From the IMG/VR virus record IMGVR_UViG_3300033233_000007: a stretch of DNA of 64,000 nucleotides; one strand, 5' to 3'. The notes under the pieces were generated by a model. It ran no database searches. It was not told where the DNA came from and worked only from the letters and a program-made list of their open reading frames with translations. Of this stretch, positions 1-64,000 are shown one piece after another (position 1 is the first letter of the stretch; each line of letters begins with the position of its first letter). A program made the position numbers and the translations under genes. This DNA is from a virus. Its lineage: Duplodnaviria > Heunggongvirae > Uroviricota > Caudoviricetes.

Positions 1-494
1 GTGAGACTCTCATCGGGCTTGCGCGCCTTCGTCCTTCGCCTCTTCATGACATCCTCCGTCGCTTTTTGCGTGCTTGATCGCGATCCATTTCTTGCCGAGC
101 GCGAGCATTTGAAAGTCGATGTAGAGCGCCGCCGGCATCGTGATCGTCACGGGTTTGGCGTTGACGACCGTTCGACCTTCCCCTATCCACACCCACTCAG
201 CGGACCTGGGCGCCTTCGTCTTTCGCTTCGTCTTTCGCTTCATCTTCCTCCGTTTCTCTAATCTCTTCTTCCCACGTCGCGCTCTGACTGATGCAGGAGT
301 CGCACGGCTCCCATCGCAGGACGACGCCATAGTTGCCGACGTGCTGGCCGTCCCTGTACAACCGGCACGGCTGCTCGGGGCCCCACACGACATCGCTCTT
401 TTTGTGCTCGTCGAAGCACGGGCTGTCGGCCCGCTCCCATAGCGTGTGATGGTTGCAGAAAAACCAGACCCAGATGCTCTTGACGGTGGACATT

Positions 495-680
495 TTACGC
501 TCCCGCTTTCCTCTGATGCTCGCTCCACTCCTTCAGCTTCACGACCTTGCCGCAGAAACACAAGGCGCGCTTGCCGTCCTTGAGCGGCAGGGCAATGCCG
601 TGGGACCACATGGTCGGTCCGACGATCGCAGACTCGAAGACCGGCCGCTTCGGCGCAGGCGTTTTCGTGGCTTTCTTCAA
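495..680 (-). CDS. small hypothetical protein (61 aa), TTG start
   Basis: ORF preceded by TTTTAGGAGAG RBS. A 50-nt segment is repeated in inverted orientation at 63652-63705. Confidence 0.3.
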   Translation of the reverse strand: MKKATKTPAPKRPVFESAIVGPTMWSHGIALPLKDGKRALCFCGKVVKLKEWSEHQRKAGA

Positions 681-706
681 CGGCGCAATAAGTCTCTCCT
701 AAAATG

Positions 707-944
707 ACCGCGACCCCGACCGCGACCACGACCCCGACCGCGACCACGACCCCGACCGCGACCACGACCGCGACCACGACCGCGACCCCGACCCCGACCA
801 CGACCACGACCCCGACCGCGACCACGACCGCGACCACGACCACGACCCCGACCACGACCACGACCGCGACCACGACCCCGACCCCGACCACGACCACGAC
901 CGCGACCACGACCGCGACCCCGACCGCGACCGCGACCATGACCC
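707..944. repeat. tandem hexanucleotide array (GACCNC)n, about 40 units
   Basis: Direct reading: gaccgcgaccccgaccgcgaccacgacc..., a perfect 6-nt periodicity. Confidence 0.9.
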
Positions 945-964
945 TATCATCATCTGCCCAGGCG

Positions 965-1240
965 TCACTTCACTTCTCTCGGCAGCGGATGCGACCATGG
1001 AGCGACGTCAACAATGGCCTGACGACTGACCGACACGACCCCGGTACCCGGATACGGCTCCACTTCGTCCAGCGTTCCCTTCTCGAGCGCCGCGGCGTAC
1101 CGGCCCGTACTGGCGATCCATGCCGCGGATTTCAGCACGATCTCGGACGGCGACAATAGGGCGATCTCGCCCGTGTAATAGTTCGTCACCGTGCGGATCA
1201 ACACGACGGAACCGACGCGAAGCGGACTGACGATCTTCAT
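965..1240 (-). CDS. hypothetical protein (91 aa) with an inverted duplicate at 63787..>64000
   Basis: Protein MKIVSPLRVGSVVLIRTVTNYYTGE... is identical to the translation of the + strand at the right window end. RBS AGGAGAGGG. Confidence 0.5.
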   Translation of the reverse strand: MKIVSPLRVGSVVLIRTVTNYYTGEIALLSPSEIVLKSAAWIASTGRYAAALEKGTLDEVEPYPGTGVVSVSRQAIVDVAPWSHPLPREVK

Positions 1241-1281
1241 ACCCTCTCCTAAAAACGATTCCTACGAACCCCTATGGCCGC

Positions 1282-2340
1282 TCACGCTCGGCCCTCGGCT
1301 TTCTTCAAAAACTCCAGTCCCAGTTTAGCGAGAACCTCCGCCCTCTCTCCCCCGTACCTCACGGCGTACTGCCTCACGACGACTTCGATCTTCATGGACG
1401 CGTCGATCTTCATTCGGTCCTCGGAAGGCCGCACGACCTTTGGCGTGCTGGCCTGGATCGCAAAACCGCGTGCGCGACGCCTGAGTTCGGCCGTCAGATC
1501 GTCGGCAAGAACTTTCGGAAGCTCCTCGTCGAAAACGATCTGTACGAAGTTGCCGTCGATCGCGGCCATCCCGTCTTCGAGATTGTCTTTCGTGACGCGC
1601 ACAAATTTCGGATAGCCCGACAGCGGCACGAATTCGAGCTTCACCTGTCCGTTGAGTTCGGCGATCCAGAAGCCGCGGTCCTGGCCGACGTCTCCCCACG
1701 TATGCTGAAGCGGAGCGCCAGGAATTAGAAGGTCGATCGGCGAGTCCACGCCCTTCTTGAAGTGACGGTACTTGTGATAATGGCCCGAGATCACGAGGGA
1801 CTTGGCCAGAAGCGGGGCGTCGTCGGGCTTGAGGTCGTGTTCAAACGCGCTCACGAAATACTCGCTCAGTTCCGCGCCGACGATGCCCTGATGGAGGATC
1901 GCAACGTCGGCCGGCCCGTCCTTTGGCAGCGCCTGAGACCCGTAGGGCCGGCCCCAGAACCGCACACCCTCGATCTCTGCGTACTCGTTGTCGAGAATGT
2001 TGAAGCCCACGTCCTGAAGCGCGTTGAGGACGGTGAGGTTCTTCAGCCGCGCGGCCTGATCGTGGTTGCCGTTGACGACGAGGACGGGGATTCCGAGGCG
2101 GCATAGGTCGCGGGCTTCCTTGGCCAGAAGGTCCAGAACGTGAACGTCCATCTTCTGGACGTGGCCGACGTCACCGGCGATGACGACGGCGTCGCACTTA
2201 CGGTCCACGGCGATGCGGCCCAAGTCCTTAAAAACGCGGAGCGTGTCCATGAGACGGCTGTTGAGGCCGGTCTCAGGATCGATGGTACTGAAGGCGGCCC
2301 AGTCATGGACATGGAAATCGCTCCCGGCCAGCAGTCTCAT
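1282..2340 (-). CDS. SbcD/Mre11-like metallophosphoesterase nuclease
   Basis: Calcineurin-like motifs are present: GSDFHVHD, VVIAGDVGH, VNGNHD, ISGHYH. Confidence 0.8.
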   Translation of the reverse strand: MRLLAGSDFHVHDWAAFSTIDPETGLNSRLMDTLRVFKDLGRIAVDRKCDAVVIAGDVGHVQKMDVHVLDLLAKEARDLCRLGIPVLVVNGNHDQAARLKNLTVLNALQDVGFNILDNEYAEIEGVRFWGRPYGSQALPKDGPADVAILHQGIVGAELSEYFVSAFEHDLKPDDAPLLAKSLVISGHYHKYRHFKKGVDSPIDLLIPGAPLQHTWGDVGQDRGFWIAELNGQVKLEFVPLSGYPKFVRVTKDNLEDGMAAIDGNFVQIVFDEELPKVLADDLTAELRRRARGFAIQASTPKVVRPSEDRMKIDASMKIEVVVRQYAVRYGGERAEVLAKLGLEFLKKAEGRA

Positions 2341-2343
2341 CGT

Positions 2344-3354
2344 TTATCTCTTCGGCTCGTCACGGCCTTGAAGGTCCATGACATTCTTAATGGGCTTGAG
2401 AATCTCCGGGTGTTCGAGGAACACGCGCTCCCATTCCGTGTCCTTAAAGGCGTAGTCGCCGAACTTCATCATCGGCGACCCCTCCTCAACCTTGATGCGG
2501 CCGTGGCGGACCAACACTTCCTTCAGGCCGCTGTAGGGCTCGAAGCCCGTGTCGAACTTGAAGCGAAGCGTGGCGTGGCGAAACGGCGGCCCCAGCGCGT
2601 TCTTGATGGCTTCGACCTCCACGAGAATGCCGCTGACGACGCCCGTCGTGGGGCTCGAAATCATGCCTTCCTTCTTGAACATGAGCCGCGCGCTGGCGTG
2701 GTACTTGGGCGCACGGCCGCCGGGGCTGTCCTTGTACGCGAACAACCCGCCGATGTTCATTCGAAGCTGATTGACGCCGATGAACGCCACGTTCTTGCGG
2801 TGCAGTTGACCGAGGATGGCGCGGAAGCTGGCGCTGATGAGCCGGGCCCGCTTGGCCATCTCAGGCTTGCCAGGATCGTAGTCCTCATCAAGCTCCTCGA
2901 TCAGCGGGGTCGCAGCCAGAGAGTCCAACACTACGACCGTCGGAACATCGGGATCGGCAGTCTGGGCGACGCGACCAAGGAGCTTAATCGCCGCTTCCAA
3001 GGACTCGCCGACGCTGTAGCCGATAGCGTCGAAATTAACGCCCATCTTCTCCGCGAAACTTCGGTCCGTCTTGGACTCAGGGTCGATGAGGATGGCTGCG
3101 CCCCCCGCCCGCTGGAACGCGGCGATAGCCGCATAGCAGAAAGCGCTCTTGGCTGTCGACGGGTCGCCAAGGCACTCGATGTACCGTCCGCACGGGATTC
3201 CGTCACCGAGGATGATGTCGATGGCGTGAATCCCCGTGCGGATACACCGTGCGTGCCTGTACTCCTGAAGCTGAGCGATCAGACGGGCCAAGGTCGGCGC
3301 ACTAGGCGCCGCCTTGACCAGTCTGACCTTCTTGGGCTTTTGAGGCTTCCGCAT
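2344..3354 (-). CDS. RecA/RadA-like recombinase (Sak4/UvsX-type)
   Basis: Walker A GDPSTAKS and Walker B VVVLDSLAA. The size and layout are RecA-fold. Confidence 0.7.
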   Translation of the reverse strand: MRKPQKPKKVRLVKAAPSAPTLARLIAQLQEYRHARCIRTGIHAIDIILGDGIPCGRYIECLGDPSTAKSAFCYAAIAAFQRAGGAAILIDPESKTDRSFAEKMGVNFDAIGYSVGESLEAAIKLLGRVAQTADPDVPTVVVLDSLAATPLIEELDEDYDPGKPEMAKRARLISASFRAILGQLHRKNVAFIGVNQLRMNIGGLFAYKDSPGGRAPKYHASARLMFKKEGMISSPTTGVVSGILVEVEAIKNALGPPFRHATLRFKFDTGFEPYSGLKEVLVRHGRIKVEEGSPMMKFGDYAFKDTEWERVFLEHPEILKPIKNVMDLQGRDEPKR

Positions 3355-4221
3355 CTACTTCTTCAAGAAAGTCCTGAGCTTGTCCTTGAGCCGGTCCTCA
3401 AGCTGAGGATTCGCGGGAGCCGAGGACGCCGGCTGAGCCGCAGGCGCAGACTGCGCGGCCGGGGGCGGCAGCGCGGGTTCGTCGTCGGCCGTCTCGACTT
3501 CGTCCTTTCCGCCTTCTTCGGTCAGGGTCTTAGCCGCCATGAAGTCAGAAGCGGGCATTTGACCGGAACAGAAGGCCGCGATCTCCTCGGAGGTCTTCAC
3601 GCGGCCGTTGATGATCTGGTCAAGGTTGTTAAGCCTTTGCAGAACAGTCTTGTCCTTGAGGGGACACGAACCGGCCTCGACGAGGGCGAGATAGTCGGGG
3701 AACGTCTCGCCGTCGCCGGTACGCTTGCTTTTCTTTTCGAGGTTGACGTTGTTACCCTTCTCCGCGTCCTCGAAAGGGAGAATGGCCCCCGTGGAACTAC
3801 CGACCTGCTGACGGCGAAGCTGATGCAAGACCTTCTCCCCGTAGGGATAAATCTTGACGTCGCTCGGGCTGCTAACGACGATGATATTCGAGCACGCCCG
3901 CGACTTGGAGCGCAGCTTGCCCGCAAGCTTCTTGTCGGCCTCGTCCTTCGTATTCCAAAGACCGCGCACGAAATCACAAAGCGTGCAGTGGGCCGCGATC
4001 GTCGCCTTCGGACAAGTGATCGCCACGCGATCCCCCGTCTTCGGGTCGTCGAAATAGTGAACGCCGTATTCCTTGTACCACACGTCCGAGCCGGTCCACG
4101 GCGGGAGAATGCGGATGAGATAGTTGCCGTCCTCTTGCGGCGTCCACCATCCGCGCTCGCGCTCTTCCATGCGCTTCTGCTGCTGCCGGAAGTTCTCCTT
4201 GATCTTATCGTAATTCGTCAT
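3355..4221 (-). CDS. putative ssDNA-binding protein (gp32-like), start at MTNYDK
   Basis: Cys/His zinc cluster CPKATIAAHCTLC and an acidic C-terminal tail. AAGGAG RBS before the ATG at 4221. It sits in the replication block. Confidence 0.4.
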   Translation of the reverse strand: MTNYDKIKENFRQQQKRMEERERGWWTPQEDGNYLIRILPPWTGSDVWYKEYGVHYFDDPKTGDRVAITCPKATIAAHCTLCDFVRGLWNTKDEADKKLAGKLRSKSRACSNIIVVSSPSDVKIYPYGEKVLHQLRRQQVGSSTGAILPFEDAEKGNNVNLEKKSKRTGDGETFPDYLALVEAGSCPLKDKTVLQRLNNLDQIINGRVKTSEEIAAFCSGQMPASDFMAAKTLTEEGGKDEVETADDEPALPPPAAQSAPAAQPASSAPANPQLEDRLKDKLRTFLKK

Positions 4222-4231
4222 CGAACACTCC

Positions 4232-4717
4232 TTAACCCAAATGAAGGTTCTTCTTGATCCTGTCGACCTCGGCAGCGCTGGGAGACGACCCTTCGCCACC
4301 ACGACTCCTGGCCAACTGGACCAGGGTGTCTTTTCTCATGTAAAAGGAATCCCGAAGGACGTTGAGCAGACGCTCGGACTCTTCGGCAATCTGCGCCCGA
4401 TGACACAGGTCGCGATAGGTCTCGTCGGACCGCACAACCGCCTTGATGGCGGCCTCGGTCGGCTTCTTCTTTTCTCCTTCGGTTTTCTCACGCTCGGCGA
4501 CCGACAGCGTATACTCAAGCTCGCTGAGTTCGGCATCAACGCGGACGCGGTGCGACCGCGCACGTTCATGGATCACGGCGAACCACGCGTAGAGCGACGC
4601 CTGCCGCCCCAGTTCGAAGTCAATGTCATCGCGGTCGATCTGAAGCTCTTTGGCGAGGTCGAAATTCAGAGTCTCGTCGCCGACGACGATCTTCAAGACG
4701 TGCGTGCGGTCGGGCAT
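4232..4717 (-). CDS. hypothetical protein (161 aa)
   Basis: ORF lying between the SSB-like gene and the polymerase, on the same strand. Confidence 0.45.
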   Translation of the reverse strand: MPDRTHVLKIVVGDETLNFDLAKELQIDRDDIDFELGRQASLYAWFAVIHERARSHRVRVDAELSELEYTLSVAEREKTEGEKKKPTEAAIKAVVRSDETYRDLCHRAQIAEESERLLNVLRDSFYMRKDTLVQLARSRGGEGSSPSAAEVDRIKKNLHLG

Positions 4718-7700
4718 TACGTGGTCTCCGAAAAAGCCGACTTCAAAGCGGCATGGTAGATGCGAGCAAATTTTCTGACGGCGGACTCGAAGACGGATAG
4801 TTGCGCGGGTTCGCGAAGGACCATGTTCGGGTGAATCGCACCCACGACGAGCGCGCCGGCGTCGGTCTTAAACGTGGAGCCGTTGGCTTTGACGATGCTG
4901 CCTTTGCCGCCCACGGCCTCCCACGCCCGTCTGCCCAGCGCGAGAATCAACGAGGGCTTGATCTCGTCGATCTCCTTCTTGAGCCACGGGCACTCGGGCG
5001 TCTTTTCCTCACCGGCGTAGGGCCGGCACTTGAACGCATTCGAGATGACCAGGTGTTCCCTGTTGATTTTGAGATGCTCGAGCAGAGCCATAATCAGTTC
5101 GCCCGACTCTCCGAGGAGGGGCCTTCCGCGCCGATCCTCCACGCGGCCGGGGTCCTGGCCGACGACCATAACGTTCCACTTCCCGACCTCGACGGGCACG
5201 GGGGCGCGACAGAATTTCCTGCGGTCGCATTGGGTGCAGAGCTTCGTCTCTTCGGCGAGCATGGGCACGCGCTTGGCCGGCCGGATTTGAGGAAGCACGC
5301 GGTCGGCGCCCGTCGCGGCGTCGATAAGGCCGCCGGGCAGCTTTCTGAGCTTGAGCCGATCTTTGAACTCGTAGTAATTCTGGTAAGGCCCGTGCGACGA
5401 GCGCTCATCGAAGATGCCTTTAGCGAAGGCCGCCGTGACGCCGGGGATGTCGAGCAGGGCTCGGCGGACGCCGCCGTTTTGCGGCGTCCAGAAAATGTCG
5501 GAGTGGTTGAAGCTGAAGGGCAGAACCTCAACGCCCATTTCCTCCATCTCGTCGAGAAGCTGGCGTTTCATTTCATCGCCCTTCTTGTTCTCCTTGTCTT
5601 CGGCGACGTTAAGCGCGGAGGCGTAAAGGTCGAGCGTGCGATGGCGCTTAAGCCAGCCGATCTGATAAGCCAAGAGCGAGTAGGCCGTGGCGTGGCTTTT
5701 GTTGAACGAATAACGCCCCATCCCCTCAAGCTGATCCCACAGCGCCGCGCCCTCTTCCGCCGTCAGCGTCTTTTGCCGCAGACATCCTTCGACGAACTTG
5801 CTCTTCCATGCAGCGAACGATTGCGCGCCCGTGAGCTTCTTGGCAATGGATTTTCGGACGCCGTCGGCCTCCGTCCACGAGAAGCCGGCGACGCGCGTGC
5901 ACAGCATCATCACGTCTTCCTGGAAGACAATCAACCCGGCAGGGTCCTCGTGATAGCGGTTGGCGAGGCCCGCGGGGTCCGTCTGGCCGAGCCCGCCGGG
6001 ACGGAAGGCCGCATTCGCGAACACCGTGTCTTCGAACTTCGCAGGCTTGAGCATCATGAGAAACGCCTTCATCCCCGACGTGGAGAATTGCGGCGTACCT
6101 GCGGTGCGGCCTTCGGAGAAGTCCGTATAGACGGCGGCATCATCGAGCGGAATCATCGCCAGCGCGCTCTCGAAAGGGGCGAGGATGTCCAGCGTACTGT
6201 TGCCCAGAAGGTCGATCTTCAGATGGCCGATGTCGTCGGCGTCCTGAAGGTCCCAGCAAAGCAGGCCGTTGACCATGTAGCCGCGACCGAGCCCATTTAT
6301 GGGAGAACTGGAAATTACGAATCCACCGGCGTGCGCCCCGGTCTGACGGACTTTCCCGACGAGGCGGTTGGCAAATTCGGCCGCGAGCGTACTGAGCTTT
6401 CGAAGCTCGGCCACGACGGGATGGCCGTCGAGCGTCTTTCGTTCGTCTTCGGCCCAATCCGTTTCCTCATCAGGGTCGTGAAGCTTCACATTTTTCTCAA
6501 GGTCCTTGAGCACGCCGTAAGTGCGGGCCGCGTCGCGGGCGGCTTGGCGAACGCCGTACTTCGAGTACGTCGCGATCTGGGCCACGCGCTCGGCGCCGAA
6601 GACCTCGCTGAGAATTTCGGGAACGCGTCGGCGCACGGCCACAGGCAGATCGAGGTCGACGTCAGGGAGAGAGCCGACTCGTCCTGGGGCGTAGAACCTT
6701 TCGAATATGAGGTCGTGCCTGATGGGATCGAGAATCGAAATGCCCAGAAGGTGCGCCACGAGGCAGCCGCCGACGGAGCCGCGGGGGCCCACGAGCGCCC
6801 CACGCTTCTTGAACTCGTCGACGACTTTCTGCACGAGCAGCAGATACTCCGCGAGGCCGGCTTCGATGAGCGTCTTAAGCTCGTACTCCGCACGGTCGTA
6901 GTATTTCGGTTTGTCGGGGACATTGAGCTTCGAGAGCGCGGCGTCGACGCGTTCGATGAGCACCGTATTAGGATCATCGCAGACCTTGGCGATGGGCAGA
7001 CGGTCGTGCGGGAGGTCCGTGATCTCGCAGCGGTCGGCGATCTCCGCTGTCGTGGCGATGGCGCGAACGGCTTCGTCTTCGGTCAGGCCCGCCTTTTGCA
7101 GGTGCTCGTAGATTTCGCCCGGCGTCATGAGGTAGCTCATCTTCGTCGAGAACTTCCACGCCTTGGGGTCGTCGATGGCCTTCAGATCGGCCACGGCCAA
7201 GAGCGCGTCGTGGAAGGGCTTGTCGGTGGCGCACGCGAAGTGGCAGTCAACGCTCGCCGAAATGGGCCGGTTGAAGTGATCGGCCAACTGGACGACGATG
7301 CGGTTGAGCTTGATCTGCTCGTCCCAGTCGTCGACGGGCATGACCTCGAAATAGAAATCATCGCCGTAGGCCTTGACGAAGGGCTCAAGGTCGTCGATGG
7401 CTTTCTCCGATTTCCAAAACGGTGAACTGTAGCAGCCGGAAAGGACGACGAGACCCGAGCCAGCAGCTTCAAGCACCTTCGCCAGCGGCACGGTCAGGCG
7501 CTTGAGGCGCTTCTTTTCGATGACGCCGGAGCCGAGGATAGAGGAAAGGGCGGCGAAGCCCTTCAAGTCGCGGCAGAGGACCGTGAGGTGGAAAATTTTA
7601 TCGCCGTCATAGGCCGTCGTAACGTAAAGCTCGCACCCCAAAATCGGCTTGATGCCGGTCTTGCGGCAGGAGGCGATGAAGCGGGGGATGCCGCTGATCG

Positions 7701-7827
7701 AGCCGTGGTCCGTGATGGAGCAGGCCGAGAAGCCCGCCGCCTTAGCGAGTGTCGGAAGCTCGTCTACGCGGATCAGGCTGTCGCGGTAGCTGTGATCCGT
7801 GTGGGCGTGTAAGAGCGCGATGTTCAC
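4717..7827 (-). CDS. dnaE: DnaE-type DNA polymerase III alpha (PHP + polymerase core) fused to a C-terminal family-4 uracil-DNA glycosylase domain
   Basis: N-terminal PHP segment MNIALLHAHTDHSY. DnaE core motifs GPRGSVGGCLVAHLLGISILDP and AHAGGFVIS. The C-terminal 150 aa carry a CxxC cluster, GQDPG, GRPLLGESGELI and HPN, which are UDG4-like. Confidence 0.85.
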   Translation of the reverse strand: MNIALLHAHTDHSYRDSLIRVDELPTLAKAAGFSACSITDHGSISGIPRFIASCRKTGIKPILGCELYVTTAYDGDKIFHLTVLCRDLKGFAALSSILGSGVIEKKRLKRLTVPLAKVLEAAGSGLVVLSGCYSSPFWKSEKAIDDLEPFVKAYGDDFYFEVMPVDDWDEQIKLNRIVVQLADHFNRPISASVDCHFACATDKPFHDALLAVADLKAIDDPKAWKFSTKMSYLMTPGEIYEHLQKAGLTEDEAVRAIATTAEIADRCEITDLPHDRLPIAKVCDDPNTVLIERVDAALSKLNVPDKPKYYDRAEYELKTLIEAGLAEYLLLVQKVVDEFKKRGALVGPRGSVGGCLVAHLLGISILDPIRHDLIFERFYAPGRVGSLPDVDLDLPVAVRRRVPEILSEVFGAERVAQIATYSKYGVRQAARDAARTYGVLKDLEKNVKLHDPDEETDWAEDERKTLDGHPVVAELRKLSTLAAEFANRLVGKVRQTGAHAGGFVISSSPINGLGRGYMVNGLLCWDLQDADDIGHLKIDLLGNSTLDILAPFESALAMIPLDDAAVYTDFSEGRTAGTPQFSTSGMKAFLMMLKPAKFEDTVFANAAFRPGGLGQTDPAGLANRYHEDPAGLIVFQEDVMMLCTRVAGFSWTEADGVRKSIAKKLTGAQSFAAWKSKFVEGCLRQKTLTAEEGAALWDQLEGMGRYSFNKSHATAYSLLAYQIGWLKRHRTLDLYASALNVAEDKENKKGDEMKRQLLDEMEEMGVEVLPFSFNHSDIFWTPQNGGVRRALLDIPGVTAAFAKGIFDERSSHGPYQNYYEFKDRLKLRKLPGGLIDAATGADRVLPQIRPAKRVPMLAEETKLCTQCDRRKFCRAPVPVEVGKWNVMVVGQDPGRVEDRRGRPLLGESGELIMALLEHLKINREHLVISNAFKCRPYAGEEKTPECPWLKKEIDEIKPSLILALGRRAWEAVGGKGSIVKANGSTFKTDAGALVVGAIHPNMVLREPAQLSVFESAVRKFARIYHAALKSAFSETT

Positions 7828-7833
7828 TCACAA

Positions 7834-7852
7834 AGCTATAGTAGTCAGGGCA
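7834..7852 (-). promoter_or_regulatory. phage-type (T7-like) promoter motif CCCTGACTACTATAG, reverse copy facing dnaE
   Basis: Reverse complement of the recurring motif, about 10 nt upstream of the dnaE start at 7827. Confidence 0.5.
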
Positions 7853-7920
7853 TCCGCGTTCACGCCCGAGATTCTGAAAATAGTTCAACGAGTTTCGGAT
7901 TTGCGGCCGCGAACATGGAA

Positions 7921-7937
7921 GGGCCGACTACTATAGC
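7921..7937 (+). promoter_or_regulatory. phage-type promoter motif GGGCCGACTACTATAG
   Basis: Resembles ssRNAP promoters (T7 CGACTCACTATAG). It lies 8 nt upstream of the ATG at 7945. Confidence 0.5.
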
Positions 7938-7944
7938 TAAATAG

Positions 7945-9342
7945 ATGGAGATCGTCGTCGACAACGTCCTGAGCTACGTGAATGGCACGAAAGACGAATA
8001 CCGCGCCCTCGACAAGCTCCTGGCCGTGGAAGTCAAAAACGCATTCTGGATCAAGCAGCATACGCCTCAGTTCGACGGCATGTGGCACGCCTTCAACCGC
8101 CTTCGCGGCAGCTTTCCGACGGGACTGATCGGGCGCGTGCGGAAGGGGTTCCCCCTCGCCAAAATTCATGACCGCCGCGTGAAGCCACGGATCATCATGC
8201 AACCGAAACCCGACATGCTCAAGACGATAACGCTGGCGGACTTTCAACTGGACGCGATCACGGCGGCACTTCATCACGGGCGCGGCGTGCTGGCCTTGGC
8301 CGTGAATTCCGGCAAGAGCGCGTGTGCCACGGCGATTTCGCTCTGCGTCGCCGGCCGCACGCTCTGGCTCGTCCACCGCAAGGACCTCATGTACCAATCG
8401 GCGGAAATGTACGAGCAGTACACGGGGCAGAAACCCGCGCGGTTCGGCGACCACATCTACGAGGATATCACGACCCGCGCCGTCACCATCGCCATCGTCC
8501 AGGCTATCAATCTGGCGCTCGACGGTCAGAAAAATATGCTCGAGGGCTTCTCGACACTCATACTCGACGAGGGGCACGCACTAGGGCCCCCTAAGCGTTT
8601 TTATAAAGTCGCGCAGTTCTGCCCCGCTTACGTCAGGATCGCCATGAGCGGTACACCTTGGAACCCAAAAGACCCCGAGCGCAATCTCAAGCTCGAGGCG
8701 ACGACGGGGCCCGAAATCGCCAAGATTAAATCCTCCAAGCTCATCGAGATCGGATGGAGCGCGCGGCCGACAATGTTCTACCACGACGGCTTCGGCGGCG
8801 CCCGCAGCTTCGGACCATGGGCCGAGGCGCGACGCACGGTCATCGAAGACTGCCCGAACCGTAATCGCATTGTCCTGGCCGTCGCGCGCAAAGCCGCAGA
8901 GGAGGGCAAGGCGTGCCTTATCATGTGCGACACGATCCGCCATTGTCGCATGATCTGCGATCACCTCGTCGAACTCAATCTCGACGCAAAGCTCGTCACA
9001 GGCCAGCATAAGGGAAAAGACCGCGTCGAGGTCCGGCAGAACTTCCGCGCGGGCATCGTACCGATCGTCGTTTCGAGCCCAACTTGGGACGCCGGAATTA
9101 GCATAGAAAATATCAGAATTCTCGTCATCGCCGCCGGAGGCGAGTCCGCCCAGCGCTATCTGCAACGCGTGGGCCGCGGCATGCGTATCATGAAAAATAA
9201 AACCGCCGTCGAAATCCACGACTTCGTCGACGGCGGCTCCAAGCACACGCTCAAGCACACGATCTCGCGGATCAAGACGGCGCGAGACGAGGGCTTCGAG
9301 ATCGTCGAGGTCGATCATTCCAAGGAGACGGCCAATGCCTGA
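7945..9342 (+). CDS. SF2 DNA/RNA helicase (DEGH box)
   Basis: Motifs AVNSGKS, LILDEGH, SGTP and QRVGRGMR. Confidence 0.8.
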   Translation: MEIVVDNVLSYVNGTKDEYRALDKLLAVEVKNAFWIKQHTPQFDGMWHAFNRLRGSFPTGLIGRVRKGFPLAKIHDRRVKPRIIMQPKPDMLKTITLADFQLDAITAALHHGRGVLALAVNSGKSACATAISLCVAGRTLWLVHRKDLMYQSAEMYEQYTGQKPARFGDHIYEDITTRAVTIAIVQAINLALDGQKNMLEGFSTLILDEGHALGPPKRFYKVAQFCPAYVRIAMSGTPWNPKDPERNLKLEATTGPEIAKIKSSKLIEIGWSARPTMFYHDGFGGARSFGPWAEARRTVIEDCPNRNRIVLAVARKAAEEGKACLIMCDTIRHCRMICDHLVELNLDAKLVTGQHKGKDRVEVRQNFRAGIVPIVVSSPTWDAGISIENIRILVIAAGGESAQRYLQRVGRGMRIMKNKTAVEIHDFVDGGSKHTLKHTISRIKTARDEGFEIVEVDHSKETANA

Positions 9343-9682
9343 GTTCGACGGAAAGCTTCAGGACAACGAGGTCCTCCAGAGACTCGTCAGAAGCGTCATC
9401 GCGTCCATGAAAAGCGGCACGGCCACGTGCATCCTCTGCCGGCGCACACTCCCGAAGAGCACGGGCGTCTGCGGCGCGTACTTCCCGAACCGCGACGTCG
9501 TCACCGTCAAGGGGCCGGCCTACAGGATCAGCGCCTACGCCATGTGCGACGACTGTATCGACGCCAAGGGTATTGAAGAGGCGACGCGAAAGGCCACGCA
9601 GGAACTCGTCGCCGGCGGCGTGTTCCTCGATCGCACGATGTCGTCGGAACCGCGGGCGCTCGGTTTCCCGGAGGGGGCGTGA
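9335..9682 (+). CDS. hypothetical Cys-containing protein
   Basis: ORF overlapping the neighbouring start and stop codons. Confidence 0.4.
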   Translation: MPEFDGKLQDNEVLQRLVRSVIASMKSGTATCILCRRTLPKSTGVCGAYFPNRDVVTVKGPAYRISAYAMCDDCIDAKGIEEATRKATQELVAGGVFLDRTMSSEPRALGFPEGA

Positions 9683-11625
9683 TGGACGACGACCTCAAGA
9701 TCGACCGCATCTTGGCCCCCGGCGGCCTCGTGGCGCAGAAGCTTCCGGGCTACGAAGCCAGAGCCGGGCAGATCGAGATGGCCGTCGCCGTTGAACAGGC
9801 GCTGAAGGCGCAGAAGCATCTCGACATCGAAGCTCCTTGCGGCGTCGGCAAAACCTTCTCATACCTCCTGCCGCTCATCCTCGAGTGCGCCGAGAACAAG
9901 AAGACGGCCGTCGTGTGCACGGCCAACATCGCCCTTCAAGAGCAGTTGATAGACAAGGACTTGCCGTTCCTGAAGAAAATCCTGCCCGTCCCGTTCACGT
10001 ACACGCTCGCCAAAGGAATGGGCAACTACCTCTGCCTCGACCGGCTCCACCACGCGCGCGACAGCAGCCACGAACTTTCCGACGAAGCCGTGGAAGAACT
10101 CCGGGGCCTCGACGACTGGACCGTCAAGACCCAGGACGGCGACAAGAGCGAGATCGCGCTCAAGAGCGACCTGTGGCCCGCGATCTCCGGCAACTCCGAC
10201 CTCTGTAACGGTCGGCGCTGCGACGACTACGTGCCCTGCTTCATCATGAAAGCGCGCCGCACGTTCAAGACCGTGCACGTCGTCATCTGCAACTACCATC
10301 TCTTCTTCGCCAACGCGTCCATCCGCATGGAGTCGGGGCTTGAAGACCCGATCCTGCCCGAGTTCGACTACGTCGTCTGCGACGAAGCGCACGAAGCGGC
10401 CGACATCGCCCGAGACTACTTCGGCCTGAACCTCAAGCGCGGGTCCGTGAAGTTCCTCAAGCGCGCGGATAAGTACCTCGGCGATGCCGACCTCATGCAG
10501 CGGATCGGCAGCGCCAACGCCGAATTTTTCGACTCGGCCGAGACGTTCCTGAAGAACTCCAGAAACAAGAAGTGCTCCCGCTTCACCGCGCCCGGAACGC
10601 TCAAAGGCGACGGACTTGCCGCGGCCGTTTCGGAGTACGCGGAGAAAACCGAAGCCATGTTCGAAGGCACGTCGAAAGACGATAAGGAAAAGCGAGGGGC
10701 GCTGGAGAAGTGCATGCTGGCCGCCCACAGAATCGCCGGCGCTGCCGAAGGGTTCATGACGCTCGAGAACACGAACATGACGTACTTCGTGGAGGAAAGC
10801 GATGGGCGCATTAGCGTGCGGTCGAAGCTCATCGACGTGGGGGCTGTCCTGAAATCCGAACTTTTCGACCGCGCCAAGTCCGTCATCTCCACGTCCGCAA
10901 CGCTCACCGACGTCGGCAAGTCCTTCAGCTACTTCGACCGCGAACGTGGGAAGGTGCAGGGCGAGCGGCAGATCGTCGAATCGCCCTTCAACTTCAAAAA
11001 ACAGTGCCTGATCGTCACGCCAAACCTGGGCATCGTCGACCCGAACGCACCCGGCTTCGTCGAAGGCATGGCCGCCGTCATCAGCCACGTCATCACGGAA
11101 CTTGACGGCCGGACGATGTGCCTGTTCACGTCGTACAAGAACCTCAAAGCCTGCGCCGAGATCGCCAAGCGCAGCACCGACATCGAAATCCTGCAACAGG
11201 GCGACGCGCCGCGGATGAAGCTTCTGGAACGGCTCAAGACCGCGGGCCGCGGTGTCGCGCTCTTCGGCACGGACAGCTTCTGGCAGGGCGTCGATGTTCC
11301 GGGCCAGGCGCTGTCGTGCCTGACGATCGACAAGATTCCGTTCGAGCCGCCCGACGACCCCGTGCTGCAGGCCATGGGCGAACGGGACGCCGGGCTGTTC
11401 ATGAACGTATCGCTGCCGCGGGCCACGATCAAGCTGCGTCAGGGCTTCGGCCGGCTGATCCGAACGCTCACGGACGTCGGCGCCGTCGTGCTTTTCGACC
11501 CCCGCCTGCTCGTGAAACCGTACGGGAAACGAATCCTCACAAGCTTGCCCGAGTGCCGACTCACCGCCGACGTGGAGGAAATCTTCGCGCTCGTGCCGCC
11601 TGTTGAGGTAAAAGAAAAGGCGTGA
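9679..11625 (+). CDS. DinG/XPD(Rad3)-family ATP-dependent helicase
   Basis: Walker A CGVGKT, a DEAHE box and Fe-S cysteines CLDR...CNGRRC...C. Confidence 0.8.
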   Translation: MMDDDLKIDRILAPGGLVAQKLPGYEARAGQIEMAVAVEQALKAQKHLDIEAPCGVGKTFSYLLPLILECAENKKTAVVCTANIALQEQLIDKDLPFLKKILPVPFTYTLAKGMGNYLCLDRLHHARDSSHELSDEAVEELRGLDDWTVKTQDGDKSEIALKSDLWPAISGNSDLCNGRRCDDYVPCFIMKARRTFKTVHVVICNYHLFFANASIRMESGLEDPILPEFDYVVCDEAHEAADIARDYFGLNLKRGSVKFLKRADKYLGDADLMQRIGSANAEFFDSAETFLKNSRNKKCSRFTAPGTLKGDGLAAAVSEYAEKTEAMFEGTSKDDKEKRGALEKCMLAAHRIAGAAEGFMTLENTNMTYFVEESDGRISVRSKLIDVGAVLKSELFDRAKSVISTSATLTDVGKSFSYFDRERGKVQGERQIVESPFNFKKQCLIVTPNLGIVDPNAPGFVEGMAAVISHVITELDGRTMCLFTSYKNLKACAEIAKRSTDIEILQQGDAPRMKLLERLKTAGRGVALFGTDSFWQGVDVPGQALSCLTIDKIPFEPPDDPVLQAMGERDAGLFMNVSLPRATIKLRQGFGRLIRTLTDVGAVVLFDPRLLVKPYGKRILTSLPECRLTADVEEIFALVPPVEVKEKA

Positions 11626-12677
11626 AAGCGTACTACAACGACAACGACCCCTACGTCTGCGCGTGGATCAGCAATCTCATCAAGGCAGGAGAAATATCGC
11701 ATGGCGACGTCGACGACCGGCCGATCCAGAAAATCCGGCCAAAAGACCTCGATGGCTACGTCCAACATCACTTTTTCGCGGGCATCGGCGGCTGGGCGCT
11801 CGCGCTCAAACTCGCGGGATGGCCGGACGACCGGCCGTGCTGGACCGGCTCTCCGCCCTGCCAACCGTTCTCGACGGCGGGCAAGCGTAAAGGATTCACC
11901 GACAAGCGCCATCTCTGGCCGGCGTGGTTCCGGCTCATCCGCAGGTGCCGCCCTGGCATTATTTTTGGCGAACAGGTTGGAAGCAGGGACGGCCTTGCCT
12001 GGCTCGATCTTGTTTCGCGTGACCTGGAAAGAACGAGTTACGCCATCGGGGCGCTCGATCTCTGCGCTGCGGGCGCAGGCGCTCCGCACATTCGTCAACG
12101 GCTGTACATCGTGGCCGACTCCGCGCACGCCGACGGGCGGACCCGAAAGCGCCAAGCGCAAGAAAGAACTTGGGCGGAAGAACTCGGGAGGAGGCGATCT
12201 TCAGGCGGCGGCGCTTCTGACCGGATGGCCAAGTCCGATGGCGGGTTCGCCCGCGTCAAAAAAGTACAACGAGGCGGGCAACAACGACAGCAGCCGCAGG
12301 ACCGTATCTCTAGCGAGATGGAACTCTCCGCGAGCGACAGACGGGGGGCGACCCCCACGGCGAGCGAGAAGGTGCGATCCCACCCGGAAATTTCTGGAAG
12401 GGCGAACGCCGAACGCCCGCGAAGCAGCGGCTTCTGGTCCGACGCCGGATGGCTCCTCTGCCGCGACGGCAAGTACCGGCCCGTCCCTCTTGCTGAATCC
12501 GAAGTTCTCGGCGTGGCTCCAAGGATTCCCTCCGGCGTGGGACAGGCTTGCCCCGAAAGGTTCCCCGTCACGGGGAAGACGCCGAGGCGCATCGCACGTC
12601 TGAGGGGCTTCGGAAATTCAATCGTTCCTCCACTCGCCGCCGAATTCGTAAAGGCGTACATGGAACTGAAGCCGTGA
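11622..12677 (+). CDS. DNA (cytosine-5) methyltransferase
   Basis: Motif I FAGIGG, motif IV PCQPFS and a C-terminal GNSIVPP. Confidence 0.8.
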   Translation: MKAYYNDNDPYVCAWISNLIKAGEISHGDVDDRPIQKIRPKDLDGYVQHHFFAGIGGWALALKLAGWPDDRPCWTGSPPCQPFSTAGKRKGFTDKRHLWPAWFRLIRRCRPGIIFGEQVGSRDGLAWLDLVSRDLERTSYAIGALDLCAAGAGAPHIRQRLYIVADSAHADGRTRKRQAQERTWAEELGRRRSSGGGASDRMAKSDGGFARVKKVQRGGQQRQQPQDRISSEMELSASDRRGATPTASEKVRSHPEISGRANAERPRSSGFWSDAGWLLCRDGKYRPVPLAESEVLGVAPRIPSGVGQACPERFPVTGKTPRRIARLRGFGNSIVPPLAAEFVKAYMELKP

Positions 12678-12757
12678 GAAAGATCGTCCTCGATCTCTGC
12701 GCTGGCATGGGTTCGTGGTCCCTCCCGTACGCGGAGGCGTTTTTTTGAGGCCAACAC

Positions 12758-13342
12758 GTGAAGTACGTGATCGTCGACTTGGAAGCCGCGTGCTGGCGGG
12801 CCGAACGTCCTGAAGACGCCGCACGTGTCGCCGAATACCAACACGAGCATTCCGAGATCATCGAGATCGGCGCCGTGAAGTTGGGTGGGAAAGACGCTAC
12901 GGATGACGAGTTCGACAGCTTCGTTAAGCCCACGATCGTGCCCACGCTCTCCGACTTTTGCATGAAGCTGACCACGATATCGCAGGAGGACGTCGACACG
13001 GCACCGATCTTTCCCGTCGTTTTCGCCGACTTCGTCAGCGGACTCGAGGACGTGGAAAGCACGATCCTGTGCTCGTGGGGACAGTATGATTGGGACATGC
13101 TCAAGAAGGAGTGCGACCGTTACGGGATCGTCTTCCCATTCGTCCACCACGTCAACGTGAAGGAACGCTTTATGCAGAAGTACGGAGGCAAACACGTCGG
13201 TGTACAGAAGGCGCTCAGGAAGCTTGGGATGATAAAGGAACTCAGGAAGCTCGGCCTGACCTTCACCTTCACGGGTATCCCTCATCGTGGCATCGACGAC
13301 GCTCGTAACATCGTCACGATCTTCAAGGCCCTCGGCGGCTAA
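12758..13342 (+). CDS. DEDDh 3'-5' exonuclease (DnaQ-like)
   Basis: Exo motifs VDLEA, EIIEIGAV and HRGIDDA. Confidence 0.75.
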   Translation: MKYVIVDLEAACWRAERPEDAARVAEYQHEHSEIIEIGAVKLGGKDATDDEFDSFVKPTIVPTLSDFCMKLTTISQEDVDTAPIFPVVFADFVSGLEDVESTILCSWGQYDWDMLKKECDRYGIVFPFVHHVNVKERFMQKYGGKHVGVQKALRKLGMIKELRKLGLTFTFTGIPHRGIDDARNIVTIFKALGG

Positions 13343-13459
13343 GGGGAGCCCACACGGTAACGAGGTGGTGCGTGGCGGGGTCTTTTACGCCCCCGACGGA
13401 GGAGGGGCCCTGAAAACAACTTCTACTAAGGATACTTATATAGATGGAGTGAAAGGGGA

Positions 13460-13500
13460 GATGGTGCACACACGCACCAAATGTGCGTGTGTGCACCATC
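13460..13500. repeat. perfect 18-bp-stem palindrome (GATGGTGCACACACGCAC caaat GTGCGTGTGTGCACCATC)
   Basis: Direct reading of the sequence. Confidence 0.9.
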
Positions 13501-13539
13501 TAAAAGGGAGACCTTCGAAATCTCTTCAAAAACACGGTT

Positions 13540-14388
13540 TTGCAAAATCCACGAGCGTGTGTCTTGACTCTCTACCAGGGAAGACGTAAAGTGATCTCGC
13601 TACCACGATGCTTAACTCCCACGATCCGTGCCGGCGCCCTCACTTTAGCGTCGTTGGTAGCACTTCACGTCAGTATGAGGCCCGGCGCGGTTCATGGGAG
13701 TTTGGAGGCGTGCGTGAAAGCGATACCGCTTACGCAGGGCAAGTTCGCGTGGGTAGATGATGCGGACTTTGAGAAGTTGTCGACGCTCAAGTGGGGCGCC
13801 TTAAAAGGCAGGCGCTACTGCTGGTACGCGAGGCATGTCGTGAAGATGGGTCAGAAAATCGGCGCAGTCTTGATGCACCGAATGATCTTGAGCGCTCCCT
13901 CGGGTTTCGAAGTTGACCACATCGACGGAGACGGGCTGAACAACACGCGAAAAAATTTGCGGCTTTGCACCAGTTCGCAAAATAAGCACAACTTTCCTAA
14001 GTTTCGCAACGGGTCGTCAAGGTACAAGGGCGTCTCGTGGAGCAAGCATTCTAAAAAGTGGAATGCTCAGATCGTGCGCCGCCATCTCGGGCTCTTCTCC
14101 AACGAACGTGCCGCTGCCCGTGCGTATGATAAGGCGGCCATGAAGATGTTCGGCAAGTTCGCCAGAGTGAATTTTAACGGGCCGTTGAAGACGGGTCCGA
14201 CCGCCAAGCAGTTCGAGCGGGAGGCACGCCGCTATGATTTGGCGGCTCGGTTCGCCATATCAAAACATGACGGAAGTCGGTTTTGTTCTTACGCTCGAGA
14301 GCTTCGTAGGCAGGCGAAGATCGTGTGTGGATCGAAGCCTTTAGCGCCCATGAAGACATTTTTCCGGGAAACTAGACGGAAAACTTGA
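13540..14388 (+). CDS. HNH-AP2 homing endonuclease (true start probably the GTG/ATG near 13717)
   Basis: HNH_3 segment IPLTQGKFAWVDDADF...VDHIDGDGLNNTRKNLRLCTSSQN. AP2 segment YKGVSW...AARAYD. Confidence 0.75.
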   Translation: MQNPRACVLTLYQGRRKVISLPRCLTPTIRAGALTLASLVALHVSMRPGAVHGSLEACVKAIPLTQGKFAWVDDADFEKLSTLKWGALKGRRYCWYARHVVKMGQKIGAVLMHRMILSAPSGFEVDHIDGDGLNNTRKNLRLCTSSQNKHNFPKFRNGSSRYKGVSWSKHSKKWNAQIVRRHLGLFSNERAAARAYDKAAMKMFGKFARVNFNGPLKTGPTAKQFEREARRYDLAARFAISKHDGSRFCSYARELRRQAKIVCGSKPLAPMKTFFRETRRKT

Positions 14389-14494
14389 TCGCGTGTCGTC
14401 ATGACGATATCCTTTGCACCCGTGGGAACCTTGGTAGTAGAATCATTCAGCCCCCGCCGCCGGTTCGTCTCGCCACTAGGGTTCACCCACACAC

Positions 14495-14520
14495 GGCCAG
14501 GGGGCCTTTTTATTTCATGG
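14495..14520 (+). terminator. possible intrinsic terminator (GGCCAGGGGGCC followed by TTTTTATTT)
   Basis: GC hairpin followed by a T-run, after the HNH gene. Confidence 0.4.
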
Positions 14521-14527
14521 TGATGGC

Positions 14528-15007
14528 GTGGACACAACCGGCAAGAAAAAGTCTCGTGCTTTCTTCTTCTCCGAGCGAAAGCGGACGCTAACCGACCTTG
14601 CGCTCTCCTGCCTTCTGGACGGGGGCAAGAAAACCAGCGCCGCGTATAAAGTCCTCCTCGCGCTCAGATACTTCTCCGAAGCCGACCACACCGCTCGCGT
14701 AGCCCTCAGCATCATCGCAGATGGCGCCGGCATCTCGCGATGGGCCGTGAGACGCGGGATCAAGGAATTGGCCGCGTGCAGGATCATCACTATCATCGAC
14801 GACAATTACTTCCGCCTGTGGACGGGCCCCGCCCACGTGCTCGGACGGCTTGTCAAGGAGGATCAGAAGCGGCCCTACGCCGAGCAGAAAATTCCGCCGC
14901 GGCTCGGGTACTGGATCAAGAAGCACGAGACGCAGGACAAGAACAACGCCGAGCGCAGGATTCGCAAGCAGGACCAGAACGTCATCGGCAAAGAACTCAT
15001 CAAGTAA
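14528..15007 (+). CDS. hypothetical winged-helix DNA-binding protein
   Basis: ORF containing the HTH-like segment GISRWAVRRGIKEL. Confidence 0.4.
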   Translation: MDTTGKKKSRAFFFSERKRTLTDLALSCLLDGGKKTSAAYKVLLALRYFSEADHTARVALSIIADGAGISRWAVRRGIKELAACRIITIIDDNYFRLWTGPAHVLGRLVKEDQKRPYAEQKIPPRLGYWIKKHETQDKNNAERRIRKQDQNVIGKELIK

Positions 15008-15406
15008 ATGCTCGACCCGACGAAGTTGCTCATCGACGGTGAGGGCTGTGTGGACGGCCCTATCGTCCGCTCCGGTCACAAGCACTGGGCGGCAACCGTG
15101 ACGCCGAATTCCCGGTCGTCGCTCGGATGCAGCCGCAAGTGGTGGCGCCGTGCGGCTTGGTGCCGCTATCACGTTCCTCCGAAGCTCAAGTCCGGCGACG
15201 TGGTGGAGTTTCGCGTTGCCGACAGACACGCCGCCGGCGACAGCGAAGGTCATAGCGAGCGGCAGTTCAGGTTCATCGGCGTCGTCGTGGCGAGGTCAGA
15301 GACCGCGATTCTGCTGGCGGAAGAGATGTCGATCGAGAGTGCGTTCGACATGATCGGGGCGAAGAGGAAGAAGAAGAACTCTCCGGGCGCTGCGTCCGGG
15401 GTCTGA
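15008..15406 (+). CDS. hypothetical protein
   Basis: ORF abutting the preceding stop codon. Confidence 0.3.
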   Translation: MLDPTKLLIDGEGCVDGPIVRSGHKHWAATVTPNSRSSLGCSRKWWRRAAWCRYHVPPKLKSGDVVEFRVADRHAAGDSEGHSERQFRFIGVVVARSETAILLAEEMSIESAFDMIGAKRKKKNSPGAASGV

Positions 15407-15436
15407 TCTGAACGGTCTTTTTTCTGGAGAGAGAAG

Positions 15437-17392
15437 ATGCTGCCGGAATCCCATCCGCTTTATCAGTCGTTTCTGCTTTTGTCGGCGCTTTTTAAGGCGG
15501 CCGATGCCCGCTGGTGGGTCGAGTTTCGCTTCATTAGCCGCGAGGGCGGCCCCGTGAAGACGGAGTGGCTCAGGGTCGAGCAACTGGCCGACGGGTTCGA
15601 GTTCCTCGTCCCGCACATCCAGAAGATGAACGACGACGGCTACGACTGCTACTTCGGCGTCAACCCGCGGGTCCTGAAGCCCAAGACCGGCGCCGGCACC
15701 AACGACATCGTCTCGCACGGGTGCAGCGTCTGGCTCGACATCGACCGCGACGACGCCGTTACGATTCTCAAAGCCGCCGATCCCCTGCCGTCGGCGGTCG
15801 TTAAGACGGGGTCGGTGGGCCATGCCCAGGCTTACTGGTTCTTCGACGCTCCCGTGCCGATCGAGTCGGCCGTGGCGTTGACCAACAAGTACGTGGGCCG
15901 GTACCACGGCGACAACACGAGCGACCCCGCCCGCGTGTTCCGGCTGCCCGGTACGATGAATCTCAAGCACCCCGAGGGCCAGATCAGCGAACTGATCGCT
16001 CTCGACGAAGACGCCCGCATCCAGAACGTGGAGACCGCGATTGAGCAGGAGCAGGCCAAGCCCAAGACCGTCGAGGACCTTTTGAGAAGCGGCGCCGTCT
16101 CTTTCGAGATCGTCCAGATCATCCGGGAAGGCCACTCCGTCGCGCCGATCGATCCCGAGAAGGGCCGCGTGGACAAATCCAAACTTGACTTCCGCGTCGC
16201 CGCGGAGCTTTTCGTCGCCGGCGCGACCGAGGACATGGTCCGCGACGTCTTCACGAACCCGATGTACAAAATATCCGCGCACTACCTCGAGGAGGAAAAG
16301 CAGAAGGCCAACGGGACGAACTACATCGAGCGCACGATCGAGGCCGCGCGCTCCCGCGCCGACAACGAGATCAACCGCTCGATCATTCAGGACAAGGAAC
16401 TCGTCATCTTCGACGTGGCCCGCCTCAAGGACATCCCGCCGGTCCAGTGGCTTGTGCGGCCCATCATCGCCATGAACTCCCTGACGATCGTGGCCGGCGA
16501 GCAGAAAGTCGGAAAGAGCCTCGGCGTGCTGGACCTGGCGCTCATGCTGGCGGCCGGCCATCACGACAAGTGGCTCGACCGCTATGAAGTCGCCAGCCAG
16601 AAACGCGTGCTCATCTGCACGAGCGAAACGGGTGAGGCCACGCTCAAGACGCGGATGGTCGCCATCGCCAATTCTCGTGGGATCGACTGGCTCGGACTCT
16701 CGGGCCGTCTGTTCTACCAGCACGTCCCTTTCACGCTGACGAACTACGAAATCCAGAACGCGATGATCCGCGCGCTGGAGAAGCATAAGATCGAGGTGCT
16801 CATCATCGATCCCCTGAATCGCTACCACCTATCCAATGAGAACGACGCCAAGGACATGACCATGCTCCTTCAGGGCCTCGACAAAGTCGCCCGGAGCGCG
16901 GGCGTCGTCAGCACGATACTGGTGCACCACTTCAACAAGCCCTCGGGCGACAACCCGAAGATCGGCGCCCACCAGCTTCGCGGGTCCACGGTCCTGGCCT
17001 CGTGGGGGTCGACTTATATTTTGTGCTCGCGCCGCGAGAGCTTCGGCGGCAAGACGTACGTGCGCTTCAGCTTTGAACTGCGGGAGGCCGAGACGCCGAT
17101 GCCGTTTTCCATGGAACTCGATTCCATGACCCTGCGTTTTCGCGACTACTCCATCGAGACCGAGCGGGTCATGCAGACGCTGGCGATCGTGCGACAGTTG
17201 CCTGCGGCGGCCAACGAAGAGATCGTCTCGCGGCTCACGGAGAATAAGATCGTCTCTAATAAGACCGAAGCGCAGAACCTCATCCAGCGGGCCAAGAGGA
17301 TCATGACGGATCAGAAGGACGTGGAGCAGAAGATCGACGGGACCGCCGAAGAGGCCGGTCCCGATGTCGGGCCCGATACGTCTACGACTTGA
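15437..17392 (+). CDS. primase-polymerase (prim-pol) fused to a RepA/DnaB-like helicase
   Basis: The N-terminal part is prim-pol-like with the segment VWLDIDRDD. The C-terminal part has Walker A AGEQKVGKS and Walker B VLIIDPLN. Confidence 0.8.
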   Translation: MLPESHPLYQSFLLLSALFKAADARWWVEFRFISREGGPVKTEWLRVEQLADGFEFLVPHIQKMNDDGYDCYFGVNPRVLKPKTGAGTNDIVSHGCSVWLDIDRDDAVTILKAADPLPSAVVKTGSVGHAQAYWFFDAPVPIESAVALTNKYVGRYHGDNTSDPARVFRLPGTMNLKHPEGQISELIALDEDARIQNVETAIEQEQAKPKTVEDLLRSGAVSFEIVQIIREGHSVAPIDPEKGRVDKSKLDFRVAAELFVAGATEDMVRDVFTNPMYKISAHYLEEEKQKANGTNYIERTIEAARSRADNEINRSIIQDKELVIFDVARLKDIPPVQWLVRPIIAMNSLTIVAGEQKVGKSLGVLDLALMLAAGHHDKWLDRYEVASQKRVLICTSETGEATLKTRMVAIANSRGIDWLGLSGRLFYQHVPFTLTNYEIQNAMIRALEKHKIEVLIIDPLNRYHLSNENDAKDMTMLLQGLDKVARSAGVVSTILVHHFNKPSGDNPKIGAHQLRGSTVLASWGSTYILCSRRESFGGKTYVRFSFELREAETPMPFSMELDSMTLRFRDYSIETERVMQTLAIVRQLPAAANEEIVSRLTENKIVSNKTEAQNLIQRAKRIMTDQKDVEQKIDGTAEEAGPDVGPDTSTT

Positions 17393-17483
17393 AAAAAGAA
17401 CCGTGATGAACTACAGTAGTCTTCTCTCTCCAGAGCCGGCGAGGAATGCGCGACCGCCATATCCCTTCCTGCCGGTGCGCCTC

Positions 17484-17525
17484 GGCCGGCCCAGGAACTC
17501 TCTCTCTTGGGCCGGCCTTCTTTTG
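17484..17525 (+). terminator. intrinsic terminator (10-bp GC stem GGCCGGCCCA...TGGGCCGGCC followed by TTCTTTTG)
   Basis: Direct reading, downstream of the primase-helicase gene. Confidence 0.7.
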
Positions 17526-17660
17526 ATAGTCCCCGCGTCTTCCTTGCTCGGTCCCGGACACATGACTATGCGTCCGGGGTCGCAAATTTTGGCGGGGCCC
17601 CGGTTCTTGGTTTCGAAGAAGTGGGCATGTGCATAAACCGACGGGGCCCTGCCTTTTGAT

Positions 17661-18206
17661 ATGAAAGCCGCGAAACAGGCCGACGACCTTCAACTTTCGC
17701 AGGATCAACTGGCGAGGATGCAGCGCGCCTTCGCCAAGACTCGTGAAGAAGAGCGGGCGCTGGAGGCGAGCCCTTCGCCGCCTGTGGCGCCTGCTCTGAT
17801 TTTTGAAGCCGTCGCGCTCAAAAAAGAAAAGATGCCGAAGCTCGTCGTCGAGACCGTCAAGCGCCACGGCGAAGTCGTCGAGGTCCCGTTCGTGATCCCC
17901 GATCCGAAGCGGGTGAAGCCTGCGGAGCGCAACAACCCCGAGGGCGAGGACCTGCGGAAGAAGACCGCGATCTGGATCGTGAAGAACCCCGAATACTGGA
18001 AGATGATCCGCCTGCGAGCGGAGGAGTTCGTGGCTGCGGGCAAGCACGTCAGCATTCACCTGATCGTCGAGGCCGTGAAGTACGAGAATGCGCTGTACTC
18101 GAAACTGAAGATGTCGAACGATCTGCGTCCGTATATTTCTCGCGCTCTCGCCGCCGTGATCCCCGGCTATGAGGCGCTCGTTGATTTTAAGGAGACGGCA
18201 TGGTAA
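17661..18206 (+). CDS. hypothetical protein
   Basis: ORF with no obvious SD. It is preceded by a CTTTTGATA motif. Confidence 0.45.
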   Translation: MKAAKQADDLQLSQDQLARMQRAFAKTREEERALEASPSPPVAPALIFEAVALKKEKMPKLVVETVKRHGEVVEVPFVIPDPKRVKPAERNNPEGEDLRKKTAIWIVKNPEYWKMIRLRAEEFVAAGKHVSIHLIVEAVKYENALYSKLKMSNDLRPYISRALAAVIPGYEALVDFKETAW

Positions 18207-18538
18207 ATCAAGCGGACAGCGTTACGGACGCCGGTCATCACTACGAGCAGCTTAAGCTTCCGTTTGACCCTGCCACCGCCTCGCTGCGCGCCGGAGCGCA
18301 AGCGATCTCCGGCGGTCCGAGCGATGGCACGATCTCGCTAGTCGGGGCCCCGCGCTACGTTCAGTACCGCTGCCTCAACGGGCACGAGTGGACGCTCGAC
18401 ACGCTCACGCGGAAAGACTGGAACTCGCCCGTGAACCTCTGTCACTACGACGACGCTTTCTGTCCTCGTTGCCTGCACGACTTCTTTCAGCGTCGCGGTT
18501 CGATCCCGAAGGTCGAAGTCGTCAAGAAATGGTCGTGA
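18200..18538 (+). CDS. hypothetical Cys/His-rich protein
   Basis: ORF. Confidence 0.4.
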   Translation: MVNQADSVTDAGHHYEQLKLPFDPATASLRAGAQAISGGPSDGTISLVGAPRYVQYRCLNGHEWTLDTLTRKDWNSPVNLCHYDDAFCPRCLHDFFQRRGSIPKVEVVKKWS

Positions 18539-18876
18539 AGCGCTCCACCGCCATCATGATCTCCATGACGGCCGCCGTGCTCCTGTCGGGCTTGGCGCAG
18601 TGGGCGTGGTCGTGGCCGCAGGACCCGCCTTTCATCTGGGCGTCGCGATGGGTCGTGATCGTCGTCGGCGACGTGGCGGCGATCTCCTTCTTCTTGTTCG
18701 CCTTGGCCGCGGCCATCACCGCCCGAGACAGAGACATCGAGCCGCGTCTGCCGCCTGTACAGCCCGTACATCCTCTGATGGCTCGCCTCTGTGCCGAGGT
18801 CGGCCACTCGTGGATGGACCTGGCGCTCGGGGACCGCATGTGCCGGAACTGCGGGGTGCAAGAGGACGGTAAGTGA
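18529..18876 (+). CDS. hypothetical membrane protein (2 TM)
   Basis: ORF with two hydrophobic segments. The start was chosen at MVVKRST. Confidence 0.35.
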   Translation: MVVKRSTAIMISMTAAVLLSGLAQWAWSWPQDPPFIWASRWVVIVVGDVAAISFFLFALAAAITARDRDIEPRLPPVQPVHPLMARLCAEVGHSWMDLALGDRMCRNCGVQEDGK

Positions 18877-19183
18877 GTCCACTCAAAATTCACAAGAACG
18901 ACGCCAGCGGGCTCCAGATCGAGTGGAGAGGCTTCCTGCTGACGTTGCGGCCGAATGAGCATCACGGCTTGGCCGGTTCCATCACTCTTAAGGACGAGGA
19001 CGGGCTTCAGTCGCTGGAGTTTCATGGGAAACACCCGGAGCAGGCGTTTCCGCTCGAAGTCCACACACCGAGATAAGGTGTCCCTGTCTCACGAGATCGC
19101 CGCGTCGTAAGCGATCATTTTCTCGAAACTGCTGGACTTGCCGCTTGCGAGTCCTATCATAGAAACGGACATTTAGGGGGAAG

Positions 19184-19765
19184 TTGATGCCGCATTTGAT
19201 GTTCGGCCAGGCCACGAGTCCGGCGCCGAAGGCTTCGGTCTCATCCGCGCCGATGCGCGCCTCCACGGCCGCGCGGCCTACGATGAACTATCCCACGTAC
19301 ATGGGCGGTTTCGTCCCAGGCCCGAAGCTCGCCCGCCGTGCCGTGCGGCCGGCCTCCGTGAACCCCTACACGACGTCCGTGAGCATGTACCCGACGACGG
19401 GCGGCATCAGCGGCGTTAGCGCCGTCGCTCCGATGGCCCAGGTGCGCCGCGCGAAGGCCGCGCCGGCCCCGTCACCGTACGGAAACTCCCTCTCGCCGTA
19501 CGCCGTGGCGTCGGCCACGGACCAGAGGATCGCCTGCCCCGTGACGCCGGCTTTTGCGCAATCCGTGCGCTCGCCGTTTTTCAAAGCCGAGCCGATCACG
19601 GTGACGATGCCAACGCAGCCGTCGTTTTATCAGCCGGGTGTGCCGTCGCAGCCGATCGCCGAGTACGTCAGGATTGATGTGCCGAGGATCGTGGCGCGAG
19701 AGGCCGCGCCGTACACACAGGGCGCGAACGTGTTGGCGCCGTATGAAGGGGCGCGGGTGTACTAG
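19184..19765 (+). CDS. hypothetical Ala/Pro-rich protein
   Basis: ORF with a GGGGGAAG RBS. Confidence 0.45.
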   Translation: MMPHLMFGQATSPAPKASVSSAPMRASTAARPTMNYPTYMGGFVPGPKLARRAVRPASVNPYTTSVSMYPTTGGISGVSAVAPMAQVRRAKAAPAPSPYGNSLSPYAVASATDQRIACPVTPAFAQSVRSPFFKAEPITVTMPTQPSFYQPGVPSQPIAEYVRIDVPRIVAREAAPYTQGANVLAPYEGARVY

Positions 19766-20799
19766 TGCCGTTCGCGCTTTTCGGACAGACGCGCGTCGCA
19801 AGCGCTTCTCCCGCTTCCGTTGAAGCCGTCAATGGCTATTGGGATATCGTGCGGGACGCCAACGCGCTTCGTGCAGATGTCTCGTCAATCTTGGGCGGCC
19901 CCGACTCGACTAAGGCGTTGGCGGAGCTTGCGGTTCGCTCTGAAGTTCTGGCCCGTCAGCTTACTGCGCTATCGGGCGTCGCTGATGGGCTCAACGAATC
20001 TTCTCTCTCTTCCGCTCGGGCTGCGGCGCAACAGGCATTTGCCGCATCCCTCCGTGTCGTCGAATCCGCGTTGTCGCCGAAAGCGCTGAAGCGTTTCCGC
20101 GACAACCGGAACAACACGCGCCGGAAAGACGCGTGGGGGCCGATGGGTCGTGGCATCGGCGCTTTTCGCTCGATCACCGCCGGCGGCGATAAGACGAAAA
20201 AGAAACTTGGACTAACTCGCTCGTCTCCTACTAAGGCGGCTCCGCCCTCCATCGGGCCTGACGTCATCCTTGACGGTACGGGTAAATACGGGTCTCCTGA
20301 CACGTTGTACTTGCGCTCGATGATGGTACAGAAGTACGACCCAATGACGGGCGTGGCGTTGCCGATCATCTACGGCCTTGCCCCGTTGCCGCAGCAGTAT
20401 TCGGCGTACACGCAGAGATCGGGTCTTAAAGTAATCAGTGGGTCGTCCTATGTCGGGTTCACCAAGCTCAAAAAGCCGGCGGTTCCGCCCCCGGCTCCAC
20501 GGGAATTGCGCGGCAACCACTGGGTCTACAAAGGTGCGACCGACACGCTCTATGTCGAGAAGGGGTGGTCGCATCCTATGTGGGAAACGCCGCCGCAGTT
20601 CGAAACGCACCAAATCAACGATGTTGAGGAGGTCGTCGAGGGCAAATTGCATACGCCGTTTCGACGCGGTGTGCCGGAGCAACCTCCGACCGTCGCGCCG
20701 CCGTACGCGACGATCTCGACCGTTCTGCCTTCCATTCCATCAAGGCCGCCGTCGCCGCCGCCTCTGCGGCCCGGCTACACCGTCGCCGTCAGGAGATAA
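19765..20799 (+). CDS. hypothetical protein
   Basis: ORF. Confidence 0.45.
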   Translation: MPFALFGQTRVASASPASVEAVNGYWDIVRDANALRADVSSILGGPDSTKALAELAVRSEVLARQLTALSGVADGLNESSLSSARAAAQQAFAASLRVVESALSPKALKRFRDNRNNTRRKDAWGPMGRGIGAFRSITAGGDKTKKKLGLTRSSPTKAAPPSIGPDVILDGTGKYGSPDTLYLRSMMVQKYDPMTGVALPIIYGLAPLPQQYSAYTQRSGLKVISGSSYVGFTKLKKPAVPPPAPRELRGNHWVYKGATDTLYVEKGWSHPMWETPPQFETHQINDVEEVVEGKLHTPFRRGVPEQPPTVAPPYATISTVLPSIPSRPPSPPPLRPGYTVAVRR

Positions 20800-20802
20800 T
20801 GT

Positions 20803-22888
20803 CGTGGCCTTCCTAACCACACAAGGCCTTCGTCGAAGCGAGCCCATGCCGGCGCCGTGGCGGTTGCCCCTTGCCGCGAGGCCGCCGGTCTACACGGAGT
20901 TTTTGTCGCAGCCGATGAATGGTCAGCTTTATGGATTCGGGCAACCTGAGCCGCCGTCGAAGGAACAAGTCGCCCGCCGTGACCGCGAAGCCGCATTGAC
21001 GCGGGCCCGCATTGACGCGGTGGCTGCCCCGCTCGGCGAGATCATTTCATTGATCGAAGAAATAATGGACATTGCGGACGACGTGAAGCTTCTCAATCAG
21101 CCCCGTATCAAAGACCAAATCGCCAAATGTCCACGGCTTCAGGAGTTCTTGACCGATCTCGGAAAATTGCGCGAGAGGGCTGCCGGACTTCTGATCGCCG
21201 CTTCCGTCGTCGACGGTCTCGGAATTTACGATCAGTGGCGCTCCGGTAAGTCAGAGGTCGGCGCATATTGGCGGAATTTGGCCGCACGCGTGCGTAAGGT
21301 GGTTGACCGCTGGGGTGCTACGGCGACGAAGCTGACCGGCCAAGGAATTTTCACGGGCGCCTCGGACGCCGACGCGCAGGTTAAATTGCTCACGCACGGG
21401 CAGTCGCAAGCGGCCTTGAAAGAGTCCGCGTCGACCGGCATCTCGCTTTACATGGGACTCGTGCTCGACAGCGTGACACCGAAGCTCGAAGCGATGCTTC
21501 CTGGCATACGAGTGATAAAGTCGAAAATCGACGCCAACCGATCGACTATCGACAAAATCCGAAGCATGCCCGCAGGACTGGCGCGGGGGTTGGCCGCGAA
21601 CGTCGCCGGTGCCATTGCGTGGCAACAGTTTTTGGCGAGTATGGAGTGTGCGGGGCTGGAGTCGGCGGCGAAAGTCGGCTACAGCGTCGGCAAAGCTGCG
21701 GCGGAAGCTTCGATGATCTCATCGCCTCAAGTTGCCCGCGCCCCCGCTGCGCTTCCGCCACCCGTGGCAATGCCGGCGGTCCGCGCCCCCGTGTCGGCGG
21801 GAGCCGCGTTCTTGCCGCCGTACGTGCCTTCGATGATGGAGCGTGGTTTGCCGCCTGTGCGAGCGGGAGAAGGAAATGATAAGCCGAAGCCGAAAGTGAC
21901 GTGGGGAGATTTGCTGAAGAAGGGGGTGGCGTATTTAGAACCGTTTAAGCATGCTCTTGAAGAAGGGGACGAAGCCAAGAAATCTAAGAAGATGGCTGAC
22001 GTAGAGATCGACAACATCCACAAGATCGTAAAATCGGGCGACCGGATCAATTGTACGAAGGCGCTGGGAAAGCTTTCGGCCATCTTCAAGTTGTTCCAGA
22101 ACGCGGCCGATCACGCCAAAAACGCCGTCATGATCTTGGAGGCAAACGCCTCAAAAATACCGGACCAGGCGCTTAGGGACCTATTGGATGTTCAGATTCC
22201 ACAAATTGTTGACGCTCTCCGCGCAGCCGAACAGTACCGTGATGGCTTGAACTATTTGATCGAGAAGGGGGAAGTCATATGGTACGACGGCTATCCCATG
22301 TTGGACGAGACCGCGACTGGAGAGTTTCGGGCTCACGCCAGCAGCCTTTTGAATATTCGCCAAACGCTCACCTCTGCGCTTGTCCAGGCCCAGTCCATGG
22401 CGCTACCGCGCGGCAGATTTGCTTACACCGATGCTCAGAAAAAGGTTCGCATGTCTAGGTGGTGGGATTGGTCTACGGCCATGAACGTGTCGGCCGAGGG
22501 CGATGTTAAGGAGCAGATTGACAAGTTTTTGCTCTCGGTTGTCGGAGAACTTGGCGGCAAGCGAACGCTCGCAAGAATTTGCGCCAGCGTCGCGTACATC
22601 GGCGGGATGTTCCTTTTTCTTACAAAGTCGGTGAAGGAGCTTTATAAAGAGTTTGCCCCCAAGCCCGTGCAGAAATTTTTCGAGCCGATCCTGCCCGTGA
22701 GCCGCGCCGTGCCGCCCCCCACGGCGCCGACGGCTTACGCCCCGCCCGCCTACGCCCCGCCCGCCTATGCGCCGTTGCCCGCTGTAGCGCCGTCGCAACC
22801 GCCAATCGCGATCATGACGCCGTCGATCTCGCTGCCCACGAGGCCGTATTATTCCGTCGCCGGCATGGGGACATTTTTGTCGGTATGA
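20803..22888 (+). CDS. large hypothetical protein (about 695 aa) with (APPAY)n C-terminal repeats; possibly a virion or internal protein
   Basis: ORF with a GTG start after an AGGAG RBS. It has one TM segment and PPAYAPPAYAP repeats. Confidence 0.45.
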
Positions 22889-23838
22889 ACACCCTTTGCA
22901 TCGGCGATTTCAGCCAGACGAAGCCGGCCTGCGGGCTCTGGCCGGCGCCCGAACTCTGTGCGCTGGCGAAGAAGATTCTCGACGCCAGGGCCGAATTCGC
23001 CAAGACCCCCGCGCTGACGCCGGCCGACGTAAAGGCGCTGGCCAGAGCCCGTGCCGACATAGGGAGACTGAAGAGGCTTCTCGTGGAGATGGATGTCGAG
23101 CGACTGAAGCAAAATCTTTCCTTGGGACGTTCGATGAACCCGCTCGTGCAGAAGATCGTTGAAGGCGCTCGATGGGAGATCGATCGTCTTTTGAAATTGA
23201 GCGATACGCAACAACTTACCGAAGCTGCGCTTACCTTCTCCCCGTCGGGCTGGCTCGTGAAGGCGTTCAAATTCGTCATGAGAAGGCCGAAGCGTCCTAC
23301 GGAGTTGGACGTTCCCGGTTCCGTAATCATAGAGGAGATGTTCGGGTACCCTGAGATCATGCTCAGGGGCTTGGTTATATCCGACCGTTTTATGCTCGAC
23401 CTCGACATTGTGAAGAGTCAGATCGACTTCGCCAGAAGGTCGATTGAGGTTGAAAGGATCATGGCGGAAAGAACCGAGAAGCGCCTCCGGTCCGCCGACG
23501 AAAAATACAAAAGGGCACTGGCTGCGGTCGAAGCCCTGTACCTGTCGTGGCCGGGTGCCCACGGCGCCGGCGTCTACACGAAGACGCGCAAGACTGTCCT
23601 TGCCGAAGCCGAGTGCATGGCTAAGGAGTGTGCGAAGAAGCTGAGCGGCGTGCCGGCGCCCAAGCCCGCGCCTCGTCCCGCCGCTCCGCCGGCCGGAGAG
23701 CCGACTTACGGCCCCCCGGTTTCGCCGTCGTACTTTGCTCCGCCGCCTGCCTACATCCCGCCCGAAGCCCCGCTCGTCTACGCGCCTATTTCAGTTCCCT
23801 CATTCGCGACGCCGCAGTCGCTGTACGTGGTACGATAG
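22885..23838 (+). CDS. hypothetical protein with a Pro-rich C-terminus
   Basis: ORF with an ATGA overlap with the upstream gene. Confidence 0.45.
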   Translation: MNTLCIGDFSQTKPACGLWPAPELCALAKKILDARAEFAKTPALTPADVKALARARADIGRLKRLLVEMDVERLKQNLSLGRSMNPLVQKIVEGARWEIDRLLKLSDTQQLTEAALTFSPSGWLVKAFKFVMRRPKRPTELDVPGSVIIEEMFGYPEIMLRGLVISDRFMLDLDIVKSQIDFARRSIEVERIMAERTEKRLRSADEKYKRALAAVEALYLSWPGAHGAGVYTKTRKTVLAEAECMAKECAKKLSGVPAPKPAPRPAAPPAGEPTYGPPVSPSYFAPPPAYIPPEAPLVYAPISVPSFATPQSLYVVR

Positions 23839-23847
23839 AAAGAGCTA

Positions 23848-24261
23848 TTGGAGGAGACAGCCATGCCGCGCCCCTTCGAGATCGTGCCGCGTAACGGAAC
23901 TGACCAGCCGCCCTTCATACCGCTCAACGTCATGAACGCCATGATGATTCCGCAGCAGACCGCGCAGGTGGCGGGCATGATGGTCGCCGTCATGGCGCAA
24001 CAGAGCGCCACCATTGGCCAGGCGATGAACTACATGATGACGGAATTGAAGCGCACGCAGCGCGAGCTTCGGTCCATCCAGAGGGCGCCGGGACAGCAGA
24101 TGCCCGGCATGCCCCAGCAGATCGTCGTGTATCGCGGCGAACTCGACGTCTACGGGAACCCCAAGCCGCCGCCGCAGCCCGGCGATTTCTGCAGCCCCAG
24201 GTCCACGCTCGGGCCCGCATCGCCGCCGCCGTATCGCGTCGAGCCGGGGGGCTTTTTCTAG
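23848..24261 (+). CDS. hypothetical Met/Gln-rich protein
   Basis: ORF. Confidence 0.4.
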   Translation: MEETAMPRPFEIVPRNGTDQPPFIPLNVMNAMMIPQQTAQVAGMMVAVMAQQSATIGQAMNYMMTELKRTQRELRSIQRAPGQQMPGMPQQIVVYRGELDVYGNPKPPPQPGDFCSPRSTLGPASPPPYRVEPGGFF

Positions 24262-24354
24262 TGGAGGGCGTCGCCGTCGTGGCGGCCATCCTCGTGGCGC
24301 TCACGGTCGTCGTCATCGTGCTGAGACGAAAATTCAAATGAGAGGAGAGAACTG

Positions 24355-24663
24355 ATGGCAAGAATTAAAGCGCACGTCGTCACGTTTCACGATTCGGTGA
24401 CTACTGATATTCGTCATGTGGCTTTCGACAATCGCGCCGAGGCTGTGAAGCATGCCGCCGAAGCTGGGATTCACAATATGCGCCAGTTCATGGAGGAGTC
24501 AGAGCCCGTGGAAGGAGATGCCCAGGCGCTCGAAGACATAGAACAGGCTATGGTAGCCGAAGACTACGAAGAAGCATTCGCCCTTTATGAGGGGTGGCGA
24601 GAGGACGCGGACGACTATGGCGCACTTGAAATGGACACGATCACGGTTGAGGAATCGGCCTGA
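24355..24663 (+). CDS. hypothetical acidic protein
   Basis: ORF with a GAGAGGAGAG RBS. Confidence 0.4.
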   Translation: MARIKAHVVTFHDSVTTDIRHVAFDNRAEAVKHAAEAGIHNMRQFMEESEPVEGDAQALEDIEQAMVAEDYEEAFALYEGWREDADDYGALEMDTITVEESA

Positions 24664-24757
24664 TGGCAAAGCTTAAAGCGTGGGTCGTAACGATCCTTTG
24701 GCTTTTCAAAAACAGAATCTATAAAGGACATGATCCGATGCACGTAGACATTCCGAA

Positions 24758-25390
24758 GTGGCTTGCGAGGAGCGCGTGATGCCGAAGTTGGCTGTCGACG
24801 ACGATCTTCAGGCGCAGTTCGCACACGCCAACAGAAAGTCGCTCGTCCTCATGTCGATCGCTCTCATGGGGTTTTGCGGCATCGTCGCCTACTGCAAGCT
24901 CGTCTTGCGGATGACTCCGCAAGAGATCGTGACGATCTCGACGATCTTGTTTCAACTCGGGATCATCGGATGGGGCCTGGGCGTTGTTTGGAACTTTATG
25001 ATGAAGTCGACGCTTATGATGAATCAGAGCCTGCGTCTGGGTTCCAAAGCGAATGAGAGTCTCGCTACGCTCCAAGACGAACTCAAGCCCGTCATCACAG
25101 ACCTCCGCGACGCCGTCAAAGACGCCCGTACGATCCTCCACGACGTCCGTGAGGAAGACCTCGGCAAGCTTCACGAAGTCGCCGACCGGCTGACGGTGGA
25201 ACTCGACGGCCAGGGAAAGTTCCATCGCGTGACGGAGGCGCTGGAGAAGATCGCGGACCTCACGGAGCGCGGCCGCTGGAAGACGCTCATGAGCGAGTCC
25301 GACGACGAGTTGACGCGGATGGTCGCCCGGCGCATCGACGCCATGCTCGCCGATGACGAGACGGAGGAGGGCAAACCCGATGGAGCTTGA
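24758..25390 (+). CDS. hypothetical membrane protein
   Basis: ORF with TM segments. Confidence 0.4.
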   Translation: MACEERVMPKLAVDDDLQAQFAHANRKSLVLMSIALMGFCGIVAYCKLVLRMTPQEIVTISTILFQLGIIGWGLGVVWNFMMKSTLMMNQSLRLGSKANESLATLQDELKPVITDLRDAVKDARTILHDVREEDLGKLHEVADRLTVELDGQGKFHRVTEALEKIADLTERGRWKTLMSESDDELTRMVARRIDAMLADDETEEGKPDGA

Positions 25391-25709
25391 AGGCTACGAC
25401 TGCGAAAAATGCGGCACGTTCCACAGTTTCAGGAGCGGGCTCGTGCATCAAGAGCGGTATTACTGCGTCGAGTGCGACGACAACCACTTCGTCGCCGAGG
25501 CCGTTAAGGATGCGCAACGCAAGACGACATGCTCGCGTTGCGGCGTCGAAGACTTCGTCGACGAGTTTGCCTTTGTGAATTCGAGAGAGGAGACGAAGTA
25601 CGTGCAGACACGTGACAGCGTCGAGCCCGTGCGGGTCAGGATCGCCGATGCCGTGTGTAAGGACGCTGATGCTTGCGCGAAGCGCTGTTCCGTGATACCG
25701 TCCACTTAG
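25380..25709 (+). CDS. hypothetical zinc-finger protein
   Basis: ORF with a GGAGGG RBS and CxxC pairs. Confidence 0.4.
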   Translation: MELEGYDCEKCGTFHSFRSGLVHQERYYCVECDDNHFVAEAVKDAQRKTTCSRCGVEDFVDEFAFVNSREETKYVQTRDSVEPVRVRIADAVCKDADACAKRCSVIPST

Positions 25710-25728
25710 TCTTTTTGGAGATCGCGAC

Positions 25729-26046
25729 ATGGGGAAAACAGAGAAGAAGGCCTCGAAGCCCAAGGCTAAGGCCGAGTTGAAGAAGATCGTGCCGCCCGCC
25801 CGCCCTTCCGCGCCCATAGCGGGCATGCCGATCGCCATTCCGTCGTTCGCGCCGCCGGTTCCGGCGCCGAAGCCCAGGAATCCGGCGACGGAGTTCGTGA
25901 TCGCCGCGCTCGCCGGCATAGACGCCGATGCGAACTTCGGCGCGGCCAGAAAGACCATGTCTCCTTGCGATGGCGCATGGTGGCTAGAGGGCGACTGGGA
26001 TAATTGCACGGTCGGCGCTTTCATCCGCTACGCCCGCACCCATTAG
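25729..26046 (+). CDS. hypothetical Lys/Pro-rich protein
   Basis: ORF with an RBS. Confidence 0.35.
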   Translation: MGKTEKKASKPKAKAELKKIVPPARPSAPIAGMPIAIPSFAPPVPAPKPRNPATEFVIAALAGIDADANFGAARKTMSPCDGAWWLEGDWDNCTVGAFIRYARTH

Positions 26047-26058
26047 ATCGGAGGCGTT

Positions 26059-26376
26059 GTGGAAGGGATCACGCACGAGGTCTTCAGCATCATCTCCAAT
26101 GACGAGGGCCTCTACAATCTGTTCCGCGAGTACGCCGTTGACGCCATCGAAGAGGCGAAGAAGGCCGCGGATTTTGAGGAAGGGCTCTTCGAGGATGATG
26201 AGCTTCCTGCGGAGGTGGTAGACGCCGCCGTCGATTCCGTGCGGGTCAAGATCGAGGAATTTCTCGATGAGCGGCCTCAACTTGACGATCTCTGGGGCGC
26301 GATCTTCGAGTGGGCCGTGAACGAGATCGACGCCGGCGAACTGGCGAAGGCGTTCGTGGAAATGGAGTCGGAGTGA
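26059..26376 (+). CDS. hypothetical acidic protein
   Basis: ORF with a GTG start and a GGAGG RBS. Confidence 0.4.
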   Translation: MEGITHEVFSIISNDEGLYNLFREYAVDAIEEAKKAADFEEGLFEDDELPAEVVDAAVDSVRVKIEEFLDERPQLDDLWGAIFEWAVNEIDAGELAKAFVEMESE

Positions 26377-26531
26377 TGCCGGCGCCGAAGGAGAAGCCGC
26401 GGCCGAAGACGAGCGGTAACGCCGGTTGCCTGACCTGCGACGAAAAGTGCGCCTGTAACTGCGCCTGCCCCACGTGTGAGCAGTGCGGCCTCTGCCAGTG
26501 CTGCTGCTCGTGCAGAGCGGATGAGGACTAG
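26377..26531 (+). CDS. metallothionein-like Cys-rich peptide (about 50 aa, 14 Cys)
   Basis: Peptide CLTCDEKCACNCACPTCEQCGLCQCCCSC, with a GGAG RBS. Confidence 0.4.
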
Positions 26532-27170
26532 ATGTCGTCGCTGAACCGTAAGATGCGTAAAAACCTCGTCGGCCGTAGGTTCGGTCGGCTTGTAGTAACG
26601 AGCGAGTCGAAGCCGAAATCCTATCGTAGCGGGAAGATTCGTCGGTGGGTCTGTCGTTGTGATTGCGGTGAAGTGAAGATTGTCTTTCAGATGAGCCTCA
26701 CCGGGAAGATTACGAGGTCATGCGGTTGCTGGAACCTTCAGAAGAAGACGACTCATGGAGAAAGCTCGCGCAAGCACAGGGCCCCCGAATACGATGTGTG
26801 GGTCGGCATGCGGCGCCGGTGTCGTGATGACGAGGTTTATAGGAGCCGTGGTGTATGCGCTCTTTGGAACCGCTCGTATTCTGCGTTTCTGAAAGATGTT
26901 GGTCGTCGGCCGTCTCCGTGCCATACCATAGAGAGGATCGACAACTCCCGTGGGTACGAGCCGAAGAATGTACGTTGGGCGACTTATAAGGATCAGGGCA
27001 GAAACAAGAAGACCAATCGTGTAGTAGAGGTGGGCGGCGTCAAATTGTGCGTATCCGCCTGGTCGGAACGAACCGGACTATGTAAGGCGACGATCACGTC
27101 TCGGCTTAATCACGGCTGGAGCGCGCGTGACGCAGTAAGTCGCGCGCCGCAGAAGGGAAAGAGGCCGTGA
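26532..27170 (+). CDS. putative homing-endonuclease-like zinc-ribbon/DNA-binding protein
   Basis: N-terminal GRRFGRLVV...CRCDCG...SCGC and a C-terminal helix-turn-helix-like segment AWSERTGL...TITSRLNHGWS. Its GC is lower than that of its neighbours. Confidence 0.4.
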   Translation: MSSLNRKMRKNLVGRRFGRLVVTSESKPKSYRSGKIRRWVCRCDCGEVKIVFQMSLTGKITRSCGCWNLQKKTTHGESSRKHRAPEYDVWVGMRRRCRDDEVYRSRGVCALWNRSYSAFLKDVGRRPSPCHTIERIDNSRGYEPKNVRWATYKDQGRNKKTNRVVEVGGVKLCVSAWSERTGLCKATITSRLNHGWSARDAVSRAPQKGKRP

Positions 27171-27685
27171 GCGCCTCATCCACCGTCGCGTATTCTCAAG
27201 CCGTCTCATTTTTGTGTTGCCTTGCGTACCTGTCGTTTTTCGAGTGGACGCTTCACAGATACGTCCTTCACTCCAAATTCTTCCTCGTGTCGTATCCCTA
27301 TCGCCTCCACCAAGAAATTCACCATGGTCTTTTCGGCCATGACGAGACGTTCCACGCCCTCGACGAGAACATGCGCTCTCACATCACGTTCGTCGCCCGC
27401 GATTACATTCTCCTGACGCTCGTGAACGCGCCCATTTATGCGCTCGCCGAGTGGCTCTGCGGCCGGCCGATCTTCTTCGGGTGTCTGGCGGCGACGCTTG
27501 CCTACCTTCAGGCCTTCAACAGTTTGCATCTTGCTTTTCACGTGCCGGCGAATTCGTGGCTTCAGCGTCGGCGATGGTTCCTCTGGCTTAAGAAGCATCA
27601 TCGAATTCATCATCGCCGGCATGACCGAAACCTTAACGTCGTCGTGCCGCTGGCGGACCTGATGCTGGGGACGATGGAGAAGTGA
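27167..27685 (+). CDS. fatty acid hydroxylase / sterol desaturase-family membrane protein
   Basis: Histidine boxes HRYVLH, HHGLF and HHRIHHRRHD, with TM segments. GC is lower than in flanking genes. Confidence 0.55.
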   Translation: MSASSTVAYSQAVSFLCCLAYLSFFEWTLHRYVLHSKFFLVSYPYRLHQEIHHGLFGHDETFHALDENMRSHITFVARDYILLTLVNAPIYALAEWLCGRPIFFGCLAATLAYLQAFNSLHLAFHVPANSWLQRRRWFLWLKKHHRIHHRRHDRNLNVVVPLADLMLGTMEK

Positions 27686-28341
27686 CCGACGTCCGAAACA
27701 CCCCCGAATACCGCGAAGGCGTGACTTATGCCGAACGAAACCTCAATCGCCTTGTCGAGCACTTCACGTCTGAAGAACTGGCGACCGACAGCCTTCGTAA
27801 AATCCTCTTCGCCGAGGCCATGGAGCGCTACCCGACGGTTCGCGACGACATGGACAACGACCTTCGGCAGAGCTTCTTCGTCGCCGGCGCGTACCGGCAT
27901 CTGGCCGACGAACTGCCGCCGGAGCTTCGAAGTGCCGCTGCCGTGTTCGACACGGCCCTTGAGATGAGCGCGATCATCGGCGCGGAGGTCGGAAAGAAGG
28001 AATGCCTTGACGCTCTCAAGCTCAAGCCCAAGAGATTTTGGGACCGCAAGCTCGGCGCTGCGTCTCCCGACGACATCGTCAATGTCCTCAGCGCAAGATG
28101 GTGGCGTGAGGTCGGAAGGCCGCAGGGGCTCGAGCGCACGACGCGCTGGGAGGTTCTGATATTCGCGACGGGCGCGCGGGAGATGTGCGCTCTGGCGACC
28201 GTGCGGAGGATCAAAGCCCGAGTCGACGGCGACTACCGGAGCTTCGTTGTCGTGGGCCATGACGAGGATTTCCAAGTCATCAGTCATGCCGTGTACGCGA
28301 ACGGCCGAGTCATCCAGTGGCCTGGGGAGATCGTGGGATGA
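27682..28341 (+). CDS. hypothetical protein
   Basis: ORF. Confidence 0.4.
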   Translation: MTDVRNTPEYREGVTYAERNLNRLVEHFTSEELATDSLRKILFAEAMERYPTVRDDMDNDLRQSFFVAGAYRHLADELPPELRSAAAVFDTALEMSAIIGAEVGKKECLDALKLKPKRFWDRKLGAASPDDIVNVLSARWWREVGRPQGLERTTRWEVLIFATGAREMCALATVRRIKARVDGDYRSFVVVGHDEDFQVISHAVYANGRVIQWPGEIVG

Positions 28342-29018
28342 CCATCGTCCACATCCCCGATACGGCCACGTTCATCGACGACAAGCCCGTCGAAGAACAT
28401 CCCGAAATCCATCCCTACGTTGAATTTCCGAGCCTCGAGCGGGCGTCATACGGGTTCGCGCATGTAGAGAAAGCGGGCCGGCGCTACAAAGTTCTCGACA
28501 GCCGGGAAGTCGGAGAAACGGGGTTTGAGCCGATCGCCCTGTTCTTTGAATTCAGGGACGCGCTGGGCGAACTTGAAAATCGTCTGTATGCTGAGGAGGC
28601 GGGGAAGACGCTTCACGGCCCGTGGTGGTCGATTTTTGAAGAGTCGTCGATGGTTCTTATTGATGATAAGCGCGAGTACGACGACGCCATGAAAGTCGCG
28701 GAGACGCTGGACCGTCGCAACGAACTGAGACTGCACCAACAGCGCGTCGAGACGGCCATCGCCGAAGGTCTTTTCAGCAGTTCTCCTCGAGAGCGTGAGT
28801 ACAAAAAGAAGGAATCGGAGTGGGACGGCCCCGGTCTTTACGACTTCAGGGAATTCCCGTTCACGAGGTCGTACGGCTCCGTTTCGGAGTACGAAATCTC
28901 CGTCATGAAAGACGAAGCCGACAACATCCTCGAGTACATGTATCAGGGCGACGAACGAGTAGACGTCTTGGAGGAGTTCGTTAAGGAGGTTGGGCCCTCG
29001 GGGCTTTTTGACGAGTGA
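28317..29018 (+). CDS. hypothetical acidic protein
   Basis: ORF. Confidence 0.4.
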   Translation: MAWGDRGMTIVHIPDTATFIDDKPVEEHPEIHPYVEFPSLERASYGFAHVEKAGRRYKVLDSREVGETGFEPIALFFEFRDALGELENRLYAEEAGKTLHGPWWSIFEESSMVLIDDKREYDDAMKVAETLDRRNELRLHQQRVETAIAEGLFSSSPREREYKKKESEWDGPGLYDFREFPFTRSYGSVSEYEISVMKDEADNILEYMYQGDERVDVLEEFVKEVGPSGLFDE

Positions 29019-29311
29019 GCCGCGACCTCGACATGGCTGTGGCGAAAGTCGTCGGCTGGACGTTCCCCGAAGGCGGCCTTGACGAATTCGGCATCGACCC
29101 GCGGACAAGCATGCACAATTTTGTTCCGCTCTACAGCGAGTCCGTCGAGGTGGCTGTCGAGCTTCTGGGCATGTTCCCGTCCTCGGTCACGTCGCCGAAG
29201 AGCAACAGCCCCGAGCAATGGGTCTGTGCCGTCTCCGGCGTCTCCGCTTCAGCGCCCACTTTCGCCGAGGCCGTCGCCCGTGCGGCCGTGGCGGCGTATG
29301 GAAGGAAGTGA
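29015..29311 (+). CDS. hypothetical protein
   Basis: ORF. Confidence 0.3.
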   Translation: MSRDLDMAVAKVVGWTFPEGGLDEFGIDPRTSMHNFVPLYSESVEVAVELLGMFPSSVTSPKSNSPEQWVCAVSGVSASAPTFAEAVARAAVAAYGRK

Positions 29312-29658
29312 TGCACGTCATCGCTTTCGATGTCGACGAGACCCTTCAGGGCTTCCGCGGTCCGGTGACGTTTCAGAGCATCGACGAACTCAGGGCCGCC
29401 GGCCACATCGTCGGCGTCTGCGGTAACTGGATCGCGCTTGTGCGTTCGCTCCCCGAGTGGCATCGCCTTTTCAGCTTCATCGGCCCTATCGGCCAGGTGA
29501 CGCCGGAGACGAAAGCGACGTTTTTGAGGCACTTGAGTACTTGGATTCCCGCTGACGGGTTCGTCATGGTCGGCAACGACCCGCAGGATCGCCGGGCCGC
29601 GGAACTGGCGAATTGGCAGTTCATCGTAGAGGCGGATTTCGCCCGCGGTGTGCGGTAA
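29311..29658 (+). CDS. small HAD-like hydrolase
   Basis: DxDxT motif FDVDETL near the N-terminus. Confidence 0.4.
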   Translation: MHVIAFDVDETLQGFRGPVTFQSIDELRAAGHIVGVCGNWIALVRSLPEWHRLFSFIGPIGQVTPETKATFLRHLSTWIPADGFVMVGNDPQDRRAAELANWQFIVEADFARGVR

Positions 29659-29695
29659 TGCTTGACTCTTTGCTTACAGATTGTACACTGTCGTT

Positions 29696-30898
29696 GTGAA
29701 AGTTCGCTACCGTTTTCGCTTTTACCCATCCGACGAACAGAAATTCGAGCTTGCCCGCGTCTTCGGCGCCTGCCGGTACATCTACAACTGGGCGCTTCGG
29801 ATGCGCACGGACGCCTACTATAAGGACGGCGTCTCCGTCGGGTACTGCGAATCCAGCACCCGGCTCACCGCGCTCAAACGCGATCCCGAACACGCCTGGC
29901 TCAACAAGACTTCCTGCGTTCCCACGCAACAGGCGCTTCGCCACCTCCAGACGGCGTTCGTCAACTTCTTCGAGAAGCGTAGCGCATATCCGAAGTTCAA
30001 GCGTAAGGACGGTGAGCAGTCTGCCGAGTACACAAGGTCCGCGTCCAAGTGGGACGCTAAGAACCGTAACCTCGAACTCTCTGGCCTCGGAAGACTCAAG
30101 GTCCGCTGGTCCCGCAACTTCAAAACTCCTCCGACCACCATCACCGTAACCAAGGACACGGCGGAACGCTACTTCGTCACGCTCTGTCTGGACGAGACGG
30201 TTTTGAAGCTCGAACCCGTTCACAAAGCCGTCGGCATTGACCTCGGCATCATGGCTCTCGCCACCCTTTCCACAGGCGAGAAAATCGAGAATCCGCGGCA
30301 CCTGATCCGTGCCCAAGCCGCGCTCACCCACGCCCAGCGCGATCTGTCCCGTAAGTCCAAAGGATCGAACCGGCGTGCCGCTCAAAAGCTCAAGGTCGCC
30401 AAGCTTCACGCCCACGTCGCCGACGCCAGAGTCGACTACCTGCATAAAATCACCACTGATCTCGTGCGCCGTTTCGACGTGATCGCCGTCGAGAACTTGA
30501 ATGTCCGCGGCATGGTTAAGAACCACAACCTTGCCCGCGCTTTGAGCGACGCGGCCCTCGGCGAGTTCCTGTCGATGATCCGGTACAAGTGCGAATGGTA
30601 CGGACGCGAGCTTCGGACGGTGGACCGTTTCTACCCGTCCACGAAGCGATGCTTCGACTGCGGACACGTTCTGGAGGAACTTGATCTCGGTTGCCGCGTC
30701 TGGACGTGTCCCGAGTGCGGCAAGGAGCATGATCGCGATGTGAACGCCGCGAAGAATATTCTGGCGGCCGGACAGGCCGTGACTGCGCGTGGAGGGAAGG
30801 TAAGACCTAAGCGGGACAGTCACCGCAAGGGCGCATCCCTGAGAAGCGCGAACCATCTTGAAGCTACGCATATAGTTTCAGGAATCCCCGGACTTTAG
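29696..30898 (+). CDS. tnpB: TnpB (IS200/IS605-family OrfB, RuvC-like + zinc finger)
   Basis: N-terminal RYRFYPSDEQ...YNWAL and a C-terminal CFDCGH...WTCPECGKEHDRDVNAAKNI. Confidence 0.8.
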   Translation: MKVRYRFRFYPSDEQKFELARVFGACRYIYNWALRMRTDAYYKDGVSVGYCESSTRLTALKRDPEHAWLNKTSCVPTQQALRHLQTAFVNFFEKRSAYPKFKRKDGEQSAEYTRSASKWDAKNRNLELSGLGRLKVRWSRNFKTPPTTITVTKDTAERYFVTLCLDETVLKLEPVHKAVGIDLGIMALATLSTGEKIENPRHLIRAQAALTHAQRDLSRKSKGSNRRAAQKLKVAKLHAHVADARVDYLHKITTDLVRRFDVIAVENLNVRGMVKNHNLARALSDAALGEFLSMIRYKCEWYGRELRTVDRFYPSTKRCFDCGHVLEELDLGCRVWTCPECGKEHDRDVNAAKNILAAGQAVTARGGKVRPKRDSHRKGASLRSANHLEATHIVSGIPGL

Positions 30899-30909
30899 TC
30901 CGGGGAGGA
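30879..30909 (+). mobile_element. IS605-type right-end hairpin (CCCCGGACTTTAGTCCGGGG) plus GAGGATGTCAA at the 3' end of tnpB; a likely omega-RNA scaffold end
   Basis: Perfect palindrome at the tnpB stop. The same end recurs at 51600-51725. Confidence 0.55.
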
Positions 30910-31034
30910 TGTCAAGCGACGCGCCGCTTCCACCTTCGGCCAGAGCAGGCGTGCGGCCGCACGGACGGCATCAGCGCGGGACACGCAGAGGTCGGCGGCG
31001 TACGCGTCAAGGATCGCCAGCGTCTTTTCGTCGG

Positions 31035-31659
31035 ATGAAGCGCCGTCCCTATCTCAAGCAGTCCCGGTATCTTGGCACCGTGGACCGCATCGATGCCGCC
31101 GCGCAGGCCGCCGACATCCGCTACGCCATTTTTGGCGGCACGGCGGTCAACTGGTATTCTAATCCCCCCGCCGACGATCGATATCGACGTAGCCGTAGAA
31201 CCCGACGAAGAAAGCATATCTGCGTTTATCGCCGAACTCGACCTGCGAGGCATCAGGTCCACAAGCCAAGAAATCCATGACCGGGGGATCGCGACCGTTA
31301 TCCTCGTGGATGGAAAGTCCAAGCTGAAGGTTGAGGTGATGTCCGGCTACGCGCCGAGCCATATCTCCGCCGTCGTTAACGCGGTCCGCGTCCGCGTGGG
31401 CGCCGTCTCGTTTAATCTCGTTACCCCGGAAGACCTGATCGTCAACAAGGCTATGGCCTACTTCGACCGGCATGAGCGCAAGGACATGTGCGCTGTGGTT
31501 GACTTGCTTCGTATCAAGCACGGCAAACTCGACGAGGATCACATGACCTCTCTCATGGGACGGGAGGGTCGCGAGGCCGTATTCCGCACGATCATGAACA
31601 TCGCCAAACGCGGCCTCAGAAAGTCGCCGTTGCTTGACCGCGCAAAGGCGCAGAGGTAG
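31035..31659 (+). pseudogene. nucleotidyltransferase (MNT/AbiEii-like) interrupted by a +1 frame change at a C6 tract (about 31157)
   Basis: Frame A reads ...AIFGGTAVNWYSNPP and frame B reads TIDIDVAVEPDE...; together they reconstruct a GGTA...TIDIDV nucleotidyltransferase motif. It is paralogous to 40449..41087. Confidence 0.5.
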
Positions 31660-31668
31660 CATAACTCC

Positions 31669-31965
31669 ATGCTCCAAGTCGTGCCTACCGGCAAGCCCTG
31701 CTCGACCTGCGGTTACGAGACGTCGTACACGATGCTGCGGCAATACGAGGACGAAGAGACGATCGGCTGGCTCTGCGATTGCTGCGACATCGAGTGGTGC
31801 AAGGAGACGATGACGGGTAATCTTCTCGCTACGAAGGAGAGCTACAAGGCGCTCGCTCGTGAGTTCGTGAAAAAGCGATTCGAGTGGACGGCCGAGGACC
31901 GCGAGGAGCCGCACCATGTCAGGATGAATCGTGTCCTGAAGGCGCATTTTGGCGTGGGGACGTAA
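31669..31965 (+). CDS. hypothetical zinc-ribbon protein
   Basis: ORF with CxxC...CDCC. Confidence 0.35.
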   Translation: MLQVVPTGKPCSTCGYETSYTMLRQYEDEETIGWLCDCCDIEWCKETMTGNLLATKESYKALAREFVKKRFEWTAEDREEPHHVRMNRVLKAHFGVGT

Positions 31966-31967
31966 AA

Positions 31968-32311
31968 TGTACGAATACGGCGCGCGAATTGTCGAGATCA
32001 TCGACGGAGATTCTCTTAAAGCGACCGTCGATCTCGGTTTCAGCATCTTTCCCAAGCAGTCGCTTCGTCTCTACGGGATCAACACGCCCGAGCTTCATGG
32101 CGTAGCCGACCCGAAGCCGGGCCTCGCGGCGAAGGCGTTCTTGGCGTCGCTCGTCGAAGGCAAGGATGTGGTAATCCGCACGCGAAAGGACGCACGAGAG
32201 AAGTACGGCCGTTTACTTGCTGAAGTGCTCTTGGCCGGGATCACTACGAGCGTCAACCAGCAGATGATCGACGCGGGACACGCCAAGGCGTATTTTGGCG
32301 GAGCGCGGTAA
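31968..32311 (+). CDS. thermonuclease (SNase-like)
   Basis: Segment IIDGDSLKA...LRLYGINTPE, SNase-like. Confidence 0.6.
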
Positions 32312-32329
32312 GGTCCGAGACTTCAGGAG

Positions 32330-33268
32330 GTGTACATGCCGGTGCAAGTCGTGTTCGCAATTGCCCTTGGCGCTGTCGCCGTGCTCGCTTATCTCGTCTA
32401 CGGCGTTGCGAAGTACGGTGCCGTGCGGTCGCCGAAGCTCAAAAAGCCGCCGTTGAAATACGACAAGGCCGCGTTCATGCGCGACGCCGCGGACCTCACG
32501 ATCCCTCTCGATGAGATTTTGGAAAAGTGCGACGGTGCCGTACCGAGAGAAGATGACCGGCGCGTTGTCGCTGAGGAGATAGTAGAGGCGCGCAAGCGGG
32601 CTGAAGTCGAGTCGGTTTACGTCCCCCGCGGCGTCCAGTACATCGTCGAGACGCTCCCGCAACGTCCGGTCCTCAGACCTATCCGCCATCCTCTGTACGA
32701 CACACTCATCATTCGCGAAAACGGCCTCATGCACGGCATCTCCGATCGCGTGAATTTGTTCACCGCCCCGCGGAACTTTCCCGACGGGGCGTCCAAAGGC
32801 CCCCAGGACACAAACATGATTCTAAGCGGCCAACTGGGTACGCCGTTGGAGTACGACATCGTCGCGATCGACATGCACGTCGTCGACTACGCGAAGGCCG
32901 AAGACGTGCGCAAAGTCCTGTCGGCGCTGACATGCCGCTGGTTTTTCGGAAGCTGTACGTGCTGGCTCACGATCCCTGCCGGCGGGTTCGAACCGTATCT
33001 CTGCAATGGGGCTGCCGGAGATGCTCTGGGCCTTTCGAAGAATCTTGACGAGTACGTGGAGGAACCGCAAAAGCAGGTGAGCGCGTTCATGAACATGGGC
33101 GCCGTCTGGCCGTTCTACCGCCAGGTTTTCACGACGCCGGATCGCCTCGCGCGCAGGATCACGTCTTGTGAGAGCTTCTGGCTCGAGGTCATCGGCAAGT
33201 GCGCACCGCTGTCCGGCCCCGTCGCGCTGAAGTTCTTGACGCGGGGCGTGTTGTACCAGCAATTTTAG
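32330..33268 (+). CDS. hypothetical protein with an N-terminal TM segment
   Basis: ORF with a GGAGG RBS. Confidence 0.4.
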   Translation: MYMPVQVVFAIALGAVAVLAYLVYGVAKYGAVRSPKLKKPPLKYDKAAFMRDAADLTIPLDEILEKCDGAVPREDDRRVVAEEIVEARKRAEVESVYVPRGVQYIVETLPQRPVLRPIRHPLYDTLIIRENGLMHGISDRVNLFTAPRNFPDGASKGPQDTNMILSGQLGTPLEYDIVAIDMHVVDYAKAEDVRKVLSALTCRWFFGSCTCWLTIPAGGFEPYLCNGAAGDALGLSKNLDEYVEEPQKQVSAFMNMGAVWPFYRQVFTTPDRLARRITSCESFWLEVIGKCAPLSGPVALKFLTRGVLYQQF

Positions 33269-33269
33269 G

Positions 33270-33503
33270 ATGCCGATGACCCGTCTTGAAGTTTATCTCG
33301 CCCTGGAGAAAGTGATGATGGCGCTTGGCGACGCCGATGATTCGCTGGCGGATGAAGTCCGCGACGTCATGGACGGCATCTGGCACGGGCTTTCCGTCGA
33401 CGACCGCAAGGTTCTTGACAATCAGCAGATCGTGACGGGAAAGCAGTTCGTCGGTGAAGGGCTTACGCTCACGGTCGGCGATTCGTTGTGGACGCAGCTT
33501 TAG
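33270..33503 (+). CDS. hypothetical protein
   Basis: ORF. Confidence 0.3.
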   Translation: MPMTRLEVYLALEKVMMALGDADDSLADEVRDVMDGIWHGLSVDDRKVLDNQQIVTGKQFVGEGLTLTVGDSLWTQL

Positions 33504-33967
33504 CCACCGCGACGAGGCACGATAAGATGGACGCGACAATCGCAGAACATATTCGGCTTGCCAGAGAAGGACTACTGAATTATGAAGAGTCTGAAGCGCG
33601 CGGCGTCGAAGTTAGGTTTCCCTTTCGTCAGATGACCAAGAAATTCGGTAAGGCGTATATCGAATACTTGGAGGCCTCTTACGCCAGCTTCACCTTTAGC
33701 GTCTACTTCGGCGTTTATTATCCGCTGTCGGAGTGGCAAGTGCGCCATGGCGGGGTTCCCGACTCGTTTGTTGCGCGGATACGAGAAGTAGTAGGGGAGT
33801 GGTGGCTCTGCCAACCGGACCCGTCGAGCCCCAGTTCGTATACCACTTTCGTTCCCGGTGAAGATGATCCTATGAAATGCAGTAAGCCCGGAGCCGTGAT
33901 GGTGAAATTTAAGGACCTTTGGAAAACGGGATTCCCTGGCGAGGAAGGTCCGATGGTGGTGGCGTGA
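33488..33967 (+). CDS. hypothetical protein
   Basis: ORF. Confidence 0.35.
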   Translation: MDAALATATRHDKMDATIAEHIRLAREGLLNYEESEARGVEVRFPFRQMTKKFGKAYIEYLEASYASFTFSVYFGVYYPLSEWQVRHGGVPDSFVARIREVVGEWWLCQPDPSSPSSYTTFVPGEDDPMKCSKPGAVMVKFKDLWKTGFPGEEGPMVVA

Positions 33968-33977
33968 GCGGTCTATA

Positions 33978-34283
33978 CTAAACCGGTGGTTTCCAGTTCC
34001 GCCACTGCTCGCAGCCGTTAAGCACGCGCTGAAGCTCTTCCTTCACGGCCATCAGCCGCGCGTCCGGCTTGCGGAACTCGACGACTTCGATGAGACGGAT
34101 CATGCCGCGGGCGAAGTCGTCGATCTCTTCGTTCCAGCGATCGAGGACCTCGGCGTCATCCTTCGTAGCCGCCCAGCCGTGGAGGTCGCTGTCGACGCGG
34201 AACATTTCCTTCACGGACTGTTCGACGAAGCGGATGAGCCACTCGCCTTCGAGGGCGTTGCGGATGTCGGCGTCGATGTCCAT
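33978..34283 (-). CDS. hypothetical protein (101 aa), translationally coupled to the upstream HNH gene (TAATG)
   Basis: ORF MDIDADIRNALEGEW.... Confidence 0.35.
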   Translation of the reverse strand: MDIDADIRNALEGEWLIRFVEQSVKEMFRVDSDLHGWAATKDDAEVLDRWNEEIDDFARGMIRLIEVVEFRKPDARLMAVKEELQRVLNGCEQWRNWKPPV

Positions 34284-34882
34284 TACGGCTCCAGCGGCAC
34301 ATTCCAGTAGGCCCTGTTGACGAACGCGTCCCACGATTCGCGGCGGTGCATCACGGGCACGACGAGCGCGGGCGTCCACTTGGGCTTGACGGGCATCTTG
34401 CGCAGGCGCATCTTCGCCTCGACGGGCGTGCGGTTGGCCTTGCGCTTGTTGCAGTCGATGCACGCTACGACGCTGTTTTCCCAACTGGAGATGCCCCCGC
34501 GGGACCGGGGGATCACGTGGTCGAGCGTGAGGTTCGCCAGGCCCGGTTGAATGCCGCAGTACATGCAGACGTAGCGGTCGCGCTTGAAGATGTTGCGGCG
34601 GGAAAAGACGATCTCGCGTGCGGGGACGCCGTCGTAGAACGTCATGACCATGACTTCGGGTACGCGGATGCGCAGCCGGATCGTGGAGATGTGGGGTTTG
34701 TTCTCCTCCGCACGCACGGCCGCCCAGTCGTCGAAGTCGTAGGTCTGGTACGTCTTGGGCTCGACGAACTTTGCGGAGCCCTTGCACACGAGGTTGATGG
34801 CGTTCTTTACGGTGTCGAGGCGTACGGGTAGCCAGTTCTTGTTGAGGCTCAGGACCGGCCACGTCAGGCAATCGGCGTTCAT
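34283..34882 (-). CDS. HNH endonuclease
   Basis: HNH core CMYCG...LTLDHVIPRSRGG...CIDCNKRK. Confidence 0.75.
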   Translation of the reverse strand: MNADCLTWPVLSLNKNWLPVRLDTVKNAINLVCKGSAKFVEPKTYQTYDFDDWAAVRAEENKPHISTIRLRIRVPEVMVMTFYDGVPAREIVFSRRNIFKRDRYVCMYCGIQPGLANLTLDHVIPRSRGGISSWENSVVACIDCNKRKANRTPVEAKMRLRKMPVKPKWTPALVVPVMHRRESWDAFVNRAYWNVPLEP

Positions 34883-34918
34883 GGGGTCATCTTACCTTTA
34901 TATAGATGGAGATGCCAA

Positions 34919-34993
34919 TAGGCGCGGCTGGATTTGCACCAGCAAGCCGCCCGGTTTAAGCAGGCGAGGTATACTAATTCCCGTCACGCGCCC
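34919..34993 (-). tRNA. tRNA, anticodon UAA (Leu-type anticodon, class I structure, weak D-arm)
   Basis: Hand-folded cloverleaf. Acceptor GGGCGCG/CGCGCCT, anticodon arm GCCUG-CUUAAAC-CGGGC, T-arm GCUGG-UGCAAAU-CCAGC. Confidence 0.35.
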
Positions 34994-34995
34994 GT

Positions 34996-35071
34996 TGGTA
35001 TCCCCGCCCGGAGTCGCGCCGGGTTCTGCGCCTTCGGAGGGCGCCGTGTTTCTATCGTACACCACGGGGAC
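34996..35071 (-). tRNA. tRNA-Arg(CCG)
   Basis: Hand-folded cloverleaf. Acceptor GUCCCCG...CGGGGAU-A-CCA, anticodon loop CUCCGAA. Confidence 0.55.
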
Positions 35072-35125
35072 GCTCTTAAAGAAAACGGCCGTTTCCTTTA
35101 AGAGCGTTTCGAGCTTTCAAAGAGC

Positions 35126-35201
35126 GTTTGAAAAATGGTATCCCCGCGTGGACTCGGACCACGACTTCCGCCTTCGTAGGGCGGCGCTCTGTCCAATTGA
35201 G
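35126..35201 (-). tRNA. tRNA-Arg(ACG)
   Basis: Canonical cloverleaf. D-arm GCUCAAUUGGACAGAGC, anticodon loop CUACGAA, CCA encoded. Confidence 0.75.
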
Positions 35202-35232
35202 CTACGGGGACATCGTACTGTCAAAGAGCGAA

Positions 35233-35308
35233 TGGAACCCTCGGCGGGAGTTGCACCCGCATGATCCCGTTTAGGAAACGGGTGCCTCTTCTTTTCGGCC
35301 ATGAGGGC
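35233..35308 (-). tRNA. tRNA-Arg(CCU) (weak; overlaps the 3' end of the HNH ORF)
   Basis: Acceptor has one mismatch. Anticodon arm CCCGU-UUCCUAA-ACGGG, T-arm GCGGG-UGCAACU-CCCGC. Confidence 0.35.
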
Positions 35309-35897
35309 CATGGTTTCCAAAGAACGTACCTCCGGCGGCCCAGTTCCCAAACAGTCCAAGTTTTCGTGCTGCACGCATTCCGCCAACTACTTTAAGCCAC
35401 GCCTTGTACGGCATATCGCGCCGTGTCCAATTGCATCTGATGCAAGCGGGAACGACGTTGTCGCGGACGTGGCCCTTGGTATTGTCGATGCGATCAAGTG
35501 AAATCTTCATGTCTGATGGCGTTGCCCCACAATAAACGCATCCGCGTGAGATTGAGTCGCGCACAAAATCTCTGGTCAAGTCGAACAGAAGTCCTCGTTT
35601 TCTGTCTTCATCTCTAGCATCCTTCATTATGAGGAAGTCGCGATTTATGCCGAGACGTCTCCATCTCCTGAGTTTGGCTTTGTACTTAGCTTGTTTCCGG
35701 GTATAGGCTACCGGCGACGTTCGCCGCTTCCCCCGTAAGGTGTTGTCGCACGCCTTACATCGTGTTCGAGGCCACCGTTTTCCGTTCACAATTCGCTCGT
35801 AGAACATGTCTACTGGCTTGGGCCTCTTACACAACGTACAGCGTTTATGGTCGGACATAGTTCCGACCATAGTAGTGAACGGTGGTGGGGACTTCAA
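35271..35897 (-). CDS. HNH homing endonuclease inserted in the tRNA array
   Basis: HNH core CVYCG...ISLDRIDNTKGHVRDNVVPACIRCN. Start probably MVGTMSDHK. Confidence 0.7.
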   Translation of the reverse strand: MKSPPPFTTMVGTMSDHKRCTLCKRPKPVDMFYERIVNGKRWPRTRCKACDNTLRGKRRTSPVAYTRKQAKYKAKLRRWRRLGINRDFLIMKDARDEDRKRGLLFDLTRDFVRDSISRGCVYCGATPSDMKISLDRIDNTKGHVRDNVVPACIRCNWTRRDMPYKAWLKVVGGMRAARKLGLFGNWAAGGTFFGNHGPHGRKEEAPVS

Positions 35898-35919
35898 GGA
35901 ATTTGACCTTGAAGTCCCC
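35887..35919. repeat. 13-bp-stem hairpin GGGGACTTCAAGG-aatttga-CCTTGAAGTCCCC
   Basis: Direct reading. It lies between tRNA-Pro(CGG) and the HNH start. Confidence 0.8.
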
Positions 35920-35920
35920 G

Positions 35921-35994
35921 TCGGAGTCTCCGGACGTGCGCCGGGCCTATGCCTGTTCCCGAAACAGGTGGGGCGCTATCTCCCCATGACTCCG
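35921..35994 (-). tRNA. tRNA-Pro(CGG) (non-canonical T-loop)
   Basis: Acceptor CGGAGUC/GACUCCG, D-stem GGGG/CCCC, anticodon loop UUCGGGA. Confidence 0.45.
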
Positions 35995-36003
35995 GTCAAA
36001 GAA

Positions 36004-36074
36004 TCGGCCCGCCGGGATTCGCACCCGGATCAAGCTCTTATAAAGAGCCCGTTCTACTGTTGAACTACGAGCCG
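36004..36074 (-). tRNA. tRNA, anticodon UAU (Ile-type)
   Basis: Hand-folded cloverleaf. D-arm GUUCAACAGUAGAAC, anticodon loop UUUAUAA, T-arm CCGGG-UGCGAAU-CCCGG. Confidence 0.5.
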
Positions 36075-36075
36075 A

Positions 36076-36151
36076 TGGTCAGGGCGGCGGGACTCGCACC
36101 CGCGGTCTCCACGTCCCAAGCGTGGCGCGTTGGCTGCTACGCTACGCCCTG
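36076..36151 (-). tRNA. tRNA-Pro(UGG)
   Basis: Full cloverleaf. Anticodon arm CCACG-CUUGGGA-CGUGG, CCA encoded. Confidence 0.7.
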
Positions 36152-36152
36152 A

Positions 36153-36239
36153 TGGTGCGCTTGAGAGGATTTGCACCTCCACGAGTTTTACCTCACCGGC
36201 CCCTCAAGCCGGCGCGTCTGCTGGTTCCGCCACAGGCGC
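36153..36239 (-). tRNA. tRNA-Leu(GAG) (class II, long variable arm)
   Basis: Anticodon arm CCGGC-UUGAGGG-GCCGG with a 14-nt variable arm. CCA encoded. Confidence 0.6.
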
Positions 36240-36244
36240 GAAAT

Positions 36245-36330
36245 TGGTGGGCCCGAGAGGGTTTGCACCTCTACGCTTATTAGGCACCGGCTTCTGAGAC
36301 CGGCGTGTCTGCTAATTCCACCACGGGCCC
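36245..36330 (-). tRNA. tRNA-Leu(CAG) (class II)
   Basis: Anticodon loop CUCAGAA with a long variable arm. Acceptor GGGCCCG/CGGGCCC. Confidence 0.6.
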
Positions 36331-36331
36331 G

Positions 36332-36405
36332 TGCCCTCGACAGGATTCGCACCTGCATGCCGACGCTTTTGAGGCGTCGAGGTCTTCTAGTTGCCTCACG
36401 AGGGC
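36332..36405 (-). tRNA. tRNA, anticodon CAA (Leu-type anticodon but class I structure)
   Basis: Acceptor GCCCUCG/CGAGGGC is perfect. Anticodon arm GACGC-CUCAAAA-GCGUC, T-arm GCAGG-UGCGAAU-CCUGU. Confidence 0.4.
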
Positions 36406-36441
36406 GTGAGAATCTGTTTCTCAAAGAACGATCCGACTCCA

Positions 36442-36516
36442 TGGTGGCCCCGCTGGGACTCGCACCCAGGTCTCCTGCTTAAGAGGCAGGCCGTCTAGCT
36501 GCTGACATACGAGGCC
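36442..36516 (-). tRNA. tRNA-Lys(CUU)
   Basis: Anticodon arm CCUGC-CUCUUAA-GCAGG, T-arm CUGGG-UGCGAGU-CCCAG. CCA encoded. Confidence 0.65.
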
Positions 36517-36520
36517 GTCA

Positions 36521-36595
36521 TGGGGTCGGCGGGAATCGAACCCGCGTGAAGCTCGGTTAAAAGCCGAGTGCAAAGCCAGCGTTTGCTACGACCCC
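36521..36595 (-). tRNA. tRNA-Lys(UUU)
   Basis: Acceptor GGGGUCG/CGACCCC. Anticodon arm CUCGG-CUUUUAA-CCGAG, T-loop UUCGAUU. Confidence 0.6.
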
Positions 36596-36636
36596 TTGGA
36601 TTTGCCGTCGCGTTTCAAGCGACACCTCCTGAAAAA

Positions 36637-36710
36637 TGGCAGCCCGCCGCGGATTCGCACCGCGATCCTGACTTTGAAAAAGTCATATCCTGCTCTTAGA
36701 CGAGCGGGCC
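36637..36710 (-). tRNA. tRNA-Glu(UUC)
   Basis: Anticodon arm UGACU-UUUUCAA-AGUCA, T-arm CGCGG-UGCGAAU-CCGCG. CCA encoded. Confidence 0.6.
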
Positions 36711-36866
36711 ATCAGTGGGCGTAGCGGGGGAGCATCTTGCGCATACTCATCGGGAACCTGACCCTACTCTGGGCGGGTCTTTGCCAGCTAACCGCTTACC
36801 CTCGGGAGGCTTGGCCCGATCCCTTTGCGCCAGTGCTGGCAGCCCCCGCGCTTCGCCCACTAAAAT
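36711..36866 (-). ncRNA. about 150-nt structured non-tRNA element closed by long-range helices (GTGGGCG/CGCCCAC and GGGGG/CCCCC)
   Basis: No ORF and no cloverleaf could be built. Complementary termini at 36714-36735 and 36842-36862. Strand is assumed from the surrounding tRNAs. Confidence 0.3.
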
Positions 36867-36941
36867 TGGTACCCCGAAGGAGAGTCGAACTCCCGTTTTC
36901 GCCTTGAGAGGGCGGTGTCCTGGCCGCTAGACGACCGGGGC
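36867..36941 (-). tRNA. tRNA-Glu(CUC)
   Basis: Anticodon arm CCGCC-CUCUCAA-GGCGA, T-arm GGGAG-UUCGACU-CUCCU. CCA encoded. Confidence 0.6.
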
Positions 36942-36942
36942 A

Positions 36943-37017
36943 TGGAACCCACGGAGGGAATTGCACCCTCATGACCGATTTAGAGGATCGGCGTCCTGTC
37001 TGTTGAACGACGTGGGC
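36943..37017 (-). tRNA. tRNA-Arg(UCU) (C33 in the loop)
   Basis: Anticodon arm CCGAU-CCUCUAA-AUCGG, D-stem GUUC/GGAC. CCA encoded. Confidence 0.5.
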
Positions 37018-37018
37018 A

Positions 37019-37097
37019 TGGCTCCGGCGGCAGGAGTCGGACCTGCGACTGCCCGCTTAACAGGCGGGTACCTCAAACCGACAGAGGCATCACCGGA
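37019..37097 (-). tRNA. tRNA-Asn(GUU)
   Basis: Anticodon arm CCCGC-CUGUUAA-GCGGG, T-arm GCAGG-UCCGACU-CCUGC, with a long D-loop. Confidence 0.55.
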
Positions 37098-37098
37098 G

Positions 37099-37172
37099 TG
37101 GAGCCGCCGACCCGAATTGCACGGGCATCTGAACTTTACGAAAGTTCTGTTCTGCTGTTGAACTACAGCGGC
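37099..37172 (-). tRNA. tRNA-Thr(CGU)
   Basis: Anticodon arm GAACU-UUCGUAA-AGUUC, D-arm GUUCAACAGCAGAAC. CCA encoded. Confidence 0.6.
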
Positions 37173-37173
37173 A

Positions 37174-37250
37174 TGGAGGCCGCGGCGTGACTTCCACACG
37201 CTACATCCGCCTTTGCAGGGCGGCGCTTCGTATACTTTGGCTTCGCGGCC
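37174..37250 (-). tRNA. tRNA-Cys(GCA) (weak D-arm)
   Basis: Acceptor GGCCGCG/CGCGGCC. Anticodon arm CCGCC-CUGCAAA-GGCGG. Confidence 0.5.
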
Positions 37251-37271
37251 GTGAATCGGCAGATGGATGGA

Positions 37272-37363
37272 TGGCGGAAGGTGAGGGAGTTGCACCCCCG
37301 TCGCCCTTGCGAGGCGCACGGTTTAGCGGACCGTCCCGGCGAACTGTCATCCGGCTACCTTCC
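37272..37363 (-). tRNA. tRNA-Ser(GCU) (class II)
   Basis: Acceptor GGAAGGU/ACCUUCC. Anticodon arm ACGGU-CCGCUAA-ACCGU with an 18-nt variable arm. Confidence 0.6.
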
Positions 37364-37364
37364 G

Positions 37365-37450
37365 TGGGGGAGGGCAACGGAATTGCACCGTCACGCGAGA
37401 TGCGCGGTCCAGTTTTCGAGACTGGTTGGGCACTGCGCCCACTGCCCTCC
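37365..37450 (-). tRNA. tRNA-Ser(CGA) (class II)
   Basis: Anticodon arm CCAGU-CUCGAAA-ACUGG with a 16-nt variable arm. D-stem UGGG/CCCA. Confidence 0.6.
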
Positions 37451-37458
37451 GTGAAATT

Positions 37459-37532
37459 TGGTCCCGGCGGGTGGAGTCTCACCACCGTTTCATCTTCATG
37501 AGGGATGCGTCTTGATCTTAGACCACACCGGG
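37459..37532 (-). tRNA. tRNA-Met(CAU), elongator-type
   Basis: Anticodon loop CUCAUGA, T-arm GGUGG-UGAGACU-CCACC. CCA encoded. Confidence 0.55.
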
Positions 37533-37533
37533 A

Positions 37534-37608
37534 TGGAGCCGCCGGTCCGAGTTGCACGGACATGAACCTGTTTACAGGACAGGGGCCTTGCTGTTAGGCG
37601 ACGGCGGC
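37534..37608 (-). tRNA. tRNA-Thr(UGU)
   Basis: Acceptor GCCGCCG perfect. Anticodon arm CCUGU-CCUGUAA-ACAGG, T-arm GUCCG-UGCAACU-CGGAC. Confidence 0.6.
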
Positions 37609-37645
37609 AAAAAAAACGCCGGTGTTCTACTATTGAACTACACCG
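37609..37645 (-). terminator. truncated tRNA 5' half (acceptor + D-arm) forming a hairpin followed by T8; possible intrinsic terminator
   Basis: Minus strand reads CGGUGUAGUUCAAUAGUAGAACACCGGCG then UUUUUUUU. No anticodon arm, T-arm or 3' acceptor strand is present. Confidence 0.35.
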
Positions 37646-37766
37646 TGGAAAACGGTTGACCGGACTACGCGCGCTACGCCGGGTCGTTTTCTCGTGCGGA
37701 GGGTACTGCCCCCTCGTCTCCGGCTCTCACGGCGTCGTTTAATCCGACGCCATGAGAGAAGGAGAA

Positions 37767-37840
37767 TGGGGCCGCCAGCGGGTACTGCCCCCGCGCTTCG
37801 ATCTTACCAAGATCGCGGACTGCTTTTATCCTATGGCGGC
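37767..37840 (-). tRNA. tRNA-Thr(GGU) with atypical T-loop GGCAGUA
   Basis: Acceptor GCCGCCA/UGGCGGC. Anticodon arm CGAUC-UUGGUAA-GAUCG, T-arm GCGGG-GGCAGUA-CCCGC. CCA encoded. Confidence 0.4.
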
Positions 37841-37841
37841 A

Positions 37842-37916
37842 TGGTCCTCGCTGAGGGAATCGCACCCCCGTCCCGTGGGTGTAGGCCACGTGTTCTGGCT
37901 GCTGAACTAAGCGAGG
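37842..37916 (-). tRNA. tRNA-Val(UAC)
   Basis: Acceptor CCUCGCU perfect. Anticodon arm CGUGG-CCUACAC-CCACG, D-arm GUUCAGCAGCCAGAAC. Confidence 0.6.
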
Positions 37917-37917
37917 A

Positions 37918-37991
37918 TGGTCCTCGGCCGAGGAGTCGCGCCTCGGTTTCCAGCGTGTCATGCTGGCGTCCTCCTGTTGAACGAGCCGAGG
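37918..37991 (-). tRNA. tRNA-Val(GAC)
   Basis: Anticodon arm CCAGC-AUGACAC-GCUGG, T-arm CGAGG-CGCGACU-CCUCG. Confidence 0.6.
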
Positions 37992-37992
37992 A

Positions 37993-38070
37993 TGGTCGGG
38001 GTGACAGGGCTTGCACCTGCGGCCTCCAGCGCCCCACGCTGGCGCTCATCACTATCTGAGCTACACCCCG
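37993..38070 (-). tRNA. tRNA-Pro(GGG)
   Basis: Acceptor CGGGGUG perfect. D-arm GCUC...GAGC, anticodon arm CCAGC-GUGGGGC-GCUGG. Confidence 0.6.
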
Positions 38071-38071
38071 A

Positions 38072-38145
38072 TGGGGTGATCGCCCGGATTTGCACCGGGA
38101 CTGACAGGGCCACGGCCTGCCGTGCTTCTGTTACACCACGATCAC
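38072..38145 (-). tRNA. tRNA-His(GUG)
   Basis: Acceptor GUGAUCG perfect. Anticodon arm GCAGG-CCGUGGC-CCUGU, T-arm CCCGG-UGCAAAU-CCGGG. Confidence 0.5.
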
Positions 38146-38151
38146 GAAGAT

Positions 38152-38226
38152 TGGTCCGCCCGGTTGGAGTTGCACCAAACATCAGCCGCTTATCGGGCGG
38201 CCGTTCTACTGTTGAACTACGAGCGG
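38152..38226 (-). tRNA. tRNA-Ile(GAU)
   Basis: Anticodon arm GCCGC-CCGAUAA-GCGGC, D-arm GUUCAACAGUAGAAC. Confidence 0.55.
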
Positions 38227-38227
38227 A

Positions 38228-38301
38228 TGGACCGGCCAGCGGGTACTGCCCCCGCGCTTTCGCCTTGGCAAAGCGACAGACTTCTACTATCCGATGGCCG
38301 G
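38228..38301 (-). tRNA. tRNA-Gly(GCC) with atypical T-loop GGCAGUA
   Basis: Acceptor CCGGCCA/UGGCCGG. Anticodon arm UCGCU-UUGCCAA-GGCGA, T-arm GCGGG-GGCAGUA-CCCGC. Confidence 0.4.
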
Positions 38302-38302
38302 T

Positions 38303-38377
38303 TGGCTGGCCCGGAAGGATTCGCACCTTCACCGCGACGTTCAGAGCGTCGAATGCTGCGTGTTACACCACGAGCCA
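38303..38377 (-). tRNA. tRNA-Gln(CUG)
   Basis: Anticodon arm CGACG-CUCUGAA-CGUCG, T-arm GAAGG-UGCGAAU-CCUUC. Confidence 0.6.
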
Positions 38378-38378
38378 G

Positions 38379-38461
38379 TGGTGGGCGCGTACGGAATCGA
38401 ACCGCCTAGTCTTCGACAACGGGTTTACAACCCGCCTCCGATCCCACTCGGCAGCGCGCCC
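38379..38461 (-). tRNA. tRNA-Tyr(GUA) (class II)
   Basis: Acceptor GGGCGCG perfect. Anticodon arm GCGGG-UUGUAAA-CCCGU with a 12-nt variable arm. Confidence 0.55.
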
Positions 38462-39099
38462 TAGCGTGCTTTGTACGATCGATGCTTCTTTGAACGCTCG
38501 ACCATGCGCTCGACGTACCGGATCATTTTCCGCGGCGTGACGGCCGACGTGCGGTAGGCCCAGCGCCCTTCTGAAAGCGCCATGTGCCGCGTTGAGTGGT
38601 GCAGGTGGCAGACCCACTCGAGGTTCTTCGGCCTATTGTCGTCCTCGTTGCCGTTAATGTGATGGACCACAAGAAGGCTCGGGACTTTGATCTTGCAACT
38701 GACGCATCGGAGCTTTCGGCTGTTGTACTTGATCGCGCGGTTGCGAATGCTGGCGGTAGCCGCGCGCCCCTTGCCCCGGCCCCAGTTCCGCGGTCGCGCT
38801 ACGATGATGCCGCTGTCGAGCTTTTGCGCTTTGTGCCGGCACTCGCGGCTGCAGACGGGGGCGCCCTTGAGCGAATTTATGTAGCGCGGCGTGATTTCGA
38901 AGGGCTTGTCGCAGACCTCGCACCAGACGCGCATGCGCTTTCTGGAGAGTTTGTTACGGCATTCAAACGAACAGGCCTTTCGCTTCTTGTCGAACGCGGG
39001 GAAGACGAACTTTTCCTTACAGGCCCCGCAACGTCTCTCGACGCAGAGCCGCTTCTGGCCGTCGAAAGTCCGGGTCATGAACGGGCGCCGCCTGAGCAC
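38461..39099 (-). CDS. HNH endonuclease with N-terminal zinc fingers, inside the tRNA array
   Basis: HNH core VVHHINGNEDDNRPKNLEWVCHLHH, with multiple CxxC pairs. Confidence 0.65.
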   Translation of the reverse strand: MLRRRPFMTRTFDGQKRLCVERRCGACKEKFVFPAFDKKRKACSFECRNKLSRKRMRVWCEVCDKPFEITPRYINSLKGAPVCSRECRHKAQKLDSGIIVARPRNWGRGKGRAATASIRNRAIKYNSRKLRCVSCKIKVPSLLVVHHINGNEDDNRPKNLEWVCHLHHSTRHMALSEGRWAYRTSAVTPRKMIRYVERMVERSKKHRSYKAR

Positions 39100-39214
39100 G
39101 AGGGGATCGTACGCGGAAGTTAAGGGAAGTCAAGAGGATGGTGGACCCGCGGGGATGCGCGCCCCGATTTTCACGATGCCATCGTGATGTCCTCCTGGTT
39201 GGACGACGGGCCCA

Positions 39215-39288
39215 TGGTGGACGCGGAGGGAATCGCACCCTCATTTTCGCATTGCGAAAGCGACGGTCTCCTGTTGACCTACGCGCCC
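39215..39288 (-). tRNA. tRNA-Ala(CGC)
   Basis: Acceptor has the G3:U70 Ala identity pair. Anticodon loop UUCGCAA, T-arm GAGGG-UGCGAUU-CCCUC. Confidence 0.5.
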
Positions 39289-39289
39289 A

Positions 39290-39364
39290 TGGCCGGCGCG
39301 GCTGGTAACGCTCCAGCATCTCCTCCTCTTCAGGGAGGCGCTCAAACTTCTGAGCTACGCGCCG
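39290..39364 (-). tRNA. tRNA-Phe(GAA)
   Basis: Acceptor CGGCGCG perfect. D-arm GCUC...GAGC, anticodon arm CCUCC-CUGAAGA-GGAGG. Confidence 0.6.
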
Positions 39365-39372
39365 GTGAAAGA

Positions 39373-39446
39373 TGGTTCCGGGAGAAGGATTTACACCTTC
39401 GTCTTCTGATTCAAAGTCAGAAATCCTATTACTAGACGATCCCGGA
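39373..39446 (-). tRNA. tRNA-Gln(UUG)
   Basis: Anticodon arm UCUGA-CUUUGAA-UCAGA, T-arm GAAGG-UGUAAAU-CCUUC. Confidence 0.55.
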
Positions 39447-39447
39447 A

Positions 39448-39525
39448 TGGCGGGGATGACGAGAGTCGCACTCGCTAATTGCCGCCGTGACAGGGCGGTG
39501 GCTCCACTACTTTGCCCTCATCCCC
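39448..39525 (-). tRNA. tRNA-Asp(GUC)
   Basis: Acceptor GGGGAUG perfect. Anticodon arm CCGCC-CUGUCAC-GGCGG. Confidence 0.6.
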
Positions 39526-39720
39526 GTAGAGCAAAACGCGCCGGGTTGAGGATGTGAACACCGGCCTTGGGAACCTTGCCGCTATGTGCGGCCCTCCTCT
39601 AGTACCATCGGCCTAAGCCGACTTCCCGTTCGTTTCCGCGTTTTGCATGGCAGGCCAGCCTCGGTGCTGCCCCGAGCTTCCGGGTTTTGGAGACCCAGAT
39701 GGTCGCTGGACCGCGGCCTG

Positions 39721-39795
39721 TGGAAGCGGGAGGCCGAATTGCACGGCCTTGCGTGGCTTATGAGACCACGAGGATGACTTCACCCTCCTCCCGCA
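39721..39795 (-). tRNA. tRNA-Met(CAU) with a 1:72 mismatch (initiator-like)
   Basis: Anticodon loop CUCAUAA. T-arm GGCCG-UGCAAUU-CGGCC is perfect. U1/U72 are unpaired. Confidence 0.5.
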
Positions 39796-39796
39796 A

Positions 39797-39871
39797 TGGA
39801 CCGGCCAGCGGGCTCTGCCCCCGCGCGACGACTTTGGAAGAGTCGTATGCTGCTGGTTACATCATGGCCGG
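39797..39871 (-). tRNA. tRNA-Gly(UCC) with atypical T-loop GGCAGAG
   Basis: Acceptor CCGGCCA/UGGCCGG. Anticodon arm CGACU-CUUCCAA-AGUCG, T-arm GCGGG-GGCAGAG-CCCGC. Confidence 0.4.
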
Positions 39872-39967
39872 ACGAACTCCATCCATTCATCTGCCGATCC
39901 GTGTCGCTCCGCAAGGCCCTGGGCCCGGCGGTTCACGGCACGTTCTGCTTTTCAAAGAGTCGCGGGT

Positions 39968-39994
39968 AACAAAAAAGCCCTCGCAGGGAGGGCT
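39968..39994 (-). terminator. intrinsic terminator on the minus strand (GCCCUCCCUGCGAGGGC followed by UUUUUUG)
   Basis: Direct reading of the sequence. Confidence 0.65.
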
Positions 39995-40275
39995 TCGGAC
40001 TTCCGTATGTTCTTTGGACTACGGAGGTCCGTCGCCCTCTTGCCGCGTGGCCGCGGGCTGGCGATTCAGACTACCGAAAATCGACGTGGCCACGGGCCGC
40101 GGTAAGCGCCGATAGCGTGCCGCGAGTCGCTTCTGGCAATCTTCTCGCCTATGGTCGCGTGTTCTCATAGCCGTATCGCTTAGACCCGCATGGCTAATGC
40201 GAGTTCGTGAGAATTATAAAACAGGACCGCCCCGAAGCAAGAAAAATCCGCCATAAGGGCGTCGGTACGTTTTCC

Positions 40276-40304
40276 TTGACTTGGACGCACTACACGGGTA
40301 CACT
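40276..40304 (+). promoter_or_regulatory. sigma70-like promoter TTGACT-N17-TACACT
   Basis: Direct reading. It lies 8 nt upstream of the GTG at 40312. Confidence 0.5.
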
Positions 40305-40311
40305 ATGAGCC

Positions 40312-40452
40312 GTGAAGATCGTCCTCCCGACCTTGAAGTGCGTGCGCTGCGGCCACGCGTGGTATCCCCGTCGGCCTGAGACGCCGCCCCGTTGTGCCGG
40401 CTGCAAAAGCCCCTACTGGGACAGGCCGAGGCGCACGGGAGCGAAATCATGA
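40312..40452 (+). CDS. zinc-ribbon mini-protein (46 aa; CxxC...CxxC), paralog of 42921..43055
   Basis: Protein VKIVLPTLKCVRCGHAWYPRRPETPPRCAGCKSPYWDRPRR. Its stop overlaps the next ATG (ATGA). Confidence 0.5.
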   Translation: MKIVLPTLKCVRCGHAWYPRRPETPPRCAGCKSPYWDRPRRTGAKS

Positions 40453-41087
40453 GACCCGGTCCGTACAGGCGGTCAATGACGTCGATACGGATGAGCCATC
40501 ACAGTTTTGTGAAGGAGCCTGTTTTCATGAGAAATCCTGATGACCCGCTGGACTATCCGAGCCTCCGTGACCTGATCGCAGCCGCGCAACTGGCCTCCCG
40601 CATCGGAGAGGATCATGACGTGGACTCGGCGCTGGTCGGCGGCGTTGCGCTTCAACTATACGGCTCTCCTCGGTTTACTCGAGATGCGGACCTCGTGGCC
40701 GGTGCGGCGCTGGGCGACCCGTCGCCAATGCTGAAGCGTAACATCTTGAGTTTTGGCGGAGTCGCCTACGACACGCCGATCGGAGTCGGCGTCGACTGGA
40801 TCACTCGATCCGACGAGTACGCGCAATTGTACGACGCCGTGCTTGACGCTTCCGTGTCGACGAAGCATGGAATCAAGATCGCGCGGCCGGAGTATCTTGT
40901 CGCGATGAAGATGGCTGCGTCGCGGCCAAAGGATTATGAGGACCTCATGTGGCTTTTGGGCGCTCCCGGACTCGTGGACGTGACGAAGGCGCGGGAGATC
41001 GTGCGCGCGTTTCTCGGTGGGCGGTACGCCGTCGATCAGTTCAACGCCTCTCTTGAAGAAGCGAAATGGCGGGCCGGAAAAACGTGA
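40449..41087 (+). CDS. nucleotidyltransferase (MNT/AbiEii-like)
   Basis: Motif VGGVALQLYGSPRFTRDADLV of the GG(x)A...R.T.DxD type. Translationally coupled to the zinc-ribbon ORF. Confidence 0.65.
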   Translation: MRPGPYRRSMTSIRMSHHSFVKEPVFMRNPDDPLDYPSLRDLIAAAQLASRIGEDHDVDSALVGGVALQLYGSPRFTRDADLVAGAALGDPSPMLKRNILSFGGVAYDTPIGVGVDWITRSDEYAQLYDAVLDASVSTKHGIKIARPEYLVAMKMAASRPKDYEDLMWLLGAPGLVDVTKAREIVRAFLGGRYAVDQFNASLEEAKWRAGKT

Positions 41088-41354
41088 GTCCGCTTGACAG
41101 CACGGTCCGCCCGTGTAGAATCCTCTCGTTCTTTTACGTTCTGTATCGAGTGCGAAAGGAAGCGCCTTCGGGCTTCGTGCCGCAGGCGCCGAGCTTTCGA
41201 ACTCCAGACCTTGCCCTTGGGCCGCGAGGCCGCGGGCGAAGAAAACGCCGGCATTCGGCGACGGTGTTGTGATCGATCCGGGAAGCCTTCGTTGTAACCG
41301 GCACGGCTTCCGCATCCCGCAACTTCGGACGCCAAAAGGAATTCGGAGGACAGG

Positions 41355-42827
41355 ATGCCTTCATCCATTTCCCTCTCTGCGCTTCTCGAATACGACAAAG
41401 TCGCTTTCGACAAGACGCACGTCACGCACATGCTCGTGAATCTCGAGGGCGCCAAGCATGCCGCGTCGAATCGTAAGCCCCTCGCTATTTCGGTCTCTAT
41501 CGACTGCTCCAGCAGCATGGCCGGCCAGAAGATCGACTACGCGAAGCTCTCGCTCCAGAAACTCATCGAGCATCTGACGGCCGAGGACACGCTATCGATC
41601 GTCGGCTTCTCGAACTCCGTCTGGACGGTTCTTGCGCCCACGCGCATGGCGTCCGACGCCAAGGATTCGGCTAAGGCCAAGGTCCAGGGGCTTCGCTACC
41701 TGAGTTCGACCAACCTCTCCGGCGCGACCGTCGAGGCGTACGGCCATCTGCGGTCGGGCCGCGAAATCGCGGTCAAGGACGCGCTGGCTCGGGCCTTCCT
41801 CTTCACCGACGGCCTTCCGACGTCGGGGGAGACCCATCATGATCGGCTCATCGAGATCGCCGGCACGAAGCCCGAGGGCGCCGGCCTCACGGCCTTCGGC
41901 TACGGGACGGACCACGATCCCGAGCTTTTGCTGTCCATGGCCAAAAAAGGCGGAGGCAACTTCTACTTCGTCAAGACCCCCGACGAATGCCCGAGCTTCT
42001 TCGGCCGCGAACTGGGCGGTCTGCTCTCGTGTGTCGCCCAGGGCGTGAAGGTCAAGATCAAGGCCGCCGCCGGCGTCAAAATTCTCGAAGTCCTCAACGA
42101 CTTCGACGTGGACGCCAACAAAGAGCAGACCGAAGCGACGATCACCGTCGACGACGTCTACTCGGAGGAGACGCGGCGCGTGCTCGTGAAGCTCGAGCTT
42201 CCCAAGGTCTCCAAAGCCGTGGCTGCTCGGCCTTCGAAGGTTTGCGACGTCGAGATCGAGTTCCACGACCTGCGGATCAACGAGCCGAAGTCCGAGTCCG
42301 TCAAAGTCAAGATCGAGTACGTCAAGTCCGGCAACGAGCAGGCCAAGCCCCACAAGGAGGTCGAAGAGCAGATCGCGCTCCTTGTGGCCGCCAAGGCCCA
42401 TGAGGAGGCCCGCAAATTCGCCGACGCGGGTAACTTCGCCGGCGCCCAGAGCGTGCTTCGGAGCGCGGCGCTCGTCTGCAGTGCCGTCGGCACGCCCTTG
42501 ACCAAGGCTGTCGAGCACGAGATCAAAACGGGCGGGCTCATCATGGTCCAAGACGCCCAGGCCTACGCCCATGGCGGCGTGCAGTACGTCGTTGGAACGG
42601 CCGGGGGCTACAAAGCCGGTCGCGGTTACACGTCCGGCTCCGCTCAGCTTTTCGACACGGAGCGGCAGAGCGCGACAGCCGCGTCGTTCGGCGGTAGTAC
42701 CGTGCCGGCTGATCCGGCGCACATGCTCGGTCAGCCGATCGTGCATCCCGCACCGGTTGCCGTGCCGCCGAAGTTCAGCGCCGCCCTGCCGAAGGGGCCG
42801 AGTAAGCGCCGAAAGAACAGGCGCTAG
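41355..42827 (+). CDS. von Willebrand factor A (vWA) domain protein
   Basis: MIDAS motif ISVSIDCSSSM (DxSxS), then ...SIVGFSNS...FLFTDG. GGAGGACAGG RBS. Confidence 0.75.
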   Translation: MPSSISLSALLEYDKVAFDKTHVTHMLVNLEGAKHAASNRKPLAISVSIDCSSSMAGQKIDYAKLSLQKLIEHLTAEDTLSIVGFSNSVWTVLAPTRMASDAKDSAKAKVQGLRYLSSTNLSGATVEAYGHLRSGREIAVKDALARAFLFTDGLPTSGETHHDRLIEIAGTKPEGAGLTAFGYGTDHDPELLLSMAKKGGGNFYFVKTPDECPSFFGRELGGLLSCVAQGVKVKIKAAAGVKILEVLNDFDVDANKEQTEATITVDDVYSEETRRVLVKLELPKVSKAVAARPSKVCDVEIEFHDLRINEPKSESVKVKIEYVKSGNEQAKPHKEVEEQIALLVAAKAHEEARKFADAGNFAGAQSVLRSAALVCSAVGTPLTKAVEHEIKTGGLIMVQDAQAYAHGGVQYVVGTAGGYKAGRGYTSGSAQLFDTERQSATAASFGGSTVPADPAHMLGQPIVHPAPVAVPPKFSAALPKGPSKRRKNRR

Positions 42828-42849
42828 GGACAAGGGTACATAAAGCCCG

Positions 42850-42880
42850 AGGGGCCGGATCGCTCCGGGCCCTCTCTATT
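42850..42880 (+). terminator. possible terminator hairpin GGGCCGGATCGCTCCGGGCCC followed by a T-rich tract
   Basis: Direct reading, after the vWA gene. Confidence 0.4.
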
Positions 42881-42884
42881 ATGC

Positions 42885-42913
42885 TTGACGGCGCATCTGT
42901 GTGATGATACAGT
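42885..42913 (+). promoter_or_regulatory. sigma70-like promoter TTGACG-N17-TACAGT
   Basis: Direct reading. It lies 7 nt upstream of the GTG at 42921. Confidence 0.5.
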
Positions 42914-42920
42914 ATATCGC

Positions 42921-43055
42921 GTGAAGATTGAAATAACGAAGCTGACGTGCCTGCGGTGCAAGCACGAGTGGCATCCGCGAAAGCTGGCCGTCCCTGTGCG
43001 CTGCGGGAAGTGCGGGAGCCCGTACTGGAACAGACCGAGGATCAAAAGGCGATGA
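42921..43055 (+). CDS. zinc-ribbon mini-protein (44 aa), paralog of 40312..40452
   Basis: Protein VKIEITKLTCLRCKHEWHPRKLAVPVRCGKCGSPYWNRPRIKRR. ATGA overlap with the next gene. Confidence 0.5.
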   Translation: MKIEITKLTCLRCKHEWHPRKLAVPVRCGKCGSPYWNRPRIKRR

Positions 43056-43516
43056 AACGCAAGATCAGACGCGACAGCGAGATCATTTCCATGATGGCCG
43101 ATGAAGTCGTCAGTCTGCTTCGTGCGGCGCTGTTGGCTTCGAAAATCGAAGACCGCCGATGGCTTCGCTCCGTTCTTCAAGACCTTTCCGATGCGCAGGA
43201 CGACTTATCGGAAGCCGCAAGGCGCTGGTCGCGTGGCATACCTATTGTAAGAAATCCTATCGACGCTCCAGAGTCTCCCGGCGAGTTCATCTCCGTCGCC
43301 AAGGACCTTGTGAAGGTGGCGGAAATCTATAAAGATCAGCATGAGATTTTCCGCAGAAGAGTCGGCCAGAAAGAAGCTGACATCTGGCTTCGTAAGTGGA
43401 AGAAGGCCGAACACGCGGCCCGTGACGCCGTTTTGACGGCTTATCGTGAGCACGTGTCGCACGGATGGCATTGGCCGTCTCGGCTGGATACGACTTTCGC
43501 GGCTTATCTGCGGTAG
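43052..43516 (+). CDS. hypothetical helical protein (154 aa) with a C-terminal Rx4H (HEPN-like) motif
   Basis: ORF coupled to the zinc-ribbon gene. REHVSH near the C-terminus. Confidence 0.4.
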   Translation: MKRKIRRDSEIISMMADEVVSLLRAALLASKIEDRRWLRSVLQDLSDAQDDLSEAARRWSRGIPIVRNPIDAPESPGEFISVAKDLVKVAEIYKDQHEIFRRRVGQKEADIWLRKWKKAEHAARDAVLTAYREHVSHGWHWPSRLDTTFAAYLR

Positions 43517-43588
43517 CTGTTTTTGCGATGAGTCATGAACTGATAACCTGGCCACGAAAATTTTCAGAATCTCGCCCGCGAACGCAGA

Positions 43589-43606
43589 TGGCCTGACTAC
43601 TATAGT
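43589..43606 (+). promoter_or_regulatory. phage-type promoter motif GGCCTGACTACTATAG
   Basis: Same motif as at 7921 and 63728. It lies 21 nt upstream of the ATG at 43627. Confidence 0.5.
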
Positions 43607-43626
43607 AAGGTAGGACGATCCGCACC

Positions 43627-44772
43627 ATGCCCGACATCAGCCCCCACATCACGGTCAACAAGGACGACGTTCATAGCTTCGTCATCGATTCGATCCTGCT
43701 TGAGAATGTACGCACGGAAAAGCTCGTCTTCGCTGCGCACTGGAACGCGTCCATGAAAAACGGCGGCGACAAATTCCATCAAGCGTGTGAAATTGCGCGC
43801 AAGATCGGAACTCCGCGTTTCGTCGGGACGCACGGCAATTACGCGGACGGGCTCGTCCTGCGCGACCAGTCCGTCGTGAAGCTCTGGATCGGAAAGAAGC
43901 TCGACGTTGAAGTTTGGGCCAAGACGCAGGAAGATGCTACGAAAGAGGTACAGGCAATCCGAAAGATTGTCGAGCCCTATCTCATCACCCCTGAAAACGA
44001 GTCCGGGATCAGCGTGACCTTCTGGAACTCGAACACGAAGGGAGATGTCAAGCAGAACGAGCGCATCATCGCGTGTCCTTCATGGCAGGAAATCCGCGAG
44101 AACTACGGCTCTTCCGTCCAACCGGACATCGAGTCTCTGGTGGCAATGAAAAAGCCGTGGGAGGCCGGGAAGATCATTTTCTGGTCTGGGCCGCCGGGCA
44201 GCGGGAAAACTTTTGGAATTCGTTCTCTAATTCGTGAGTGGCACGGCGTTGTTGAACCGAACTACATCATGGACCCGGAGACGTTCTTCAGCGACGCGCA
44301 GTATATGAGCGAGGCCGTGATGACGACGAGCAATAAGTTTGACGAGGATGGGGATAGCAAGCCGTCGACGGCCGGCAAACTCTTCATCATCGAGGACATG
44401 CCCGATCTCATCCTGACGAAAACTCGCCTGACCCGTTGCGCCGAAATGGCCCGACTCCTGAACCTCTCCGACGGCTTTATCGGCCAGGGTTTTAACGCCA
44501 TCTTCCTCCTGACGACGAACGAGGACGTCCACGACGTCGACCCTGCGTTTCTCCGCGATGGCCGCATCCTTCAGCAGACAGCGTTCACGAAGTTCAACAT
44601 GTCGGCAGCGAAGGCGTGGCTCGGCAATCGCGGGATCGCCGCTGACCGCGCCGACGCCGCCATCTGCGGAGAGATGACGCTGGCCGAGCTTTACGCGGTG
44701 CTGCGGGGCAAGAGGCCCAAGTCCCATGTGAAAGACCGCAAGGTCGGCTTTGCCGTGGAGAAATCGTCATGA
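43627..44772 (+). CDS. AAA+ ATPase
   Basis: Walker A GPPGSGKT, Walker B LFIIEDMPD and sensor LLTTNE. Confidence 0.75.
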   Translation: MPDISPHITVNKDDVHSFVIDSILLENVRTEKLVFAAHWNASMKNGGDKFHQACEIARKIGTPRFVGTHGNYADGLVLRDQSVVKLWIGKKLDVEVWAKTQEDATKEVQAIRKIVEPYLITPENESGISVTFWNSNTKGDVKQNERIIACPSWQEIRENYGSSVQPDIESLVAMKKPWEAGKIIFWSGPPGSGKTFGIRSLIREWHGVVEPNYIMDPETFFSDAQYMSEAVMTTSNKFDEDGDSKPSTAGKLFIIEDMPDLILTKTRLTRCAEMARLLNLSDGFIGQGFNAIFLLTTNEDVHDVDPAFLRDGRILQQTAFTKFNMSAAKAWLGNRGIAADRADAAICGEMTLAELYAVLRGKRPKSHVKDRKVGFAVEKSS

Positions 44773-44782
44773 ACCGCTTGGA

Positions 44783-45916
44783 CTAAAGCCCCGCGGCTTG
44801 TTTCTGAACATGAGGACTCGAAACCATAGGCTCCATGACGAGAGCCCTCTCCGGGCAGGCTTGCCTCCTGGAGATCGTCTGCGCGGCATTGAAGTCCGCG
44901 GCCAGACGATAGCCGCAGACGGCGCACGTAAAGTGCGCCCCGCTTCGAGAAGATTTGTCCACGACGCCACACTTCGAGCACTCACGGCTCGTGTTCTTGG
45001 CGGCCACGGACACGACTTCGACACCGGCCAAAGCCGCCTTGTAACGGATCATCGTCTCAAGCTCGGAAAAGGCCCATGCGTTGATCCTCCGATTCCACGT
45101 CTTGCTGAACCGCTTGAGGCGATCCCGAATGCCCTTGAGGTCCTCCAGTTTGATGACGGCCCTCTTTTTAGTCGCCTCGTCAACGATGGCCTTGCTGATC
45201 CGATGGTTCTCGTTCCGCATCCAACGATGCTCCCTTCCCGACAGCCGTTTCAAGAGGCGCCTAGCGCTTCTTGTGCCTATGGACTGGAGCTTCGCCCTGC
45301 GGGACGCGAACCTCTCACGGACGTGCATGACCTTTCGACCGGAATGGAATTTCCCCGCGGACGTGACGGCAATGTTATAGACGCCCCTATCGACGCCGAT
45401 GGCGCAGATGGGATGCGACCGCTGGCCTGGATCGTCTTCGACGACGATATGGATGTACCACTTGCGATCTCCATAGACAAGCTTGGCGGCGGTGGGTCTC
45501 TTCCCGCGAAGATTGTCGCGCTGGTACGTTCCGAGGACGAGAGGAACGTGGACGCGGCCGTTGACCGTCGTCAGGGATACCGCCTCTTCGTTCTCACGGT
45601 AGGTGAAGATTCGCTCATCGTAATCGACGCTCGTGGGCCTGAACTTCTTGACGGTCCTGTCCTTGCGTTTCACGGCTTTGATCGCCCATGCGACGCGGGC
45701 GATGGCGCGAATGGCGAGATTAGCGGAAAGGTTGAACTGTTTGCGGATATCGTGGTAGACGAGGTGCTGAAGTTTGACCTTGTTCGAAGTTTTCTCACGG
45801 ACAGCGACCTCAAGGATGACGTCGCACGCGGCGGCAAACTTCGTGAGCGTGTCCTTGAGGGCGTCGGAGACAGTGGGGGCGGGGTCCATTTTGCAGATGA
45901 TTGTTCGCTGTTGCAT
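44783..45916 (-). CDS. tnpB: TnpB (IS1341/IS605-family OrfB), second copy, distinct from 29696..30898
   Basis: N-terminal MQQRTIICKMDPAPT and a C-terminal CSKCG...CAVCGYRLAADFNAAQTI. Confidence 0.75.
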   Translation of the reverse strand: MQQRTIICKMDPAPTVSDALKDTLTKFAAACDVILEVAVREKTSNKVKLQHLVYHDIRKQFNLSANLAIRAIARVAWAIKAVKRKDRTVKKFRPTSVDYDERIFTYRENEEAVSLTTVNGRVHVPLVLGTYQRDNLRGKRPTAAKLVYGDRKWYIHIVVEDDPGQRSHPICAIGVDRGVYNIAVTSAGKFHSGRKVMHVRERFASRRAKLQSIGTRSARRLLKRLSGREHRWMRNENHRISKAIVDEATKKRAVIKLEDLKGIRDRLKRFSKTWNRRINAWAFSELETMIRYKAALAGVEVVSVAAKNTSRECSKCGVVDKSSRSGAHFTCAVCGYRLAADFNAAQTISRRQACPERALVMEPMVSSPHVQKQAAGL

Positions 45917-46243
45917 GACGAATATAATATCACATACGTCTTGAATGTCAAGGAGGGCGACGCTTCTTCCGTTCGGGCTGAAGCCCGGCGGCATCCGCGT
46001 CGCAAGAATTGGTGAAGTTTGTCAGACTCGTTCTGAGCCCATGGGGCGTCGAACTGGCGGGCGCTCTGTGCCTTCTGGCCGCGGGCTTCGAATTCATGGG
46101 ATCGTGGGCTTCGCCAGATCAGTTCACCCGCGCTATGAACTTGGCGGGCTATGGATCGATGCTAATTCTGACCGCATACGTTGAGCGGGACCTGCTCAAA
46201 GGTGTAAACTCCCGTTCGTGCGAAACCGAAAAAGGAGAGGCAT

Positions 46244-46502
46244 GCAGCAAGTCCAAAAGCTCAAGCCCGTAAAGCCTAAGTCGCTCAAGGCCAGGTCGGC
46301 GCGCGGCATTCGCCGCATCAGCGAGTACGCGATCTGCGGCCGCTGCGGGCATCATACGTTTTTTCATGCCGCTACGGCGGGACCGTCGACGACGGCCTGC
46401 GCCGCCAACTGCGACTGCGAGCAGTTCGTTTCGGCGACAAAATTTTTCGGCCGCAATCTCGGCCGCAGTTGGGCGCGGGAGATTGTGAATAACAATGACT
46501 GA
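46244..46502 (+). CDS. hypothetical Cys-rich protein
   Basis: ORF with an AAAGGAGAGG RBS. Confidence 0.35.
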
Positions 46503-46689
46503 TGAATTCAGGTGGGTGCCGTTGCAGCCGCAATTCGACTACAGTTTTCGCGATCTTCTGCGGATAAAGGAAAAGATCATGAGCGCGCATTTCCTAGGTC
46601 CGTGCGTCTGCACAAACCCGGATCGCGGACTTTTTGATGAGTGCCCTTCGCACGATATTGGATTTGAAGCGGCGGCGCCCGATGCCTGA
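46495..46689 (+). CDS. hypothetical protein
   Basis: ORF. Confidence 0.3.
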   Translation: MTDEFRWVPLQPQFDYSFRDLLRIKEKIMSAHFLGPCVCTNPDRGLFDECPSHDIGFEAAAPDA

Positions 46690-47044
46690 GAACATGGAAG
46701 TCTTTACGTTCGGATCGAACGAAAAAGGAGTGCATGGGGCCGGTGCGGCATTCGCTGCGTACCGAGATCACGGTGCGATCTACGGACAGGGCGAGGGACT
46801 TCAAGGCCAAAGCTACGCGATCCCGACGAAAGACGGCGCCCTTGTGTCCCGCACGCTTGACAAGATTCGCGCGAGCGTCGAGACGTTCAAATCCTTCGCC
46901 GCAGCCCATCCCGAGATGACGTTCCGCGTAACGCGCATCGGTTGCGGGCTCGCTGGTTTTCGCGATACGGACATTGCGCCCATGTTCAAGGGCTCGCCGG
47001 TCAACGTGAAGTTCTTTGACGAGACGTGGGAAGCGTATCGGTGA
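46676..47044 (+). CDS. hypothetical Rossmann-like protein
   Basis: ORF with segments FTFGSNEKGVHGAGAA and IGCGLAGF. Confidence 0.35.
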   Translation, partial: RPMPENMEVFTFGSNEKGVHGAGAAFAAYRDHGAIYGQGEGLQGQSYAIPTKDGALVSRTLDKIRASVETFKSFAAAHPEMTFRVTRIGCGLAGFRDTDIAPMFKGSPVNVKFFDETWEAYR

Positions 47045-47211
47045 TGACCGACTCGTTCGAAGTGATGAAGATGAAGCTCAAGAGCCTCGAAGATCAGTGC
47101 GAGACGATGACGAAGATCATTCTGACGCAGAAGCAGAGAATTTCGGAGCTTGAGGCCGAGATCGAGAACGCTCAGCGTCGCATCGTAAAGCGATGGGTCG
47201 GAACCAACTAA
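47041..47211 (+). CDS. hypothetical coiled-coil protein
   Basis: ORF with a GTGA overlap. Confidence 0.3.
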   Translation: MMTDSFEVMKMKLKSLEDQCETMTKIILTQKQRISELEAEIENAQRRIVKRWVGTN

Positions 47212-47221
47212 TGCTCAACCC

Positions 47222-49915
47222 GTGGAGGTCGTAACCTTGAAAAGAAACGTACAAGCGACCGCCGAACTCATGATGGGCCGTGAAGCCGACAGCGGCCGTA
47301 CGTTCGCGCTGCCCGTGGATGCACTCGTGCAGACGTTCGCGTTCATGGGCATCCGCGGCTCGGGCAAGTGCGTGGAAGCTTCGGAAAAGATTTTGTTGTC
47401 CGATGGTAGAGTCGAACCTGCTCATACTTTGATCGGCCGAACTTTCTCAATCTTGGGCATTGGGGATAAAGGTGAGTTCGTACCGAGGATTGCACACGCT
47501 GCGGACAATGGCATGCGCGGCACTTATCTCGTCAGAACAAGAAGCGGGAGGGAGATTCTTAGGACGGCTGAACATCCCCTCTGGGCGGCGGAAGTTGTCA
47601 CCGAATATACTCGACCAAAGATAAAGAAGGTTGGATGGGTTGCGGTACAGAACTTGGTCGCCTGCGGATGGGGCGAGTCAAGAGATCGAAAGATGGTCCA
47701 TGCCGTTGCTGTTCCCACCTCTATTCCGATCAATGGGAATCGTCCTCGCAATGATGATGAAGTGAAGCTGGCGGCTTACTTGGTAGGAGACGGGGGCACG
47801 ACTTGCTCTGTCAGTTTTACGCATCTTCCGGGACCCGCGCTGGATGAGTTTGTGGAAATTGCGCATCGTCTTGGCGGAAAGGTTCATTGCTCCAAGTCCG
47901 CGTCAAAAGCAGTACAGCTTAGAGTCTCTGGAGCTTCGAATCTGGATGGCAGAGGGAGCAAGGGATCGAATCCAGTTCTTGAGCTTGTCAAGTCATGGGG
48001 ATTGTTTGGGGTTAAGTCCAAGCACAAGTCATTCCCGAGTTGGGTGTGGGAGTTGCCGGATCGCCAAATTGCCTTATTCTTGAACCGTCTGCTGTCTTGT
48101 GACGGGTGGGCGTTAACGACTACGCATGGCAGGTCGGATATTGGCATCTGTTCTGCATCCTATGCTTTGATCCGGGATGTTGAACTGGCCATGCTCAGAC
48201 TTGGCATTCCGGGATCGATTAACCGCAAGACCGTTAAAGGGGTGTGGAAGACGACTCCTGGTGACTACATCGCCTATACGTGGAATATTGGGAGTCGAGA
48301 GGCTCTTGCGACATTTGTCGCAAGAGTTGGAATCTTTGGCAAGGAACAACAAGTTGCGAAAGCCGTACCTCATAACGGCGGCGCTGGATGGAAGCGGACA
48401 TGGACAGCCGTTGATGACATGCCTGGAATGCGATGGGATTTCGTTGAAAGGGTCCAGTGCATTGGTGAACGCCCGACTGTTTCGATTTCTGTGCCTGGAG
48501 ATGAGCGTTTCGTAACAACCTTTCTTGAGCACAACACCACGGCCGTCGCCGTTCTTGCCGAGGAGTTCTCCAAAGCCGGTCTGCCGTGGATCATGCTCGA
48601 TCCTGTCGGCGTCGGCTGGGGCCTCCGTGCGGGCAAAGACGGAAAGTCCGGCGGCGGTTTCCCCGTCGTCGTCTTCGGCGGCTCGCACGGCGATCTGCCG
48701 CTCGACAAAGACGGTGGTCGGAAGGTTGCCGAGGCTCTGATCGAATCGAATGTCTGCGCCGTCATCGACCTGTCCAAAGAGAGCAAGAAAACGTGGCGCC
48801 GCTTCCTCACCGATTTTTGTCTCGCACTTATGGACCTGAACCCGCAGACTCCGCGGCACCTCTTTATAGAGGAAGCGGCTGAGTTTATTCCGCAACGAAC
48901 AAAGGTCGCCGTGACGGCCGAGTGCAAGGAAGCCGTGGAGCGGCTCGTGCGGCTTGGCCGAAATCAAGGCTACGGCTGCTCGATCATCACGCAGCGGCCG
49001 GCGACGGTCGACAAAGATGTACTTTCACAATGCGAAAATTTGGTCGTTATGCGTACGGTCGGCAAGCACGACCGTAGGGCTCTCATGGACTGGCTGGAAC
49101 CGAAGTTTTCGGAGCAGGGGCTTGACGAAAAGGGCGTCAGGGCCGAAGGCACGAAACTCGTCAATACCCTCGCGGCCTTCGACAGCGGGGTCGCGTACTT
49201 CTGGAGCCCGCATTGGCTGAAGCAGTTCAAGAAAGTCAGGATTCGCGACCGGGCGACGTTCCATCCGGGGCAGACACGGTCCGTCGGGAAGTCCATCGGC
49301 CCCGTGGCACTCTCTGACGTTACTGAGTTCGTGGAAAGGGTCCGTCGCCAGCTTTCGGCTTCGAAGCCGGCGAGCGTTCCGCAGAGCTATACCCCGAGAA
49401 AAATCGAATCGCTTAAGAAGGAAATCAAGTCTATCGAGACCTCGAGTGGCTCCGCCATCGTGCTCGATCCCGTCACGTCACGTCAAGCTGCTGAGGCTAT
49501 CCGAGACGTCGCCCGAGAGGCCGACGAACTTCGTCAGCGCGTTGGCGAGCTTCAGAAGCAGATCGCCGAGGAGAAGGCCCGTCGTGCCGACGCCGAGAAC
49601 CGTCTGGCCGCGGTCCGCAAGTTCATGGAACCGCAGTACGAGACGATGAAGAAGCTGTTCGAGAAGCTCGGGACTCCGGGCAGTAACGGCGCTGCCGACT
49701 CGTCGGTCTACGCGCCGTGGCTCGAAAAGGCCGGCAAGCGCGGCTCGAAGCGGCTTTTGGAGATCATGATCGCCCGCGGCGAAGTGACGCGCACGCAGCT
49801 TGCGACGCTCGCGGGCATCGCGCAGTCGGGTACGTTCCGAAACTATCTCAGTTGGCTCAAGAGCAACGGCCTCGTGGAGGTTCAGGGCGAGCAGGTTCGC
49901 CTTCGTCCCATTTAG
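47222..49915 (+). CDS. HerA/FtsK-like P-loop ATPase (possible DNA-translocating/packaging ATPase) carrying an intein; C-terminal coiled coil and winged helix
   Basis: Extein Walker A GIRGSGK|TT is reconstituted after intein removal. Walker B LFIEEAAE and HerA-like IITQRP. Confidence 0.7.
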   Translation: MEVVTLKRNVQATAELMMGREADSGRTFALPVDALVQTFAFMGIRGSGKCVEASEKILLSDGRVEPAHTLIGRTFSILGIGDKGEFVPRIAHAADNGMRGTYLVRTRSGREILRTAEHPLWAAEVVTEYTRPKIKKVGWVAVQNLVACGWGESRDRKMVHAVAVPTSIPINGNRPRNDDEVKLAAYLVGDGGTTCSVSFTHLPGPALDEFVEIAHRLGGKVHCSKSASKAVQLRVSGASNLDGRGSKGSNPVLELVKSWGLFGVKSKHKSFPSWVWELPDRQIALFLNRLLSCDGWALTTTHGRSDIGICSASYALIRDVELAMLRLGIPGSINRKTVKGVWKTTPGDYIAYTWNIGSREALATFVARVGIFGKEQQVAKAVPHNGGAGWKRTWTAVDDMPGMRWDFVERVQCIGERPTVSISVPGDERFVTTFLEHNTTAVAVLAEEFSKAGLPWIMLDPVGVGWGLRAGKDGKSGGGFPVVVFGGSHGDLPLDKDGGRKVAEALIESNVCAVIDLSKESKKTWRRFLTDFCLALMDLNPQTPRHLFIEEAAEFIPQRTKVAVTAECKEAVERLVRLGRNQGYGCSIITQRPATVDKDVLSQCENLVVMRTVGKHDRRALMDWLEPKFSEQGLDEKGVRAEGTKLVNTLAAFDSGVAYFWSPHWLKQFKKVRIRDRATFHPGQTRSVGKSIGPVALSDVTEFVERVRRQLSASKPASVPQSYTPRKIESLKKEIKSIETSSGSAIVLDPVTSRQAAEAIRDVAREADELRQRVGELQKQIAEEKARRADAENRLAAVRKFMEPQYETMKKLFEKLGTPGSNGAADSSVYAPWLEKAGKRGSKRLLEIMIARGEVTRTQLATLAGIAQSGTFRNYLSWLKSNGLVEVQGEQVRLRPI
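47369..48535 (+). other. intein (389 aa) with a LAGLIDADG homing endonuclease domain, inserted in the P-loop
   Basis: Starts at Cys after GSGK (CVEASEKILLSDG). LAGLIDADG-like blocks LAAYLVGDGG and LFLNRLLSCDGW. Ends FVTTFLEHN, followed by Thr. Confidence 0.7.
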
Positions 49916-49942
49916 GTCGGGCTCTACTTTTTGGAGAGGCAC

Positions 49943-50764
49943 ATGAAGAAGTCCGTATTTTTCGCTGTCGCCGGTCTCATCGTCTTGGTACTCATCCTCA
50001 TCGTCAGCTTCGCCAGTTGCACGACCGTGCCGGCGGGCCACGTCGGCGTTGTGACGAACTTCGGCGACGTGCAAGGGACTGTCCTGCCCGCGGGCCTGCA
50101 TGTCGTCGCGTTCTGGAAGCACGTCCAGACGCTGTCGATCAGGACTCAGGAAAAGAGCGAGACGGCCGACGTCCCGACGAAAGAGGGGCTGACCGTCCAT
50201 CTCGACGCGACGCTCCTTTTTGCGCTCAAGGCCGACAAGGCGGCGGAAATCTACCGCACCGTCGGCGAGAACTACATCGACGTCGTCGTGACGCCGCAGT
50301 TCCGGTCGGCCATGCGCGGCATCACGGTCGATTATCAGGCGCAGGACCTTTACACGGCCAATCGCGCCGAGATCGAGCAGAAGCTGCAGACGATGGTTCA
50401 CGACATGCTCGAACCCCGCGGCATCATCTGCGAAAAGGTGCTGCTGCGGTCGGTTGTGCTACCGGACCTCGTCAAGACGGCGATTGAGCAGAAGCTTGCT
50501 GCGGACCAGGACGCGCAGCGCATGGAGTACGTCGTCAAGCGCGAGGAACAGGAAGCCAAGCGCCGGGCCGTCGAAGCCGGAGGCATCGCCGCCGCGCAGA
50601 AGATCATCCAGGCGACGCTTGACGATAACTACCTGCGGTACCTGTGGCTCGAGGCGCTGAAGGTCGCGGCGGCGAACCCGTCGACCGTGATCTACGTTCC
50701 CACGGACAGTAGCGGCTTCCCCATGTTCATGCCGCTTGAGGGGAAGAGGGAGCCGAAGAAATGA
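49943..50764 (+). CDS. SPFH/band-7 (prohibitin/HflC-like) membrane protein
   Basis: N-terminal TM segment, then the SPFH segment PAGHVGVVTNFGDVQ.... Confidence 0.7.
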   Translation: MKKSVFFAVAGLIVLVLILIVSFASCTTVPAGHVGVVTNFGDVQGTVLPAGLHVVAFWKHVQTLSIRTQEKSETADVPTKEGLTVHLDATLLFALKADKAAEIYRTVGENYIDVVVTPQFRSAMRGITVDYQAQDLYTANRAEIEQKLQTMVHDMLEPRGIICEKVLLRSVVLPDLVKTAIEQKLAADQDAQRMEYVVKREEQEAKRRAVEAGGIAAAQKIIQATLDDNYLRYLWLEALKVAAANPSTVIYVPTDSSGFPMFMPLEGKREPKK

Positions 50765-50958
50765 AAAAGAAAAGACCGGAGACGCTGGCTGCCTTTAAGA
50801 AGAGGATGCTCAGGCCGGAACTCCTCGGCAAGGCCATTCTCACTTCGGCGTGTATCGCCAGCGCACGAGACGAGAGGACCGAACATCGCGTTCGCGAGCT
50901 TGAGGAGAAGGTGGACAGGATCGCATGGGCCGTGCATAAGCGAAGGCCGAAGAAGTGA
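50761..50958 (+). CDS. hypothetical basic protein
   Basis: ORF with an ATGA overlap. Confidence 0.3.
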   Translation: MKKKRPETLAAFKKRMLRPELLGKAILTSACIASARDERTEHRVRELEEKVDRIAWAVHKRRPKK

Positions 50959-51109
50959 AGCCGCATAACAAGCCCATCGCGGAAAAGTGCAAGTTATACA
51001 TCCGCAAGACCGGAACCCTCGCAGAGGCGAGGGCGCTGGCGAAAAAGGACGGATTCTCCGCCAACACGAGTGTTTGGCTTGCAGCATTTGCTGAAATGGT
51101 GGCTGAGTT

Positions 51110-51445
51110 GTGAGCATGAGTTCGCCTACGGCGTCCACGAGCACGTGGCCTTTCGAGTACCACGCGCGCACGTCGGACTGCGCGGGTACAGCCACGTCCT
51201 TTGACGCCTTCAGAGGATGGTGCTGCCTGTCGTGTCATGAGCCCACTTGCGTCCCGGCCGGTACGTCGAGCACTCGAGGCTACCACTCACGCTTTGTCGC
51301 AGGGCCGATTCAGAAGGAAGAAGAGCCGCCGCATCCGCCGCCGTGGGTCCGCGAGCACGCTACGCCGTACCGTCCGGCGCTTCACGCGATCAAGATCGTC
51401 AGGCGCCCGGAGTTCCATGCCAGGAGCAACCCGAGATGCCGTTGA
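51110..51445 (+). CDS. hypothetical Cys-rich protein
   Basis: ORF. Confidence 0.3.
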   Translation: MSMSSPTASTSTWPFEYHARTSDCAGTATSFDAFRGWCCLSCHEPTCVPAGTSSTRGYHSRFVAGPIQKEEEPPHPPPWVREHATPYRPALHAIKIVRRPEFHARSNPRCR

Positions 51446-51624
51446 AAGAGATCGGCGAGTACAGGGACTTCAGGCGCCCGAGCGTTACGACGCTTGAGCC
51501 GCCTGCGGGTCCTGCATGCCCGCGATGTGAGATGCCGACGCATCTTGATTCCGAAAAGACGTGGACGGTACACACGGCCTGGTACTGCCCGATGTGCTGT
51601 CGCTGGTGGGAGGAGACGAGTTGA
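51436..51624 (+). CDS. hypothetical zinc-ribbon protein
   Basis: ORF with CPRC...CPMCC. Confidence 0.35.
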   Translation: MPLKEIGEYRDFRRPSVTTLEPPAGPACPRCEMPTHLDSEKTWTVHTAWYCPMCCRWWEETS

Positions 51625-51725
51625 CATCCTCTCCGGACTGAATTCCGGGGATTCCCGAAGCCATATGAACGACTTCAAGATGGTTCACGCTTCTCAGGGA
51701 CGCGCCTTTGCGGACACGGGTCCGC
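51600..51725 (-). mobile_element. orphan IS605-family right end (3' tnpB fragment + hairpin + GAGGATGTCAA), roughly 85% identical to the right end of tnpB-1
   Basis: The revcomp aligns with 30780-30909, ending with hairpin CCCCGGAATTCAGTCCGGAG then GAGGATGTCAAC. No intact tnpB is attached. Confidence 0.5.
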
Positions 51726-51958
51726 TCGGGTCTTACCGTCCCTCCACGCGCCTGAATTCCGGCGTGTCCCGCCGTACCGTGGAAGTCTTGGTTATCGACG
51801 TTCCAAAACGTGGAGGTTTTACGTTCCCGCATTCGGGAACAACTCCATGCCTCATTTTCAGAGAGCGCGCCCATGCTAATTGACGCGAGCTTCGAAGTCA
51901 ACGGGAACACCGCGATTCCTCTGCTGCCTGAAGGCGGCGGTTTCCTCACGGAGGGCCG

Positions 51959-52225
51959 ATGAGCGGCGTGAAGCTTAAGCCGGAGCATTACCGACTCGGT
52001 CGCGTGCTCAACGAAGGTCTTGTCGGTCTCGATCATTGGCGTTACGGCAGAGCCCTTTGGACGCGTGTCAAGACGCGTGGTCATGCCAAGCGGTGCGTCG
52101 TGTGCGCAAAGGACTTTCCGAAGAAGACGGTGATGTACTCGCCGGCGACGTACGGGCTCAACCGCTTTCATCGAATCTGCGAGCCGTGCATGGCGAAGAT
52201 CGTTTCCGGGGAGAAGCTGAAATGA
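51959..52225 (+). CDS. hypothetical zinc-finger protein
   Basis: ORF. Confidence 0.35.
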   Translation: MSGVKLKPEHYRLGRVLNEGLVGLDHWRYGRALWTRVKTRGHAKRCVVCAKDFPKKTVMYSPATYGLNRFHRICEPCMAKIVSGEKLK

Positions 52226-52542
52226 CCTGCCCCGAAGTCATGAACGCCGTAAGGGCGGCGGTCGCCCAAGACGAAGTCCATCTGTCGGAGCACGTCGTCG
52301 CTCATTTCGAAAACTGTGAGGCCTGCCGCATGGCCGTTGAAGAAACGATCGCCGACGAGACGGCCAACGTCAATCAGGCCAGACGCGCCCTCGACGAGGC
52401 CATGCCGGCGATCCACCAAGCCATCGATCACATCGCTCACGGCGTCATCGAGGGTACGGCGGTCGTGGAGGATCGCGACGAGGCCGTGAAGAACGCGAAG
52501 GCGTGGTTTGAGAAGAGGCGAGAAGAAAAGGGGGACCGATGA
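52222..52542 (+). CDS. hypothetical protein with a ZAS-type HxxxCxxC motif (anti-sigma-like)
   Basis: Motif HFENCEACR. ATGA coupling with the upstream ORF. Confidence 0.35.
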   Translation: MTCPEVMNAVRAAVAQDEVHLSEHVVAHFENCEACRMAVEETIADETANVNQARRALDEAMPAIHQAIDHIAHGVIEGTAVVEDRDEAVKNAKAWFEKRREEKGDR

Positions 52543-52766
52543 AGCGTTTGTGGATCATCATTCTCGTTCCCGCGGCTGTCCTGTCGCTGTCGAGTTGTGA
52601 CAGCGGTCAGGCGCCGCCGGCAAGCATACAGCCCGGATGGACGGACCTTGGGGCGCCTATAGGCGACGTCTGTAAGTGCGTTGACAAGGAAAATGGCGTC
52701 ACGGTGTATATTTTCAAAACCGGTTACGCCGGCGGAATAGCTGTCGTCCCAAAGGAGAAGCCGTGA
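52539..52766 (+). CDS. putative lipoprotein
   Basis: Signal peptide with lipobox LSSC. Confidence 0.4.
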   Translation: MKRLWIIILVPAAVLSLSSCDSGQAPPASIQPGWTDLGAPIGDVCKCVDKENGVTVYIFKTGYAGGIAVVPKEKP

Positions 52767-53155
52767 ACACCTGCTCCGCTTGCGGGCAACCCGTCAAACC
52801 CGCGATAACGTTTCCGCACGCGCTCTGCAACGCGCATCCGAATGATCCCAAGGACCTACCGTGCAAAATGTGTCGGCAATTGAGGAAGGCATGGAAGTGC
52901 GGCCGCGATGAGATGCGTTCCGACGTAGTGGCGGCTCTGCGCGAGTATGACCCTCGATTCAAGATTTCCCTTGCACAACGGGAAACGGTAAATGACATTA
53001 TCGATCAGATCGCGCGGATGGCTTCTCCTGCAATTGCGGCCAACTGCGAGAGATGCGGGCACCCTGGCGATCTGCACCGTCGTGACGAAATTTGTGGCTT
53101 TTCGCTTGGAAAACTTAACGGCGTGCCCACAGTCTGCGGTTGTGAGGGTATGTAG
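52763..53155 (+). CDS. hypothetical Cys-rich protein
   Basis: ORF. Confidence 0.35.
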   Translation: MNTCSACGQPVKPAITFPHALCNAHPNDPKDLPCKMCRQLRKAWKCGRDEMRSDVVAALREYDPRFKISLAQRETVNDIIDQIARMASPAIAANCERCGHPGDLHRRDEICGFSLGKLNGVPTVCGCEGM

Positions 53156-53509
53156 ATGAACGACGAAGACCTTCAAAACGCCGGCGACTGCGGGCTCTTC
53201 GACGAACCCGGTCCGCGGCAGGAGACGCCTAAGGACATCTTAAACAGGTTGGAAGCCAGCAGCTACTGCCACAACGATGGAATTCACTTCTTCGAAGAGT
53301 GCCCGGCCTGCGGCTTTCTGACGTGGTGCCGCACCGAGCAGTCACTCGCTCCCGAGGGCCGCATTCAGCCGCACGATCCGTACTCATCGGTCTCCGCCTT
53401 GTGTCGTCGTTGCTCGGAGATCGCCTACCGCTTTCCCGACGTCTTCGGCTGGGTCACAAAAGTTGTGCGCTGGCATGAGTACAAAAGCTTCCGGCGGGAC
53501 AAGCCGTGA
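53156..53509 (+). CDS. hypothetical Cys-rich protein
   Basis: ORF. Confidence 0.35.
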   Translation: MNDEDLQNAGDCGLFDEPGPRQETPKDILNRLEASSYCHNDGIHFFEECPACGFLTWCRTEQSLAPEGRIQPHDPYSSVSALCRRCSEIAYRFPDVFGWVTKVVRWHEYKSFRRDKP

Positions 53510-53515
53510 AAACGC

Positions 53516-53543
53516 TTGACAACGCTGTACGTCTTACTATAAT
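53516..53543 (+). promoter_or_regulatory. consensus sigma70 promoter TTGACA-N16-TATAAT
   Basis: Direct reading, 6 nt upstream of the ATG at 53550. Confidence 0.6.
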
Positions 53544-53549
53544 GTCCGC

Positions 53550-53723
53550 ATGATAAAGCAGGCCCAGAAGCGGATGGTCACGTACAGGATCGCCGACAAG
53601 CTTTGCGATTTTCTGATCCGCATTTGTGATGCGGTCGAACGCGATTCGGGCATCCGGCCCACGAAGACCCAAGTCGTGGAGTTGGCGATCCGTGACCTGG
53701 CCAAGAAGAAAAAGATCAATTAG
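53550..53723 (+). CDS. ribbon-helix-helix (CopG/Arc-like) regulator, 57 aa (not in the ORF track)
   Basis: Protein MIKQAQKRMVTYRIADKLCDFL...PTKTQVVELAIRDLAKKKKIN. Confidence 0.5.
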   Translation: MIKQAQKRMVTYRIADKLCDFLIRICDAVERDSGIRPTKTQVVELAIRDLAKKKKIN

Positions 53724-53734
53724 GAGGAGGCGTC

Positions 53735-53995
53735 GTGACGAAGAAACGTGAAACGGCCTCGTCGCCCGATGATTTCCTGACCGTTCTCTGGCGCGAGCTT
53801 CGGGACGACGTGCGGCCGCATAGAAAGAACTACGTCCTCGGCGCCCTCGACGCCATGAACGAGTTCGGCGTCATCGACGATACACGCCTCGAACTCTGGC
53901 AGAGACGAATCGAGACGTGCCCCGGTCATGACGACGAAGGCGGTCGCGCTTGGTGCGCGTACTGCGGACCCATGCAACAGGCGAAGGAAGGTTAG
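53735..53995 (+). CDS. hypothetical protein
   Basis: ORF with a GTG start and a GGAGGAGG RBS. Confidence 0.4.
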   Translation: MTKKRETASSPDDFLTVLWRELRDDVRPHRKNYVLGALDAMNEFGVIDDTRLELWQRRIETCPGHDDEGGRAWCAYCGPMQQAKEG

Positions 53996-54829
53996 ATGGC
54001 CAAGAAGCGCGACAACCGCGAACTCACGGACTACCGCCCGCCCGATGAGATGGCGCTGGTGAGGCTTCTCGACGTGAAGTTCCCGGCGCCGGCATGGGCC
54101 TTCCTTCCGTTCGTCCGAAGCGCCACGGGCTATGGGCGAACGATCAGAACCGCCGACGGCGTGGCTATGAGCCTGTGGCCGTCGCGGGGGCTGGAGCTTT
54201 TGGGTTTTGAGATCAAGGTGAGCCGCGGCGACTGGCTTCAGGAGCTTAAGAACCCGGAGAAAGCCGACGCGATCTTCGGTTTCTGTCACAGGTGGTACAT
54301 CGTCGCTGGAGACGACACGATTATGGACAAGGCTGAACTGCCGTCGACGTGGGGGCTCATGGTCAAGAAAGGCAGGGGGCTGAGGACCGTGACGGAGGCG
54401 CCGAAGCTTCAGCCCAAGGCCATCGACCTCTCGCTTCTGTGCGCGATCTTGCGGCGCGTGCAAGAGACGCAGGCGCCCAAAGCCGTGCTCAAGAAGGAGA
54501 GGGCAGAGGGTTACAGTGAAGGTGTCAAGAGCGGGGAGCAGTCCATGCAGTACAAATGCGACGGGTACCTCAAGGAGCTTAAGGCGCTCAGAGGAACTGC
54601 CGAGACGTTCGAGCGGGTTTGTGGCGTTGACCTGTCCCGCTACGATTGGAGTGGGTGGGCCCATGCGCAGAATATCAACATCGCCGAGGCCGTGAGGGTC
54701 GTCATGACGGGCCAGTACATGGACCACTTCAAGCGGCTTATGGCGCTCCGCGACAACTTCCAGGAGGCGGTGAAGGCGATCGACGCCGCCGTCGAGAAGG
54801 CGCAAAAGGCCGAGGAGGTGAAGGCGTAA
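53996..54829 (+). CDS. hypothetical protein, possibly a PD-(D/E)XK nuclease-like (MmcB-like) fold
   Basis: ORF with segment LLGFEIKVSRGDW. Confidence 0.35.
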   Translation: MAKKRDNRELTDYRPPDEMALVRLLDVKFPAPAWAFLPFVRSATGYGRTIRTADGVAMSLWPSRGLELLGFEIKVSRGDWLQELKNPEKADAIFGFCHRWYIVAGDDTIMDKAELPSTWGLMVKKGRGLRTVTEAPKLQPKAIDLSLLCAILRRVQETQAPKAVLKKERAEGYSEGVKSGEQSMQYKCDGYLKELKALRGTAETFERVCGVDLSRYDWSGWAHAQNINIAEAVRVVMTGQYMDHFKRLMALRDNFQEAVKAIDAAVEKAQKAEEVKA

Positions 54830-55164
54830 TGACTCCCGAAGAAAAACTCACGGCCTACAAGATGCTGATAGACGGCGCTGTCTGGATCGACCTTAACATG
54901 AGCGACACGTTCGCGTTCGCGACGACCGAGGGTGAGCGTATGGACGCCACAGATGTCGAAAAGATGCTCCCCCTCATCCTCAAGTACGGCCACAAAGCCC
55001 TGATCGCGTACGCCGCCGTCGTCCGTAAAGCGGAACCGATCCAATGCAAGTGCAATCACGCCGATGAATCGTATCACGCCGCCAAGCGCGAGATCGAGGA
55101 GATGCGTAAGGTCGATGAGTATTTCATGTTCGAGAGTCAATGTGACGAGAAGGAGGGCGCGTGA
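54829..55164 (+). CDS. hypothetical protein
   Basis: ORF with a TAATG overlap. Confidence 0.35.
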   Translation: MTPEEKLTAYKMLIDGAVWIDLNMSDTFAFATTEGERMDATDVEKMLPLILKYGHKALIAYAAVVRKAEPIQCKCNHADESYHAAKREIEEMRKVDEYFMFESQCDEKEGA

Positions 55165-55318
55165 AGCTGAAAAACGCTTTCTGGTGGGCCGTAGTTGACA
55201 GGAAGACGATCCTTGCCGTGTACGACCGGCGCCGCGCGGCGATTGACTCTTGCTACGGCACGCCATGGGCCGTCGCGCGCGTGAAGCTGACGCCGGTGGG
55301 AAAGGTAAAGGAGACGCG

Positions 55319-55522
55319 ATGACTTTCAAGCTGACTGCGGCTGAGCTTCAGGTGATTGTGGACACGCTGGCGCGATCCCGCGTCATTCAAGGTTGGAGCA
55401 GCAGTGTCATTGGGGGTTCGTTTGATGAGCAGACCAGAAAGCGAGTCCAAGATAAAATTGAAATTATTTTGAATTCCGTGTCCGTCGAGATCGTGGTTGA
55501 GCCGGAGGCAAAAATCAAATGA
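55319..55522 (+). CDS. hypothetical protein
   Basis: ORF. Confidence 0.3.
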   Translation: MTFKLTAAELQVIVDTLARSRVIQGWSSSVIGGSFDEQTRKRVQDKIEIILNSVSVEIVVEPEAKIK

Positions 55523-55986
55523 CCGACGTTGACGAACTCAAGGTTGGCGAAGAGTTGGATAAGCTCGTCGCCACGCGCGTCTTCGGTATGGTCCCGTGCA
55601 AAGCGTGGGAATGGGAGAATTTCGGGTCGGCTGGAGGCCCCGCGTTGGTGCTCAACAAATGTGAGCATTACGACAGTAAAACTGGGTGGCGCTTCAGCCG
55701 ACGGGAATGCTGGCCCGATGTCAAGCGGAGCAAGGGGATGGGCGGCTGGCTTGGCGGCCCCCCGACCTTCAGCGACAACATGACCATTGCTTGGGCGATT
55801 GTCGAAGAGATGGCGAAACGCGGCTTTGCGTGCAACATGTCGCTCAATTATCCTGACCATGTCGCCTGGGCCGGATTCGCGAAACCAAATTCAACGTCTG
55901 TTCCAGGCGTGGTTTCCGAGAGTATGCCGGAGGCGATTTGCAAGGCCGCGCTCAAGATTATCGAAATGGAGGCCTCGCATGTTTGA
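55519..55986 (+). CDS. hypothetical protein
   Basis: ORF with an ATGA overlap. Confidence 0.35.
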   Translation: MTDVDELKVGEELDKLVATRVFGMVPCKAWEWENFGSAGGPALVLNKCEHYDSKTGWRFSRRECWPDVKRSKGMGGWLGGPPTFSDNMTIAWAIVEEMAKRGFACNMSLNYPDHVAWAGFAKPNSTSVPGVVSESMPEAICKAALKIIEMEASHV

Positions 55987-56677
55987 GAACTTCACCGAAC
56001 GGACCCGCCGCGTCATGAACGTTGCGCGCCAGGAGGCCAGCCGGCTCAACCACGAGTTCATCGGCACCGAGCACATCCTGCTTGGCATCGTGCAGGAAGA
56101 CGGCGGCCTCGCGGCCAAGGTCTTCAAGAATCTCAATGTCGACACGTCGAAAGTAGTGAAGGAGATCGAACGGCTGGTCCAGCCGAACCTGGGCCCGAAT
56201 GTCACGCTCAGCTATCCGCCGTTCTCGCCGCGGGCCAAGCGCGTGCTGGCGCTTGCACAGGAGGAGGCGACGAAGTTGCATTGCGAGATCATTGGCACGG
56301 AACAACTGCTTTTGGGCCTGCTTGCGGAGGCTGAAGGCATTGCGGCGATGGTGCTTCAGAACCTCGGCGTGCGCCTCCAAGAAGTGCGTGAGATGGTCCT
56401 CGATCTGCTCAGCGCGGATGCGCGGGATTCGAAAGCCGAGACTAAATCCGTGAATGCGGCGGACGCCTCAAAACTTCAAGACAAGGACGGCAGGCCCCCG
56501 GCGTGGACGACCATGTTCGAAATCGTCGCGTGGTACATGAAGGCCCACGGTCCCATGGCCGCAGCGGACATCGTCGATGCCATCATGTGCAACAGTCGTG
56601 GTGTCTTGACCGACGCGGAGGTCACGGGGCTTCACATTTCGAGAGAAGCGATCCGAGCAAGGAAAAGCGTGGTATGA
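55979..56677 (+). CDS. standalone Clp N-terminal (Clp_N) double-repeat domain protein
   Basis: Two Clp_N repeats: RTRRVMNVARQEASRLNHEFIGTEHILLGIV and RAKRVLALAQEEATKLHCEIIGTEQLLLGLL. Confidence 0.6.
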   Translation: MFENFTERTRRVMNVARQEASRLNHEFIGTEHILLGIVQEDGGLAAKVFKNLNVDTSKVVKEIERLVQPNLGPNVTLSYPPFSPRAKRVLALAQEEATKLHCEIIGTEQLLLGLLAEAEGIAAMVLQNLGVRLQEVREMVLDLLSADARDSKAETKSVNAADASKLQDKDGRPPAWTTMFEIVAWYMKAHGPMAAADIVDAIMCNSRGVLTDAEVTGLHISREAIRARKSVV

Positions 56678-56925
56678 CGATGAAGCGTGTGAGAGAAGTC
56701 GATTTCGGGGGGAAGCATCGCGTCCTTGACGTGCTTCGAAAAGTCCAGAGGCATCTCTGCGCCTACAAGTCCGAGAAGTTCTGCGACTGCAAGTTCGGCG
56801 GTACGGAGATCGGGGGCCATCGCGAGCAGGGCAACGGATGCCCGGAAGTGCGCATGGCGATCTACTTCATCAAAAACGTCTCCTCAGCCGACTTCGCGCA
56901 CCTGATTCACAGGCAGGTGCGCTGA
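56674..56925 (+). CDS. hypothetical Cys-rich protein
   Basis: ORF with an ATGA overlap. Confidence 0.35.
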   Translation: MTMKRVREVDFGGKHRVLDVLRKVQRHLCAYKSEKFCDCKFGGTEIGGHREQGNGCPEVRMAIYFIKNVSSADFAHLIHRQVR

Positions 56926-57365
56926 TGCTCTGCCTGAACTGCGTAAACTCGATCAAGGGCCCGTCGCCCGTATGGGGGTACGTCGTTTTGAACATGAGCC
57001 GTTTGATTGTGAGTGCTGAGAAGGCGGCTTGCGCAGATACGATTCCGCAATCGGGCCTTTCGCATGAGGTCAGTGATGCTAGGATCATATGTGAGTACGA
57101 ACTTCTCATGTTCAGTATCCCGCCGATGCGCGTCGACCGCGCCTTACTGGACGAGGCTCTGCGGGAGGGCTGTGATCCGCTGCTCTGTCATGTGTGCGAA
57201 AATCCTGTCGTCGAAGGCGAGGTCTTCGGTGTCGCGCCCGTCCGCCAGCCGGCATCGGTGACACCACGAGGACTTGAGATCGGTGGGCTCTGTCATTGGC
57301 GGTGCCGTCGAAGTTTCGTTGTCGATCCCCCTTTGTGGAGACAGAAATATGGCCGAGACACGTAA
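56925..57365 (+). CDS. hypothetical Cys-rich protein
   Basis: ORF with a TGATG overlap. Confidence 0.35.
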   Translation: MLCLNCVNSIKGPSPVWGYVVLNMSRLIVSAEKAACADTIPQSGLSHEVSDARIICEYELLMFSIPPMRVDRALLDEALREGCDPLLCHVCENPVVEGEVFGVAPVRQPASVTPRGLEIGGLCHWRCRRSFVVDPPLWRQKYGRDT

Positions 57366-57624
57366 GACCGATCACGCTGAGGACCTCAAGGACAAGAGGG
57401 AGGAATTCAGGGCTCAGTTGGCGAAGATCGAAACCGAGTTTGAAGCGGCCAAGAGAAAGATCGGCGTTCTTGCGGGCGTCGCTCTCGAAATCGACAAGCA
57501 CACGGACTCATGTGAGAAGTGCGGCGGCCCGGCGAAAAAGGGCCGCGGGCCCTACATCGACGAAGGCGTGCTTCGGCTTCTGGCCAAGGCGTCCGAGGGC
57601 GATAAGTTCAAAGTGGTGATGTGA
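57349..57624 (+). CDS. hypothetical protein
   Basis: ORF. Confidence 0.35.
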   Translation: MAETRKTDHAEDLKDKREEFRAQLAKIETEFEAAKRKIGVLAGVALEIDKHTDSCEKCGGPAKKGRGPYIDEGVLRLLAKASEGDKFKVVM

Positions 57625-57902
57625 TGGGGACGATCTGGCATTACGTGGAGTGCGATAAGTGCGTCGGCGGCCCGCCGGTTAAGCCTGTGCACTGGACGGA
57701 AGAACATGACCTGCTGGAGACGCTTCAGAAGGCGTCCGAGGCTCGTGCTGTCGCGGAGGCGACGATCATGCGTGCCGAGACCGAGTATCGAAGGGTCCTG
57801 GACAAGCTCGATCGCCCGCGTACCGGCGTGCATGACGAATGCTCGTGCAAATGGTGCGTCGCCGTGGACGCGGAGTCGCGTAGATCGACGGAGATGACAT
57901 GA
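57621..57902 (+). CDS. hypothetical Cys-containing protein
   Basis: ORF with an ATGTGATG overlap. Confidence 0.35.
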   Translation: MMGTIWHYVECDKCVGGPPVKPVHWTEEHDLLETLQKASEARAVAEATIMRAETEYRRVLDKLDRPRTGVHDECSCKWCVAVDAESRRSTEMT

Positions 57903-58054
57903 ACGAGAACTGCGAAGGTTGCGACGAGGAGTGGACGTTGCACAAGCTCAGCACCTGCCCCGAATGCGACCGCAACCTCTGCCCCCGATGCTTCCGCGCC
58001 GACGACTATGACGAATGTTACGAATGCTGGCAGGAGAAAAAGGAGACGACATGA
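57899..58054 (+). CDS. zinc-finger mini-protein (51 aa)
   Basis: Protein MNENCEGCDEEW...CPECDRNLCPRC...CYECW. Confidence 0.35.
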   Translation: MNENCEGCDEEWTLHKLSTCPECDRNLCPRCFRADDYDECYECWQEKKETT

Positions 58055-58677
58055 CGACTTACAAACTTGCGGTAAAGCCGCATCACGATCCTCTGGTTAA
58101 GGAATGTCCAGACTGCGTCGATTGGCTTGGCGCCTGGGCCGAACAGGCGCAAGTCGAAGTCGAACGCCTCCGCGCCGAGTGCGAACGGCTGCTGTGCATC
58201 GAGGCGGTGTTGAGGGCGGCGCTGATCGATGTTGGCGTCGGTGAGAATTGTTGGTGCGGCTCTTGCGAGGATGACGACGAAGGAGATTCGATTGACGGTG
58301 AGCCCCATAGCGCGGCCTGTAGAAAAGCCCGCGCCGCCCTTGCCCCGCAGGACGTGCCCGCGAAGTTTCACGGTCACGGAGACCTGAGCCCGGAGGAATG
58401 GAAGAAGCGCACGCCCCCGCCACCGGGCGAACTCATATCGGACGGGACAGATAGTCCGATGCCAGAGCGTAAGACACGGGTGGCCAGGACGGTGCGATTC
58501 TACACCAAGCCCGAGACGGTGACGGTCAGTAAGCGAGAGTGGGAGGCGATGACGGTTTTGTTGTCGGCAGCACAACGAGTCATCAACGGGCAGCCGGGCG
58601 CGGCTATCGACGCCGCCGAAGCCCGCCGCGCTGCCCGCGCTTCCCTCGCGGACCCCAAGAACGAGAAGGCCCCGTGA
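58051..58677 (+). CDS. hypothetical protein
   Basis: ORF with an ATGA overlap. Confidence 0.4.
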   Translation: MTTYKLAVKPHHDPLVKECPDCVDWLGAWAEQAQVEVERLRAECERLLCIEAVLRAALIDVGVGENCWCGSCEDDDEGDSIDGEPHSAACRKARAALAPQDVPAKFHGHGDLSPEEWKKRTPPPPGELISDGTDSPMPERKTRVARTVRFYTKPETVTVSKREWEAMTVLLSAAQRVINGQPGAAIDAAEARRAARASLADPKNEKAP

Positions 58678-58847
58678 TGAAAAAGTCGCGCTATGTGGTT
58701 CGCAGGAGTCGCTTCTCTGTCTTTTGCGGAGGCAATTGCTACCGAAAAGTGTGGAACGTCACAAATTCTTATGGCGACGTGGTGTATCATCCCTCCACGC
58801 GACAGATGGCCCGTGAGTGGATCAAACAGATGGAGGTCCCGAGATGA
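58676..58847 (+). CDS. hypothetical small protein
   Basis: ORF. Confidence 0.3.
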
Positions 58848-59095
58848 AAACTGACGAGCGGGATTGGATGTGTACACGGGGTTGCGGTGGCGTAAACAAC
58901 TGGCATCATCAATACTGCGGCGAATGCGGGTCCTCGCGAACGCCGGATCATAGTGAGCCCATGCCCGACCTCATTGTTTCCGCTCGCCTCACTGCGCTGG
59001 AAGAACTCATAGAGGATGCGAGAGCGGCCGTAATTTGTGGTCTGTACGTTTCGAAAAGTCATGCGCGCGATGCGGCAAAGAACCGAAGTGGGTGA
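58844..59095 (+). CDS. hypothetical zinc-finger protein
   Basis: ORF with an ATGA overlap. Confidence 0.35.
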   Translation: MKTDERDWMCTRGCGGVNNWHHQYCGECGSSRTPDHSEPMPDLIVSARLTALEELIEDARAAVICGLYVSKSHARDAAKNRSG

Positions 59096-59114
59096 AAGCC
59101 GTAAGGAGCCGTAG

Positions 59115-59312
59115 ATGACGACCCGACAGCAAGAGACGATTATGATGCTGCGAAATGAGTTGCTGACGTTCCACGAGTTGGAGACGGCTACGTCAGCGCT
59201 GCTGGCTGTTGCGTGGCGGCAAGAATGCAGATGCAAGTTCATGGACGTGTACGCTAAGTTGCGGGACGCGCTGGATCGCGTTGAAGCGGCGCGGAAAAGG
59301 GCGGGGGAGTAG
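59115..59312 (+). CDS. hypothetical protein
   Basis: ORF. Confidence 0.3.
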   Translation: MTTRQQETIMMLRNELLTFHELETATSALLAVAWRQECRCKFMDVYAKLRDALDRVEAARKRAGE

Positions 59313-59313
59313 G

Positions 59314-59529
59314 ATGGCCGGACGTTTTGGAAGCGAGAATCCTCGGCGAGTCGTCGCGTACACGTCCTGCCCGGATTGCACCTGCTGGTCGCTGGGCCTT
59401 CAAGCCAACGGCCGCATCGTCCGCCACTCCGTAAGCTTCGGTTCAGTCGAAAAGGTCGGGCCCGGTACACGGCACCCGCAGTGGAGGAGTACGATTTGCT
59501 CCGGTAGTGGGAAGAAGCAGGAGCCGTAG
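59314..59529 (+). CDS. hypothetical Cys-containing protein
   Basis: ORF. Confidence 0.3.
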   Translation: MAGRFGSENPRRVVAYTSCPDCTCWSLGLQANGRIVRHSVSFGSVEKVGPGTRHPQWRSTICSGSGKKQEP

Positions 59530-59708
59530 ATGAGCGAGGTCAAACGGCGCCTGTTCATGTGGTCCATCCGAAACGCGGGAGCGTGTCGGATGGTAAAATG
59601 GGTCGTGAACACTCTCGTTTGGTTTGGCGTCACGATCCCGGATCAAGTCTGGGTCGGGAGGTGCTCTAACGGCATGGAATACGGCTACGTTTTCGTAGGA
59701 CATAGATG
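59529..59708 (+). CDS. hypothetical membrane mini-protein
   Basis: ORF. Confidence 0.3.
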
Positions 59709-59888
59709 AAGTGCGATTGTTGCGAGCGCGTCGCCGTGTCCGTCCTGGCTCGCTTGGACCTTCCCAAGCTGAAGGACTGGAACGTCTCGGGCCGCTGTTG
59801 CAATCAATGTGACGTGCGGGAGAATGAGGACTCGTGGACGGTCTGGTGCCTCGTGCACAAGAAGGTGCTGTATCAAAACGGGGAATAG
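59706..59888 (+). CDS. hypothetical Cys-rich mini-protein
   Basis: ORF. Confidence 0.3.
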   Translation: MKCDCCERVAVSVLARLDLPKLKDWNVSGRCCNQCDVRENEDSWTVWCLVHKKVLYQNGE

Positions 59889-60113
59889 ATGACTACGACA
59901 ATTCAATGCGCGCGATGCGGTTACTGGCTGGATGAGAGCACAACGGTCTTGCGCCTGGTTAATTATCTTCGTTGCGGTCCCGGCGAAGAGTTCCATGGCG
60001 TCATGGCGTATCGGTGCGTTTGTCCCGACCGCAGCGACTGCAACCGCCGCTGCGATGTTGGCATGCGGGCCAAGGGCGAGTTGCCGAAGAACGTGAGCGT
60101 GGACTATGACTAA
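59889..60113 (+). CDS. hypothetical Cys-rich protein
   Basis: ORF. Confidence 0.3.
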   Translation: MTTTIQCARCGYWLDESTTVLRLVNYLRCGPGEEFHGVMAYRCVCPDRSDCNRRCDVGMRAKGELPKNVSVDYD

Positions 60114-60279
60114 CGTCTACGATCTGACCTACCTGAGCCTCGGCGCCGGCCGCGGCCCGGCGTCAAAGGCGAGGTGTTCCTTCATAAATCGATGATCCCC
60201 CTCAAAGAGGTTGCCTTTGCGCCGAAGCCGAAGCCCGACGGATTCGGAAACGAGTGCGAAGGCATTTGCGGAGTTTGAG

Positions 60280-60618
60280 ATGAAAATTCTTACGATCTGA
60301 GCGGCCGGCAACGTCCGGTCCGTGGGACTGGCGTACATCTTCAAGCAGTTGTTCAGTCACGAGTCCATACCGATCGGCGCGGAGACGACCTCAGACGACA
60401 CGCGTGAGCTTCTGAGCGGGTGGGCCGACAAGATCGTCGTCCTGCGGCCGCACTACGTCGAGGCCGTGCCGCCGGCCCACAGGCACAAGGTCTTGGTGTA
60501 CGACGTTGGCGAGGACATCTGGCTCAATCCGTACCATCAGAATCTCCAGCATGAACTAATGAAGCTGATCCGCAAGGACGGTTTCTTTTTGCGTGAGGAC
60601 AAGCATGTCGATGTCTGA
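60280..60618 (+). pseudogene. CX5R(S) phosphatase-like ORF (LMW-PTP/ArsC-like signature) with an in-frame TGA exactly at the catalytic Cys position
   Basis: ATG at 60280 with a GGAG RBS. Reads MKILTI-TGA-AAGNVRSVGLAYIF..., which matches C-x-A-G-x-x-R-S if the TGA is translated. Confidence 0.35.
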
Positions 60619-61651
60619 TCCCCGCATCAGTACGACAGAGATCGAGCGTTGGCGCGTCATAAACGCGAATTGCATTGACGCGCTTAAGACGCTACCGCGC
60701 CAGAGCGTGGACGCCGTAGTGACGGACCCTCCTTACGAGTTTCATCTGATGGGCAAAGACTGGGACCAGTCTGGCGTTTCCTTCAACCCGGAGACGTGGA
60801 AGGCCGCGCTTCGCGTGCTGAAGCCGGGCGCGCACATGCTGGTGTTCGGAGGCACGCGGACGTTTCACAGGATCGCGTGTGCCGTCGAAGACGCCCGGTT
60901 CGAACTGCGTGACACACTTTGCTGGCTGTACGCGCAGGGTTATCCGAAATCGCTGGCCGCGCTCAAGCCCGCTTGGGAGCCGATCATCGTGGCCCGAAAG
61001 CCTCTGAGCGAGAAGACCGTGACGGCGAACATTCTCAAGCACGGCACGGGCGGGCTCAACATCGACGCCTGTCGTATCGGCCGCAACGCCGGCGACCGAT
61101 ACGAATACGGCGTCAACGGAGATGAGCCGAGCGCGCCGACGAAGAACGTCTACGGAGAGCGCGGTCGCAAGGGGTACGAAGCGCACGCGATCGGGCGATG
61201 GCCTGCGAATCTCGTTTTGGACGAGGAGGCCGCCCGTCTCGTCGACGAGCAAGCGGGCGACCGGCCTGCCGGCGGCCACCCCAGGCGACGTGGCCCGGAC
61301 GGTCAGCGAAACACCTACGGCCGCTTTAACGGCGGGGCGAACAGGCGCATCGGCGTCCAGAACACGACGGGCGGTGCGTCCCGCTTTTTCTATGTGGCTA
61401 AGGCCAGTAAGTCCGATCGCGGTAGCAGCAACGATCATCCCGCGGTAAAACCGACGGCGCTCATGATGTGGCTCTGCACGCTCGTGACAGCGCCGGGTGG
61501 CTTGGTCCTGGACCCGTTCGCGGGTTCGGGAACCACGGGCGTGGCCTGCATCAGTACCGGCCACAGATTTATCGGCATCGAGATCGATCCTGGTTACTGT
61601 AGAATCGCCCGTCGCAGAATCGCCGAGGCCATTCGAAACAAGGAGGCGTAG
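60605..61651 (+). CDS. DNA methyltransferase (beta-class N6-adenine/N4-cytosine, DPPY)
   Basis: Motif IV VTDPPY, then motif I LDPFAGSGTTG. Confidence 0.8.
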   Translation: MSMSDPRISTTEIERWRVINANCIDALKTLPRQSVDAVVTDPPYEFHLMGKDWDQSGVSFNPETWKAALRVLKPGAHMLVFGGTRTFHRIACAVEDARFELRDTLCWLYAQGYPKSLAALKPAWEPIIVARKPLSEKTVTANILKHGTGGLNIDACRIGRNAGDRYEYGVNGDEPSAPTKNVYGERGRKGYEAHAIGRWPANLVLDEEAARLVDEQAGDRPAGGHPRRRGPDGQRNTYGRFNGGANRRIGVQNTTGGASRFFYVAKASKSDRGSSNDHPAVKPTALMMWLCTLVTAPGGLVLDPFAGSGTTGVACISTGHRFIGIEIDPGYCRIARRRIAEAIRNKEA

Positions 61652-61779
61652 ATGGACCGCAACGAATCGCTTTACAACTGGGCTCTTCGGGAGCCGATGG
61701 CGCTTTTGGTGCCGTCGTGGCAAGGCGGCGTAAACTACCGTCGCCTGAAGGCAATGGTTTCTGCGCGGAAGACTTTATG
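61651..61779 (+). CDS. hypothetical mini-protein
   Basis: ORF. Confidence 0.25.
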
Positions 61780-61923
61780 AGATGGATCGGCGATCAATGG
61801 CGCACCCTCCCGCGCCCGCGCCTGATGTGGGCGATTGCGAACGTCGCTGCCATCGCGCTCGCGTTTCCCTTGATAGTGTTCATGGTCGTCTGTGAGCGTC
61901 TGATTCCGGCGAGGAAACCGTAA
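61776..61923 (+). CDS. hypothetical TM mini-protein
   Basis: ORF with an ATGA overlap. Confidence 0.3.
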
Positions 61924-62474
61924 TGTGCGACCTCTGCTTCGTCCGTGAATCGATCGTACAACCGGACGGCGTCCAATGCGCCGAAGGTTGGCGCGTTCAA
62001 ACTGTTCCGGTCGAGAGCTACTTCGGGCCCGGTTACGTTCGCGTAAGACCGGAGGAGGGATTTTTCCCACCGCGTTGGCTCAGGTGCAAGAACGTGGCAA
62101 GTATCAGCGATAAGGTGTTGACTCACGCGTTTCTCGGTCGCTCGACGGGGCGCGGAGGCGAAAAGTGGTGTGAGCGCGCTTACAATCTGCTCATCGGCGG
62201 ACGTGGCGTGAAGATACGCGGTGATTCGAGGCTCTTATGTTACGCCGACGTCAATCTTCACGACGGGGAACGCCGGCTCAGTCTTCAGGGTCTGAACCTC
62301 AAGCATATCTGCGCCGCGCCAAAGCGATGGAACACGCCTATATTTGACGCGTCCGAAGATATTGTGAAAGAATTCAGAGAAGCGCCTATGAATCGCTGGC
62401 GATGCTGGGTCTGCGAGTTCGAGTGGACTTGGGTCGATCTCGAAAAGGTCGATTGGAGAGACCTTCTGTCATGA
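61923..62474 (+). CDS. hypothetical Cys-containing protein
   Basis: ORF with a TAATG overlap. Confidence 0.4.
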   Translation: MCDLCFVRESIVQPDGVQCAEGWRVQTVPVESYFGPGYVRVRPEEGFFPPRWLRCKNVASISDKVLTHAFLGRSTGRGGEKWCERAYNLLIGGRGVKIRGDSRLLCYADVNLHDGERRLSLQGLNLKHICAAPKRWNTPIFDASEDIVKEFREAPMNRWRCWVCEFEWTWVDLEKVDWRDLLS

Positions 62475-63124
62475 GCGTCGCCAGCCGCAGGAAATGGCTC
62501 ATCGCCGCCGTTCGTCGCAACGACGTCGCGGCGATCGTCCAGCGCTCGCGTGAGCCCGATTCGCCGGTCGTACTAACGCTAAACGCCGCCGAAATTCTTC
62601 TCAAACAGTTCGCGTGCGCGATGCCCGAGCTTTCGGACCTCAAGACCGAAGCCACAGCTTGGCTTCTGGAGCGCAACTATTTTACCCCCGCGAACGAGTA
62701 CGAAATGCACAAGAGATCGGAGTCAGCGAGGATGTCAATAGCGATCACGGTCGAGCGCGAAAAGCGCGGTTACAAAAACTTCCTGCCGTTTGAAGCGCTC
62801 GACGTCGCTGATGCCGTGCGCCGTCTCGCCAAAGCGTGGGAGACGTCCGGTCGAGGCCCTACCCGCACGGACGAAGACGCCCTGAAGCCGATACCGATGG
62901 CGCGTGTAGGCGTGTACGGGATCGGCTATTCCGTGGAGGAGTTTCCCGAAGGGCCCATGGGCGTTCATGTCTCCGTATGTCGCGTCGATCAACGCAAGAT
63001 CGAGGGCGCCGAACTTACGGGGCTGAAGAACGAGATCGGTTCGGTGCTGGGCGGCGCCGTCACGGCGTACTCGATGCCGTCCGTGAATCCCGCCGTGACG
63101 CATCTTTTTGTTGAGCAAGCATAG
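62471..63124 (+). CDS. hypothetical protein
   Basis: ORF with an ATGA overlap. Confidence 0.4.
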   Translation: MSVASRRKWLIAAVRRNDVAAIVQRSREPDSPVVLTLNAAEILLKQFACAMPELSDLKTEATAWLLERNYFTPANEYEMHKRSESARMSIAITVEREKRGYKNFLPFEALDVADAVRRLAKAWETSGRGPTRTDEDALKPIPMARVGVYGIGYSVEEFPEGPMGVHVSVCRVDQRKIEGAELTGLKNEIGSVLGGAVTAYSMPSVNPAVTHLFVEQA

Positions 63125-63412
63125 GTGGCCAAGAAACTCAACCTCATAGTTTTTCGAACCGCACGGGAGTGGACAACCGGCCTGATCGGCATGAAGCCGA
63201 TCCTTGGAAACACCGTCTTCGTCTTCCCGCACGTCGCGCCCGGCACGGTCTTCCACAGCCGCGGCGTTCTGGAGCCGTTCGACCTCGCGTTCGTCGACGG
63301 CCGCCGACGCGTTCTGTCCGCCAGGCGCATGACGCCCGAGCGTGACGTGATGATCGCGCCGGCGAGGACGGTAGAGGCGTGGGAGTCGAAGGCGGGGGTG
63401 TTGATCGGTTGA
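63125..63412 (+). CDS. DUF192-family protein
   Basis: Segments GLIGMKPILGNTVFVFPH and PFDLAFVDGRRRV. Confidence 0.45.
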   Translation: MAKKLNLIVFRTAREWTTGLIGMKPILGNTVFVFPHVAPGTVFHSRGVLEPFDLAFVDGRRRVLSARRMTPERDVMIAPARTVEAWESKAGVLIG

Positions 63413-63424
63413 AAAGGGTTTAAG

Positions 63425-63655
63425 ATGACGGATTTCGTGTACGACATTCCAGTTAATCTGCCGATTCCGGTCGATCCACCGTGCCCGAAGTGCGGCAAGC
63501 CCACGAGGTCGTTCCGCGGGTTCATTGTCGTAACCGATCACTACTGTGCGGAGTGCCGCATGTTATGGTTGACCGACTTCCAGACAGAAGGCCATCCTCT
63601 TATCTCGTCGGACGAGTGGTGGAAGAGGCGCGGAAAGAGGCCCCCTGATGCCTGA
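63425..63655 (+). CDS. hypothetical zinc-ribbon protein
   Basis: ORF with CPKCG...CAEC. Confidence 0.35.
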   Translation: MTDFVYDIPVNLPIPVDPPCPKCGKPTRSFRGFIVVTDHYCAECRMLWLTDFQTEGHPLISSDEWWKRRGKRPPDA

Positions 63656-63727
63656 GTCGGCGCCGAAGCGGCCGATCTTCGAGTCTGCGGTCATCGGGCC
63701 GTCCATGTAGTTTCCGATTCTCGACCT

Positions 63728-63745
63728 CGAACGCATGGGGCCTGA
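63728..63745 (+). promoter_or_regulatory. phage-type promoter motif GGCCTGACTACTATAG
   Basis: It lies 42 nt upstream of the ATG at 63787 and is followed by a TTTTTAGGAGAGG RBS. Confidence 0.5.
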
Positions 63746-63786
63746 CTACTATAGCAGGGTAGAGGCACATTTTTAGGAGAGGCACA

Positions 63787-64000
63787 TGAAGATCGTCAGT
63801 CCGCTTCGCGTCGGTTCCGTCGTGTTGATCCGCACGGTGACGAACTATTACACGGGCGAGATTGCGCTGCTTTCGCCGTCGGAGATCGTGCTGAAATCCG
63901 CGGCATGGATCGCCAGTACGGGCCGGTACGCCGCGGCGCTCGAGAAGGGAACGCTGGACGAAGTGGAGCCGTATCCGGGTACCGGGGTCGTGTCGGTCAG
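63787..64000 (+). CDS. hypothetical protein (partial; continues beyond the window); inverted duplicate of 965..1240
   Basis: Translation MKIVSPLRVGSVVLIRTVTNYYTGEIALLS... is identical to the minus-strand protein at the left end. Confidence 0.5.

Follow-up and report, generated by a model that had tools for sequence, protein, structure and literature searches.

The locus described here lies in a 64,000-nucleotide stretch of viral DNA, called the window throughout, with a G+C content of 60%. Its minus strand carries 28 tRNA genes between 34919 and 39446 (34.9-39.5 kb), which cover most amino acids, and its genes match phage DNA polymerase, helicase, primase and terminase families; the window is therefore a piece of a large phage genome. 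GenBank phages searched with the locus and with the 245-nt element gave no match. IMG/VR held no relative of the neighbouring SPFH protein and returned nothing for an exact degenerate right-end (RE) pattern, and the TnpB relatives that it contains reach an identity of only 35-39%.

Two tnpB genes are present in the window. The first, tnpB-1, encodes a full-length protein with the Pfam domains HTH_OrfB_IS605, OrfB_IS605 and Cas12f1-like TNB, in which the RuvC D/E/D motifs GIDLG, AVENL and HDRDVNAAKNI are visible. Residues 6-388 align to the TnpB of ISDra2 (PDB 8bf8/8exa/8h1j) with an E-value of 6e-68. The part of this locus that matches the miniature element described below is the 3' end of the gene together with a further 17 nt ending in GGAGGATGTCAA, and the 7.2 kb around tnpB-1 are also found, identical, in an independent Logan assembly. 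A promoter-like site (TTGACT-16-TACACT, 29662-29689) precedes tnpB-1 at the same relative position as in the miniature element described below, and its -35 hexamer starts 4 nt after the end of a HAD-like gene (29658). Upstream of tnpB-1, an HMM and a pairwise alignment to the left end (LE) of the miniature element found no LE, and neither an LE hairpin nor a TAM is seen. With the promoter kept and the LE and TAM missing, tnpB-1 therefore looks fixed in the phage, with its RE and omega RNA intact. The second gene, tnpB-2 (44783-45994, minus strand; 403 aa), is 26% identical to TnpB-1 and belongs to another lineage; the covariance models R1 and R2 gave no match to a right end or RNA for it. The segment that carries it (44758-46032, about 1275 nt) is missing from the sister phage L062, where 1764/1794 joins window 44757/46033, and is an insertion polymorphism between the two phages.

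The third feature has no nuclease gene. When 51501-51900 was compared with the window by blastn, a single non-self match was returned, in which the minus strand of 51621-51774 aligns to 30765-30915 with 80.5% identity over 154 nt (E 4.5e-36). The first-pass annotation had placed an orphan IS605-type right end at 51600-51725, about 85% identical to the end of tnpB-1. The similarity is real; within 51621-51725 it measures 82% (86/105). An IS605-family right end with an omega-RNA-like scaffold does stand here without a tnpB ORF, as had been proposed, and the translated remnant next to it corresponds to no more than the C-terminal 44 residues of TnpB-1 (29 identities, E 9e-12). The proposal of a distinct copy with its own guide flank also holds: at about 80% identity, tnpB-1 is no closer to it than elements from other metagenomes, and the sequences beyond the two right ends differ (GCGACGCGCCGCTTCC at tnpB-1 versus CTCGTCTCCTCCCACC here), with 29% identity past GTCAA. 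The word orphan has to be given up, for an LE, a TAM, an IS promoter and a dead tnpB start sit 100-340 nt upstream on the same strand. The interval was also drawn too short, as strong homology reaches 51777, decayed homology about 51851, and the element itself 51958 (Table 1). The terminal GAGGATGTCAA is shared by both right ends, at 51631-51621 (minus) and 30905-30915 (plus). A third exact occurrence at 62728 (plus) was dismissed; it has no other similarity to either right end and was judged by eye to be coding DNA.

Table 1. Positions in the window of the miniature element, its parts and the tnpB-1 locus
Feature	Positions	Strand	Remarks
Whole miniature IS	51621..51958	-	338 nt; PATE-like, internally deleted ISDra2-type tnpB-only IS
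TAM TCAT	51959..51962	-	Plus strand reads ATGA, start codon of the 88-aa gene 51959..52225
Left end	51905..51958	-	GGAAA, hairpin CCGCCGCC-TTCA-GGCAGCAG, AGGAA
Promoter-like site TTGACT-17-TAGCAT	51873..51901	-	Placed where the IS has its tnpB promoter
tnpB start remnant CTCTCTGAAAATGAGGCA	51848..51865	-	From alignment to relatives' ...G-TGAA(A/G).T.AG.TA... start regions
Decayed tnpB codon remnant	51778..51851	-	Codons for W-T-C-P-E-C-G...H-D-R-D-x-N-A-A-K-N-I-L
Omega-RNA scaffold and right end	51621..51777	-	157 nt; helices H1-H7, GAC/GUC partners
Putative 16-nt guide CTCGTCTCCTCCCACC	51605..51620	-	Antisense to last codons (W-W-E-E-T-S) of the Zn-ribbon gene 51436..51624
tnpB-1, candidate trans partner	29696..30898	+	400 aa, ISDra2-like TnpB
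tnpB-1 omega-RNA scaffold, RE and guide flank GCGACGCGCCGCTTCC	30762..30931	+	From R2 match and alignment

Anatomy and insertion site of the miniature element

Read along the minus strand, the element runs TCAT, CGGCCCTCCGTGA-GGAAA-CCGCCGCC-TTCA-GGCAGCAG-AGGAA, TTGACT-17-TAGCAT and CTCTCTGAAAATGAGG. Since LE, TAM, promoter and dead start lie on one strand, we take it to be a complete miniature (PATE-like) element with an internal deletion of about 1 kb. Its anatomy, family membership and insertion site are, with high confidence, those given by the sequence. An HMM of the full IS, made from four relatives, matches the mini-element at positions 2-77 (LE) and 1112-1337 (3' end), with nothing between. 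The deletion junction falls at about 51848-51855, the 3' nhmmer match starts at 51851, and the former tnpB start codon has gone from GTG to CTG.

The left end was recognised through other genomes. An LE HMM built from relatives only (nhmmer) aligns to 51962->51905, from the TAM through the hairpin, with an E-value of 7.4e-5. The order in the relatives is TCAT, about 13 nt, GGAAACCCCCGCC-TTCA-GGCGGGGGAGGAA, a -35/-10 hexamer pair (identified by eye) and then the GTGAA... start of tnpB. TCAT stands directly 5' of the LE in six of them (L007, L008, L009, L010, L012 and L045). An LE was recognised in six relatives, each time immediately upstream of tnpB, and these six are therefore tnpB-only elements. 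According to an alignment read by eye, the hexamer pair occupies the same aligned position, with similar spacing, in L007, L008, L010 and L012. In the mini-element, the -35 and -10 hexamers score 9/12, and they form the sole sigma-70-like site in 51200-52300, where 0.1 would be expected. The LE hairpin (51940-51921) is degenerate, with 6/8 pairs, and with two mismatches among eight pairs mobility is probably impaired. The decayed remnant also holds a new perfect 7-bp hairpin, GTTCCCG-AATG-CGGGAAC (51840-51823, minus), which is missing from intact tnpB copies.

As PATEs and MITEs do, the element has both ends within 338 nt and no protein-coding gene; the multi-copy state is not seen in the 64-kb window, which contains a single mini copy. 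It shares with IS200/IS605 transposons a homologous RE, an LE hairpin and a TAM-adjacent insertion without target-site duplication. A 228-aa minus-strand ORF that spans the element (51485..52171) was considered as a gene and rejected, as it has no Pfam domain and the gene on the opposite strand is conserved in L062. Elsewhere in the window, an LE-like motif, TCATAAAGTCTTCCGCGCAGAAACCATTGCCTTCAGGCG (61742-61780, minus; nhmmer E 0.0014), sits in the 270-nt gap after a DNA-methyltransferase-like gene. Neither a promoter nor an RE follows it, and a decayed solo left end or chance could account for it.

The insertion site can be compared with that of a sister phage, L062/L063, which is syntenic with the window (SPFH protein 92% identical, flanking DNA about 85%). 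Homology between L062 and the window breaks at 51619/51620, the RE boundary, and restarts at about 52204. At the break L062 reads ...TGGTGGGAGGAAACGAA|ATGAGC... (the junction is also given as GAAACGAA|ATGAGC), an ATGA stop/start overlap, and on the minus strand its empty site is TCAT|TTCGTTTCC. This homologous site, TCAT plus TTCGTTTCCTCCCACC, agrees with the flank of the mini-element at 14/16 positions. In the window the element stands between ...GAGACGAG and ATGAGCGGC..., the latter being the start of the 88-aa gene, and no bases are duplicated at either junction. The junction sequences therefore indicate a simple insertion 3' of TCAT without duplication, which is typical for IS200/IS605 transposons (PMC10055086), at what was formerly the ATGA overlap between two small phage genes.

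The TAM of the clade, TCAT, has ATGA as its reverse complement, and the RE end, TCAA, has TTGA. With these complements, insertion at an ATGA overlap therefore left both codons in place (51621-51624 and 51946-51962), a stop (AGT TGA) for the upstream gene and the ATG of the downstream one. Within the LE end, GGAGG stands 5 nt upstream of the ATG at 51959, a place where the relatives have different sequence, and in 3/5 relatives an antisense ORF of 75-126 aa begins at the ATGA beside the LE. The IS right end is also one edge of a variable segment (window 51621-52203 versus L062 6184-8438). In the window this segment comprises the mini-IS and the 88-aa gene (0.58 kb); in L062 it spans 2.25 kb and contains a second Zn-ribbon paralogue, a gene with an RlaP domain and four small ORFs. 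Among 5.8 billion proteins the Zn-ribbon protein had only one relative, and therefore no further empty or occupied sites could be recovered; an IMG/VR pattern search for the conserved end of the Zn-ribbon gene returned nothing. Two small ORFs nearby gave no exact protein match either, probably owing to different starts picked by the gene caller.

The omega-RNA scaffold and its family

TnpB-1 has relatives in metagenomes at 57-79% identity, and their right ends define the RNA family. An alignment of eight copies extends from the C-P-E-C-G codons as far as an invariant ...GGAATCCCC-stem-GGGGAGGATGTCAA, and from the following base on the copies diverge, which fixes the transposon boundary; across the family, sequence conservation stops exactly at GTCAA. 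Within this block the mini-element reads GGAGAGG where the other aligned copies have GGGGAGG. Its terminal stem is CCCCGGAA-UUCA-GUCCGGAG, followed by AGGAUGUCAA, and the RE ends in GTCAA. The RNAalifold consensus of a MAFFT alignment has seven helices with 39 pairs in all, and compensatory changes occur in 14 of these pairs. A covariance-model search added 20 further matches, 13 of these at E <= 1e-4, and all but one of the 13 strong matches lie at the 3' end of a tnpB or directly beyond a matched tnpB. The contigs with strong matches include Chloroflexota, Bacillota, Myxococcales and cyanobacterial ones, among others. Over 26 distinct members, in an alignment fitted to the model, paired cells make up 93.8%, a share that falls to about 43% when the partners are slid, and 35/39 pairs show double changes. 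The family thus has what marks a TnpB omega RNA, a conserved secondary structure that overlaps the 3' end of tnpB and the RE and is supported by covariation.

The covariance model R2 was built without the mini-element sequence. Under this model the mini-element scores 125.1 bits (E 1.3e-28) over the full model length, and the tnpB-1 RNA 167.7 bits. Standard pairs are formed at 35/39 consensus positions in the mini-element versus 36-39 in its closest TnpB-linked relatives. Pairing is kept or gained in six of the ten pairs that differ from tnpB-1. The two breaks in the nine-pair terminal stem are C.A and A.G, and the C.A recurs in the TnpB-linked L013. Folded alone, the mini-element has no terminal stem in its MFE structure, and the guide pairs with GGAGAGGA instead; the fold z-score is -1.9, versus -4.4 for tnpB-1. 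The mini-element and all close family members have the GUC at -5..-3 and the GAC of AAGACC. Both motifs are invariant, so covariation speaks neither for nor against the pseudoknot pairing.

Among Rfam families, HgcC (RF00062) is the best match to both right ends (30829-30925 and 51608-51727). Membership was rejected, with 21.9 bits for the mini-element and 26.4 for tnpB-1 against a gathering threshold of 50, and the gathering-mode scan was empty. The Transposase-2 RNA (RF03015) gave a weak match to tnpB-1 and was likewise rejected on score. In one relative (L008), a short RE-like match (27.5 bits, E 2.7e-4) occurs at 5526-5614 (plus), downstream of tnpB at a distance of 1.3 kb. It comprises a CGCGGGACACGCGG hairpin, a GC-rich stem-loop and then GAGTGTCAA, with no LE detected nearby, and may represent a further end without a nuclease, from a related family.

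Decay, selection and possible action in trans

The mini-element joins two segments that have fared very differently. The coding-only remnant is 54-59% identical to TnpB-linked copies, with indels, whereas those copies are mutually 61-94% identical; its similarity to tnpB still stands above that of shuffled sequences (z 3.6, reached by 0.1% of shuffles). In the scaffold, the mini-element is 62-78% identical to the others, which are 61-89% identical among themselves. Where six TnpB-linked copies are invariant, the mini-element differs from them at 13/30 positions of the remnant versus 3/55 of the scaffold (Fisher p 4e-5), and leave-one-out controls on the TnpB-linked copies gave no such asymmetry. 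The contrast, which is supported statistically, points to selection on the RNA after the loss of tnpB: uniform neutral decay after that loss does not account for it, and purifying selection on the RNA does. Earlier selection in a mobile mini-element lineage, before entry into the phage, would account for it too. The first-pass annotation had set a relic against a guide-RNA gene acting in trans. The element is a deletion derivative, these alternatives are compatible, and the decay pattern favours continued selection on the RNA.

The best explanation, to which we give a probability of about 0.6, is a 338-nt non-autonomous mini-IS whose most likely function would be to supply a trans-acting omega RNA for use by TnpB-1. 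The source was a tnpB-only IS200/IS605 element of the ISDra2-TnpB clade, from which an internal deletion of about 1 kb took the nuclease gene. The derivative inserted 3' of TCAT at the ATGA overlap, keeping LE, promoter, scaffold and RE while the coding leftover decayed. From the LE promoter, a transcript may run through a leader of about 90 nt and the 157-nt scaffold into the adjacent phage sequence, with CUCGUCUCCUCCCACC as its guide. TnpB-1, whose gene lies at a distance of 21 kb on this phage genome, would bind and trim this RNA in trans. The complex would then cut TCAT-guide DNA, that is, the uninterrupted junction allele in a co-infecting or recombinant relative, and once the break was repaired from the occupied genome, the mini-element would be copied or retained, a form of trans-homing. 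For transcription, loading onto TnpB-1 and cleavage, we put the odds slightly under even. Against these steps, the scaffold and the RNA of tnpB-1 share only 78-80% identity, their cross-recognition by TnpB-1 being putative, and the mini-element RNA would be made in the direction opposite to a plus-strand operon.

The putative targets bear on the same steps. The only known empty allele, in L062, mismatches the guide at positions 1 and 6. For ISDra2, double mismatches within guide positions 1-12 abolish cleavage (PMC10097598), and so no cleavable natural target was found. Guide searches, which had been suggested at the outset, gave in the window and in IMG/VR the mini-element's own flank, one chance match, one lead and nothing more. 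Within the window, the mini-element guide has no second match, and the tnpB-1 guide none beyond chance. In IMG/VR, the TAM plus the tnpB-1 guide matched one contig (L065), taken as chance because it shares no other similarity with the window. The TAM plus the mini-element guide (two N allowed) matched L066 (IMGVR_UViG_3300038436_000007) at 394-413 (minus), TCAT plus GTCGTCTCCTCCCACC, at 15/16 positions. This match sits where a small protein ends in a ...WWEETT*/ATGA junction, on a viral contig that is otherwise dissimilar. We treat it as a lead, given that, by rough estimate, an 18-base pattern could yield a few chance matches in such a collection. The guide lies in a WWEET-stop motif, and this motif recurs at the ends of small phage proteins.

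Set against the trans-acting RNA is an inert relic, a dead deletion remnant whose scaffold owes its condition to constraint before the deletion or before phage entry, which we hold to be possible but rather doubtful. Mismatches in both terminal hairpins (LE 2/8, RE stem 2/9), the weak fold z-score of -1.9, the one copy in the window, the lack of a perfect target in the window and IMG/VR searches and the antisense location inside an operon would all be at home in a relic. What a relic would not readily show is a scaffold that deviates at just 5% of invariant positions beside a remnant decayed to 54-59% with indels, a contrast that uniform neutral decay since the deletion would not yield. The promoter hexamers, too, are still good at 9/12.

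Two further readings fare far worse. It could be argued that the outer bases were co-opted for phage gene expression: the RE complement TTGA would act as the Zn-ribbon stop, the LE complement GGAGGGCCG-ATG as a Shine-Dalgarno, and the minus RNA, if made, as an antisense regulator. The Zn-ribbon ORF, as read from the sequence, does end AGT TGA using RE bases; a GGAGG stands 5 nt upstream of the ATG at 51959, just where the mini-element leaves the LE consensus; and in L062 a Shine-Dalgarno-like GGGAGGAA lies within the upstream gene, from where the insertion displaced it. All this explains the outermost few bases and not a structured scaffold of 157 nt, and we judge the reading very improbable. 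That only an RE and its omega scaffold survive, with ordinary phage DNA upstream, is hardly credible and already contradicted. It was suggested by blastn against tnpB-1, which finds 51621-51774 alone, tnpB-1 offering no recognisable LE for comparison. The LE profile from other genomes nevertheless finds TCAT and an LE in that upstream DNA, and the promoter-like site and start-codon remnant lie at the positions predicted by the relatives' alignment. Homology to the sister is lost at the RE end, and the TAM falls on the ATGA with which the next gene begins.

If the RNA proposed in the trans-acting reading is made and used, a guide-RNA-only element can persist in a phage by borrowing TnpB from the same genome. 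RNA-guided trans-homing between phages would follow, and the modular view of IS605 would extend from bacterial chromosomes to viruses. A more specific version, in which a fixed LE-less TnpB armed with two guide RNAs serves as a trans-homing or exclusion nuclease against relatives with the uninterrupted junction, seems unlikely. Under it, the mini-element would spread among phage genomes without its own transposase or nuclease, and the ATGA/TTGA complements would let it settle in stop/start overlaps with both codons preserved. The locus offers a clean natural experiment, with an empty site in the sister phage and a border between decayed remnant and scaffold that would mark the functional start of the omega RNA. 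With the R2 model and TCAT as its inferred TAM, a compact family of ISDra2-like TnpB/omega-RNA systems can be delimited in metagenomes and several bacterial phyla, and this family is a candidate for genome-editing tests.

Comparison with known systems

Protein-less, PATE-like mini-elements of the IS200/IS605 type that bear an omega RNA have been described in Geobacillus stearothermophilus (Meers et al. 2023, PMC10055086). Like them, the phage element combines the LE and RE of a tnpB-bearing IS family with an omega scaffold at the RE and no ORF, is inserted beside a family-specific TAM and would need TnpB in trans. It differs in lying in a large phage genome rather than a bacterial chromosome, in being a single copy and in its imperfect terminal hairpins. 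It is, moreover, visibly derived from a tnpB element by internal deletion, because the start-codon and C-terminal coding remnants can still be recognised.

The omega RNA (reRNA) of ISDra2 from Deinococcus radiodurans likewise overlaps the 3' end of tnpB and takes the DNA flanking the RE as its guide (PMC10097598, PMC8612924). In both, the last stem has a UUUA-type tetraloop some 17-20 nt ahead of the guide, and a GUC at -5..-3 could pair with a GAC further upstream (PMC10097598). The TAM of ISDra2 is TTGAT, versus the inferred TCAT of the mini-element clade. In that clade an extra covarying 5' hairpin, H1, is conserved, whereas in ISDra2 the 5' region beyond -116 is dispensable for cleavage; the mini-element, unlike ISDra2, has no TnpB. 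HgcC (RF00062) shares the 3' motif ...CCCCG-N-UUUA-N-CGGGGAGGA(G/U)GUCA and an upstream hairpin, and the comparison suggests that HgcC is itself a TnpB omega RNA.

Among phages, the trans-homing of defunct homing-endonuclease elements in T4 (mobE / I-TevIII) offers an analogy, as there a nuclease-less element is spread between co-infecting phages by a nuclease encoded elsewhere (PMC2790892). That system is protein-guided and not RNA-guided, and the likeness would go no further than analogy. The mini-element is a well-delimited addition to a known class, the omega-RNA-bearing miniature IS605-family elements, and what distinguishes it within that class is its phage location, the natural empty site in a sister phage and an uneven decay that speaks for selection on its RNA.

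Follow-up and report, generated by a model that had tools for sequence, protein, structure and literature searches.

Bacterial selenoprotein genes, for which Escherichia coli fdhF is the prototype and of which more than 100 families have been catalogued, share a recognizable arrangement. An in-frame UGA replaces a catalytic cysteine that homologs have kept, a SECIS hairpin lies directly downstream within the open reading frame and carries G-U in its small apical loop, at a distance of 16-37 nt from the UGA, and TGA-bearing homologs occur in other genomes. Sec-UGA genes are also known from viruses of eukaryotes: molluscum contagiosum and fowlpox viruses encode glutathione peroxidase homologs that use the Sec machinery of the host, the SECIS lying in the 3'-UTR and the protein family being a well-known one. 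The literature that we searched contained no case of a selenoprotein encoded by a phage. Nearly every selenoprotein known is a redox enzyme (PMC2673044), and new prokaryotic families are recognized by three features, namely a Cys/Sec pair, a candidate bacterial SECIS (bSECIS) and TGA-containing homologs elsewhere (PMC13188914).

On the protein side, the closest described systems are the LMW protein tyrosine/arginine phosphatases (LMW-PTPs; Wzb, YwlE, PtpA; PF01451), which are about 150 residues long, have a C-x5-R-S/T P-loop that follows strand 1 and precedes helix 1, and carry a conserved Asp late in the chain. Arsenate reductases of the LMW-PTP type (S. aureus pI258 ArsC and the mycothiol-dependent C. 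glutamicum ArsC1/2) carry out redox chemistry at the P-loop Cys, which is the usual kind of role for Sec; the C. glutamicum enzymes work with a single catalytic Cys and an external thiol. Prokaryotic arsenate reductases with Sec at the nucleophile position have been assigned to the families TIGR00014 ('UxxS') and NF041106 ('UxxC'), the former of which we take to be the glutaredoxin-coupled, thioredoxin-like ArsC family and not of the LMW-PTP fold.

Here we analyze a gene from a 64,000-nucleotide stretch of phage DNA, the whole of which is referred to as the window. Like the bacterial selenoprotein genes, it has UGA in place of a catalytic Cys kept by its homologs, a suitably spaced downstream hairpin and TGA-bearing homologs in other genomes; its candidate SECIS has a bulged U at +17, as does that of fdhF, and has an upper stem of 7-8 bp where that of fdhF is 4 bp. 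Unlike those genes, it is carried by phage-like genomes instead of a chromosome, and no sel genes or tRNA-Sec were seen nearby. Unlike the selenoproteins of eukaryotic viruses, it belongs to a bacteriophage, its candidate SECIS is of the bacterial type and lies inside the open reading frame, and its family would be new. The predicted protein shares with LMW-PTPs the strand 1/P-loop/helix 1 arrangement and the late Asp, but it is shorter (about 105 residues), the P-loop reads C-x-x-G-N-x-R-S instead of C-x-G-N-x-C-R-S, and the nucleophile here is UGA-encoded. No ars genes accompany it, in contrast to arsenate reductases of the LMW-PTP type, and its U-x5-R-S motif differs from UxxS and UxxC, although in both cases the candidate Sec occupies the nucleophile position. 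Family and fold are both absent from the 2026 catalogue of prokaryotic selenoproteins.

The features of the locus are collected in Table 1. The earlier note, made from the DNA letters alone, had described a ribosome-binding GGAG, an ATG at 60280, an in-frame TGA and a frame otherwise open to 60618, and all of these were borne out. Codons 2-6 encode K-I-L-T-I, codon 7 is TGA, and the frame after it reads AAGNVRSVGLAYIF..., with no further stop before the terminal TGA. The protein has no Cys codon besides the UGA position. Gene callers instead begin a 98-aa product at GTG 60322 (P0001, P0153) or, in a related contig (L019), an 89-aa product at a TTG (P0152), and they shortened every TGA-bearing gene to 89-98 residues. 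No promoter or terminator motifs were found near the gene.

Table 1. Positions of the gene, its signals and the candidate RNA hairpins in the window.
Feature	Position	Strand	Remarks
Complete gene, predicted LMW-PTP-fold protein	60280..60618	+	112 codons including internal UGA (codon 7), plus terminal TGA
Shine-Dalgarno GGAG	60270..60273	+	6-nt spacer to ATG at 60280
In-frame TGA, candidate selenocysteine codon	60298..60300	+	Codon 7, near-invariant P-loop Cys column of homologs
P-loop coding stretch U-A-A-G-N-V-R-S (C-x5-R-S)	60298..60321	+	Arg13 60316-60318, Ser14 60319-60321
Asp79 in D-V-G-x-D-x-W motif, candidate general acid	60514..60516	+	Nearly invariant across family
Candidate bacterial SECIS hairpin	60311..60334	+	3 bp, bulged U (60314), 7 bp, apical loop GUG (60322-60324), 21 nt from UGA to loop
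Alternative hairpin GGCCGG/CCGGUC, loop CAACGU	60303..60320	+	Hairpin of the earlier note; mutually exclusive with 60311-60334; apical loop about 8 nt from UGA
True stop TGA	60616..60618	+	Overlaps start region of N6/N4 DNA methyltransferase gene (60593-61651)

That the TGA stands at the catalytic Cys had been proposed from the motif, and homology now confirms it. The nearest Cys-containing homolog starts MKILTICQGGNVRSVGLAYI and has TGT exactly at the window's TGA codon; TGT or TGC occupies the aligned codon in about 20 distinct homologous DNA loci. The family comprises 696 representatives at E<1e-3, and 137 of the 150 best of these carry C-x5-R-[ST]. Among 83 aligned members R13 and S14 do not vary and C7 and G10 hardly do, giving a P-loop consensus of C-x-x-G-N-V-R-S against U-AAGNV-R-S in the window. 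The best-conserved region of the protein flanks the TGA on both sides, MKILTI-x-..GNVRSVGLAYI matching the homolog P0002, so that the UGA falls on a conserved Cys column with homology on either side. By the alignment with homologs that the earlier note had called for, the family's starts lie 5' of the TGA site and the Cys is conserved there, the opposite of a family that begins downstream and lacks a Cys at this position. A nearly invariant Asp79 (motif DVGxDxW) is a candidate general acid, a role that we propose by analogy with LMW-PTPs.

The attribution of the P-loop to the LMW-PTP/ArsC type also held up. When the family profile was compared with PDB sequences, all 12 matches were LMW-PTPs, and the family Cys fell on their catalytic Cys. 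An AlphaFold model of P0002 (pLDDT 98) shows a predicted four-stranded Rossmann-like fold that agrees with solved LMW-PTPs, with the C-x5-R-(S/T) P-loop joining strand 1 to helix 1. The window protein itself had no Pfam match, and only 3 of 83 family members matched LMWPc (PF01451), with a best E of 0.011, under the gathering threshold. Searches of the read-through protein against Pfam, PHROGs, NCBIfam and PDB sequences, and by tblastn against 50,697 GenBank phages, returned nothing significant, and the family as a whole fits none of the NCBIfam models. It forms a remote branch of the superfamily that has not been filed under a name. Two other assignments were considered and set aside. The PTS EIIB proteins of the lactose/cellobiose type (PF02302) did not show the combination of a significant family match and the closest structural similarity that this assignment calls for. 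A thioredoxin-coupled ArsC of the pI258 type requires a disulfide cascade of three cysteines, which is impossible here, the window protein being without a further Cys.

We then considered where else the TGA occurs. An independent ENA assembly of the same phage (L018), 100% identical over 9 kb, contains it, as do two Logan assemblies from other sequencing runs (L019/L020; ERR13950643/44). The latter represent a mosaic relative, with 74-89% nucleotide identity in shared pieces and a different gene order, in which the TGA gene is 89% identical to that of the window. The stretch homologous to L019 opens at 60278, which is 2 nt 5' of the ATG, and the DNA further upstream is unrelated; L019 starts with TTG and has its own Shine-Dalgarno sequence, AAGGAGG, at the same spacing as GGAG in the window. 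A third TGA-bearing member, the singleton L028, comes from an unrelated run (SRR25621600) and a contig of 33% GC. Its protein is 40% identical, begins MKFVAI-TGA-RGGVVRS, and is encoded from an ATG that overlaps the stop of the upstream gene (ATGA). Each TGA clade is nearer to Cys-containing members than to the other TGA clade; by sequence comparison, the TGA in L028 arose independently. None of the three TGA genes has a second defect. In searches for close relatives, an exact DNA pattern had no match in IMG/VR, a degenerate TGA-specific pattern had none in IMG/VR and, among genome contigs, a single match due to chance (L021, where it falls within an unrelated gene), a metagenome scan yielded one Cys-containing relative (L017, 45% identity), and P0113, P0135 and P0149 had no relatives in IMG/VR.

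Codon differences between the window and L019 numbered 28 synonymous and 8 non-synonymous, corresponding to a dS of 0.58, a dN of 0.038 and an omega of 0.067 for these two lineages (binomial test against neutrality, P = 5e-12); omega is laxer, at 0.18, for the adjacent DNA methyltransferase. There are no amino-acid changes in codons 2-14, TGA included, every nucleotide of codons 8-14 (AAGNVRS) is the same, and the two sequences agree fully over 35 nt around the TGA. As judged from these substitutions, the reading frame across the UGA is under purifying selection. The stretch around the TGA is poor in synonymous changes (P ~0.003); this suppression is not specific to the TGA, because a second stretch at codons 44-61 is equally quiet. 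The TGA is unlikely to be an error or the mark of a dead gene.

UGA is not generally reassigned in this phage. In the window TGA ends 31 of 59 open reading frames, more than any other stop does, and none of the approximately 32 phage tRNAs has a UCA anticodon, relaxed ARAGORN searches included. A scan for further TGA-interrupted genes in the window gave none that was convincing, the candidates being adjacent genes in the same frame or antisense frames. Genome-wide reassignment of UGA (codes 4/25 or phage stop recoding) was rejected on these three counts. On the L028 contig, similarly, Trp is encoded by TGG 25 times, and the single internal TGA in 846 codons is the P-loop codon. A frameshift at the TGA was also rejected, because homology runs on in the zero frame straight after it and would otherwise be lost. 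The 64-kb window, which belongs to a contig of 125.8 kb, contains no selA, selB, selC, selD or tRNA-Sec; sub-threshold Rfam matches to tRNA-Sec in the tRNA array proved to be tRNA-Ser(CGA), tRNA-Tyr and tRNA-Ser(GCT). Hints on the host come from DnaE, with at most 30% identity to Streptomyces phage proteins, and from a TnpB copy with 68% identity to one from a Planctomycetota MAG, and are too weak to use.

The bSECIS consensus specifies an apical loop of 3-9 nt with G as its first or second nucleotide, an upper stem of 4-16 bp, a spacing of 16-37 nt and a minimum free energy of at most -7.5 kcal/mol (PMC13188914). The hairpin at 60311-60334 lies within all four limits, with a predicted energy of -13 to -14 kcal/mol. 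The corresponding hairpins of L019 (about -10 kcal/mol, loop GUA, spacing 21 nt) and L028 (-9.7 kcal/mol, loop UGUAU, spacing 24 nt) also fit the consensus, and L019 retains the upper stem and the loop GU of the window hairpin. However, the consensus is unspecific: 6 of 13 Cys-containing relatives pass it, one of them (L014) with a stronger hairpin. In the window genome (60% GC), 12% of random in-frame sites have a comparable hairpin; an equally good one is seen in 3% of cases when the window peptide is recoded synonymously, and at 1.9% of L028 in-frame sites. Whole-region folding z-scores were unremarkable (-1.4 and 0.2), and an Rfam search around the TGA gave no match. Taken on its own, the hairpin evidence is weak. 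The earlier note had pointed to a different hairpin, GCCGG/CCGGU (60304-60308 with 60315-60319). This structure does exist: its sequence, in the extended form of Table 1, is identical in L019, where the minimum-energy fold is another pair of hairpins that includes it. It is not the SECIS, because its loop lies too near the UGA, outside the 16-37 nt range, and the hairpin at 60311-60334, which is also the stronger of the two, is the better candidate by position.

We consider it probable, at roughly 0.7, that the UGA is decoded by host-dependent selenocysteine insertion. The three features by which new prokaryotic selenoprotein families are recognized (PMC13188914) are all present: the UGA pairs with a conserved Cys, a candidate bSECIS follows it, and homologs containing TGA are found in L019/L020 and in L028. 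Of the three options that the earlier note had left side by side (selenocysteine or readthrough, a fresh pseudogene, and a leader peptide with a restart), the first is now the best supported. On this reading, the phage gene is intact and expressed, and its product is a protein some 112 residues long with the LMW-PTP/ArsC fold, in which UGA encodes the P-loop nucleophile. During infection, the UGA would be read as selenocysteine through the SelB/tRNA-Sec machinery of the host, which would presumably supply SelA, SelB, SelC and SelD, and this machinery may be recruited by the GU in the apical loop of the 60311-60334 hairpin, the putative SECIS. The product would then be the Sec version of a Cys enzyme, with residue 7 as its likely catalytic residue, and may hydrolyze a phospho-substrate or reduce an oxyanion such as arsenate. 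The 2026 catalogue lists no precedent for Sec in a PTP-type P-loop; either the Sec chemistry is unusual here, or the family is really one of reductases. We also consider it likely, with somewhat more reserve, that this is a bacteriophage selenoprotein of a new family, using Sec as the nucleophile of an LMW-PTP/ArsC P-loop, that at least two Cys-to-Sec switches have taken place, in phages of 60% and 33% GC, and that these phages depend on host Sec decoding.

The UGA could also be decoded as something other than Sec, either by near-cognate readthrough, with Trp, Cys or Arg inserted and only a trace of enzyme made, or by a host UGA-to-Cys system consisting of a tRNA-Cys-like or tRNA-Sec-like tRNA and a SelB-like factor. 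The evidence for translation (the TGA lies in a frame under purifying selection and recurs, and the start codon is conserved) fits such decoding too and does not identify the inserted residue. Moreover, the hairpin statistics are modest, and selenium is not obviously needed by a hydrolytic phosphatase (PMC2673044). Against this, insertion of Trp or Arg would abolish an invariant nucleophile, twofold selection of UGA at this one codon would be hard to explain, and Sec genes are classically recognized by just such a UGA at the catalytic Cys with a hairpin downstream. A G after the UGA is not known to make a leaky context in bacteria, and UGA-to-Cys systems are rare. We regard decoding other than as Sec as unlikely.

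Similarly doubtful is a nonsense mutation that leaves no functional protein, whether the gene was inactivated recently, with the TGA allele inherited just before sampling, or the allele spread by a short recombination tract between co-occurring phages. A single base change converts TGC or TGT to TGA, and the 35 identical nucleotides around the TGA would also be expected of a recent recombination tract. L018, whose ENA analysis number adjoins that of L012, and the L019/L020 runs may share a lake-sediment project, judging by accession proximity only. The low dN/dS, reached at a dS of 0.58 with TGA in both lineages and stricter than that of the neighboring methyltransferase, strongly disfavors the freshly inactivated pseudogene that had been suggested, as does the independent TGA of L028. 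None of the TGA genes (0 of 3) has decayed further, and each retains an intact Shine-Dalgarno sequence and start, or ATGA coupling, in its own, differing upstream context. The same codon would also have to have been struck a second time in L028; among the 36 single-nucleotide nonsense changes possible in the gene, one falls on codon 7 (1/8 within the first 25 codons). N-terminally truncated gene calls elsewhere in the family do not indicate that such inactivation is common: of seven checked, P0150, P0136, P0076, P0096, P0123 and P0133 were mis-starts by the caller with the Cys intact, and P0012 was a copy with a rearranged N-terminus.

It is very unlikely that the UGA is a genuine stop, with MKILTI serving as a leader peptide and a truncated protein made by downstream re-initiation. 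The gene callers' products correspond to this reading, but their starts differ between the lineages: GTG 60322 of the window is GTA in L019, and neither candidate start is preceded by a Shine-Dalgarno sequence. By the model, the fold is compact and of one domain, and the shortened product would be without its strand 1, its P-loop and most of its helix 1. Codons 8-14 would go untranslated, yet they encode a match to the family P-loop and do not differ at any nucleotide from one lineage to the other, and the leader peptide with a restart put forward earlier is not supported. A sequencing or assembly error, or ancient-DNA damage to a true TGC or TGT, hardly deserves credence: some related contigs do have run numbers near the numbers that belong to an ancient-DNA project on lake sediment, but TGA is present in the window, L018, L019, L020 and L028, the last from an unrelated run, and the deamination that marks ancient DNA does not take the form of C-to-A or T-to-A changes.

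If confirmed, these results would mean that SelB/SECIS-dependent recoding acts on bacteriophage genes, and the selenoproteome would gain a family and a fold, the C-x5-R P-loop of the LMW-PTP type, that the 2026 review does not list. Gene callers truncated these TGA genes to 89-98 residues, and protein databases would accordingly miss phage selenoproteins as a matter of course; it would be worthwhile to examine viromes by Haft-style checks for family members with a truncated N-terminus. The family would offer a natural Sec/Cys pair for asking what selenium contributes at a phosphatase- or reductase-type nucleophile. Finally, a Sec-UGA in an essential-looking phage gene would limit hosts to bacteria that decode Sec. 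Phages with a Sec-UGA would depend on host Sec decoding and so would report that capacity of the host, if the reading is true, which would make the codon a usable clue for host prediction.

The sequence description in the earlier note was borne out: an ATG lies at 60280, the seventh codon is TGA, and the frame is open downstream. We propose that host SelB and Sec-tRNA would insert selenocysteine at this UGA by means of a SECIS element within the coding region, and from sequence we infer, with a probability of roughly 0.72, that the codon is decoded as selenocysteine. A mechanical listing of ORFs, like the public gene callers, places the start at GTG 60322, yielding a 98-residue product (P0001). 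Since the window protein has no cysteine aside from the UGA position, the three-Cys mechanism of pI258-type arsenate reductases was excluded. Features of the gene, its relatives and the surrounding phage genome are collected in the table.

Coordinates and properties of features in the window and at related loci
Feature	Location	Strand	Details
Shine-Dalgarno GGAG	60270-60273	+	six bases, then ATG at 60280
Codon 7, TGA	60298-60300	+	preceded by codons 2-6, K-I-L-T-I
Terminal TGA	60616-60618	+	zero frame after codon 7 uninterrupted, A-A-G-N-V-R-S-V-G-L-A-Y...
Candidate hairpin, window	60311-60334		3 bp, bulged U, 7 bp; GUG loop; 21 nt from UGA; -13 to -14 kcal/mol
Candidate hairpin, L019			7-bp upper stem as in window; GUA loop; 21 nt; about -10 kcal/mol
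Candidate hairpin, L028			8-bp stem; UGUAU loop; 24 nt; -9.7 kcal/mol
Distant TGA member	L028:1453-1770		Logan SRR25621600, unrelated sequencing run; 33% GC contig
DnaE-type DNA polymerase III alpha subunit	4717-7827	-	C-terminal uracil-DNA glycosylase domain
TnpB (IS605 OrfB / Cas12f-like)	29681-30898	+	
TnpB (IS605 OrfB / Cas12f-like)	44783-45994	-	
ORF of 897 residues	47222-49915	+	sole Pfam match LAGLIDADG_3, residues 282-370
tRNA array	34919-39525	-	~32 genes
tRNA-Ser(CGA)	37365-37450		Rfam or relaxed settings only
tRNA-Val(GAC)	37918-37991		Rfam or relaxed settings only
tRNA-Ala(GGC)	39139-39213		Rfam or relaxed settings only
tRNA-Asp(GUC)	39451-39525		Rfam or relaxed settings only

The read-through product alone gave no matches to Pfam, PHROGs, NCBIfam or PDB sequences. 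A word-index search returned one homolog, P0002, which is 48% identical to it, has the N-terminus MKILTICQGGNVRSVGLAYI, and carries a Cys (TGT) aligned exactly with the TGA codon. Because zero-frame homology resumes directly after the TGA, a frameshift at this site was excluded. When 1.84 billion representatives were searched with a profile, 696 family members were recovered (408 below 1e-10), usually 100-120 residues long. The motif C-x5-R-[S/T] lies near the N-terminus in 137 of the 150 best representatives; an alignment of 83 members has invariant R13, S14 and W48, and nearly invariant C7, G10, L45, A49, K70, G77, D79 and L89. Inspection at the DNA level showed TGT or TGC at the P-loop Cys codon in about 20 further distinct loci. 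The P-loop variants of P0088 (CQGGNVHS) and P0139 (CRGGSVAS) lack the invariant Arg, and these proteins may be catalytically dead paralogs. In the PDB the family profile matched LMW-PTPs only (best YwlE, E = 0.002), with the catalytic Cys and Arg of these enzymes aligned to those of the family, and AlphaFold models P0002 with very high confidence (pLDDT 98). The LMW-PTP/ArsC-type assignment made at first reading was therefore right for fold and motif. The family belongs to this fold superfamily as a short unannotated branch under the Pfam LMWPc threshold.

For those of the top 150 representatives that are truncated at the N-terminus, the contigs were examined. In six the gene caller had chosen a wrong start and the Cys codon was present, one (on L012) was a rearranged copy, and P0113, encoded on L028, was a third TGA case. 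In the L012 member (L012:120-473) unrelated sequence has taken the place of the N-terminus and, with it, of the P-loop Cys; apparently a rearranged or decayed copy, it illustrates a genuinely damaged member. The L028 gene begins ATG AAA TTC GTC GCA ATA TGA CGT GGT GGA GTA GTA AGA AGT (MKFVAI-TGA-RGGVVRS), its ATG overlapping the upstream gene's stop (ATGA) as is typical of translational coupling. No close relatives of it were found. The L028 and window proteins share 40% identity, and because each has closer Cys-containing relatives (47-52% identity), the two TGAs are probably independent events. Single-base nonsense routes at this codon make up 1/36 of those in the window gene and 1/8 of those in its first 25 codons.

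Decoding of the UGA by some route other than selenocysteine is unlikely. TGA is the commonest stop in the window (31/59 rough gene calls), and a search within it for other TGA-interrupted genes gave none that was convincing. Four array tRNAs were missed by default ARAGORN and recovered only with Rfam or relaxed settings; even at relaxed thresholds no UGA reader or UCA anticodon was found among the window tRNAs, and no Cys, Trp or Gly tRNA was detected in the array. Sub-threshold Rfam tRNA-Sec matches in the window proved to be the class II tRNAs Ser(CGA), Tyr and Ser(GCT), and none of the 55 window ORFs scanned was a sel gene. On the L028 contig Trp is encoded by TGG 25 times, an internal TGA occurs once in 846 codons, and TGA terminates two genes; genetic code 4 is therefore ruled out there.

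The 90% cluster of P0001 held two further members. One lies on L018, an ENA assembly that is 100% identical to the window across 9 kb, TGA included, and is the window phage independently assembled. The other lies on L019/L020, two Logan assemblies of a different phage, whose shared segments have 74-89% nucleotide identity and another gene order; one extra gene separates the gene studied from the methyltransferase, and similarity to the window starts 2 nt upstream of the start codon, the DNA farther upstream being unrelated. Judging by accession range, these assemblies may come from the Lake Lama sediment project, since their run numbers adjoin those of its ancient-DNA runs (PRJEB80877). Their translation signals differ from those of the window (AAGGAGG, TTG start), and the gene reads L-K-I-L-T-I-TGA-A-A-G-N-V-R-S. 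The window and L019 versions differ at 28 codons synonymously and 8 non-synonymously (dS 0.58, dN 0.038, omega 0.067; binomial test against neutrality, P = 5e-12); the adjoining DNA methyltransferase, clearly functional, has an omega of 0.18. Across codons 2-14, which flank the TGA, the amino acids are unchanged and a single synonymous difference occurs. Synonymous changes occupy 2/17 sites in codons 4-26 versus 0.46 elsewhere, and codons 44-61 are just as quiet. That the gene has recently died is improbable given such an omega at this dS and a TGA in both lineages. A leader peptide followed by a downstream restart has very little in its favor: the callers' GTG 60322 reads GTA in L019, no Shine-Dalgarno sequence precedes any candidate restart codon, and a protein begun there would be missing three parts of its one compact domain, namely strand 1, the P-loop and helix 1. 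A sequencing or assembly error is scarcely credible, as the TGA recurs in the independent L018 assembly and in L019/L020. The gene is intact and strongly constrained, its translation starts at 60280, and UGA occupies the catalytic-position codon in three lineages.

The bacterial SECIS consensus comprises an apical loop of 3-9 nt with a G within its first two positions (most often with G or U next), a 4-16 bp upper stem, a free energy of <= -7.5 kcal/mol (PMC13188914), and a UGA-to-loop distance of 16-37 nt (PMC13188914; PMC10778597). All 3 TGA genes (window, L019, L028) conform to it, as do 6/13 Cys members. Equal or better hairpins arose at 12% of random in-frame sites and in 3% of synonymous recodings of the peptide for the window, and at 1.9% and 13%, respectively, for L028. 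Among 16 family sequences the window hairpin ranked second and that of L019 third, behind the Cys member on L014. In the latter (L014:2971, identical in L015) TGC is followed by a 12-bp hairpin of -17.5 kcal/mol; that it surpasses the TGA genes' hairpins in strength is a warning not to read too much into the latter. Upstream of the P-loop this Cys member lacks an in-frame ATG, GTG or TTG; CTG is a possible start. The GCCGG/CCGGU hairpin singled out in the earlier note does appear, within a different hairpin pair, in the minimum-energy fold of a 48-nt stretch of L019, but its loop is too near the UGA. Given the controls, the hairpin evidence for a SECIS is only supportive. To call a new family of prokaryotic selenoproteins, the field looks for a Cys/Sec pair, for a candidate bSECIS and for homologs elsewhere that carry TGA (PMC13188914), and the window gene has each of these. 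The mechanism that accommodates all these observations is the proposed insertion of selenocysteine at a coding-region SECIS by SelB and Sec-tRNA of the host.

The window (60% GC) appears to belong to a large phage genome, and the source contig of P0001 is 125.8 kb. Its genes include the DnaE-type polymerase-uracil-DNA glycosylase fusion, helicases, RecA, a gp32-like protein, HNH, DNA methyltransferases and two TnpB. Identity between this DnaE and that of Streptomyces phages does not exceed 30%, and no known phage is close. The nearest source-named TnpB relative (68% identity) is from a Planctomycetota MAG, a weak host hint; this and the distant actinophage-like replication genes are the only pointers to a host. 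The 897-residue ORF may represent an unrecognised host protein into which an intein or a homing endonuclease has inserted. A DNA methyltransferase neighbors the family gene in the window, L013 and L019. On the contig of the closest Cys relative (L001:1415-3923) the family gene comes immediately after an MT-A70 methyltransferase gene and GroES-like and GroEL-like genes encoded by the phage. Just upstream of the window gene, 57600-60120 (+) holds a series of very small ORFs with many CxxC pairs (57899-58054 and 59889-60113 among them), which suggests zinc-ribbon proteins.

Phage, virus, plasmid, phosphatase, tyrosine and PF01451 all go unmentioned in a 2026 review that catalogues prokaryotic selenoprotein families, and its Sec-containing arsenate reductases belong to other families (TIGR00014 UxxS, NF041106 UxxC). 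BSepDB likewise mentions neither phage nor phosphatase. Full-text literature searches found no phage selenoproteins, and the papers on 'viral selenoproteins' deal with eukaryotic viruses. Because nearly all known selenoproteins are redox enzymes (PMC2673044), there is a hint that the family may be an ArsC-kind reductase using an external thiol, not a plain hydrolase. The recoding mechanism is already known; if selenocysteine is indeed inserted here, its bacteriophage carrier would be new, as would the selenoprotein family and fold.
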